64,000 bases of DNA from Oligoflexales bacterium (GCA_045106415.1 JBGCEP010000001.1:1-64000), one strand, 5' to 3'; counted from the first letter of the stretch, positions 1 to 64,000 are shown. Program-made: numbers and translations. Notes: generated by a model not told the origin, from the sequence alone.

Positions 1-18923: not shown

Positions 18924-19892
18924 ATGGTCCTCATGATTTTACCATACGTGCAAAGTGGTAAAAAAAATCACGCAACCGCGATCGATACGATAACTATTTG
19001 TTTATTAAGCTTTTTACTGCTCACAGGAGGTCGTCATCAACACCCTGAAGAAAACAGTTTTGAGTCTATAGACCTTGATATCACAGGCATCATTGTAACC
19101 GATCAAAAAATATGGCTTCTTCCCGATAGTAAAGCATGGGTCATAGAAACCCCTTACCAACCAACACAACCTCACAGACTTCAAAGGTTTGGTGAACTAA
19201 CCAAATCAAAAAGACACAATTTACCTAAAGACGCACACGGTATCAAACTTATAACCCACTGGGGTGAAAACCTTCTTTTAATCAACCCCAAGACACTAAC
19301 CATGCACTCCATTGATGAGAATTACCAATCCATCAGTAGCGGAACTATTGCCTGGGATACTTTGCGACCAGCTGCTGACAGTGCCGGAGAAGCAACAGAA
19401 TATGAAACACTCAAACTTAGAAAAAACTTTAGAAAAGCCGTGAAATCATCGCAGCGAGAACGGATAGCAGGAATCTGGCCTATCCAAAACACTTCCAATC
19501 AACCCCTATTCTTCATTGCTACTCGAATACAAGGGTTTCCTTTTATTATGATGGAGTGTGATCCTCATAACTTAACCAGGTGCTACTTTGCACGGTCTTG
19601 TGAAACAGACTTTCAAGGTCCCCAACAAAATTGGGATGGACTTGGTTTTGTTGAGCCAAATCAATGGTTGGTTTTTGACAAAAAAAAACAAACTATCTTA
19701 TCTTTCCGAAAGGATTCTTGTTTTCATATGCCTATAGAAAGCGAGTTCTCTATTCCAGAAGGTCACAGGAAAATGCAACATATGACCACAGATCAAAAAA
19801 ATGGTTTTTGGTTTAGTACATCCGAAAGAGATCCTTATACAAACTCGACAATCTTCTACTGGCCTTCGTTAGAATCTTTTTCAAAAAAATGA
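18924..19892 (+). CDS. Hypothetical exported beta-rich protein
   Basis: 322-aa ORF with an N-terminal hydrophobic segment; start uncertain. Confidence 0.65.
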   Translation: MVLMILPYVQSGKKNHATAIDTITICLLSFLLLTGGRHQHPEENSFESIDLDITGIIVTDQKIWLLPDSKAWVIETPYQPTQPHRLQRFGELTKSKRHNLPKDAHGIKLITHWGENLLLINPKTLTMHSIDENYQSISSGTIAWDTLRPAADSAGEATEYETLKLRKNFRKAVKSSQRERIAGIWPIQNTSNQPLFFIATRIQGFPFIMMECDPHNLTRCYFARSCETDFQGPQQNWDGLGFVEPNQWLVFDKKKQTILSFRKDSCFHMPIESEFSIPEGHRKMQHMTTDQKNGFWFSTSERDPYTNSTIFYWPSLESFSKK

Positions 19893-19929
19893 ATTTATAC
19901 CGTTCAAATAAAAAGATTTGATAAATTTT

Positions 19930-22824
19930 TTAAAACTGGCTGCCCACCGTCAGTTCAAATTGACCACGGCAATACCAATCACATTCTTTTGCTCGTGAAA
20001 AACAGATTCCTTCTTCAATACACCTTTTCGTTTGAGGTTCTTTCCAGGGCCATGCATAACCAAGGTTCACAGCACCTAACGGACTCAAAAAGTTCACAGC
20101 AACACCATATGAAAGATAATGCCGACTTAATAAATAGCCAGGTTTCCATAATAGTTCTGAAAACGAATAGTTAACATTATCTTCCATCGAATATATTCTC
20201 TCACGGTCATCACTTAAACCCACAGTTTGTGAGAGCTCTCGACCAAAACGCTCTACTTCCTGATCAGAGAAAAAGACATTCCCACTATCAAGAAAAAAAG
20301 AACTGCCCCAAAGCTCAGATAATTGAATACGGGCTTCCGTTCGAAACAACGATCTTTTGGCGCCGCCAATAACTTGTGGAATTTCATCATCAACAGGAAC
20401 AAACTCTCCTGACTCTCCTTGCTCTCTCACCTGCGTCCTAATATAAGGGCCCAATTGATGCTCAAATCCTCTTACTCGGCCGGAACCACCAGCAAACAAC
20501 CGTAATGTTGTAGGAAGAATATCAACATCACCCATCCAGTTATATGCTGAGAGCGCACCACTCACACTCCATACAAACTTTGGTAACACTTCATAAAACC
20601 ACGCAGCAGATAATGACCAGAAACCGAAACGAAAATCACTTCCCCAAGCTGGATTTGACAAACTCATTTGTGCTGACAACACACCTCCTTTTGTTGTCCA
20701 GCTAACATCATCTCTGAGGTCAAGCTTACCTCTCACTCCAATATCGGCAATTTTCGCATTTCCAGAAGAAATTGCCAAAAGCTGTTCTTTAGAGCCTCTA
20801 TCTCGCGTAATTTGATACGCATAATAAAGACCGATTTCTGAAGAGGGATCATTCAACCAAATTTTATGGTTTAAGGCCATCTCTCCTGTTGTTGAAATTT
20901 TCCAAAATTCATCAGCAACTTCTTTATGTGAAAGGGAAAGTTGGCCATCAATAGGGTAGTCCAAAAGATAGGGTTCCACGTATCCCAGACTTATTTTCTT
21001 ACCCAGAAGACTCCGACCTCGTTCATCACCTCTTTGGTCAACAACTTCTTGGTTCAGCTCTTGGCTCAATTCGCCACGCAAGCTCACCGTTCTTGCTCGC
21101 CCACCAATATTTTTATAAGTCCCTTCAAATCCGTACAACAAACCACGGCGGATATGATAACCCGGCCCGAAACGAACATCGCCAGGATCACTCTCTTGAA
21201 CCTGGATAGTGACATCTAGCTCATTAGGTTTCATCGCTAGAACGCCATAACGAGTAGGTGTAATTTGTACATAACGAAAAAGGCCTAAACCAATAAGAGC
21301 TGCCCGCGATTCTAATATATTTTCAGGGTTATAAAAATCACCACTCTTAAATCTCAATTCTCGACGCACAACACTTTCTTCTGTACGAATAAGACCTAAA
21401 ATACGAATCGAACCAACATAAACACGCACACCAGGATCAACCTTAAAAACAACAACTGTTTCAATCCGCTGCCCTCCGAACCTATGTTTTAATACTGTCG
21501 AAACCGTTGTTTTTAAATAACCAAGATTAATCAATTCTCGACGCAACTCCGTTTCTGCATCAAGTAGAGCTGTACGGTCAAGAGCACTTTGTTTTTGAAC
21601 TTTAAAATGCTTTTGTAACGGCAACCCATCAAAACCTTCTATCTTTGCGTCTTCTAAAACATAACGAGGCCCTTCATCGATTAAGATAACAACGTTAGCT
21701 GAAGCCGTATTTTCTTCTCGTGTAATACGAGGAGGTCGAATTTTCACATTCCAATAACCTTGACGTCGATAAAACTCCTTTAAAGACTCAACTCCTTCAT
21801 TAAGATCATCTCGATTTAAAGCAATACTGCTTTCCCAGACGCTTTGAAGCCCCATAACATCAATCATCTCTTTTCTTGAAAATTCAATCCCACCCTCAAA
21901 TTGAATATCACCCAATGTGTAGCGAGCCCCTAAACGGATCACAAACGTATGCCGAACAGTTTGATCGTCTGGGCGTGAAGTTTGAGGTCCCGTCACTTGA
22001 ACATCTTCATACCCTTGATTCACATAAATGCGAGTTACTTCTGATGCTATGGACTCAGGTTCAATAAGGGCTGGATCAAGCTCATTCAATGCATCATCGC
22101 GAAAAATCTGATCCACAGAAAGAGATGTTCGCTCTTGACGAAACTCCACCTCAACTCTGACACCAAGCTCGCCTTCCACTCGAACATAGCCTTTTGTTTT
22201 ATTTCTATCGAAAGACATTGGCCTTACATTCAAACGTACACGGTGATAACCCGCTGTCCTTAAATCTTGATCAAGGCGATCGACAGCACTTTGCACTTCT
22301 TTCAAATCACATAAACTTTTTTCTTTTAAAGAAAAAACTACACTATCAGGGAGTGGAAAAGGCAGAGAAATCGAGGCAATTTCACACGGAGCTCCTTCAT
22401 GGACAGTCACTTCATAATCCACAACATGGGGCTTAATCTTTTTAACAACAACACCTACTTTGACATGAGGGTACCCTAACAGTTGTAAAGCCTGGATCGC
22501 CGCACTCTGAAACTCTTCACGTACTTCATCATTTTCCACAACCCCAATAAACTGCCGCCTAACCCCTAGTAAAGATCTCCTCAAATCTCGAGTCACAGCT
22601 GTAATATGAATTTTACGGATCACAGAAGAAGGCTTTATTTCAGCAGACCATTTACCATCCTCATAATACAATTCACCAGAGCTCAAATTCTGCGATACAG
22701 CCTTTTGTCGCAAAAAAGAACTACCTTGTTGGGCATTTTGAATATGACTTTGAACTTCAGAAAAAATATTTTGAGTAAACATCAGACATAAAAGAAGAAC
22801 CCAAGTATTTTTTAGGTTATTCAA
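19930..22824 (-). CDS. tamA: Omp85 family outer-membrane protein (TamA/BamA-like, multiple POTRA domains)
   Basis: POTRA repeats (RTEESVVRREL, ESRAALIGLGLF), LFAGGSGRVRGF loop motif, C-terminal Phe; follows tamB; start estimated (ORF track 22899). Confidence 0.85.
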   Translation of the reverse strand: MNNLKNTWVLLLCLMFTQNIFSEVQSHIQNAQQGSSFLRQKAVSQNLSSGELYYEDGKWSAEIKPSSVIRKIHITAVTRDLRRSLLGVRRQFIGVVENDEVREEFQSAAIQALQLLGYPHVKVGVVVKKIKPHVVDYEVTVHEGAPCEIASISLPFPLPDSVVFSLKEKSLCDLKEVQSAVDRLDQDLRTAGYHRVRLNVRPMSFDRNKTKGYVRVEGELGVRVEVEFRQERTSLSVDQIFRDDALNELDPALIEPESIASEVTRIYVNQGYEDVQVTGPQTSRPDDQTVRHTFVIRLGARYTLGDIQFEGGIEFSRKEMIDVMGLQSVWESSIALNRDDLNEGVESLKEFYRRQGYWNVKIRPPRITREENTASANVVILIDEGPRYVLEDAKIEGFDGLPLQKHFKVQKQSALDRTALLDAETELRRELINLGYLKTTVSTVLKHRFGGQRIETVVVFKVDPGVRVYVGSIRILGLIRTEESVVRRELRFKSGDFYNPENILESRAALIGLGLFRYVQITPTRYGVLAMKPNELDVTIQVQESDPGDVRFGPGYHIRRGLLYGFEGTYKNIGGRARTVSLRGELSQELNQEVVDQRGDERGRSLLGKKISLGYVEPYLLDYPIDGQLSLSHKEVADEFWKISTTGEMALNHKIWLNDPSSEIGLYYAYQITRDRGSKEQLLAISSGNAKIADIGVRGKLDLRDDVSWTTKGGVLSAQMSLSNPAWGSDFRFGFWSLSAAWFYEVLPKFVWSVSGALSAYNWMGDVDILPTTLRLFAGGSGRVRGFEHQLGPYIRTQVREQGESGEFVPVDDEIPQVIGGAKRSLFRTEARIQLSELWGSSFFLDSGNVFFSDQEVERFGRELSQTVGLSDDRERIYSMEDNVNYSFSELLWKPGYLLSRHYLSYGVAVNFLSPLGAVNLGYAWPWKEPQTKRCIEEGICFSRAKECDWYCRGQFELTVGSQF

Positions 22825-25800
22825 ATGAAAAACGGAACCGTAAATTTGCTTCGACACTTTGTCCCGTTTGTGCATTCTCAACATCTCCACCGACATCATC
22901 TTCCGTGGTGCTATAATTCATCGATGTAGAAACACTTTCATGCAGAGGCATTTCTGCAGATACTGTCCAACCTTTTTGACCACCTCGAATCACAACATCT
23001 AAGTTCTTCGAAAGGTTGAAAGTCCCGTTTAACCGCGGGACAGGAAGACCTGCTTTATCAGGTAAAGTATCTATATACAGGTGAAAAAAGTTTTGACCTG
23101 TAAGTTCAGCAAGTGTTTCAAGTGGTTGCTCAAGTTGACTTAACACTAAGTTAAGCGCTTCACTACTAGCTGTAGATCCCACGACGCTACGCGTCCCACT
23201 TGGCAAGCTCCCCTTAGACAATAACACGATAATATCCAAAGGCGCTAAAACACTACCATCTTCTCTCGTTGGAGGGTCAGCAGTTAACTGGACATCCAAA
23301 TCTGCCACATTACCAGTTGCTGCAATTGTGACTTGATATGGAGCCACATCAGCAACAGCAATGACATCAAGCGTGGGTAATGAAGAAACAGTATCATCAA
23401 AAACAAGATCTCCGCGAATGAACTCAAATTCTCTTTTGTAGATCAACTTGCCTTTGTTAACATATACATGCCCATTTAACACCGGTTGACTATTCATTCC
23501 TTGAATCGTCAACTCTGCTGAAAGAATCATTTGTAAGTTTCTGTTCTGTACATAAATACTTTTATCTGCTTTCACAGCCACATCAAAACGGAACAATGGA
23601 TCTGCATCAACTTCATGCCCCCTTAGTCTTTGCTGTCCGACTGATTGGGCTATTTCATCCCTCAAATCAAACTGATGCGCTGTACGCCCTCTTTCCACTT
23701 GTATCTGACCTGTTACATCAAAAGGTCTTTTTCCACTAAGGTGCAGATCACCCGAAAAAGTTCCTTCAAAACTCTTAAGAACTGGCACTGTGAAAATAGC
23801 TTGCGCATGCTGAAAACTTAAATCCAAGTCACTCGAGGGGCCCTCTTCCCCTAAGTTCACACGCCCCGACGCAGTCACAAACCCTGATCCTTTGCGTGCT
23901 TTAAATGACTGTACTTGTAAAATATTTTGATCCAAAACAGCTTTAAACATGACCCCTCTAAACATCGGACGTAAAAAAGGAAGACTCAAACTGACTTCAG
24001 GATCTGTTTTTTCTGTCCAAATTACAGATCGGACCTGAAGATTTTCAAAAGGGCCAGTTAATGTCGTTTTTGCGTGAATAACTCCAGAACCACTCTCCAC
24101 ATAACGGCTCATATCAGCTACAGGAGCAAGCTCAACACGGGAGACAAGTTCAATACCAAAATGATCTGGAGGACGATGATTTGTGAGCTGAATACTGACC
24201 TGCCCCCCCGAACCCGCGATGACTAGAGGCTGATGATTCTGTGTTCTCCACCCCTGCTCAGAAAACACAATTCTCATAGGGTGTAGGTTCGTAGCTTCTA
24301 AAACTCTGTTTTCACTGCCTAGATCTCTAGCGTAATGAAGCTGTACACCTTCAACGGATAACAGCCCCTCAGAGGCCCACCACGATTTCAAGTTTCCTTT
24401 CATTTCCCAGTCTGCTGTTAGGTATGCAAAATTTCTAGGATCTTGATGAAAAGCCTCAGGAAAGCCGCTTCTCATGTCAAAACGGTCTAGCCTTACATAC
24501 CACTTGTATGGAAGGCCTGGTTCAAACAACTCCACGGCCATACGACCGTTTAAAGCTCGCCCTGCATGCTGCACCGTCAAGTCAAGGTGGCCACCTTCGA
24601 CAAACCCTGTCATTTGCCAATTTGCTGATAAAGCTCCATTTACAGCCAGCTCACTCACCTTTGCTTTCATTGTCCCTTGTAAACTTAAAAGATTCCCTTC
24701 TAAATTCACCTCAAAAGATGGCTGACCTACTAATTTCGCTTTTTTTGCAAAATCTCCCAAAAAGGGCAAACGTTCAAGCGTTGGCCCTCGACCACGACCT
24801 GAAACTTTTTTCGATTCAGCCTCAATTTTCACTTTCGAAGCAAGAGATAACCCTAATCGTTCCCACAGAGAATGATGAGGACCAAGGAAAGGTTGTAAAG
24901 TATGAGCAGGTCTTTCTAATGATACCTGACTAAAAACACCTAATGTGCCCAATTCAAAACGTAATGATTTTGAAGCCCAACCTTTTTTGGTTCCTTGAAA
25001 TTCAAAATGAAAATCGTCGCAAAAATAATTTTCTTCTGTAAAAACTTCTCGGCCTGAAGCTTCAATCTTTCCTGTCATTGCCAATGGAAAAAGTAATGGA
25101 CCCTTCACATCAAGTTTTGCTGAAACAATAGAAGCCATCACAGGCAATTCAACCCAGTGTGCAAGCCCCCTATATGTCGGTTCAGGAAGATGAAATACAT
25201 TAAGTTTTCCCGATAACCATAAATCCTTAATACGCAAAGAACCCACAGAGGAATCATAATGCCCGCTTGACCAACGACCTTTTAAATTTCTCCATGATAA
25301 AAGATCTTCTTCAAAAGAAAATTCACTCGACCAGCTTCCTAAATCTATCCCAGAAATAATAGAGTCCTGAAATTTTAAGGACCCATCAACACGAACTGGG
25401 TGCTCAACATTTCCATGCACATGAAAATCTATCTCACCAGCTCCACTCAATGGAGCTGGAAGATATGCAGCAAACAGGCCTGGTCCAAGATCTTGCATCT
25501 GAACTTTAACATCCATTTTTTTGTTATATTCTACAAGTCCATTCAACGTAAGATATGTTGAGGAATCAGGATCAGGATCATGACCCTTCGCTCCAAAGGT
25601 CTGACATTGTGCTGTCGTTTCACCAAACTGAAAAGAGGAGCTGTCTGCATGAAAATCAAGATTAACATCACACTCTGGAGCAAGCCCTAAACCAAATTTC
25701 TTAATTTCTTTAAAATCAATTTCTTTCATTTTTAAATGCGATGAAGCATATAATTCAAAAGGTTCCATTTTTCCATGAATCAAGACATCTTTGTCGTCAA

Positions 25801-26971
25801 GCTGATGAAGATTCGCGTCAAACACATGAAAATCAACCTGAAGAGCATCCATTAATGTTGACAGACGAATCCCTTGAGGGGAGGCATGAAACCGAAACTC
25901 ACCAAGACCTTTTGTTTCAATCACTCCATTTATATCAAGGGTATTCTTCCCATCTACAGAAACTTTTAATTGCCTTAGTTTTAATTCATTATCGTAAAAA
26001 GATAACCCTCCACTCACGTCATGAAGATAAAATCGGTCTAAATACGCATCACTCACATGAAATCGGCCATCAATTGTAAGTTGAGATGCTTCTTGATCTG
26101 TTGCTGTTAAAACTTCGACACGAGCATCAATTTGAGCTTGACCACGCGTGGTTCCAATATCTAACCAAGACCCTAAAATAGATAAATTGCCGACTCCACG
26201 TATATCATTTGCAATCAGAAATCCTTGATCTTTACCACCTGTTGTATGTTCTAACTTTCCTTGAACATCCAACCTTGGTGCTTTCAATTCCCACTGCCCT
26301 TTCCCTGTCCCATCATAGTGAATAAGTCCTTCTGCAGAAACGGAAGCTCCTTCCACCATCGATGCTTCTTCTGTTTGCATATGAAAATGCTCAGACCGTA
26401 AAATATACTTTAAACCCTCGGATGAAAAAGCCAGTTCTCCAGAAAGTTTTTTTGTTAAAAAAACATACCATTCTCCTTCTTTTCTGTTTTCTTTATCATG
26501 TGGAGTTTCAAAGGAGAGCTCTAAGTGATCAAGATAAATTTTATGAATAGGAAGCAGAATTGGTTTAAAAGGTTCTTCTTTTATAGCGTTTTTTGAAGAT
26601 GGTGTCTCGTTATCTTGAAGCAATGGCTTTTGATGATAGCTTACACCATCGATTGTTATATCCAAAAAATGCGGACTTCCCATCGCAAGAGCCCACCAAA
26701 CGATGGAGACAGAAGATTTTTCAATAGTGACAATTTTTTCTTTTTCAGAAAAAAGAGACAAATGCGCTACTTCAAACTTAAATGGGAAAAAACGGAAATG
26801 AATATTTTTAAATTGAACTCCTAAACCAATCTGAGGTTCAATTTCTTTGGCGACAATACCTCGAATAACCTGTTCTGTTGGTTGTGAATTCAATATAAAA
26901 TGAAAAAATGTATGCAAACCTATAATTAAGGCGCTGCCAATAAAAAATTTTTTCCATAAACCACGGTTCAT
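22817..26971 (-). CDS. tamB: TamB/DUF490 AsmA-like translocation and assembly module protein
   Basis: 1384 aa, N-terminal TM anchor, beta-rich, C-terminal ..ANLRFRFSFE; adjacent to the Omp85 gene. Confidence 0.85.
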   Translation of the reverse strand: MNRGLWKKFFIGSALIIGLHTFFHFILNSQPTEQVIRGIVAKEIEPQIGLGVQFKNIHFRFFPFKFEVAHLSLFSEKEKIVTIEKSSVSIVWWALAMGSPHFLDITIDGVSYHQKPLLQDNETPSSKNAIKEEPFKPILLPIHKIYLDHLELSFETPHDKENRKEGEWYVFLTKKLSGELAFSSEGLKYILRSEHFHMQTEEASMVEGASVSAEGLIHYDGTGKGQWELKAPRLDVQGKLEHTTGGKDQGFLIANDIRGVGNLSILGSWLDIGTTRGQAQIDARVEVLTATDQEASQLTIDGRFHVSDAYLDRFYLHDVSGGLSFYDNELKLRQLKVSVDGKNTLDINGVIETKGLGEFRFHASPQGIRLSTLMDALQVDFHVFDANLHQLDDKDVLIHGKMEPFELYASSHLKMKEIDFKEIKKFGLGLAPECDVNLDFHADSSSFQFGETTAQCQTFGAKGHDPDPDSSTYLTLNGLVEYNKKMDVKVQMQDLGPGLFAAYLPAPLSGAGEIDFHVHGNVEHPVRVDGSLKFQDSIISGIDLGSWSSEFSFEEDLLSWRNLKGRWSSGHYDSSVGSLRIKDLWLSGKLNVFHLPEPTYRGLAHWVELPVMASIVSAKLDVKGPLLFPLAMTGKIEASGREVFTEENYFCDDFHFEFQGTKKGWASKSLRFELGTLGVFSQVSLERPAHTLQPFLGPHHSLWERLGLSLASKVKIEAESKKVSGRGRGPTLERLPFLGDFAKKAKLVGQPSFEVNLEGNLLSLQGTMKAKVSELAVNGALSANWQMTGFVEGGHLDLTVQHAGRALNGRMAVELFEPGLPYKWYVRLDRFDMRSGFPEAFHQDPRNFAYLTADWEMKGNLKSWWASEGLLSVEGVQLHYARDLGSENRVLEATNLHPMRIVFSEQGWRTQNHQPLVIAGSGGQVSIQLTNHRPPDHFGIELVSRVELAPVADMSRYVESGSGVIHAKTTLTGPFENLQVRSVIWTEKTDPEVSLSLPFLRPMFRGVMFKAVLDQNILQVQSFKARKGSGFVTASGRVNLGEEGPSSDLDLSFQHAQAIFTVPVLKSFEGTFSGDLHLSGKRPFDVTGQIQVERGRTAHQFDLRDEIAQSVGQQRLRGHEVDADPLFRFDVAVKADKSIYVQNRNLQMILSAELTIQGMNSQPVLNGHVYVNKGKLIYKREFEFIRGDLVFDDTVSSLPTLDVIAVADVAPYQVTIAATGNVADLDVQLTADPPTREDGSVLAPLDIIVLLSKGSLPSGTRSVVGSTASSEALNLVLSQLEQPLETLAELTGQNFFHLYIDTLPDKAGLPVPRLNGTFNLSKNLDVVIRGGQKGWTVSAEMPLHESVSTSMNYSTTEDDVGGDVENAQTGQSVEANLRFRFSFE

Positions 26972-26974
26972 ATA

Positions 26975-27832
26975 TTAGCCACGTCCAGACGGACCTTTTT
27001 TGTTTTTCTCAAACACTTTAGCCACAGGCTCTCTTACTCTTTTTTTCTTTTTTATAGCGATACTTTGATCAATATGATCAGTAGGAATTAATTCTGGAGC
27101 CCAGACCTTCGCTTGACACATAGATCCCGTTATCAGAGCACCTTCTGCAAGTCTCATTAACGGCCCAGGAAAACCTGCTGATCTCTCAAAAAGCACCTGC
27201 ATCATATCATCGTGAATCTTAATATTTTCAAGATGAGATTGTTTTAGACACCATAATATAGCTTGTTCTACAACTTCAAGAGTCCATGGTGATAATTCAT
27301 ATTTACGATCAATCTGCTCATATGGATTTATTTGTCCAACTAACAACACAGAAAAGCTATGACCACAAAGTTCTTGAATATCTCTGAGAACATTTAAATC
27401 ATCAGATCTCTGTAAACGCTCCACACCATCCAATAGGAGCAAAAGATGTCGCCCTTCTTCATGAAGTTGCTCAATACCCTGTTGAACAATTTGTAATTGA
27501 ATATCAGGATCTCTCCAGCTTTCTTCATCACCACCAAAAAAACGGGCTAAACTCCCCATAAGCCACAAAGGGTCTGTTTCCCACCCTGTCACAATTGATA
27601 CCGACACATCCCACTCATGAGGGTAACAATGATAAATTTCACGCACAAAACTTGTTTTACCAGATCCAGATTCACCCACAACAGATATGACACGCCCAGA
27701 AACAGAAGTCCACTGTAGGATTTCATCAAATAAATTTCTTAGCTCTGAAGACCAAAAAAGGCTTCCTGGAGCACGTTCGTTTACAAAAACAGGAGATTGA
27801 GCACCCCAATATTCGTAATAACGTTTTTTCAT
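26975..27832 (-). CDS. ExeA/GspA-like AAA+ ATPase
   Basis: Walker A GESGSGKT, Walker B LLLLLD, VLLVGQ, SAGFPG; N-terminal YYEYWG..PVF. Confidence 0.75.
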   Translation of the reverse strand: MKKRYYEYWGAQSPVFVNERAPGSLFWSSELRNLFDEILQWTSVSGRVISVVGESGSGKTSFVREIYHCYPHEWDVSVSIVTGWETDPLWLMGSLARFFGGDEESWRDPDIQLQIVQQGIEQLHEEGRHLLLLLDGVERLQRSDDLNVLRDIQELCGHSFSVLLVGQINPYEQIDRKYELSPWTLEVVEQAILWCLKQSHLENIKIHDDMMQVLFERSAGFPGPLMRLAEGALITGSMCQAKVWAPELIPTDHIDQSIAIKKKKRVREPVAKVFEKNKKGPSGRG

Positions 27833-27833
27833 A

Positions 27834-28772
27834 TCATGACTTCCAGTTCCAGCTTCGTTTCATCCTTGAGTAAACACCATCTACTGCCATTAGAGATCTT
27901 TCTGCTTCTGTTGAGCGACCTTGAGCAAAAAATATTTTAGCTTGTGCGACAGCACATGATTCAGTTTGAACTCCACGATTAAGTAATGTTAAAAGTAATT
28001 CTTGCGCTTTACTCAACTCACCTAAAACTAATAAACATTGAACAAGATCAAATAAAACTGCCGTTGTATGATTAAAAGAAACAAAAGCGTTCTTAAAAAG
28101 TTTTAAAGCGACTTCAGGAGACCCAGCTTTGATGTAATGTTCTCCGAGAACAATCAAAAGACCTAAATGGCTCGGATTCTGACTGACACACTGAAGCAAT
28201 AACTTTTCGGCCGTTGCAAATTGATTTTTACGCCTTAATAAAGCAGCGTAAGGAGGAACAATAATATCCAACAATACTTGCTCTTTAATAAACTTTAAAA
28301 AAACAGCCTCAATCTGGTCATAATTGCGCGGCTTCCAATTTTGATACATCATTTGTCGCAAATTAAGGTACGGCTTTACGTCCCACATTTGAATCAAACT
28401 CTTAAATGCAGGGTGAAATCGCGCTGGAGTCAACGGCATAGGAAGCACAACCCCTGAACTTAACATCGACTTTAAAGCTTTTTCTTCAAATATATGGTGT
28501 TGAAGAAAAAAAGCTAAAACTGGAAGAGTTCTTCCAAATGGGTCTGACAACAACCTTCTGGCAATATAACTCGCTGGAAGCTCAATCTGATCTAGAATAA
28601 TAACAAGAGAAACCTCCCCCATACGGGCCAGACGAGAAACCTCAGTAACGGAATCGGTCACACTATGCACAGACCAACCCATAGGCCTAAGAAGCTCTCT
28701 TAAAAGCATATAAGAACTTGAATTATGACTCACCAAGACAGCTGAAGGAGCTGACCATGTCGACGGATTCAT
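27834..28772 (-). CDS. TPR protein with degenerate N-terminal receiver-like domain
   Basis: N-terminal REC-like pattern (LRELLRPMGW, VIILD, PVLAF, MPLT); C-terminal TPR helices (AEKLL..NP..LGEHY..ALKLF). Confidence 0.65.
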   Translation of the reverse strand: MNPSTWSAPSAVLVSHNSSSYMLLRELLRPMGWSVHSVTDSVTEVSRLARMGEVSLVIILDQIELPASYIARRLLSDPFGRTLPVLAFFLQHHIFEEKALKSMLSSGVVLPMPLTPARFHPAFKSLIQMWDVKPYLNLRQMMYQNWKPRNYDQIEAVFLKFIKEQVLLDIIVPPYAALLRRKNQFATAEKLLLQCVSQNPSHLGLLIVLGEHYIKAGSPEVALKLFKNAFVSFNHTTAVLFDLVQCLLVLGELSKAQELLLTLLNRGVQTESCAVAQAKIFFAQGRSTEAERSLMAVDGVYSRMKRSWNWKS

Positions 28773-28864
28773 ATCCCCACCTAGATATTCTCTCCGTGAA
28801 TCGTAACATCACAAGACCTTTACCGCGTTCGGCAAATATCGTTACATAGAGGTTTAATCTTTCA

Positions 28865-30004
28865 TTAAAGTTTCTCAAAGAGCTCAATCGCTTCTGTGAC
28901 AGCTTGAAAAGAACCACAAACTGCAAATTCTTTAATTCCTTGCCTCTCGAGCAGAGCCCACTGCTCAGAAAAATTTGCCTTATAGTTTTTTCGGGTGCAA
29001 CGTGCAGACCGCGTTGAAAATGGCAATAAAAATGATGCCACTTGTTTTAACGATTCTAAAATTCCTGCTTCATCTTTATCATCTAAAATCGAATATAGCA
29101 CAGGGATTTTATGTGTTTTATTTTTTAAATAATCAGCAAACACCTTAGCTGCAGCAGGATTATGACAAACATCAATCCAAATTTTTCTTCCATTCCTTTG
29201 AAGTTTCTCACACCTTCCACGATAAAAACTAGCAGATGTCGATGCTTCAAATTGATCAGAACACACTGTATAACCCAATAGTTCAACAGCATGACAAGCC
29301 AAATCATAACTTTTTTGCAGATGCACAGGAAGCGTTAAAACAGAAGGTGGTTTTAAATATACGTCTGTATGAATCAAATCAAAACCAATACGGCGTCTTT
29401 CTTGCTCAAGCACTTCATTAAGCTCAGCCTTTTTTTCACCCCACAAAAGTGGTTTTTCAAGGCGTGCAATTCCAAGCTTTTCTTTTGCAATATCAGCAAT
29501 ATGATTCCCTAACCATTCTTGATGATCTAAATCGATCGAAGTCACTATTGATATATCTGCATCTAAAGCGTTTGTCGCATCAAGCCTCCCCCCTAACCCC
29601 ACTTCCCACACAACGACTTCACAGCCACTATTTTTAAATAACCCCATACCAATAAGTACAGAAACTTCGAAAAAAGAAAGTTCTTCATAAACATGATCTG
29701 GAAGAGATTTTTTAAGTTCTTTCCACACATTCTCGACTTCTGAAATCGTAATCACCTCATTATTCACTTGAAATCGTTCCGAAAAACATGACAAATGAGG
29801 TGAAGTGAAAATTCCTATCCGAGCCTGAGACTGTAGTAATTTCCATAAGTAAGAGACAACAGTTCCTTTACCATTCGTACCTGCTACTAATATATTTATA
29901 TGCTCATTAGGTTTCCACCATTTTAGCGCTTCACGCACAGTTTCTATCCCTGGGCGTATATGCGTTGAACGTTTTGAAAAAAGATCTTCGACCCATGAAG
30001 ACAT
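28865..30004 (-). CDS. folC: Folylpolyglutamate synthase/dihydrofolate synthase
   Basis: VAGTNGKGT, FTSPHL, EVGLGGRLDATN, IDLDHQEWLG, DVCHNP. Confidence 0.93.
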   Translation of the reverse strand: MSSWVEDLFSKRSTHIRPGIETVREALKWWKPNEHINILVAGTNGKGTVVSYLWKLLQSQARIGIFTSPHLSCFSERFQVNNEVITISEVENVWKELKKSLPDHVYEELSFFEVSVLIGMGLFKNSGCEVVVWEVGLGGRLDATNALDADISIVTSIDLDHQEWLGNHIADIAKEKLGIARLEKPLLWGEKKAELNEVLEQERRRIGFDLIHTDVYLKPPSVLTLPVHLQKSYDLACHAVELLGYTVCSDQFEASTSASFYRGRCEKLQRNGRKIWIDVCHNPAAAKVFADYLKNKTHKIPVLYSILDDKDEAGILESLKQVASFLLPFSTRSARCTRKNYKANFSEQWALLERQGIKEFAVCGSFQAVTEAIELFEKL

Positions 30005-30200
30005 CTCACACCTCACCAGTTAAGATGCCATTCTTTTAACAAAAACAAAAAGAACCGGATAGTTTCTTATGACGAATTTAAAAAAACATAAACTCTATTC
30101 TACTTGTACAGGAAAACTCTCAAGGTACATTAGCATCCATTTTCTCAGAGGATCTGGAACTTGATCATGACTATTTGGCATAAGAGAACCATTGCACATA

Positions 30201-31184
30201 TAACATTGGCTACACTTATTTACTCAACACCTTCATAGCCACACAAACAGCATCATAAATAGAGTCACATCCATCTATGAGAATTTTTCGTATTTTTGTT
30301 TTAACTTGATGCCACTTGTGTTCGATAGGATTGAGATCTGGACTATATGGGGGGGGAAGATATAGAACTTCTGCTCCATAATCTTGAGATATTTGAACTA
30401 TATCTGAGGACTTATGAAATGAAGTATTATCAAACACAATAACTGTATTTCCATCCAAATGTGGGATTAAAACCTTCTCAAGATACGCATTGAAAACCTC
30501 TGCTGTACAACTTCCTTTAAATACAAATGGAGCAATAATTTCGTTATGGTTGTTGAGTGATCCAATGATATTAACAGCTTTATGTTGTGAACTTTCTTTT
30601 AAACCATGGAGCCTGGAACTTTTATGACTCCATCCATGTTGACAGGATTCATTTTTCTTAACGCCACACTCATCGAGATAAATAATGTTTTTATCACTTT
30701 TATTATTTATTTCCTTTTGAAAGTCACTCCGATTTTTATCGCAGCGATTTTTGTATCCAAATGTTTTTTTATTTGTAAAACCGATAAGCCGCAAGTATCG
30801 ACGAATACTCCGTGGAGAAATATCCCCCCCAAGCTTGAGCCATTTCTTCGGAACTTCTATCAGGTTTTTCTTCTACAAATTTTTCCAAGTCTTGAATTTT
30901 ACCTGGTCTCTATTTACGTTTCCGTGGTTTCAGAGAGCCAGTCTCTGTCATTTTCTTTTTCCAATTATAGATTGTTTTACGAGCGATATTGATAGCCAGA
31001 TTCTATCGCATCAATCACTTTACTCTGCAAGTCTAATGAGTATAACTTAGGAGTGTTAATTCCAAACATTTGATAAAACTAGGAATAACATACTAAACTT
31101 ATAAGATAAAATCACGTCTCTCGAATTCAAGTTATAAGGGGAATAGACCCACTCTGGGTGAGCAAATAAAATCAGCCAATGCTA
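30201..31184 (-). mobile_element. IS630-family element with frameshifted transposase
   Basis: Terminal IRs TATAACATTGGCT (30199-30211) / AGCCAATGCTATA (31174-31186) including TA targets; YSLDLQSKVIDAIESG N-terminus; DDE motifs YLDECG, VFDNTSFH, YLPPPYSPDLNPIE. Confidence 0.88.
30216..31050 (-). pseudogene. IS630 transposase pseudogene
   Basis: DDE half intact (30216-30794); HTH half broken by a frameshift and a stop, no ATG found. Confidence 0.8.
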
Positions 31185-31542
31185 TATCACAATAAATGAC
31201 CGACGCTGTTAATGTTCTGCAAGTCATCGCCCGTGGCAACATCTTTATATAAAACGTTAAATTTCAAACCGAATCAGTATAGTAGGGATTTATCTTTCTT
31301 TTATTTGCAAATTTTTTAGGTCAATATGGAATAAAGATAACTCTAGGGTCGTTTTTTAAATCCAGCTGAAAACATAGGGGTATAGAGGCGGTACTCATGA
31401 AACTTGTTAAGTTTTGAGTATTGTTTGAGTGAAGGTCACTTGATCGCAATGAGAGCAGCCTATATGTTAGCCTTTTCGAAATTTCTAAAGATATGAAGAG
31501 TGATTCAAAAATGTCAGAAACTTTAAAAGCATGGATGAACAA

Positions 31543-32421
31543 ATGAACTGTGATGTTTCGTGCTCTCAGCAGAATCAAGCACAAGTATTGGCAGGGAGTG
31601 CTCCCTCTCAAAAAAGACAATGGTTTATTGAAATACCTCAGCCGTGGCCGAGACAGGTTTTAGCAAGCTCTTATTTGCATGCTCAGGTTTTACTAGCCTT
31701 GCAGCACGCTGTTCGTTCTAAGATCTCAGTATATGGATTTTGCGGAGAAAAAACTCGTGTTGGTGCTAAAAAAATAAGACTTATAGATGCATGGAGTGAG
31801 GGAAATGGAGAAGGAAAGCATCAGCATTATGAGATTTCAGCTCAGGAATCTGTAGAGTGGTTTCAAAGTCTTCTTCATAATCCAGAGGGAGTGGCGTCTT
31901 ATCGGAAGGACCAAGTGGGTCGAGATGTTTTTATTTGTACACATGGCCAAAGAGACCAATGCTGTGGAGTTTTAGGTGAAGAAGTATATGTTAAATATAG
32001 CCATTTAGCTTCAAATGATCTAAGGATTTGGAAGGTGAGCCATCTCGGTGGTCATCGTTTTGCTCCTACATGGTTGGAATTACCAGAAAAATTGTGGTGG
32101 GGACGAAGTGATTTTGACGCAGTTGTGACTCGGACTGGGCAACCGTGGAAGTCTTTACGAGGACGTTCAATGTTATCTCCTCGAGCTCAAATTTTAGAAA
32201 GAATGATGCTAGAACAATACGGATGGCCTTGGCTGGATGTTGCAAAAAATGCTTCTTATCAAGAAAGTGGAAATGATATTGAAGTCACAGCTCCAGGATT
32301 GAAAGCGTATGCAGAAATTTTATGTCTTGAAAGTTTTCAACCTGTGAGTTGTGGGCAGGCTGCAAAAAGCGTCAAAGAGTACGAAATTGTAGAGTGTCAA
32401 ATAGGGAGTTTTGAAGTTTGA
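31543..32421 (+). CDS. Sucrase/ferredoxin-like (thioredoxin-fold 2Fe-2S) protein
   Basis: VFICTHGQRDQCCG and SHLGGHRFAPT motifs; start estimated (ORF track 31531). Confidence 0.88.
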   Translation: MNCDVSCSQQNQAQVLAGSAPSQKRQWFIEIPQPWPRQVLASSYLHAQVLLALQHAVRSKISVYGFCGEKTRVGAKKIRLIDAWSEGNGEGKHQHYEISAQESVEWFQSLLHNPEGVASYRKDQVGRDVFICTHGQRDQCCGVLGEEVYVKYSHLASNDLRIWKVSHLGGHRFAPTWLELPEKLWWGRSDFDAVVTRTGQPWKSLRGRSMLSPRAQILERMMLEQYGWPWLDVAKNASYQESGNDIEVTAPGLKAYAEILCLESFQPVSCGQAAKSVKEYEIVECQIGSFEV

Positions 32422-32456
32422 TTTTTTAATAAAATTAATCGGTTATAGATTTTTGT

Positions 32457-32483
32457 TAAAATTCCTGGAAGAAGCGCCGAAAT
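32457..32483 (+). promoter_or_regulatory. sigma28 (FliA)-type promoter
   Basis: TAAA-N15-GCCGAAAT, near consensus. Confidence 0.7.
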
Positions 32484-32489
32484 GCAAAT

Positions 32490-32638
32490 CGGGGTTGGCT
32501 CTTATCGCTCGGGTGCGGGACAGAGCCAAGGGAGTTTGTGTAGAACAACCTAATCTGTGAAACAGAACACGCGTCGTGAGCCTGTTCAACAGCCGCGAGA
32601 TCACCTAAAAATATTCGCAGATCACCCCCCGTTTTTTT
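32490..32638 (+). ncRNA. Candidate structured sRNA or 5' leader
   Basis: GC-rich segment after the sigma28 promoter; stem TTGGCTCT/AGAGCCAA, TCTGT/ACAGA hairpin, GGGGT/ACCCC closing helix, T7 tract. Confidence 0.4.
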
Positions 32639-32656
32639 GCATGATAGAGGTTTTTT

Positions 32657-32875
32657 ATGAAGTTACCAGGTCTTATTGATACAGTAAGAGAGTTCTCTCT
32701 TAATGATCATGAACGTGTTTTGAAAAGTGCTCTCCGAGGTGAAAAAGAAGGGGTAGCGCCACCTATGAGGGATCCAGATCCAGCATTTAAGCTTGAATTA
32801 TCAAATCATGCAGCAGAACATCATGATGTTTCTGCGACGGAAACTCTAGATGATATTGGTCTTGATGTGGAATAG
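32657..32875 (+). CDS. Small acidic hypothetical protein
   Basis: AGAGG RBS, 72 aa, downstream of the sigma28 promoter. Confidence 0.6.
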   Translation: MKLPGLIDTVREFSLNDHERVLKSALRGEKEGVAPPMRDPDPAFKLELSNHAAEHHDVSATETLDDIGLDVE

Positions 32876-33273
32876 ATAATTTCCATTTTACTGGAAACTT
32901 ATTTAACGCAAAGTGAATGCGTATATGTAAAGTTCTTGTCACTGTAAAGTTCTCGTTTTTTTTATTGTTGCAATGGATTCAATGCTTGGGTTTAAAGATT
33001 TCATGCCTCCTAGAGTGTGAAATTTATTTTCTCATTGTTTAATTTTATGCATATAGCATGAGATGCTTTTATTTGCGTATTAAGAATTTCGAGAAGTTAA
33101 TAAATACTTATTTTAAAGAAATATCTGATAGATATGAGTTTGTAGGTAAGACTATGGCTTTCTATATCAATCAATAGATATTAAGTTTCATAGTTTGTTT
33201 TTTTAAAAATGAATGATTTTCATTTTTAAAAAGAATAGCGTAGGATACCTCCATAGATTTTTTGAGGTCCCGT

Positions 33274-34230
33274 ATGAAAATTTTTTTTCTTGTTTTTTTT
33301 CTTGTTTTTTCGAGTATAGTCCAAGCTGATGAAGGAGAATATTCTCCAGGCAGAAGTAAAAGTTTACTGACCGCTATTCAAAATCAACGGCACCATGAGA
33401 TACGAAAACTTCTTCAGCCCGCGTTGCTAAGAAGGCCTGCGGATCCTAACTTTTCAATGTATAATTATGAGCAAGAATTTCAGGCGTTTCATGCAACTCC
33501 GCTGTTATTGGCTGCGCAAAATTCAGATAGAGAATCAGTTGAGATTTTATTGGCTGCAGGTGCTGTTCCTGTGATTTTCGATATAAGGTCACATATTTTA
33601 TTTTCGCTTCTTAAAAAGAAAAATATGGAAAGCATTCAAGTTGAAATCTTGAGGCGTTTGTACCCTTTTTTAAAGAATAAATATCATGATGAAGCATGGA
33701 TTTTAGGGAAATCAGCACAAGCTCCGGGAACACTCATAAACTTTGCTTTGCGTAAGAAAAAATTTGTGTTTGTGCAGGTTTTACTTGAATTGGAGGATCG
33801 TTATGTCGCCTCCAGTGATGATATACAAATAGCTGTTCTAGGCGGAGCCCCAGCTTATATTGTTGAAAAACTTTCTTTAAGGCAAGAGAATCAAGATCCA
33901 GTTGATGTATCAGTTTTTTCGTGGCTTTTAAATAACCGAACCGCAACTCCGGGAGAAATAGAGCGCTCTCTTAAAGTTTTACAGATTTTAACGAGACATA
34001 ATGCTGAATTGTTGCCTCACACTGTGGAAAGTCAGTCTTCAATTGCGATGTTTGCGGCAGTTATGAGTTCGGATGATACGTTTCGATGGCTTCTTCAGTT
34101 TATAGATGACGGTGTTGAGGGAGGTTGGTGGCCAGCACAAATGGTGTTGAAAGTTTTAAAACAACAAGAAAGAACTCAACTCACTCAAGAATATTCAAAA
34201 GTGTTGGCTGAAAAAGGTTTGAAAAAATGA
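33274..34230 (+). CDS. Exported ankyrin-repeat protein
   Basis: Signal peptide MKIFFLVFFLVFSSIVQA; TPLLLAAQNSDRESVEILLAAGA ankyrin consensus plus degenerate repeats. Confidence 0.75.
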   Translation: MKIFFLVFFLVFSSIVQADEGEYSPGRSKSLLTAIQNQRHHEIRKLLQPALLRRPADPNFSMYNYEQEFQAFHATPLLLAAQNSDRESVEILLAAGAVPVIFDIRSHILFSLLKKKNMESIQVEILRRLYPFLKNKYHDEAWILGKSAQAPGTLINFALRKKKFVFVQVLLELEDRYVASSDDIQIAVLGGAPAYIVEKLSLRQENQDPVDVSVFSWLLNNRTATPGEIERSLKVLQILTRHNAELLPHTVESQSSIAMFAAVMSSDDTFRWLLQFIDDGVEGGWWPAQMVLKVLKQQERTQLTQEYSKVLAEKGLKK

Positions 34231-34901
34231 AAATGAAATCGAGTCATATTGGTGATCTTGAAATACTAGAGTGTGGTGAGGGTGAAAACTGTATTGTGAT
34301 TTTTCATGGATATGGAGCTTCGTCTGAAGATTTAGCGGCACTTGCTCAGATGAGTGGTCTAAAAAATACCCGTTGGATTTTTCCAAACGGCTGTTTAGCT
34401 GCTCCGGGTGGTTTTGGGCGAGCTTGGTTTCCGATTGATGCAAATAGAATGCTGGAGATTCAATCGTCAGCACAGAAATGGTTTTCTTCTAGACCGGTTG
34501 GTTTGGATATGGCTCGAGATAAGGCGCTTCAGTTTTTGAGCCATCTGAACCACCCCTTAGAACGTTTGGTGCTAGGAGGTTTTAGCCAAGGGGCTATGCT
34601 TGCATGTGATTTAGCTTTTACTTTGCCTCCAGTGCAAGGGCTTGCTGTTTTATCTGGCTCTGTTCTTGATCGAGCAAATTGGTCCGTCTCGGCAGGATCT
34701 CGTCAAGGAGGAAATTATTGGCAAAGTCATGGGCGATTGGATGAAGTGCTTCCTTATCAAGGTGCTGAGCAGCTTCACCAGCTTCTTGTTGATGCTGGCT
34801 GGAAAGGGGAATTTAAAAGTTTTGACGGAGGGCATGAGATCCCGCCGCAACAACTTCAGCAATTTTTTGAGACACTCAAAAAATGGTTTGTTAAGAACTG
34901 A
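34227..34901 (+). CDS. Phospholipase/carboxylesterase (alpha/beta hydrolase)
   Basis: FHGYGAS, GFSQG nucleophile elbow, HGRLDEV, GGHEI. Confidence 0.92.
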   Translation: MKMKSSHIGDLEILECGEGENCIVIFHGYGASSEDLAALAQMSGLKNTRWIFPNGCLAAPGGFGRAWFPIDANRMLEIQSSAQKWFSSRPVGLDMARDKALQFLSHLNHPLERLVLGGFSQGAMLACDLAFTLPPVQGLAVLSGSVLDRANWSVSAGSRQGGNYWQSHGRLDEVLPYQGAEQLHQLLVDAGWKGEFKSFDGGHEIPPQQLQQFFETLKKWFVKN

Positions 34902-34969
34902 TTTGTTGTAATGTCAAGATTTAATCTTAACACTACTTTTAATAAAATTAGATGCATAGGCGAAAATCT

Positions 34970-34996
34970 TAACCCTTGCGCAGTTTTATCCGAAAA
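34970..34996 (+). promoter_or_regulatory. sigma28-type promoter
   Basis: TAAC-N15-TCCGAAAA about 40 bp upstream of the 35038 start. Confidence 0.5.
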
Positions 34997-35037
34997 CTTC
35001 CTATGACCCCTCATTTACGAGGTCGTAGGAGAAAGTT

Positions 35038-37389
35038 ATGAGAATCAATAAACAAAAAGGGGCAAGTCCTATTGTTATGGCCTCTTTGGTGGCAGTTCTT
35101 GGTTTTATTGCAACTGAGGGTGCGAGAACTTTTTCCAAGCAAAGTCAGGATGTGTCCCGCAGAGCTGTTGATGGTGTGCAAATGCAAGCAGCAAATGAAT
35201 CTTCAATGGAGCTTTTATCCCAACTTGTAGGCGCAACCGTTTTAAAGTTGGACTCAGGGAGCTCGAAGTTTTCATTGGGGGATGGTTTAGGTGGGAAATT
35301 TAAAGTCGATAGAACTCCGAGTGTTGATGGCTGGTCGTTAGATGCTCAAGGAGCCTTTGTGACTCAGGCGTGTCTATCCTCAAATCTTGGTGTTGATTCG
35401 AGTCTTATTTTTGGTGATGATAAAGGAACAACCTGGCTGACAGGGCATGACTGTCCAAAAACATCCATTGTGACAACAACAATTGTCCCTAGAAGTAGTG
35501 TTGATGCAGATAAAGTCTCAGGCGCTCGTGCTAATAGTTATGCAATTGTGGATACAAGCACTGTTAACAGTGAAGGGCGAAAATTAAATCGTTTTGCTCG
35601 CTTGACACTGCCAGAACCAACGATTCAATGTGATGTTGTGAGTGATGACAATAGTGAGCACTGCCAAATTGATCATTGCCCTTATATGAAGCCAGTTTTA
35701 AATAATAAAACTGGTGATGTTTTATATAAAACGGATGCTTCTGGTGCTTTAGTGCCTCTTTTGCAGCCTAATGAGAATTTTATCTCAACGATAAGAGTTC
35801 CCTCAAAGATGTTGCCAACATCTTTGAATGGGTTGTCGGTGAAATATACTCCTGGCCGTGATCAAAAACCAACACAACTTGCTAGTTTTTTGAATAGTGC
35901 ATTTAAGCCGGGTAGAATTAATCCTTTTGATGGTGTTCAAGGAGTGGGTGGGGAGCTTCAATCACAAGGTGCTCAAGATTTAAAAAGAGTTGGATCTTAT
36001 ATTGAAATTGCTGTCCCAAATAAAGCTGCAGCTATAGATGCTAGCAAGTTGCTAGTTTTTGAAGGTTTTTTGCAGGATGGAAGCAGAACGAGCTATGGTA
36101 GCAATGCCCGAGGCTGGAAAACTAATACGCCTTTTGACGATAAGAGGTACCGTTCAAATCTGCAAAATGCTTGTGCAGCAACTCTTTATCGGCCATGGGG
36201 ATTAAGAAGCCCTAGTCCATATCCAGATTTTTGTGCTCGAGCCATTTTAACTTATGCTTACAATACTTATACTTATTCTGCAATTCGAAAATGTCGTTAT
36301 TATGGTCCAGCATTAAGAATGAGCAGTGACCCTAGTGGCATGAAAAATTGGTATGCGACCGAGCAAAGGCATTCTCAAACAGACTGGGTCGCATCATCGA
36401 AAACAGAAGAAGGATATACTACCGTATCGAGTTCTTTAAAACCTTATGTTGACTCTCAAGTTCATCACGATTTTGATAATAGTGATCCTCAAGGTTTTTC
36501 TTTACAAAGGCATGACTTCAGTGATGTCTTAGTTGGGGAATTATCTGTTTTAGAAGTGAAAAAGTTTGACAATCCGGATTATGTTGTTGATGAAAAAGGA
36601 AAACCTGTTGATAATAATGTTCCTCAATTTTTATGGAAAGAGAGAACTTTAAATAGAAGTTGGGACGCAAGTTGTAGCCAAAGAGACCTGAAAGATAATG
36701 AAAACCCTCCAAACTTTAAGCCACCTACAAATGTGCTTGATAAGTGCTTTTATATTGAATATCAAAATGCTGGAAACCGTCTTGAGTGTACTCGTCGCGT
36801 GAGTGCTATTAATTGCCGAAACGGTAATGGCTGTTTTACAGCAGATACTCCTGTGATGATGGCAGATAGATCTATGAGGATGATCTCAGATATTCAAGAG
36901 GGTGAAAAAGTCTTCAACCCTGTGACGCAAGTGGGGGTCAAAGTCGTAAGTGTGACAAGTGGTCCTCAAGAACGAGAAATGTATAGAATTACAACTTCTG
37001 GAGAAAAGACTGTTACAGCAACTTGGAACCACCCATTTCAAACACCAGACGGTTTTTTTAGAGCATATCAGCTTGAAGAAGGTGATCGTGTGATGGATGC
37101 CAGAGGTTTTTGGCAAGATGTTGTAAAAATTGATGAAGTGGCTTATCAAGAAGGAGAAGTTCGTCAGGTTTGGAACTTAACCTTGGAGGGTCCGTCTTTT
37201 GGTAATCCTGGTTTTGTGGCAGCAAGGCAGTTTGTAGCAAACGGCTTGGCAACAGGTGATTATGTGATTCAAGAGTCTAATCTGAGAGAAGTGAACCAAC
37301 AGCTTAAGAATGGGCAACAGCTTTTAAAAGTCAGTGGAGGAGGCTCAATGTCTTTTGAGCGCCCACTTGAATTTGAATGGGCTCGTTAA
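35038..37389 (+). CDS. PilX-like prepilin-leader surface protein with C-terminal Hint domain
   Basis: KQKG|ASPIVMASLVAVLGFIA leader; Hint motifs G|CFTADT (Cys at 36832), TWNH, VWNL, FVANGLATGD. Confidence 0.8.
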   Translation: MRINKQKGASPIVMASLVAVLGFIATEGARTFSKQSQDVSRRAVDGVQMQAANESSMELLSQLVGATVLKLDSGSSKFSLGDGLGGKFKVDRTPSVDGWSLDAQGAFVTQACLSSNLGVDSSLIFGDDKGTTWLTGHDCPKTSIVTTTIVPRSSVDADKVSGARANSYAIVDTSTVNSEGRKLNRFARLTLPEPTIQCDVVSDDNSEHCQIDHCPYMKPVLNNKTGDVLYKTDASGALVPLLQPNENFISTIRVPSKMLPTSLNGLSVKYTPGRDQKPTQLASFLNSAFKPGRINPFDGVQGVGGELQSQGAQDLKRVGSYIEIAVPNKAAAIDASKLLVFEGFLQDGSRTSYGSNARGWKTNTPFDDKRYRSNLQNACAATLYRPWGLRSPSPYPDFCARAILTYAYNTYTYSAIRKCRYYGPALRMSSDPSGMKNWYATEQRHSQTDWVASSKTEEGYTTVSSSLKPYVDSQVHHDFDNSDPQGFSLQRHDFSDVLVGELSVLEVKKFDNPDYVVDEKGKPVDNNVPQFLWKERTLNRSWDASCSQRDLKDNENPPNFKPPTNVLDKCFYIEYQNAGNRLECTRRVSAINCRNGNGCFTADTPVMMADRSMRMISDIQEGEKVFNPVTQVGVKVVSVTSGPQEREMYRITTSGEKTVTATWNHPFQTPDGFFRAYQLEEGDRVMDARGFWQDVVKIDEVAYQEGEVRQVWNLTLEGPSFGNPGFVAARQFVANGLATGDYVIQESNLREVNQQLKNGQQLLKVSGGGSMSFERPLEFEWAR

Positions 37390-38036
37390 GAGGTTGTGAT
37401 CTGATGCTGTGTTTAAAAAACCTTAAAGAAAAGTCTAAAAAAAACTTTTCTTTAAGGTTTTTGTTGAGGGTTGCAATTTTTTTCCTTAGCTCTCCAGTGC
37501 AAGGAGGGTATCATTGGGTATTGCCTTTCTGTGCCAATGATCACAAAAATCAAACTTTTCTTTTCAGTGAAAATGCTTGTGGTTTGCAAGAGTGTCGTGT
37601 TTTAACGAGTGGTGATCAGGGTTTAAATAGAGCAGTCACAAATACTTTAGGTACTCATAATACAGCACATTTGATTGCGAATAATGAAAAAAATAAAGAA
37701 AAAATACATGTCATAAAAAAGTTCAATGATCAGAAAAGTGAAGAGAAAGATTTTTTATTTGCGCAGATGAAACTGCCAACACTTGATCTTGCGTGTGAGA
37801 AGACAAGTGATTGTCATGCGGTGGGCATTGGTGTGTCCCCATGCGGTGGCCCTATTCGTTACGAAGTATATTCTTCTTTAAGAAAGAACGAGCAAGATGC
37901 TGAAGATTTTCAAAGAAAAATTGAGCAGTACCAGATTCTGATGCAAAAGCGCGCTGTGGGGTCTTTTGGTGTGTGCATTATGGTGTTGCCTCCTCAGGTC
38001 TCATGTGTCGCGTCAGTGTGTCAGGTTGTTCATTAG
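37377..38036 (+). CDS. Hypothetical exported Cys-rich protein
   Basis: C-terminal CEKTSDC..IGVSPCGGPIRYEVYS..CIMVLPP.VSCVASVC disulfide domain; start uncertain. Confidence 0.6.
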   Translation: MGSLRGCDLMLCLKNLKEKSKKNFSLRFLLRVAIFFLSSPVQGGYHWVLPFCANDHKNQTFLFSENACGLQECRVLTSGDQGLNRAVTNTLGTHNTAHLIANNEKNKEKIHVIKKFNDQKSEEKDFLFAQMKLPTLDLACEKTSDCHAVGIGVSPCGGPIRYEVYSSLRKNEQDAEDFQRKIEQYQILMQKRAVGSFGVCIMVLPPQVSCVASVCQVVH

Positions 38037-38333
38037 ATCCAGCATTTTAAGATGTTATGATCAAGAATAGTGTACATTGACAAAAATCGCTGTTCGTCCG
38101 CCCCCTCTAGCTCAATAGAGATGATGCTTTTTCCCCAAGGGATGTTGTTTGTGAGTGTGAAGATAGGAAGGGTGTTTATGCGAACTCACCCATGTGTATG
38201 TCTTTTCAAGAAAACATTTGGAGTCAATGCATCTTCGGTAACCCAGAATCAAAATTTTGACTGTAGGGAATTAGATTTTTCTCTTCAATATTTTAATTTT
38301 ACAGGTGTTTAGTGGGCTGCTTTGGTGTGGGTC

Positions 38334-38356
38334 TGGAGGCGCCGGCCTGATTCGAG
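38334..38356 (-). repeat. Duplicated tRNA-Cys 3' end (att site)
   Basis: TGGAGGCGCCGGCCTGATTCGAG vs GGGAGGCGCCGAGCGGATTCGAA at 42181-42203. Confidence 0.7.
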
Positions 38357-38612
38357 CCAAAGAAGCCGCATGTAAGATATCAGAAACAAAGTGTAAATCA
38401 ATCGAAAAATGCATAATCTCTTTTCGGGTATTTGCGTGCTGAGCTTGAGCAAAATGCGTGTGATGTCCAGGTAAGAGTGACAGATTTTTTTCGTTACCCA
38501 TGACTGAAATCATCTTTTGACAAAAAAATATTGATATCAACAAGACATTTGATCTAATGTTCGCAACAAGATCTTTTGAGGTCTTTTTCCCATTTTTATA
38601 AAAGGTGTTGAT

Positions 38613-39062
38613 ATGAAACAAGTTTTTGTGTTTTTGCTCTGCTTTTTGAGTGTTTCTGGGTTTTCACAGGACACTGAAAAGTCTGTTGCACAAAGTTCGT
38701 CGTATGAAGTGACTGTGATGTTCACAGGTTATGCTGATTTTGAGTGGCTTCATTACGGTGTGTCTGATCATGTTCAGGTTGGTGTGGGTTCCTCCGTGTT
38801 TGGATCTCTCTTGAATACGTTTGCTTACGGTTCTTATCCTCCGTTGTTTCTTGATGCTGCATATTTTGTGTCTGGTTATCAGAACTCATCATGGTATGGA
38901 AAAATGGTATTCCCGGCATACAGTGCTGGACCGTTTTATATGATGCCGCCGACAACTGTAGGATACCGCTGGAAGTTTGATGATGGCTTCTTGAATCTTG
39001 GTGTGATGGCTGTGAATGACTCTCACGTCGTTCCAGAGATATCTTGGGGGGTGGCTCTATGA
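38613..39062 (+). CDS. Small exported outer-membrane beta-barrel-like protein
   Basis: Signal peptide, alternating aromatic strands (VGYRWKF, ISWGVAL end), AAAGGTG RBS. Confidence 0.65.
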   Translation: MKQVFVFLLCFLSVSGFSQDTEKSVAQSSSYEVTVMFTGYADFEWLHYGVSDHVQVGVGSSVFGSLLNTFAYGSYPPLFLDAAYFVSGYQNSSWYGKMVFPAYSAGPFYMMPPTTVGYRWKFDDGFLNLGVMAVNDSHVVPEISWGVAL

Positions 39063-39508
39063 AACAGGTTTTGTTACTGGTGCTGGCTTTGTTCTCACAT
39101 AAAGTGTGCGCTGTTGATTTAGATGCAGATTATGGTGTGGAAGTCTATATTGTTGAAACATTGTTGCAATCTTTAGGGAGCTCCGGAGGCGGCGAATTTG
39201 GTGGTCGCTATTTGAATCACCAAGGTTTGCGTTTTGTTGGAAAAGAAGGTGTTGTCAAAGAAGCTCACTTTGGGATGAAGGGTCTCACGATTTGCGATGA
39301 AGGCAAGTATGGTGTCCGTGTCACAGATCTTAAGAGAGTTGGAGAGATTGATAAGACTGTTGGTCAATGTGTGAGATGGTGTAAGCGCTGGAGTAAGAAT
39401 CGTCCATATTTCGTCAATGGTGTGTGCTGGAATATGGTTACAGCATTCCTTGATGATCATGAGACTGAACATCCTGCTGCTGACAAAGGCAAATGTCAGA
39501 TCATGTGA
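39059..39508 (+). CDS. Exported permuted papain-fold (PPPDE/DeSI-like) peptidase candidate
   Basis: Signal peptide MKQVLLLVLALFSHKVCA; HQGLRF..EAHFG..Y..NGVCWNM His-before-Cys order; ATGA coupling to the upstream gene. Confidence 0.55.
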   Translation: MKQVLLLVLALFSHKVCAVDLDADYGVEVYIVETLLQSLGSSGGGEFGGRYLNHQGLRFVGKEGVVKEAHFGMKGLTICDEGKYGVRVTDLKRVGEIDKTVGQCVRWCKRWSKNRPYFVNGVCWNMVTAFLDDHETEHPAADKGKCQIM

Positions 39509-39960
39509 TTGGCTTTTTGATATGAGATGACGGGTTGTTGAAGTGGGACCCGGGAGCACTCAGAACGCGCTCAGTTTGGTTGTAGGCGCATGAGGTCTTT
39601 TGAGGGACCCACTTCGGTTCATCAGATTCTAGATGTTCGCCGCCTAAACCGCGAGACTTCGACCCAGATACCTTCTTAGGATCCGATGAACTGAACTAGC
39701 TCTTCAATGATGAACCAGTCCGCTGTTTCTGTGATTCTTCTCATGAGAATCACCTTATAGTTAGTATTCGAGAACGTTATTGCTCCCTACTCCGTATTTT
39801 ACAATATTAGGTACTTAAGATGGCTTTTGGTGCTTTGTCTTTTAATATCAAGTAGATATGTATATTCTGAATATAGCTGATAAGTGTTGTGTGCTGATGA
39901 TTTACCGAGTTGTCACAACAAGACATGGATTTATCTCATAAAACCATAACCAAGAAGAGC

Positions 39961-40500
39961 TTATTTCTTTTTCTTAGATTGTTGAGAATCTTCAGTGGGG
40001 TCCTGCGCAACAGACTGGTTGCGGGAGTAGGCGAAGACACTGATAACAGCTGCTAGAGCACCAACGACTGTTGCAAAAGCTCCCCCTTCAATTTTGAGCA
40101 AATATGTGGTGTACATAATTGCACCGATGGTTGCGAGCCCACAAAAATTCCCAGCTATGTTACCGAATATATTGTAGATAAGATTCATCCAATCTCGTCT
40201 AGTGACTTTTGAGCTCTGAGCATGATTATTCCGATCCAGGCGGTCATGGTTTCTCTTTTGGTCTTCTCTAGTAATCATATGCTGATGCTCTTGCTCTTTT
40301 TTCATCATGTTTATGATGGCTTTGAACGATTCTGGGTCGATTGCTTCTACAGTCTGCAGAAGCTCAGGAGAAACAGAAGTATTGTAGAAATTGATTTGAT
40401 TGTTTTGCGTGTTATGGACGATAGGTGTTTTGTCATCTGTGGATGCAGATTGAGAGCTCTTATTCTGATCTTTTGGTGGTTGACTCGGTTTTTTGCTCAT
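39961..40500 (-). CDS. DUF2335 membrane protein
   Basis: SPELLQTVEAIDPESFKAIINMMKKEQEHQH followed by two TM helices. Confidence 0.7.
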   Translation of the reverse strand: MSKKPSQPPKDQNKSSQSASTDDKTPIVHNTQNNQINFYNTSVSPELLQTVEAIDPESFKAIINMMKKEQEHQHMITREDQKRNHDRLDRNNHAQSSKVTRRDWMNLIYNIFGNIAGNFCGLATIGAIMYTTYLLKIEGGAFATVVGALAAVISVFAYSRNQSVAQDPTEDSQQSKKKK

Positions 40501-40678
40501 CTAGATACTTCTCACAGCTGTGCAACAATTGTCCGTGTATGATCCTAGCAGACAATTCAAGATTGTTACAATATTGTGTCTCGTAGATGATCGGAAGGTC
40601 ATCACTCTGGTTTTTGAAGTGCAGACGAGAAGGAGTGTGAAACATTTGTTTCAAACTTTCAACGAGATGATGTCTCAT
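40460..40678 (-). CDS. Small hypothetical protein upstream of DUF2335
   Basis: AAAGGAGG RBS before ATG 40678; TTGACA-N18-TACATC upstream. Confidence 0.55.
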   Translation of the reverse strand: MRHHLVESLKQMFHTPSRLHFKNQSDDLPIIYETQYCNNLELSARIIHGQLLHSCEKYLDEQKTESTTKRSE

Positions 40679-40911
40679 ATGTCCTCCTTTATTTGCAGTG
40701 TGTAGTGTAGCACACATGTCTATATGATCGTCCAAAACGAGCAACAGCATTAGATGTATCGCGTCGCTGATCTTATTGTCAATGAAATTAGAGAGTTATT
40801 CTGAGATATCAAACGTTTACCTCTTTCTTGAATCAGGTGAAATTGGTGTCCTTGCCGGATAAGGTGCTGAGGAGGTGGATCTTTGATTTTGTCGTTTTTG
40901 GTTTATGTGGC

Positions 40912-41118
40912 TTAGGCCTCCTCTAGGAGGTCTTGGATGGCTGTATCCAGAACTTCGGAGGTCGATACATTGCGTCGCTTGCAAAGCTCTTGAAATGCTC
41001 TGTAGGGCTTTTCTTCGAGGTACAGAGTGGTTCTGATCTTATGGGATGGTTGCTCATTTTTTCTTAGAATATCCCGCGCACGTTTGAGGTTCGTTTTTTT
41101 CTTGGTGATTTTTGTCAT
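40912..41118 (-). CDS. Ribbon-helix-helix (CopG/Arc-like) DNA-binding protein
   Basis: RTTLYL-EEKPYRAFQELCKRRNVSTSEVLDTAIQDLL. Confidence 0.75.
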   Translation of the reverse strand: MTKITKKKTNLKRARDILRKNEQPSHKIRTTLYLEEKPYRAFQELCKRRNVSTSEVLDTAIQDLLEEA

Positions 41119-41141
41119 AGTAAATCTCTCAATCAAATAGG

Positions 41142-41162
41142 ACATAACATATTATGTTATGT
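41142..41162. promoter_or_regulatory. Perfect palindromic operator between divergent RHH and XRE genes
   Basis: ACATAACATA-T-TATGTTATGT. Confidence 0.55.
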
Positions 41163-41256
41163 TTTTTGTTGCCGAGTATGGGAGGATTTTTCCCAGAAAT
41201 GGAAAAGTCATTTTCAGAGTAAGGAGTCTAGGCTTTAATAGCGGCTGCTTTTCTCA

Positions 41257-41580
41257 ATGATGTATGCTGGGAGCCACGTGGAGACGGAAAAAGATAGAAA
41301 TGACAGTATTGGGCGTCGTCTGCAACTCGCTCTGCAAGAAGCTGATATTAGTTTGACTCATGCGGCAAGTATTGCAGGTGTCAGCACAAGCACACTCTGT
41401 AACTGGGTTTCAGGTTGCTCTCCTTGGAATTTTGAGGCGCTTGACCGTCTTTGTGAGCACTTGGGTGTATCAATGGCATATCTGTTGACAGGAAAGCAAG
41501 ATAGGTTCCATCGAGTGAAAGGCTCTTTTGATGGGCGAGCTAAATTGTTTTGGTTAATTCCCGCCGACAATCATGACTAA
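41257..41580 (+). CDS. XRE/Cro-CI family HTH regulator
   Basis: IGRRLQLAL..ISLTHAASIAGVSTSTLCNWVSG..P..LDRLCEHLGVSMAYLLTG. Confidence 0.85.
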   Translation: MMYAGSHVETEKDRNDSIGRRLQLALQEADISLTHAASIAGVSTSTLCNWVSGCSPWNFEALDRLCEHLGVSMAYLLTGKQDRFHRVKGSFDGRAKLFWLIPADNHD

Positions 41581-41660
41581 TTCCAGATATGGAAAACCTT
41601 TTAATTCAAATATACCGCGGTTCGAACAGAAGCATTGTGTATTAGAATTGGGAGAAAGAT

Positions 41661-42212
41661 ATGAGAGCTTTTCATTGTTTGTTTTTATTTTTGTCTGCGA
41701 GTTGTGGAGCGATCACAGAAGCACCACGAAAATCCGAACCAATCACTCAAGAGCATCCGCAAGCACTTGCGACAACACGTGATAGTTTGCATGAATGTGA
41801 CAATGTGCGTGAAAATCAGATCATTTACTTAATTGATGAGAAAAAGTTTGTCTACTGCTCTAGTGAATCATGGGTGGATGTGGATATGTCTGAGACACAA
41901 TCAACGATTTCAACAGCAGCTATAGCGGCAGGTGATACCTGTGCAGCTGGAGGAATAGAGGTTAGAGTTGGCAATGATCTGAACAAAGATCAAGTGATAA
42001 CTGATATTGAATTAAAAAGTCGAGAGATAGTGTGCAATGGTGCTCAGGGAGAGCAAGGAAAGTCTGGTGAAAAAGGTGATGGCAGTGGTTTGAAAAAGCA
42101 ATGGCTGTCTGTAGCCGGAGGCGTGATCAATGCATCTTCAACTCTTCAGGAAAATGTTTTAAGTCGAGTTTTTTCTCTAAGGGAGGCGCCGAGCGGATTC
42201 GAACCGCTGTAG
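41661..42212 (+). CDS. Lipoprotein with Cys-bracketed repeat and short collagen-like stretch, probably 3'-truncated
   Basis: Lipobox LSASC; AGDTCAAGG..GNDLNKD..VCNG; GAQGEQGKSGEKG; runs into the antisense tRNA. Confidence 0.6.
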   Translation: MRAFHCLFLFLSASCGAITEAPRKSEPITQEHPQALATTRDSLHECDNVRENQIIYLIDEKKFVYCSSESWVDVDMSETQSTISTAAIAAGDTCAAGGIEVRVGNDLNKDQVITDIELKSREIVCNGAQGEQGKSGEKGDGSGLKKQWLSVAGGVINASSTLQENVLSRVFSLREAPSGFEPL

Positions 42213-42254
42213 ACGGATTTGCAATCCGCTGCCTAGCCACTTGGCTACGGCGCC
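42184..42254 (-). tRNA. tRNA-Cys (GCA)
   Basis: GGCGCCGTAGCCAAGTGGCTAGGCAGCGGATTGCAAATCCGTCTACAGCGGTTCGAATCCGCTCGGCGCCT; full cloverleaf, U73 discriminator, followed by CCC rather than CCA. Confidence 0.97.
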
Positions 42255-42356
42255 ACAAGATGAGACATATCATACCACGATGAATTTTGTATGCAAGAGT
42301 CTATTTATCAAAATTTGAATGTTATGGTGTTAAAGGCGACTTCTTGGAGGTGCAAA

Positions 42357-44123
42357 GTGTCGGAACAAGACCATAAAGATGCGGAAATATATCATCGTAT
42401 TGTTGATTGCCAGTATGCTTGCCCAGCGCATACCCCTGTGCCGGAGTATATTCGCCTTATTGCTCAAGGTCGCTATGATGAGGCCTACCTAGTCAATAGA
42501 TCTTCTAACGTATTTCCAGGAATTTTAGGGAGAGTGTGCGATCGACCGTGTGAACCTGCCTGTCGTCGGGGCAGGGTTGATGGTGAGGCAGTTGCTATTT
42601 GTCGTTTGAAGCGCGCAGCTGCTGATCGTAAAGGTGATGTGTTGAGCCATATCCCTTCTTCACCGTTTCCTCAGAATGGGAAAAAAATAGCCTTGATTGG
42701 AGCTGGTCCTGCTTCTCTGACGGTCGCGAATGACCTCTTACCATTAGGTTATAATTGTGTGGTCTTTGAGAAAGACTCTACTTTAGGTGGAGCTATGCAG
42801 ACGCAAGTCCCAGGTTTTCGTCTTCCTCAAGAAGTTCTTGATGAAGAAATCAATATGATCTTAAATATGGGTCTGGATGTACAAGCTTCTCAACAAATAG
42901 AAAGCCTTGAGTCTCTTTTTACGGACGGTTTTGATGCTGTTTTTGTAGGTGTTGGGGCTCCACGAGGAAAATCATTAAAGCTTCCCGGACTTGAAGTTGT
43001 AGAAGAGTCGGTTTTTGTGGGTGTTGATTTTTTGGGAGCTGTTCGTTTCGACCATCCTTTTGAGCTTGGAGAGCAAACAATTGTGATTGGTGGTGGCAAT
43101 ACAGCTATGGATTGTGCGAGGTCGGCTGTGCGGAAAAAATCCTCTGTGACAGTTGTTGCACCAGAGGGTTTTCAACAGATGTCAGCGTCACCATGGGAGC
43201 TTGATGAAACAATTGAAGAAGGTGTCACCATACGTAATCATCTTCTCCCTGTTGGGTATCGATCTGAATTCGGAAAGCTCGTTGGTGTTGAGTTTCGTAA
43301 GGTTACATCGCTTTATGACGAGCAGGGGAGTTTTGCCCCAAAGTTTGTAGACTCAGAGGTTATCTTTATTGCATGTTCTTCAGTTATTTTAGCAATAGGT
43401 CAAGTTTGTGATTATAGCTTTCTAGATGGAAAAACAAAGTGGCTGAATGAAAAAGGTAAACTTATTATTGATCCTCAAACTTTACAATCATCACATCCTA
43501 AAGTTTTTTTTGGTGGTGACGCAGCCTTTGGCCCTTCAAATATTATTTCTGCTGTAGCACATGGTCATGAAGCTGCGATATCTATGCATTTATTTTTGCA
43601 GAATAAGCCTTTGGTCAATAGACCTCGTATGCAGATGGAACTTTTAACTCAAAAAATGTCCTTGAATCAATGGAGTTATGACAATCAGTTTGATCAGTTT
43701 TCTAGGCAGAAAAACGAGAAAGACCACAAAAATCCAGGTTTGATTAAAGAGGTTGAGTTTGGGCTATCTGATGAACAAATTCAAAAAGAGTGCAGCCGTT
43801 GTTTAAACTGTGATGTTCAAACGGTCTTTGAAGAAAAGCTATGTATTGAATGTGATGCTTGTGTGGATATCTGTCCAGTGGGTTGTTTGCAAATGACAGA
43901 CGTTACAGACGAAGCGCAGATACGGGAAGATTTTAGAATTCCAGCAAGAAATATGTCTCAGCCTTTGTTTTTATCAGGATTGAGCTCGGGCCGTTTGATG
44001 GCAAAGGATGAGAATATTTGTTTGCACTGTGGCTTGTGCTCTGAGCGTTGCCCAACAGGTGCTTGGGATATGAAACTCTCATCTTTAAAGCTTCCTAAAG
44101 CAGGAGATCTTTGTGAAGACTGA
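42357..44123 (+). CDS. GltD-like FAD/NAD(P)-dependent Fe-S oxidoreductase with C-terminal ferredoxin
   Basis: CQYACPAH, GRVCDRPCEPAC, IGAGPA, IGGGNTAMDC, two CxxCxxCxxxCP motifs; GGAGG RBS before GTG 42357. Confidence 0.9.
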   Translation: MSEQDHKDAEIYHRIVDCQYACPAHTPVPEYIRLIAQGRYDEAYLVNRSSNVFPGILGRVCDRPCEPACRRGRVDGEAVAICRLKRAAADRKGDVLSHIPSSPFPQNGKKIALIGAGPASLTVANDLLPLGYNCVVFEKDSTLGGAMQTQVPGFRLPQEVLDEEINMILNMGLDVQASQQIESLESLFTDGFDAVFVGVGAPRGKSLKLPGLEVVEESVFVGVDFLGAVRFDHPFELGEQTIVIGGGNTAMDCARSAVRKKSSVTVVAPEGFQQMSASPWELDETIEEGVTIRNHLLPVGYRSEFGKLVGVEFRKVTSLYDEQGSFAPKFVDSEVIFIACSSVILAIGQVCDYSFLDGKTKWLNEKGKLIIDPQTLQSSHPKVFFGGDAAFGPSNIISAVAHGHEAAISMHLFLQNKPLVNRPRMQMELLTQKMSLNQWSYDNQFDQFSRQKNEKDHKNPGLIKEVEFGLSDEQIQKECSRCLNCDVQTVFEEKLCIECDACVDICPVGCLQMTDVTDEAQIREDFRIPARNMSQPLFLSGLSSGRLMAKDENICLHCGLCSERCPTGAWDMKLSSLKLPKAGDLCED

Positions 44124-45867
44124 TTTTGTCATAAGGTTTGCGAATGTCAACGGAACAGGGTCGGCAAGTGCAAATCAGTTGGTGGTGAAAACTTTATTTC
44201 GTATGGGATGGAACATTGGCGCTAAAAATATGTTTCCGTCAAATATTCAAGGAATGCCAACGTGGTATGAAGTGAGAATCAGTGACTCAAGTTATACTGC
44301 CCGTAAAGGTCGAGTTGATATTATGGTCGCGATGAATGGACAAACACTGCAAGCAGATTGTGAACATCTCGATGAGCAGAGCTTTGTTCTTTATGACCCT
44401 TTAGGGAAACAGACCCCTGGTGGTGTTTCCAAAAAAATACCACTTCCGGTATTTGAGTTGGCAAGAAAGCATTTTAAGAACCCAAAGCAACGTGCTTTAC
44501 TTCAAAATTTGATTTATGTCGGAGCAATATCAACCCTTGTGCGATTGGATGAAGATATTTTAAAAGATCTTCTCGAGGAACAATACCGGTCTCGGCCAGA
44601 CTTACTGCCACTCAATGAGAAAGCTCTTTTATTAGGAAAGTCCTATGTGCAAGAGCATGTTCAAGATTCTTTTCCTTATTTTGTAAAGATGAGAGATCGG
44701 GATCATTCGATTTTAATCAATGGAAATGAAGCGGCGGCATTAGGAGCTGTGACAGCTGGTGCAACTGTGGCAGCTTGGTATCCTATTACTCCATCAACAT
44801 CGGTCATGGATGCTTTTCGAAAATATTGTTCTATGTTTCGACAAACTTCAGATGGAGTGGCGGCAGCTATTATGCAGTCAGAAGATGAAATTTCAGCGAT
44901 AGGGATGGTGCTAGGCGCAAACTGGATGGGAGCAAGAGCTTTTACCGCGACGAGCGGGCCTGGCATCTCGTTGATGAATGAATTTTTAGGGTACGCTTAT
45001 TACGCGGAAATACCTTCTGTAGTGTTAAATATTCAAAGATGTGGGCCATCGACTGGCATGCCGACACGAAACCAACAGGCTGATATTTTATCCTGTGCCT
45101 ACGCGTCTCATGGAGATACAGAGCATTTACTCTTCTTTCCTGCTACTCCATCTGAATGCTATACGATGACTTATCAAGCTTTTGATTTTGCAGATCGCTT
45201 TCAAACTCCAGTCTTTCTTATGTCGGATTTGGAACTTGGTATGAACGAATATTGTGAGCCCCCATTGCCAGTGCTTGCAAGTGGTTCAAAAGGAAAAGTT
45301 TTGAATGATACGCAGTTGATGCAGCTTGAGCATTATCATCGTTATGAAGATATTGATGGTGATGGAATTCCCTGGAGAACCTTACCTGGAAGTCATCCTA
45401 AAGGTGCAAATTTAACTCGAGGGTCGGGGCACGATAAATTTGGTCGTTATACTGAGAATGGCCTTTTATACCAAGAAAACTTAGATAGAATTTCAAAAAA
45501 ATTTGAACAAGCCGCGCAAGAACTCCCTGAGCCTGAATGTGTAGAGTGTGGAAAGATTGGGTTGGTTTATTTTGGATCCACGACAGAAGTTATTAGAGAG
45601 GTCGTCGACGCTTTTGCTTTAGAAGGAGTCTTTTTATCATGTTTACGTGTAAAGGCATTTCCTTTTCATAGAAAAGTATATGAAGAACTTGAAAAATGGG
45701 AATATGGAATTGTTATAGAACAAAATAGAGATGGGCAAATGAGGCGTCTGCTCATTCAAAACGGTGAAGTCGAAAGTACACAACTTCGTTCTCTACGAGT
45801 GTATGATGGGCTGCCACTCACAGCGCAGAACATTATTGCGAAGATTCAAGATCTTATTGAGGTGTAA
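44113..45867 (+). CDS. 2-oxoacid:ferredoxin oxidoreductase alpha (gamma-alpha fusion) subunit
   Basis: WYPITPS, QSEDEISA, ATSGPGISLM, QRCGPSTGMPT. Confidence 0.93.
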   Translation: MKTDFVIRFANVNGTGSASANQLVVKTLFRMGWNIGAKNMFPSNIQGMPTWYEVRISDSSYTARKGRVDIMVAMNGQTLQADCEHLDEQSFVLYDPLGKQTPGGVSKKIPLPVFELARKHFKNPKQRALLQNLIYVGAISTLVRLDEDILKDLLEEQYRSRPDLLPLNEKALLLGKSYVQEHVQDSFPYFVKMRDRDHSILINGNEAAALGAVTAGATVAAWYPITPSTSVMDAFRKYCSMFRQTSDGVAAAIMQSEDEISAIGMVLGANWMGARAFTATSGPGISLMNEFLGYAYYAEIPSVVLNIQRCGPSTGMPTRNQQADILSCAYASHGDTEHLLFFPATPSECYTMTYQAFDFADRFQTPVFLMSDLELGMNEYCEPPLPVLASGSKGKVLNDTQLMQLEHYHRYEDIDGDGIPWRTLPGSHPKGANLTRGSGHDKFGRYTENGLLYQENLDRISKKFEQAAQELPEPECVECGKIGLVYFGSTTEVIREVVDAFALEGVFLSCLRVKAFPFHRKVYEELEKWEYGIVIEQNRDGQMRRLLIQNGEVESTQLRSLRVYDGLPLTAQNIIAKIQDLIEV

Positions 45868-45868
45868 A

Positions 45869-46927
45869 ATGTATTCTATGAAGCCACCTAAAATGACGTC
45901 GATTGGTGAAAAAATAAATAGTCTTGGATTGACACTGGATGACTATAAAGGCGCCGTATCAACTTTGTGCGGGGGGTGTGGTCATGACTCTATTACCGCA
46001 GCAATTGTTCAAGCATGTTTTGAGATAGAGCTCAATCCTCAAGAGTTATCTAAGATGAGTGGGATTGGTTGCTCTTCTAAAACCCCAGGTTATTTTTTAT
46101 CAGGTTCTCACGGGTTTAACTCTGTTCATGGCCGTATGCCGTCCGTAACAACCGGGGCTTACTTAGCCCATAGCCAGATGAAGTTTTTAGGTGTCTCTGG
46201 AGATGGAGATTCGGGATCGATTGGGATTGGGCAGTTAATTCATGCAATACGCAGACGTTTGAATATGCTGTATATCGTTGAAAATAATGGTGTTTATGGG
46301 TTGACGAAAGGACAGTTTTCCGCAACGGCAGATGCACAAAGTCAGACTCGAAAAGGTGTGGAGTGTGGTCAAGACCCTATTGATTTAGCTAGAATAGCAA
46401 TTGAGTGTGGCGCTCCGTTTGTTGCTAGAAGCTTTTCAGGTGATAAGAAGCAACTTGTTCCTCTTATCCAAGCGGGCCTCTCTGTTCATGGTTTTTCTTT
46501 TTTAGATGTCGTGTCTCCTTGTGTGAGCTTTAATGACCATCAAGGTTCGACAAAAAGTTATCAATACACTAGAAAATCAACTCATGAAGCGACTCATATT
46601 CAAGATTATGTTCTCCAAAAAAATGAAATAAAACACTCCACCCTTGAATTGGAAAAAGGTATTGAGCTTCATGATGGCAGCTTCTTAAGAACAAAAAATT
46701 CTGATCAAAGCTATAATATCAATGATAAGGCTGCGGCATTTTCTTTTCTTGATCAATGCCGTGAAGAAGGTTGCGTACCGACTGGGCTTATTTATTTTGA
46801 TTCATCACACCCTAAGTGTTGGCATGACTTTAATAAAACTGTTGTGAAACCCTTAAGAGACTTTACTTTGAAAGAGCTCAGCCTTCATGAAAAAAATATG
46901 AATGACGTGAATTGTTTGTTCCGTTGA
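45869..46927 (+). CDS. 2-oxoacid:ferredoxin oxidoreductase beta subunit
   Basis: LCGGCGH, SGIGCSS, TPP motif GDGD..NN, YGLTKGQ; GAGGTG RBS. Confidence 0.93.
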   Translation: MYSMKPPKMTSIGEKINSLGLTLDDYKGAVSTLCGGCGHDSITAAIVQACFEIELNPQELSKMSGIGCSSKTPGYFLSGSHGFNSVHGRMPSVTTGAYLAHSQMKFLGVSGDGDSGSIGIGQLIHAIRRRLNMLYIVENNGVYGLTKGQFSATADAQSQTRKGVECGQDPIDLARIAIECGAPFVARSFSGDKKQLVPLIQAGLSVHGFSFLDVVSPCVSFNDHQGSTKSYQYTRKSTHEATHIQDYVLQKNEIKHSTLELEKGIELHDGSFLRTKNSDQSYNINDKAAAFSFLDQCREEGCVPTGLIYFDSSHPKCWHDFNKTVVKPLRDFTLKELSLHEKNMNDVNCLFR

Positions 46928-46992
46928 ATGTTTTTTTAGTTTTCAGATGTGTGATATTAAAATGCATTAAACCATTATTTTTTTATACACTA

Positions 46993-47508
46993 GAGCTGAT
47001 TTAAAAATTCATCAAATTATCGATTTAATTTGGATTTGAGGTAGGATAAGAAACAACTCTAACGGTAAATAATATTACTTTATAGGTTATAAACTGGATA
47101 TAGGAACAATTGACGGAGATATCCTAGTCTCTGCAGTTCTGAGGCTTGCTTCATTCTCATGACTATGCCCTCTTGGAAGAGATGACACTCCAGAGGCATC
47201 AATAGTCTTTATTCATTTTCAGGACGTGTGTAAACAATCATTTGAAAGGTGCGCTTGAAAGGAAAGAACTGTGAGAGTAAAGGAAGGCAAGAAAGTCATG
47301 ATGTCATTAAGCTTAGGTTTGCTTACTATAGTCTTTCAACAGTTCATGAAGCTTTAAGCTTCTGATTGAATCGGCCATCTTTTTAGTGGTCGATGCTTCT
47401 AAATCACTCAAAAAGAAGGAGTGCTTTTCATGTCGATGAAAATTGATCGATAAGAGGTTAATATTTTTCTGGCACGTCTGTGGATTCAAAGCATTTTTAA
47501 ATCAGTTC
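46993..47508. mobile_element. MITE-like non-autonomous element
   Basis: 16-bp terminal IRs GAGCTGATTTAAAAAT / ATTTTTAAATCAGTTC (15/16) flanked by a CTA direct repeat; no intact ORF. Confidence 0.65.
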
Positions 47509-47715
47509 CTACTCCTATAAAGTAGATAAAATGGTATGCAGTTAATAGTCGTATTGAAAGTGTTTACTATATACATAAGCGCGAACAGTAGTTTTTTGTT
47601 GAGATGAAGACGAAATTTTAGTTTTTTTGAAAAAAATTAAAATTGTCAGCTGCGTTTTTTTCTATTTACGTGTAAGATCTCCAAAGCTAACTAGCAAGTC
47701 GAATGAGGAGATGTT

Positions 47716-48726
47716 ATGACAGTGAAAGTTGGTATAAATGGTTTTGGTCGAATTGGGCGTTTAATCTTTAGGGCCATCCAAAATAATAGCCATCCTGATA
47801 TTGAAGTTGTTCATATTAATGACTTGTTGAAACCTGAAGATCTTGCTCATTTGACGAAATACGATTCGGTTCATGGTCGTTTAGATCTTCCTGTTGAAGT
47901 TGATGGGAAAAATCTCAAAGTTGGTGATAAAACTGTGACATTATCATCTATTAAAAATCCTTCTGAATTACCTTGGAAGGAAAGAAATGTTGATATTGCT
48001 TTTGAGTGCACAGGCTTGTTTACAAAAAGAGAGGGTGCAGATCTTCACCTCAAAGCAGGTGCTAAAAAAGTGATGATATCAGCTCCAGCTTCTGGTGAAG
48101 ATAAAACGGTTGTCTATGGTGTAAACCATGAGCAATTGACTGCCGAAGACAGTGTGGTTTCAAATGGATCTTGTACAACAAACTGCTTGGCTCCTGTAGC
48201 AAAAGTGCTACATGAGAAGTTTGGTGTTGAATTTGGTTCTATGACAACCGTCCACTCTTATACAAATGATCAACGAGTTTTAGATGTTGGGCATTCAGAT
48301 ATGAGAAGAGCTCGTGCCGCTGCTGTTAATATGATTCCAACCTCAACAGGTGCTGCCAAAGCAATCGGACTTGTACTTCCTGAGTTAGCTGGGAAAATTG
48401 ATGGTTTAGCAGTGAGGGTCCCGACCCCAAATGTTTCATTGGTCGATGTCACATTTATGGTTAAAAAATCTGTAACACCTGAACAAGTCAATCAAGCTTT
48501 AAAAGAAGCTTCGGAAGGTTCTTTAAAAGGGATTTTAGGTTATACCGAAGAGCCTCTGGTCTCTTCAGATTTTAATGGGGATAAGCGCTCATCTATTGTT
48601 GATGCAAGCATGACGAAAGTAACCGGTGGAAATATGGTTAAAATATTATCATGGTATGACAATGAAACAGGTTTTAGTCATCGTATGTTAGATGTTACTA
48701 ATTATATGAAAAAGTTTTTATCTTAA
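47716..48726 (+). CDS. gap: Type I glyceraldehyde-3-phosphate dehydrogenase
   Basis: GINGFGRIGR, SCTTNCLAP, WYDNE. Confidence 0.98.
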   Translation: MTVKVGINGFGRIGRLIFRAIQNNSHPDIEVVHINDLLKPEDLAHLTKYDSVHGRLDLPVEVDGKNLKVGDKTVTLSSIKNPSELPWKERNVDIAFECTGLFTKREGADLHLKAGAKKVMISAPASGEDKTVVYGVNHEQLTAEDSVVSNGSCTTNCLAPVAKVLHEKFGVEFGSMTTVHSYTNDQRVLDVGHSDMRRARAAAVNMIPTSTGAAKAIGLVLPELAGKIDGLAVRVPTPNVSLVDVTFMVKKSVTPEQVNQALKEASEGSLKGILGYTEEPLVSSDFNGDKRSSIVDASMTKVTGGNMVKILSWYDNETGFSHRMLDVTNYMKKFLS

Positions 48727-48820
48727 TTAATAAATTTGATTTTATTGGTCATAATGATGAATCCGTTGTTTTTTTTAAAGCATTATGATAAACGACCTTG
48801 ATGGAATGGGCGGAGGCAAA

Positions 48821-49228
48821 ATGCCAGAATTAAAAAAGCCAGTAACGCTTACAAGAAAAGAAGTCATAGAGATGTTAGAGAAGTCTCGTGACCTTAGAGG
48901 TTTAGATATCCGAAAAGCGAATCTAATGAAGTTAGATTTTCGAGGATGTGATCTCCGTGGTACAAATTTTTCGTATTCAAATCTTCGAGATGCGAATTTT
49001 CGAGATGCTGATATGAGAGATAGTTCTTTATGGAACGCTAACCTTGAAGGAGCCGACTTAAGTGGCGCTGATCTTGAGGGCGCAGATATGGATTATTCTA
49101 AGCTGCGAGGTGCTAATTTGCATCGTGCAAATGTTAGAAGAGCTTCTTTGCCTACAGAACTTGTGCCAAGAGAAGACATTGTAAAGTCTGTGAAAGAAGG
49201 TTGTGCGATAGGTCGGACACTTTCTTGA
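48821..49228 (+). CDS. Pentapeptide repeat protein
   Basis: A(D/N)Lxx repeats; GGAGG RBS before ATG 48821. Confidence 0.9.
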   Translation: MPELKKPVTLTRKEVIEMLEKSRDLRGLDIRKANLMKLDFRGCDLRGTNFSYSNLRDANFRDADMRDSSLWNANLEGADLSGADLEGADMDYSKLRGANLHRANVRRASLPTELVPREDIVKSVKEGCAIGRTLS

Positions 49229-49257
49229 TTCGGTATGGTTATAGTGAATATTTTTTT

Positions 49258-49292
49258 AAGCGCCATACCTGATAAAGGTGTGGCGTTTTTTT
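49258..49292 (+). terminator. Intrinsic terminator
   Basis: GCGCCATACC..GGTGTGGCGT stem followed by a T tract. Confidence 0.75.
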
Positions 49293-49375
49293 ATGAATGA
49301 GAAGCTTAGGAATTTCTCATCATAAAGCGTTATGATCATTGAGTTGTACTTTCGCAAAATGGGATTGGGAGTCGT

Positions 49376-50284
49376 ATGTTTCGTTTTATTCGTCCTTTGT
49401 TTTATATGTTGTTGGTCAATATATTAATTATGGTGATGATCAATATTATTCTCGGTGCTTTGGGTGTAAGCCCAAGTATGGGTGGATACGGTCGTCCTGT
49501 ACAGTATGAGTCTCTGCTTATTTTCTGCTTTGTTTGGGGAATTGCTGGGGCTTTTATTTCATTGCAAATGTCACGGTGGCTGGCAAAAAGAATGCATGGT
49601 TTAGAAATGGTGGATGAAAATCACCGTTATTCTGCTTTGTGTCGTAGGGTTCATGATTTAGCGACTCGAGCGGGTCTTCCTGCTATGCCTGAGGTGGCAG
49701 TGTATGAGAGTCCTGAAGTGAATGCCTTTGCAACAGGGCCTTCTAGGAGTCGTTCATTAGTGGCTGTGTCGACAGGGTTATTGAGGCAAATGGATGCTAA
49801 GGAAGTTGATGGAGTGCTTGCTCATGAAGTCTCTCATATTGCTAACGGTGATATGGTTGTCATGACTCTTGTTCAAGGCGTTGTGAACGCATTTGTTATG
49901 TTTTTTGCACGTGTCGCTACTTTATTTTTAGATCAAATGCTTCGTGGGGATGACCGAGAAGAAGGTGGTGGTCTTGGCTATTTTGGTTCTATTATGGTGA
50001 ACCAACTTCTTCATGTTGTTTTTGGCTTGTTGTCTTATCCGCTTGTGGCTTGGGTTTCTCGCCAAAGAGAGTATCGAGCTGACGCTGGTGGTGCGAGTCT
50101 AGCAGGTCCAGGGAGCATGGTCGCAGCTTTAGAGCGGTTAAAACAGTCATACCCGAGCTTAGAATCTCGCGAGGCGTCGACGCAGGTGATGAATATATCT
50201 GGTCGTTTGAGCTCTTGGAGTGAATTGATGTCGACGCATCCAAGTCTTGATGATCGTATTGCACGGCTCCGGCGCCAACTTTAG
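49376..50284 (+). CDS. htpX: Membrane zinc protease HtpX (M48)
   Basis: NAFATG, HEVSH, REYRAD, STHP motifs. Confidence 0.95.
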   Translation: MFRFIRPLFYMLLVNILIMVMINIILGALGVSPSMGGYGRPVQYESLLIFCFVWGIAGAFISLQMSRWLAKRMHGLEMVDENHRYSALCRRVHDLATRAGLPAMPEVAVYESPEVNAFATGPSRSRSLVAVSTGLLRQMDAKEVDGVLAHEVSHIANGDMVVMTLVQGVVNAFVMFFARVATLFLDQMLRGDDREEGGGLGYFGSIMVNQLLHVVFGLLSYPLVAWVSRQREYRADAGGASLAGPGSMVAALERLKQSYPSLESREASTQVMNISGRLSSWSELMSTHPSLDDRIARLRRQL

Positions 50285-51129
50285 TCAAGTGTGGTTGTTG
50301 TTGTGTTTTGAGAGAGATAGCTGATGAGTTTGTCCTCATCGCTATCTCCGCTTTGTCCGTCAATTTCAGTTAGAATTGCATTGATTTTTGCTGCTCCATC
50401 CGCAGTTTCTGATGAATTTCCAACTCCGTTTGAAGAAGACATGGCAGCAGAGGCTGCTCTTAATTGATTTAAAATAGACCCTGATGACCCACTCCCTTGA
50501 AGAGCAAGAACTTCAGAAGCAGATATTTCTCCATCAGCATTCAAGTCTAGAGCTTTTGTCACAAGAGAAACGCTTGAGGTGAGAAAAATCGCCTCTTTAT
50601 AACTGTCAGACTCAGAGTAATTTATAGATTCAATCGACTGTAAGAGCATAATGGAAACGTCGAGACCTAAGATGTTGTCCGCTGTGGCTGCCGGTAGTAT
50701 AGGGAAAAGCTTCGTAACATCGTTTCCAGTTGAGCTCGTTGCTGTCGCGCTCTCCTCTGAATCAGAGCGTGCAAGCGTGAGTGCAACATCAAGTGGGTCA
50801 ATTCCATGGAGTTGAGCGTGGGCACTTGATAGCATCGAAATAACTTCAAAAATGTGTTTAACATCGCCTTCTCCTTGAAGGCGGTACATCTCTGTTGTGA
50901 GGCTAGTTTTAGTGGTGCTAAGGCTTGTATTTGTGTCTATAGCGTTATAGATAGATGTGTAATCACTTCCTAAGGCACCTAGAAGGATTTCGATAGCGGC
51001 TCCTGCTTCTTGTGCTTCGAGTCGTAATGCTGCCTGAGCGGCTGCGTTATTAGGTTCTAGAGCTTTGAAGGAATTGACTCCGCATCCTTGAGTTATTGTG
51101 AATAACATGAGAAAAGTCAGATTTTTCAT
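50281..51129 (-). CDS. Hypothetical helical lipoprotein
   Basis: Lipobox TQGC; DLNADGEIS EF-hand-like loop. Confidence 0.7.
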   Translation of the reverse strand: MKNLTFLMLFTITQGCGVNSFKALEPNNAAAQAALRLEAQEAGAAIEILLGALGSDYTSIYNAIDTNTSLSTTKTSLTTEMYRLQGEGDVKHIFEVISMLSSAHAQLHGIDPLDVALTLARSDSEESATATSSTGNDVTKLFPILPAATADNILGLDVSIMLLQSIESINYSESDSYKEAIFLTSSVSLVTKALDLNADGEISASEVLALQGSGSSGSILNQLRAASAAMSSSNGVGNSSETADGAAKINAILTEIDGQSGDSDEDKLISYLSQNTTTTTLD

Positions 51130-52251
51130 TTAAATTCCTAGTGAAATTTTTGCGTAATATCGAGAGTCAGGCCGAATACCTGCTTGTTCGCCGAATTCTT
51201 CAGAGTATCCACCTAAATCAAGTCGAAGAACCCTTGTGTCAATATAAAAACCAAACGTTGGATACCCTTGATTTAATCCACTCATAAATCCAAAAGAATC
51301 TTTTAATGTGAGCTCTGTTCCAATGTGGAGCTTTTTAGCAAGTGTGTGTCCTGTGGCGCCGAGGATGTCGTGAATATCTAAAAGCATTTTAAATTTACTG
51401 AGCTTTGTTCCTGGGACCATAGCAAACCCAAGATTGACAGTTTGTTTTGCATCTTTCAACGGGCGCTCAGACCGAGGTAATTCTGTGGGTTGAGTTGGAG
51501 TCCAGCGAGTGTTACCAGCATTTTTTATTGTGACGCCAAAGCCTAAAGGAGTTCGGCCTCTTGTTCGGTACATAAACCCTAAATCAACGCTGCTTCCTGT
51601 GCCAACCATAGCTAAGTCACCACCTTGGAGTTGTTGAATCCTGTCTGCTTCAGTTGCGTTCGCGTAGAGTCCACCCTCTGTTCGTTGTGTATATTTTCCT
51701 GTGAGGCCTACAAACATGGTTTTTGATCCTAAAAAGCTTGATGCTAATGTGAAAGTAGCCCCAGCCTCAGCGAAAGCATGCCCGTAAATAGTCTCAAAAC
51801 CTCCTTGCGACCAATCTTTTGCTAATAAAATAGAATTCTCATTATGGATATAAGCGCCAAACGCAGATTTTCGGAGTATAATTCCAGTGAAATTCGTTAC
51901 GCTAGAGTGTTGGACTTTTCCTGAGTTTTGACGAAGTGTGTCTGTAGGGTTTTTATCTTGCAGGCCAATCTGTTTTGCTACGTCACGTGTTGCTGTTGAC
52001 ACCTGTAGAAGCGGTGAAGCAAGAACGAATCGTTTGAATATCCCTTTTCCAACGGCAATACCCGCAGGATTGTAAAAAATTGCCTCTTCATCATCAGCGA
52101 GTGCGATTCCTGTGTCACCACGGCCTAAAAAGTATCCACTCCTATAAACATAGGGGTATTCGCTAGGGCCTGCAAAAAGAGGTGATGCAAATGTAAATAA
52201 AAACAAGTACAGCTGTTTTTTAATTGTGGCCCTGAGAGTGAAAAGTCTCAT
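51130..52251 (-). CDS. Outer-membrane beta-barrel, TraF_2-like family
   Basis: Signal peptide; LGRGDTGIALADD..AIFYNPAG plug motif; GLNQGYPTFG..EEFGEQAG..RYYAKISLGI C-terminus. Confidence 0.7.
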   Translation of the reverse strand: MRLFTLRATIKKQLYLFLFTFASPLFAGPSEYPYVYRSGYFLGRGDTGIALADDEEAIFYNPAGIAVGKGIFKRFVLASPLLQVSTATRDVAKQIGLQDKNPTDTLRQNSGKVQHSSVTNFTGIILRKSAFGAYIHNENSILLAKDWSQGGFETIYGHAFAEAGATFTLASSFLGSKTMFVGLTGKYTQRTEGGLYANATEADRIQQLQGGDLAMVGTGSSVDLGFMYRTRGRTPLGFGVTIKNAGNTRWTPTQPTELPRSERPLKDAKQTVNLGFAMVPGTKLSKFKMLLDIHDILGATGHTLAKKLHIGTELTLKDSFGFMSGLNQGYPTFGFYIDTRVLRLDLGGYSEEFGEQAGIRPDSRYYAKISLGI

Positions 52252-52371
52252 GAAATCTCCTGTGAGATTTTCATCGGATGCATTTCAAAAGAGATCAATT
52301 ATGGAAATGATATCTCTTGAAAAATAGAGCTGTAACTCATCGTGTTTTTTGGATGAAGTATGATTTTGTAT

Positions 52372-52560
52372 GAAAACGCAAGGCCCCCGTTGAGGGGCCT
52401 TATAATCCCAGCTGCCTAATGTGGTATGAAATTTTGTGATGATTTTTTGATGAGACTGTACTTGAAGCAAATAACACGGGAAGGAACTGTATGCAGCAGC
52501 TGTTCTTATTTGAATAGCTTCGATCGACGTTTTGGATCAATAGATCTTTGCGTGACCGGA
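52372..52560 (-). ncRNA. Candidate intergenic sRNA
   Basis: TTGACA-N17-TACAAC promoter (52567-52595) and AAGGCCCC-n6-GGGGCCTT hairpin (52380-52401) followed by GCGTTTT; no RBS-led ORF. Confidence 0.35.
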
Positions 52561-52664
52561 AGGAATGTTGTAGCTTTTTGAGGGTTAAGTGTCAACCTAT
52601 TATGAATTTTTTTAAGAATTATTTGTTTTCCCCAACCACAAGGTGATTGTGGTTGGGTGTTGAA

Positions 52665-54935
52665 TTAGAGTAAACCAGCGACAGGTGGGCGTAGCATCTG
52701 TTGTCTAAGGCGAGCAGCAGAGTCTGAGAGAGGCCCAAGCTTTGCTTGTGCAAGAGATTGTAACCATGATGAAGATCGATAAATGAGTCCTGTCATATCT
52801 CCGCCTGCAAAGCGAGGAGAAGCATGCAGAGCAACCATGTCTTCCCATGGTGTTTCCATGAGCCAAGCTTCAGCAAGTGTTGATCCTTTTTCATTAAATT
52901 CTTTGTATTCGGGTTCAGCGTTGTCCCAGTGGTGACCCTGACTTTGAAAGTCATACATCGAAGGGAATAAGAATAATGGGTATAGTTCTGACAGGGTGAA
53001 TAAGATGTCTTTTTTCTTATAGAGAAGTTGAGCGCGTGAGGCTTGTGGTTTTTTATAGGATGCAAGTGATAATGCAGCAGAAATTTTGACAAATTCCATG
53101 AGGTTATCTTCGTGTAACTCTCCAGATGTAATTAAGTCAGCAACATAAAGTCCGCCAGGTTGAGGGAAGTATCGAGCAAGGGAGCCGAAGTCAGTGAGTT
53201 GATCCTTTTCATCAAGAGCATTGATTTTATGAAGGTGGCGATGCAGTTTTCCAAGAGGGTTGCCTTGCTTTGTATCACTGCGTTGTTTGAGAGCCTCAAT
53301 ACAGGCTGTGCGTTGAGGGCACTGTGTGCAACGTCGTTGGTGTTTAGGGCGTGTGATTTCATGTGTTGGATTTCCGCAGAAGGATGGAGCTCCAAGTTTG
53401 TCATTCATATACTTTGGTGTCGCGAGTCGAAGTTTAGATTGTTTTCTTTGTAGTTTGAAAAAACTGTGATCATAAAAACGCTCAATACGCTCTAGGGTAT
53501 AGCCGCTACCGATGAGCCCAAGAAAAGTTGCAGGGTCTATTTTAAGTTGACTTCTACAAATTTCACGGCGTGGTTGCCCAAGAACTTGCCATGATTTGAG
53601 AGTTGGCCAACATGTATAACCGATAGCGTCTCTTCCTCTTCGCCCTGCTCGCCCGTTCATTTGCAGAACATCAGTGGCAGTATAACGCGTGAATCCGTCT
53701 TCTCCTGGACGGTCGAGATCACTTATGAGGGAGGATCGTACCGAAAAGTTGATTCCTAAACTGAGGCCCATAGTCGCCGTGCAAATGTTAAGAAGACCTT
53801 GTTTGACCAATGATTCAACTGCGACTCGCCCCATAGGAGTGAGTCCTGAGTGGTGATAGCCTACACCGTATTTTGTCATGATGTTGTGAAGACCAGATGG
53901 CATATAACCAAGACACTGAGTTTCACTGTGTAGTTTATCCAGTGCATTTTTGATAGCAGTGCACTGATCTTTTTCAAGAGGGGGAAACTCTTCGGCTATA
54001 GCAAACGCTAATTCTTCACAATCTCGACGAGTGCCTGCATAGACGATCCCTGGAGTTAAGCCTTGTTGATGAAGAACGGTGATTTTTTGTGGTAATGACT
54101 GAGAGGCTTTTGTTTCACGAATTCGTTTTTTTCGAGGAACCTCATCCCCTAAAATCCAGTGATCATCTACCCAGACTAAATCTTGAAGGGGGACTGGCCT
54201 TTTCTCAACTTGAAGAACAATACAAGGACGATCAAAGAGCTGTTCAAGCCATGTCGCGAATTCCTCTGGGTTTGCGACAGAGGCTGAGAGAAGCAGTGTT
54301 TGGCATGATGGAGGAGTTAGGATGAGAGCTTCTTCCCAGGCGCTTCCTCGGCTTGAATCGTGGAGGTAGTGATATTCATCAAAGACAACAAGTTGTCTCC
54401 TCATGTCAGGTTCTACGCCGAGTAGAGAGTTTCTGTAGGACTCCAAAGTTGCCACAACAATAGGGGCGTCAAGATTTTCTTTTAAGTCTCCCGTTGAAAT
54501 ACCGACATTTTCTTTTCCGTAAAGAGCGCGGAACTCTCGAAGCTTGTCGTTGGTAAGGCTTTTAACAGGGCAGGTATAACAAGCTCGAAAATCTGGATGA
54601 TCGAGATTCTGACGGAAGAATTCTTCTACGGCCCGTGTCTTCCCAGCTGTTGTTGGTGCGTCAATGATGACGTTAGCTCCACCAGTTAAGGCATCAACAG
54701 TGTCTTGTTGCCAAGGGTCTAACAGGCCTTTGTCAGTTGTTTCAAGAGGTCCCTTGTTACGGTAACTTTCTAGAAGTTTGTGTGTTTTTTCGAGCGCGCT
54801 CCCCCAGTTTTTTTGTGAAGAAGGTGGCTGAAAAGATGATTTTGTGCGCGGTGAACCTTCTTTATGGAAGTGTTTTTTTGTCGGTGCTTTTTTAGAATGA
54901 TTTTTTTTGCTGGATTTTTGTTGTTTAGGAGGCAT
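52665..54935 (-). CDS. Ski2-like DExH-box RNA helicase (HelY-like)
   Basis: APTTAGKT, DEYH, LSAS, YHHSGL, QMNGRAGRRG. Confidence 0.9.
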   Translation of the reverse strand: MPPKQQKSSKKNHSKKAPTKKHFHKEGSPRTKSSFQPPSSQKNWGSALEKTHKLLESYRNKGPLETTDKGLLDPWQQDTVDALTGGANVIIDAPTTAGKTRAVEEFFRQNLDHPDFRACYTCPVKSLTNDKLREFRALYGKENVGISTGDLKENLDAPIVVATLESYRNSLLGVEPDMRRQLVVFDEYHYLHDSSRGSAWEEALILTPPSCQTLLLSASVANPEEFATWLEQLFDRPCIVLQVEKRPVPLQDLVWVDDHWILGDEVPRKKRIRETKASQSLPQKITVLHQQGLTPGIVYAGTRRDCEELAFAIAEEFPPLEKDQCTAIKNALDKLHSETQCLGYMPSGLHNIMTKYGVGYHHSGLTPMGRVAVESLVKQGLLNICTATMGLSLGINFSVRSSLISDLDRPGEDGFTRYTATDVLQMNGRAGRRGRDAIGYTCWPTLKSWQVLGQPRREICRSQLKIDPATFLGLIGSGYTLERIERFYDHSFFKLQRKQSKLRLATPKYMNDKLGAPSFCGNPTHEITRPKHQRRCTQCPQRTACIEALKQRSDTKQGNPLGKLHRHLHKINALDEKDQLTDFGSLARYFPQPGGLYVADLITSGELHEDNLMEFVKISAALSLASYKKPQASRAQLLYKKKDILFTLSELYPLFLFPSMYDFQSQGHHWDNAEPEYKEFNEKGSTLAEAWLMETPWEDMVALHASPRFAGGDMTGLIYRSSSWLQSLAQAKLGPLSDSAARLRQQMLRPPVAGLL

Positions 54936-54937
54936 AG

Positions 54938-55624
54938 CTATCCTTGATTGACAGAGTGAAGGCCGAGTGTGAAAAAGCGTTTGCGAACAAGTTGGTCGAC
55001 AGTTGTTTTGAGTTCGGAGATTGGTTTGTCGGTGTTGATGATGATTTGTGCGTGATACTTTTTCTCTTCTTGTGAGGCTTGAGTATGAATCAGTGCTTCT
55101 GCTTCATTGTAACTTATATGGTCACGTCCCATGAGACGAATGATTTGGGTGCTTTTTGGGCAGTCTGTAAGCCAAAGATCCCGAAAATCGGATATTTTGT
55201 TTTTTTCAATGAGGAGAGCCGCCTCGTAGAACCAAGGTTGTGGATTGTCAAAGAGACCTTTTGAGTAAAGTTTATAGAAAAGTTGTTCTTGTATTGCGGG
55301 GTGCATGACTTCTTCAAGCCTGTCTTTGTCTTGTGGTGATTCTTGTATTTTTTTTCGTAGACTTCTGCGATTGAGGGAGCCGTCTTTATGTAAAATCTCA
55401 TCGCCAAATAATGCGGCAATTTCAAGCAGTGCGACCGCTCCAGGTTGTACAACTTCGCGAGCAAGTTGGTCTGCATCAATGACGATATGTTGAGACCCTA
55501 AGAGTCGAGCAATTGTTGATTTCCCTGTCGCAACACCACCAGTTAAGCCTATGCCGTAGCAGCGACATATGGAGGATAATATTTTTTTATCGATGGGCAC
55601 AAAGCTTCCTTCAAAAAGAATCAC
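54938..55624 (-). CDS. coaE: Dephospho-CoA kinase
   Basis: IGLTGGVATGKST, IDADQLAR, MHPAI, RLMGRD. Confidence 0.93.
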   Translation of the reverse strand: MILFEGSFVPIDKKILSSICRCYGIGLTGGVATGKSTIARLLGSQHIVIDADQLAREVVQPGAVALLEIAALFGDEILHKDGSLNRRSLRKKIQESPQDKDRLEEVMHPAIQEQLFYKLYSKGLFDNPQPWFYEAALLIEKNKISDFRDLWLTDCPKSTQIIRLMGRDHISYNEAEALIHTQASQEEKKYHAQIIINTDKPISELKTTVDQLVRKRFFTLGLHSVNQG

Positions 55625-55709
55625 TTCTTTATAGTGCTTTCAAAGAAGGATTTCTACTCTTCACATCTAATTAAGGTAAAATATCAATAAATTTATCATT
55701 GAGGTGTGT

Positions 55710-56492
55710 ATGAGTGTGACATATGGTGAATATCTATGTTTGGATCATGTTTTAAATGCCCAGAAGCCTCGATCATCCGATGAACATGATGAAATGCTTT
55801 TCATAGTGATTCACCAAACGTATGAGTTGTGGTTTAAACAAATTTTACATGAGTATGAAAGTCTTGTGATCGGCATGCAGGAGGATAATGCGTTTCGTGT
55901 TCTTTCAGACTTACAAAGAATACTTGTTATTATGAAGTCTTTAGTAAAGCAAATTGATGTGTTAGAGACGATGAAACCTATGTCTTTTTTGGGTTTTCGC
56001 AAGAATTTAGGAACATCAAGCGGTTTTCAATCTGTACAGTTTAGAGCGATTGAATTTTCTTTAGGGCACAAAAAGAGACAAAGTATTGATCAGCTGAACT
56101 CGACGGATGAAGAAAAGCAAAAGTTAGAAAAATTATGGATGCAACCATCTTTATTTGATCATTTGCTGCTGTGGATAGAAAGAAGTGATCCAGGAAGTGT
56201 TCCTGAAGATGTGCTTGGTCGTGATGTGACTCAAACATATAAAGGAGATGAAAGAGTGGAAGATTTAATTTTAGAGCTTTATAAAAAAAATGATTTCTTT
56301 TCACTTATTTTTGAGCACTTAATGGATTGGGACGAAGGACTTCAAGAGTGGCGATATCGCCATGTGAAGTTGGTTGAAAGAACAATGGGGGGAGTACGTG
56401 GGACAGGAGGATCAGCTGGTATTGAATATCTCAAAAAGAGTTTATTTAGACCTAGTTTTCCAGATCTATGGAACTTACGGGCAAAATTTTAG
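55710..56492 (+). CDS. kynA: Tryptophan 2,3-dioxygenase
   Basis: YGEYL, HDEMLFIVIHQTYELWFK, SGFQSVQFR, WRYRH, GTGGSAG. Confidence 0.95.
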   Translation: MSVTYGEYLCLDHVLNAQKPRSSDEHDEMLFIVIHQTYELWFKQILHEYESLVIGMQEDNAFRVLSDLQRILVIMKSLVKQIDVLETMKPMSFLGFRKNLGTSSGFQSVQFRAIEFSLGHKKRQSIDQLNSTDEEKQKLEKLWMQPSLFDHLLLWIERSDPGSVPEDVLGRDVTQTYKGDERVEDLILELYKKNDFFSLIFEHLMDWDEGLQEWRYRHVKLVERTMGGVRGTGGSAGIEYLKKSLFRPSFPDLWNLRAKF

Positions 56493-56493
56493 C

Positions 56494-57588
56494 TCAGATC
56501 GTTGTTCTGGAGGTTTCAGAGTTGTCGCCATTAAAGGCTGCTACACTTTTTTTGTACTCTTTCCATTGACCAATATCTGCGTAAGAAGTCTCACTGACTG
56601 GGTAGACGCCGACTTTTCTTTGTTTTTCGGTGAGATGAGTGATCAGATCCGTGATGTGAAAAATACCGTCCTTAGGAATTAGGTTCAGAGCTTTTGTTTC
56701 CAATACATAGATGCCAGTATTGATGGTGACGGTGTATTTGGGTTTTTCTACAATTTCTTCTAAATGCCCTTGTTCGGTGAATTTCACAACTCCATATGGG
56801 AGAATGTGAGATTGTAAAGAACCAATGACTGTAATCTCATTGTTCTGAGCTTGGTGGAATTTGACTATGTCTGAATAGTCAGCATCAACCATGATGTCAC
56901 AGTTTGAAAGAATAAACGTCTCACTTTGAAGTTTAGGAAGGAGGCATAAGCCTCCCCCTGTGCCACGAGGTGTTTCTTCCCATATATAATGTATTTTACA
57001 AGGTTTGTTTGTGCTTTCTAGCCATGATTTGATGAGGTTTCCCTTGTAGTTGAGGACAATGTAAAATTCATCAACGCCTAAGGCCAGAAAGCGATCAATG
57101 ATGTGTTCAAGAATAGGTTTTTCGCCAACCGGAATGAGTGGTTTAGGAAGAACTCTAGTGAAAGGGTCTAAGCGAGTTCCTTTTCCTCCAGCCATGATGA
57201 CAACAGGTGTTTTTAGTGTGGAAGGGGTGTCAGGATTAATCGTGAAGAAGGTGTCCCACAAGACTATATCAACTACATGGCCATTTTTGGATAAAACAGG
57301 AACAGCTTCGACCCGACTCTTAAGTATGAGTTCTTGTGCTTCTTCTTTTTGAAAGCCTTCTTCTAGAAGAATTGGAGAGCGATTTGTGCAGCTTTCAACA
57401 GTGCCAGAAACCCCAGCTGTTTTGAGAATCTGCCGACGGATATCTCCGTCGCTAATAACTCCTAGAAACTTATGATCCGTATCTATGACGATCAGAAGTT
57501 GTAACCCTGTTTTATCCATTTGAATCATGGCTTCATACAGAGAGGTTTCTGACAAAATTTGGACAGCTTTGATCTCTTGTGGTGTCAT
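56494..57588 (-). CDS. CBS-domain sugar-phosphate nucleotidyltransferase
   Basis: N-terminal CBS pair (ISDGDIRR), MAGGKGTRL, PKPL, DIG; ATG 57588 has an RBS. Confidence 0.9.
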   Translation of the reverse strand: MTPQEIKAVQILSETSLYEAMIQMDKTGLQLLIVIDTDHKFLGVISDGDIRRQILKTAGVSGTVESCTNRSPILLEEGFQKEEAQELILKSRVEAVPVLSKNGHVVDIVLWDTFFTINPDTPSTLKTPVVIMAGGKGTRLDPFTRVLPKPLIPVGEKPILEHIIDRFLALGVDEFYIVLNYKGNLIKSWLESTNKPCKIHYIWEETPRGTGGGLCLLPKLQSETFILSNCDIMVDADYSDIVKFHQAQNNEITVIGSLQSHILPYGVVKFTEQGHLEEIVEKPKYTVTINTGIYVLETKALNLIPKDGIFHITDLITHLTEKQRKVGVYPVSETSYADIGQWKEYKKSVAAFNGDNSETSRTTI

Positions 57589-57750
57589 AGTATCCCTAAT
57601 CATTTTGATTTTTAAGCACTCTCTTAAGATAGCGGAATGAGGTTTCTGGATCAATCTTATCCGGTATGCTTGGGAGCCAGTCAAGACTGTGATAATCTTT
57701 TGACACATAGATATTGACCACACAACTTGTTTTATGACTGGAGATATACC

Positions 57751-59271
57751 TTGAAGGTTTTGTTTTTAAATCCGCCGTTTATGGCTAATTTTTCTAGAGA
57801 ATCTCGAAGTCCAGCTGTCGCAAAGAGTCGCACGCTCTACTACCCTAAGTGGTTAGCGCATGCTGCAGGTGTGGCAATAAAAGAGGGGCATGAAGTTGAT
57901 TTTATTGATGCACCTGCTGCGCCTTTTGACACTAAGTATGTGATTGATCGTATGCGTTCGAAAAATATTGAAGCTGTGGTTGTAGAAACATCAACGCCAA
58001 GTATTATTAATGATATTGAAGTTGTTGAAGAGATCCATGCAGCGTTACCAAACGTTCACATGATGATGGTGGGCCGACACGTGTCGGCGCTGCCGAATGA
58101 AACCTTTGAACAGACTCCAAGTTTAAAAGTGATTGCTCTCAGAGAGTATGACTATACGGTTAGGGATTGGTTGGCTGCTTTGGAGTCAGGGGCATCTCTT
58201 GATAGTGTTGCCGGTTTGATGTGGAAAAATGATCGCGGCGAGCTTATTAAAAATGAAAAAAGACCTGTGATTGAAAATCTTGATGAACTTCCTTTTGTAT
58301 CAGAAGTTTATAAAAGATTTTTGCATGTCCCAGATTATTTTTATGGACACTCTTACTGGCCTATTGTGACTTTTGATACCAGTCGTGGTTGCCCTTATCG
58401 TTGCACATTCTGTCATTACCCACAGACGTTTAGTGGTCATCGTATGCGTTATCGTTCTGTGGAAAATGTAGCCGATGAATTTGACTACATTCGAAGAGAA
58501 TTGCCTGATGTAAAAAATATTATGTTTGAAGATGATACTTTTATTATTGATGTTGATAGAACAGAGCGTTTAGCTGATGAGCTGATTAAACGTAACAACC
58601 CAATTCCATACACGAGTAATGTTCGCGCAAATGTAAATGCAGATGTGCGTTTCTTTAAAAAGCTCCGTAAGAGTGGAGCGAGAATGTTCTGTGTCGGAAT
58701 TGAGAGTGGTGACGATGAAGTTTTAAAACATATGAAAAAGGGTTTAAACCTAGATAAAACTCATGACTTCATGAAGAATTGTCGCGACTCTGGGATTATG
58801 GTTCATGGGTGTTTCATGGTAGGAAACCTTAATGAAACTAAAGAGACGATGCAAAAAACTCTAGATCTTGCCTTACAGCTGAGACCTGATACAGCGCAGT
58901 TTTATCCTATCATGGTGTATCCAGGAACGGCTGCATATGAAGAGGCAAAAGTAAAAGGGTATTTGAGCACAGAGGACTATAGCCAATGGTTGACTTCTGA
59001 TGGTTTGCACAACAGTGTTGTGAATCTACCAAATATTTCTCATAGAGAGCTGGTTGAGTTCTGTGATCATGCCCGGATTAAATTTTATCTCAATCCCCGT
59101 TATATTGCTTTTAAAGCCTGGCAGTCTTTGAAAGATCCGCGAGAACTTGTTCGTAATGTCATGGGATTTCAAAAACTAGTGAAATATCTTATTATGGGCT
59201 CTTTTTCGGCTGATGATAAAGCGAATAAAGAATCAGAAGTAGGAACGAAAACGGCAACTGCAGGTGGTTGA
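57751..59271 (+). CDS. B12-binding radical SAM protein (HpnJ-like)
   Basis: LFLNPP, YYPKWLA, SRGCPYRCTFC, FEDDTF, GIESG, YPGT; GGAGA RBS before TTG. Confidence 0.88.
   Translation: MKVLFLNPPFMANFSRESRSPAVAKSRTLYYPKWLAHAAGVAIKEGHEVDFIDAPAAPFDTKYVIDRMRSKNIEAVVVETSTPSIINDIEVVEEIHAALPNVHMMMVGRHVSALPNETFEQTPSLKVIALREYDYTVRDWLAALESGASLDSVAGLMWKNDRGELIKNEKRPVIENLDELPFVSEVYKRFLHVPDYFYGHSYWPIVTFDTSRGCPYRCTFCHYPQTFSGHRMRYRSVENVADEFDYIRRELPDVKNIMFEDDTFIIDVDRTERLADELIKRNNPIPYTSNVRANVNADVRFFKKLRKSGARMFCVGIESGDDEVLKHMKKGLNLDKTHDFMKNCRDSGIMVHGCFMVGNLNETKETMQKTLDLALQLRPDTAQFYPIMVYPGTAAYEEAKVKGYLSTEDYSQWLTSDGLHNSVVNLPNISHRELVEFCDHARIKFYLNPRYIAFKAWQSLKDPRELVRNVMGFQKLVKYLIMGSFSADDKANKESEVGTKTATAGG

Positions 59272-64000: not shown

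Follow-up and report, generated by a model that had tools for sequence, protein, structure and literature searches.

What does a Hint domain that lacks the splicing His-Asn pair do at the very end of an apparently exported protein with a pilin-like start? Hint domains are known from inteins, from the processing domains of Hedgehog proteins, and from bacterial intein-like (BIL) domains. The question is raised by an open reading frame encoding 783 amino acids and followed by a TAA stop codon (35038..37389) in the window, the 64,000-nucleotide stretch of Oligoflexales DNA that was analyzed as a whole; this gene and all its features described below lie on the plus strand. A Shine-Dalgarno-like AGGAG (35027..35031) was read directly from the sequence six bases 5' of the ATG, and scanning its surroundings for promoters and terminators brought no information (10 promoter-like sites versus 8.9 expected). 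An identical protein (P0001) is already present in public protein sets. The answer that we prefer, and consider probable, is that the gene encodes an exported tip-pilin-like protein of the GspK/PilX style whose C-terminal Hint domain forms a thioester at Gly598 and cleaves itself off.

MRINKQKG (residues 1–8; 35038..35061), a short basic leader, forms the start of the protein and ends in Gly at a putative prepilin-type position. The leader is followed by an uncharged hydrophobic segment of 18 residues, ASPIVMASLVAVLGFIAT (residues 9–26; 35062..35115; alignments A1 and A3), in which Glu is absent at position +5. Downstream of this segment, the same alignments contain a conserved M-Q-A-A-N-E-x4-L-S-Q-L-x-G motif at about residues 50–65, and a low-confidence model of the full-length protein has a single long helix at residues 11–63. 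Among 95 full-length family members, at least 72 have a polar leader ending in Gly and followed by at least 16 uncharged residues, and Glu at +5 is missing from all of these 72. The PilX-like leader proposed by the first-pass annotation stands as a reading of the N-terminus, but it is not recognized by pilin models. The pilin N-terminal HMMs of Pfam and NCBIfam (PF07963, TIGR02532, and PilX_N) did not match the whole window protein, and no pilin model of these two collections matched its first 100 or 200 residues. Likewise, the N-termini of three relatives matched no pilin, PilX_N, or N_methyl HMM, and PilX_N matched none of the 66 family members scanned. Sec or lipoprotein-type signals replace the pilin-like leader in other members of the family, and the Hint module is therefore not pilus-specific.

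The passenger (residues 27–598; 35116..36831) ends in C593-R-N-G-N-G598. As initially noted, it has about 570 residues and contains Cys; 12 Cys residues fall between positions 27 and 598, and C599 is the sole Cys outside the passenger. Conserved Cys residues are seen in alignment A3 (15 sequences), and a C-x-x-D-H-C-x-x-M box (C209–C214) is invariant. The designation of the protein as an adhesin found no support; the passenger matched no family in Pfam or NCBIfam and no fold. An ESM Atlas search with residues 60–597 returned no usable feature match and only structural neighbors with TM ≤0.27. A search of the PDB with the family profile retrieved Hint structures only and matched neither the passenger nor the N-terminal pilin-like part. 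The full-length AF2 model, built from 3 sequences, was poor (pLDDT 35.5) and uninformative on the passenger fold.

Adoption of a Hint fold by the C-terminal part of the protein (residues 599–741; 36832..37260), as proposed from the outset, is supported by HMMs, PDB profile matches, structure prediction, and fold comparison. The best Pfam match was PT-HINT (PF07591), which exceeded its cut-off by a small margin (E = 6.1e-07, 30.2 bits versus 27.7) and covered positions 8–113 of the 137 of the profile, leaving the His-Asn end uncovered. The NCBIfam model intein_Nterm was also above its own cut-off (E = 3.7e-06). The BIL domain 2lwy was matched in the PDB with an E value of 1.1e-06 by the single sequence and of 2e-13 by the family profile. 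The AF2 model of residues 585–783 had a pLDDT of 87.4 and a pTM of 0.80. With this model, Foldseek returned 71 PDB matches at E ≤0.001, Hint structures being matched at a probability of 1.00, and the best 50 of the 71 were Hint-superfamily structures throughout (BIL, intein, Hedgehog, and Vint). Values included E = 2.7e-11 for 6y75, TM 0.90 for the gp41-1 intein, and TM 0.84 for 2lwy. The Hedgehog structure 1at0 (E = 3.2e-07, TM 0.77) was ranked 26th, behind BILs and mini-inteins. The term Hedgehog-like thus fits the architecture of the protein but not its sequence, since the Pfam Hog model PF01079 scored 16.7 bits versus a cut-off of 29.7 and aligned with residues 596–665 only.

In a survey of homolog architecture, 149 proteins matched the Hint query. 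The Hint domain was single and C-terminal in 138 of them, as read in the window protein, and these 138 relatives were used as the conservation sample; the other 11 had two to four Hint matches. An exhaustive search yielded 314 representative clusters at E ≤1e-10. Word-indexed searches retrieved 3 proteins with the whole window protein, 3 with alignment A3, and 12 when the Hint profile was compared with longer proteins. The gene apparently belongs to a sizeable, undescribed protein family. Pfam has no dedicated model for its Hint domains, most of the 66 relatives scanned falling under the cut-off of every Hint model, PF07591 included.

Cys1, TxxH, and the G-D-[L/Y]-x-x-Q ending are close to invariant in these relatives. 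The predicted scissile site, G598|C599-F600 (36829..36837), has Gly at −1 and Cys at position 1 of the domain in 137 of the 138 relatives each, and Phe at the next position in 126. Arg is found at −5 in 133 of the relatives. Block B, T662-W-N-H665 (37021..37032), provides the Thr and His of intein positions B:7 and B:10, whose roles are described in PMC4031507; Thr is present in 131 relatives and Ser in 7 more, and His in all 138. The end of block G, usually x-His-Asn, is replaced by T739-G740-D741 (37252..37260). The window sequence is FVANGLAT-G740-D741, in which GLATGD aligns by eye with GVAVHN of canonical relatives. Gly740 is conserved in 135 and Asp741 in 134 of the 138 relatives, with Glu in 2 more, and Gln745 in 135. 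The residue following Asp741 is L, Y, F, or W in 133, a +1 nucleophile being essentially absent. The Gly-Asp motif is conserved in its own right and is not decayed. As judged from the signature R-x4-G|C-F ... T-x-x-H-P-F ... V-x-N-L ... H ... A-[N/D]-G-x-x-[T/S]-G-D-[L/Y]-x-x-Q, the Gly-Asp-[L/Y]-x-x-Q Hints are a distinct and tightly conserved subclass.

Two positions of the window copy call for comment. Asn713, within V-W-N-L (37174..37176), occupies by eye the F:4 position and is conserved in 137 of the 138 relatives; Asn is also found at this position in canonical tandem-Hint relatives. In inteins, F:4 is usually an Asp that helps the N-terminal reactions, according to PMC4031507. Arg730 (37225..37227) stands where a His preceding block G is conserved in the family (127 of the 138 relatives). 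Arg is present at this position in 6 of the 138, the window copy and P0003 included, and P0002, the named homolog nearest to the window protein, has His. Arg730 or the Asn at F:4 could lower the activity of the window copy.

The domain is followed by a tail of 42 residues (742–783; 37261..37386), which starts with Y742-x-x-Q745 and ends in FEWAR. Residues 742–766 are helical in the predicted model. The tail is hydrophilic (mean hydrophobicity below 0) and moderately amphipathic (muH 0.51, a value attained by 14 of 2000 shuffles). Its conservation is confined to a close subclade, and a short F-x-x-F-type motif is kept within the full-length subfamily (alignment A3). Across the 138 relatives, the median tail length is 16 residues, most tails consist of 10–20 variable residues, and 15 reach at least 35 residues. 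The first-pass annotation had correctly located the scissile site, block B, the TGD at residues 739–741 in place of His-Asn, and the 42-residue tail. It had also drawn a parallel with Hedgehog, in which a short tail recruits cholesterol; for the window family, this analogy is weakened by the hydrophilic character and unconserved length of the tail. Its statement that a Hint domain without the terminal Asn can only form the N-terminal thioester is too strong: cyclization and cleavage are possible for inteins whose last residue is Asp or Gln (PMC4031507), and B-type BILs cleave C-terminally by an atypical reaction (PMC7765530).

In the window, the neighbors of the gene encode a carboxylesterase and a protein of no recognized family. 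A scan of the 64-kb window for open reading frames with a G-x4-E prepilin motif detected none, and no pilus gene was found there either. The downstream gene (37404..38036, plus strand; likelier start ATG 37404, after GAGG at 37390–37393) has a signal-peptide-like rather than a pilin-like start, and its product aligns poorly (15–21% identity) with those of the pilin-like downstream genes of the related loci L002 and L004. In contrast, the homolog adjoins prepilin-type genes in four of the four related loci, these pilin calls combining motif reading with sub-threshold N_methyl and TIGR02532 matches (E values of 0.002 to 0.19). In L001, L002, and L004, a prepilin-type gene lies on each side of the homolog, with the motifs G|ASILE, G|ASLLE, and G|STIIE upstream and G|TTLLE, G|VSLLE, and G|TTLIE downstream, respectively. 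L003 ends on the left of the homolog and contains the downstream prepilin-type gene (G|FSLME). Between loci, the flanking genes are orthologs of one another (E = 4e-63 and 2e-23). The pilus association originally suggested is supported in the related loci but not for the window gene, which lies outside any pilus locus; the window copy is a stand-alone paralog. In the same window, a replication origin at the GC-skew switch was considered and rejected, DnaA-box-like 9-mers being unenriched (24 versus 17.9 expected, with 12 of 100 shuffles reaching 24) and absent between 27.1 and 35.5 kb.

We infer from these observations that the Hint domain of the window protein mediates self-cleavage, and likewise the role of Asp741, prepilin processing, and incorporation into a pilus. 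According to the preferred scheme, the protein would be exported, rich in disulfides, and built like a minor pilin of the Glu5-less (GspK/PilX-style) type. After export and folding, Cys599 would attack the carbonyl of Gly598 with the help of Thr662 and His665, producing an N-to-S acyl shift. The resulting thioester would then be resolved, most simply by water. Proximity of Asp741 to Cys599 is assumed because of the homology with intein block G, and Asp741, which would take the place of the intein Asn in the active site, is by its position a candidate general base for thioester resolution. Cleavage would detach a 185-residue fragment consisting of the Hint domain and the tail, and leave a mature protein of about 590 residues ending in C-R-N-G-N-G. 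In the relatives, the protein would be made with two prepilin-type proteins and would probably be located in a tip or priming complex of a pilus or pseudopilus.

Hedgehog-style ligation, as proposed by the first-pass annotation, would share the first step of this scheme. A specific nucleophile, and not water, would resolve the Gly598 thioester, the tail helping to recruit the nucleophile and the passenger becoming covalently attached to it; candidates range from a lipid or small molecule to a partner pilin, an amine of the envelope, or a group on the surface of a prey or host. The Hog-like architecture, with its G|CF site, terminal Hint, and lack of both His-Asn and a +1 nucleophile, argues for this possibility. 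So does the retention, in 134 of 138 relatives, of an Asp where Asn lies in the active site, together with Gln745 (135 of 138), which points to a chemical role kept rather than to decay, and the F-x-x-F-type motif and the predicted amphipathic helix of the tail are in favor of it as well. We nevertheless consider ligation unlikely. The tail has a mean hydrophobicity below 0, a long tail is not a family feature (median of 16 residues), the Hog model remained under its cut-off, and no conserved lipid-related partner gene was found beside the homologs in the related loci. In addition, a C-terminal lipid would be of no obvious benefit to a protein anchored by an N-terminal pilin helix. A bolder form of the proposal, slightly less likely still, is that the Gly-Asp Hint is a self-contained, single-use ligase carried by a pilus-tip subunit, which would weld the C-terminus of the passenger to a target and release the Hint domain. 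The Gly598 thioester would then persist until attacked by a nucleophile other than water; a partner pilin, the envelope of the cell itself, or the surface of a prey or host could provide the amine or hydroxyl required.

Cleavage might also occur on both sides of the Hint domain. Asp741 would cyclize and free the tail, whose amine might in turn attack the thioester, joining passenger and tail and excising the Hint domain by non-canonical splicing. The chemistry has precedents in the cited literature: inteins with a C-terminal Asp or Gln can cyclize (PMC4031507), cleavage by BIL domains takes place at one end or the other, and a +1 nucleophile is dispensable for splicing by A-type BILs (PMC7765530, PMC5874633). 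BIL domains are, moreover, the nearest solved relatives of the window Hint by sequence, and the conservation of the tail in the close subclade, FEWAR end included, would make sense if the tail stayed on the mature protein. Against this, the residues assisting cyclization are gone, Gly740 replacing the penultimate His and Arg730 the family His. The [L/Y]-x-x-Q motif following Asp741 is conserved like the Hint core and a helix begins at residue 742, suggesting that this segment belongs to the domain and is not an extein. Finally, tails that mostly consist of 10–20 variable residues are improbable cargo for splicing. We attribute a low likelihood to this scheme.

An equally low likelihood is given to a Hint domain that is no longer enzymatic and stays attached at the C-terminus, with a role in structure, binding, or export. 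The window copy does deviate at Arg730, a position occupied by His in 127 of the 138 relatives, and has neither the His-Asn pair nor the Asp of intein position F:4. However, the Cys, the Gly at −1, and the Thr/Ser and His of block B are kept in 137 or 138 of the 138 relatives and in the window copy, a near-invariance that is hard to explain without thioester chemistry. Furthermore, the residue that occupies the position of Arg730 in inteins, as assigned by eye, assists the C-terminal and not the N-terminal reaction (PMC4031507). A polymorphic-toxin-type protein, in which a PT-HINT module would release a C-terminal toxin, was rejected as very improbable in spite of PF07591 being the best Pfam match, just over its cut-off, since its anatomy effectively refutes it: the 42 hydrophilic residues following the Hint domain contain no toxin domain detected by Pfam or NCBIfam, the PT-HINT match misses the His-Asn end, family tails have a median of 16 residues, and the downstream gene in relatives is of the pilin type, with no conserved immunity-like gene.

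The subclass is of interest for its location at the very end of exported proteins, most of which have a minor-pilin-like start lacking Glu5. If the module cleaves as predicted, post-translational self-maturation would be added to the biology of pilus and pseudopilus tip proteins. A natural Hint domain free of Asn and containing Asp would then be available as a comparison for thioester resolution, relevant both to the engineering of inteins and to how Hedgehog-type processing arose. If the module ligates, it would represent a new mechanism of covalent attachment. A single-use ligase would, more specifically, provide sortase-independent covalent attachment in diderms of the Bdellovibrionota/Oligoflexia type. 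In bacteria, it would correspond to Hedgehog cholesteroylation on the one hand, and to the thioester adhesins of Gram-positive pili on the other.

GspK and PilX have no Glu5 and are located at the tip, where they cap or prime the pseudopili of type II secretion systems and type IV pili. The window protein resembles minor pilins and pseudopilins of this class by its short leader ending in Gly, its long uncharged N-terminal segment, and the absence of Glu at +5, and its homologs are located beside classical G-x4-E prepilin genes in the four related loci. It differs from them by the lack of HMM membership, by a far larger body (about 570 residues), and by the C-terminal Hint domain; our literature search found no description of such a domain on a pilin.

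Among Hint domains of solved structure, BILs come nearest in sequence (2lwy, the A-type BIL of Clostridium thermocellum) and also rank first by fold (6y75, which together with 6tmm represents the Tetrahymena BUBL BIL2). The Pfam model Hint_2, which we take to represent the B-type BILs, had no match at E ≤1 in the window protein, and weak sub-threshold matches in some relatives. BILs are found in exported bacterial proteins that are not conserved, they cleave instead of splicing, and the B-type lacks the intein C-terminal motif (PMC7765530, PMC5874633). By the definition given in PMC7765530, the window Hint is similar to the B-type in having blocks A and B and no His-Asn. A-type BILs keep His-Asn (PMC7765530), whereas the window family has Gly-Asp-[L/Y]-x-x-Q. 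The window family also combines a terminal, short-tailed Hint with fusion to a pilin-like leader, neither of which is described for BILs in the two reviews (PMC7765530, PMC5874633).

The class 1 mini-inteins (gp41-1, Ssp and Npu DnaB) share with the window Hint the fold, the block A Cys, the TxxH of block B, and a block G of the form F-V-A-N-G-x-x-x-(H-N). In the nomenclature of PMC4031507, the window Hint differs from them by Gly-Asp at G:6/G:7, Tyr at +1, and Asn at F:4. There is also no host protein to re-join, the domain being followed by 42 residues. The likeness to Hedgehog and other Hog proteins includes the succession of a passenger, G|C-F, and a terminal Hint with TxxH, the absence of His-Asn and of a C-extein nucleophile, the same predicted first step, and the fold match to 1at0. 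In contrast, the window protein is not a member of this family by sequence, PF01079 aligning under its cut-off with the N-terminal part of the domain only, and the tail of the window family is short, hydrophilic, and variable, in apparent contrast with a sterol-recognition region. At the equivalent place, an S-C-Y-type motif forms the end of Hog domains, and the general base of Hedgehog is an Asp that activates the incoming nucleophile.

The long ORF at 35038..37389 (plus strand, 783 residues) is preceded by AGGAG (35027-35031, read from the sequence), and the minus-strand ORFs within it (64-87 residues) look incidental. The elements picked out in the first-pass annotation were all found in place: the leader, the 12-Cys passenger ending in C593-R-N-G-N-G598, the junction G598|C599-F600 at the start of the Hint domain, T662-x-x-H665 (T662-W-N-H665, block B), the T739-G740-D741 end of block G (F-V-A-N-G-L-A-T739-G740-D741), and a 42-residue tail opening with Y742 and closing with FEWAR. 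The Hint domain also contains V-W-N713-L and R730. The N-terminus consists of MRINKQKG and the uncharged segment ASPIVMASLVAVLGFIAT; after this hydrophobic segment comes M-Q-A-A-N-E...L-S-Q-L-x-G, which is kept among relatives.

The protein was matched by Pfam PT-HINT (E=6.1e-07; 30.2 bits versus a cut-off of 27.7) and exceeded the cut-off of NCBIfam intein_Nterm; it scored below the respective cut-offs of Pfam Vint, Hom_end_hint, Hint (Hog), and Intein_splicing. The top PDB match was the bacterial intein-like (BIL) domain 2lwy of Clostridium thermocellum (E=1.1e-06 with the single sequence, E=2e-13 with the family profile). Residues 585-783, modelled on an alignment with 29 relatives, gave a confident model (pLDDT 87.4, pTM 0.80), which matched Hint structures. 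These matches and the predicted model argue that the Hint domain is real, as had been claimed.

Exhaustive searching retrieved 1116 representative proteins at E≤0.001, 314 at E≤1e-10, and 17 at E≤1e-30. Our sample comprised 151 proteins, i.e. 150 listed of the 1116 representatives and the close homolog P0002, and the Hint query matched 149 of them. This survey of homolog architecture revealed a single Hint domain at the extreme C-terminus in 138 proteins and two to four Hint matches in the other 11. The terminal G-D-type ending was absent from 10 of the 11 multi-Hint proteins, and the repeats of the nine that were listed end canonically (...V-H-N-K-G-G). Residue counts cover the 138 single-Hint proteins; with the tandem proteins included (164 regions), MAFFT shifts the G-D of the next repeat into the G-D column, inflating the count. 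Arg was present at position -5 in 133 of the 138 proteins, Gly at -1 in 137, Cys at 1 in 137, Phe at 2 in 126, Thr at B:7 in 131 (Ser in 7 more), and His at B:10 in all 138. Toward the C-terminus, position 713 was Asn (137/138), 730 was His (127/138) or Arg (6/138, including the window copy), 740 was Gly (135/138), 741 was Asp (134/138) or Glu (2 more), and 745 was Gln (135/138); position +1 was occupied by Leu (109), Tyr (15), Phe (6), or Trp (3). GLATGD of the window protein aligns by eye with GVAVHN of canonical relatives, and Gly740 and Asp741 therefore occupy positions G:6 and G:7, which hold His and Asn in inteins. The His-Asn pair is not simply lost: another strictly conserved motif stands in its place and reaches four residues beyond the intein end.

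In homologs P0021, P0024, P0035, P0078, P0098, P0104, and P0127, a signal peptide precedes three or four tandem Hint repeats of the canonical type, each ending in V-H-N-K-G-G and directly abutting the next C-F. A Tim44-like domain follows the repeats in P0021, P0024, and P0035, the three with a Pfam scan. The layout of this group resembles poly-BIL arrangements.

According to the excerpted text of PMC4031507, the N-S acyl shift of inteins is driven by Cys1, Thr B:7, and His B:10, and C-terminal cleavage by His G:6, Asn G:7, and the block F His. In the window Hint, the N-terminal catalytic set is intact and strongly constrained in the family, there is no +1 nucleophile, and Gly740 and Arg730 fill the C-terminal helper positions. 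For these reasons we favor, from sequence, formation of a thioester at Gly598 followed by its hydrolysis, which would shed a 185-residue Hint-plus-tail fragment. Its position alone makes Asp741 a candidate for the base.

Ligation of the passenger in the manner of Hedgehog receives lower weight. The Hedgehog-like role proposed for the tail was weakened: the tail of the window protein is hydrophilic, with moderate amphipathicity (muH 0.51, a value reached by 14 of 2000 shuffles), and does not resemble a lipid-binding region. The residues following the Asp number 16 in median (range 0-55; n=138) and at least 35 in only 15 of 138 proteins, and the tail is not constant across the family. The tail retains a short F-x-x-F-like motif in the full-length subfamily and ends in FEWA[R/K] in the closest subclade (window protein, P0002, and P0003); residues 742-766 form a helix in the model, the alignment there being essentially single-sequence. 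Double cleavage or splicing is also given lower weight, the C-terminal helpers being those listed; cyclization is still possible with a terminal Asp or Gln in some inteins (PMC4031507, excerpted text), and B-type BILs have no C-terminal motif and are nonetheless cleaved at both ends (PMC7765530 and PMC5874633, excerpted text). An inactive Hint domain, with departures at the C-terminal positions and constraint at the N-terminal ones, likewise ranks below thioester hydrolysis. A toxin-releasing PT-HINT was excluded by the anatomy of the protein.

No family was matched by the passenger in Pfam or NCBIfam, an Atlas structure search with it gave no lead, and the full-length model was poor; the passenger's designation as an adhesin is a guess. 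The 12 passenger Cys residues are mostly kept among relatives and Cys599 is the single free Cys, which fits an exported, disulfide-bonded protein.

By reading, the leader is a prepilin-type one that lacks Glu5. Subunits without Glu5, GspK and PilX among them, cap the fibre or prime it. The PilX-like leader of the first-pass annotation stood as a pattern (a polar residue and Gly ahead of 16 or more uncharged residues), common to 72 of the 95 relatives with a Met start and at least 300 residues ahead of the Hint domain, with Glu at +5 in none of the 72. No pilin or PilX model of Pfam or NCBIfam matched the window protein or any of the 66 relatives scanned. Under a stricter rule, 62 of 138 proteins carry the pattern; members without it have Sec-type or lipoprotein-like signals or were called with a truncated N-terminus.

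Scanning a genome collection yielded four loci with homologs, from MAGs labelled Oligoflexales (two), Deltaproteobacteria, and Pseudomonadota. At L001, L002, and L004, the gene on either side of the homolog encodes a protein opening with a classical prepilin motif (upstream, G|ASILE, G|ASLLE, and G|STIIE; downstream, G|TTLLE, G|VSLLE, and G|TTLIE, respectively). L003, cut on the left, retains a downstream prepilin-type gene (G|FSLME). The HMM scores of the flanking genes are sub-threshold (N_methyl, E 0.002-0.004; TIGR02532, E 0.01-0.19), and from locus to locus these genes are orthologs (36% identity, E=4e-63; 26% identity, E=2e-23). This gene order ties the family to a pilin-like cassette of three genes. 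The proposed pilus association was thereby supported in related loci but not around the window copy, the 64-kb window containing neither a G-x4-E prepilin ORF nor any pilus gene that we could find. In L001 (1624-5437) and L002 (3236-6896), the same gene set, two SurA/PPIase-type periplasmic chaperones and two proteins of no assigned function, lies divergently before the cassette; these periplasmic folding helpers may share regulation with it.

A short way upstream of the window copy lie a plus-strand gene (33262-34230) for a signal-peptide protein with weak ankyrin-repeat matches and an Abhydrolase_2 carboxylesterase gene. Downstream (37404-39508), three plus-strand genes encode small proteins that look secreted and belong to no known family, none pilin-like: a Cys-rich one (37404-38036, 37404 being the likelier start), 38613-39062, and 39044-39508. 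An IBR (RBR-ubiquitin-ligase-type) domain protein is encoded at 7754-9031 (minus strand; IBR_2, E=6.3e-09); the eukaryote-like domains, IBR and ankyrin-type, hint at a lifestyle touching eukaryotic cells. An Omp85/POTRA protein (989 residues) adjoins a TamB-like protein (1384 residues) at 19930-26971 (minus strand), forming a TAM-type outer-membrane assembly pair. The low-GC island at 12001-16000 (0.28 versus about 0.40 elsewhere) contains a 579-residue ORF that matches no family (12610-14349, minus strand) as well as an Acyl_transf_3 gene (14673-15761); it may have been acquired or may be a surface-polysaccharide region. The sign of the GC skew switches near 30-31 kb (28000-33000; cumulative minimum at about 30 kb), where gene orientation also flips (minus strand to 30794, plus strand from 31531) and a DDE_3 transposase-like ORF lies (30216-30794). 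A replication origin is not shown there, since DnaA-box-like 9-mers were not enriched and none occurred in the switch stretch.

In the openly searchable literature, whose coverage leaves out most subscription journals, no account of a Hint domain turned up for any pilin-like protein or for these bacteria, and nothing combining Hint with Oligoflexia or with minor pilins. Publications pairing Hint with Bdellovibrio dealt with toxin systems and reticulate evolution, and none of the matches listed for Hint, autoprocessing, and bacterial pilus was on topic. The nearest named homolog is annotated only as 'Hint domain-containing protein [Oligoflexales bacterium]'. The class of chemistry is already known; neither the Gly-Asp Hint subclass nor its occurrence fused to exported, pilin-like proteins appears to have been described before.

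Structure searches with the model matched BIL2 of the Tetrahymena BUBL locus (E=2.7e-11), the gp41-1 intein (target TM 0.90), Ssp DnaB, and 2lwy (TM 0.84). Hedgehog 1at0 ranked 26th (E=3.2e-07, TM 0.77). Because of this ranking, the fold is a generic Hint fold, closest to BILs and mini-inteins. The 'Hedgehog-like' designation holds for the architecture only: the domain, which also fell short with the Hog model, is not specifically Hedgehog.
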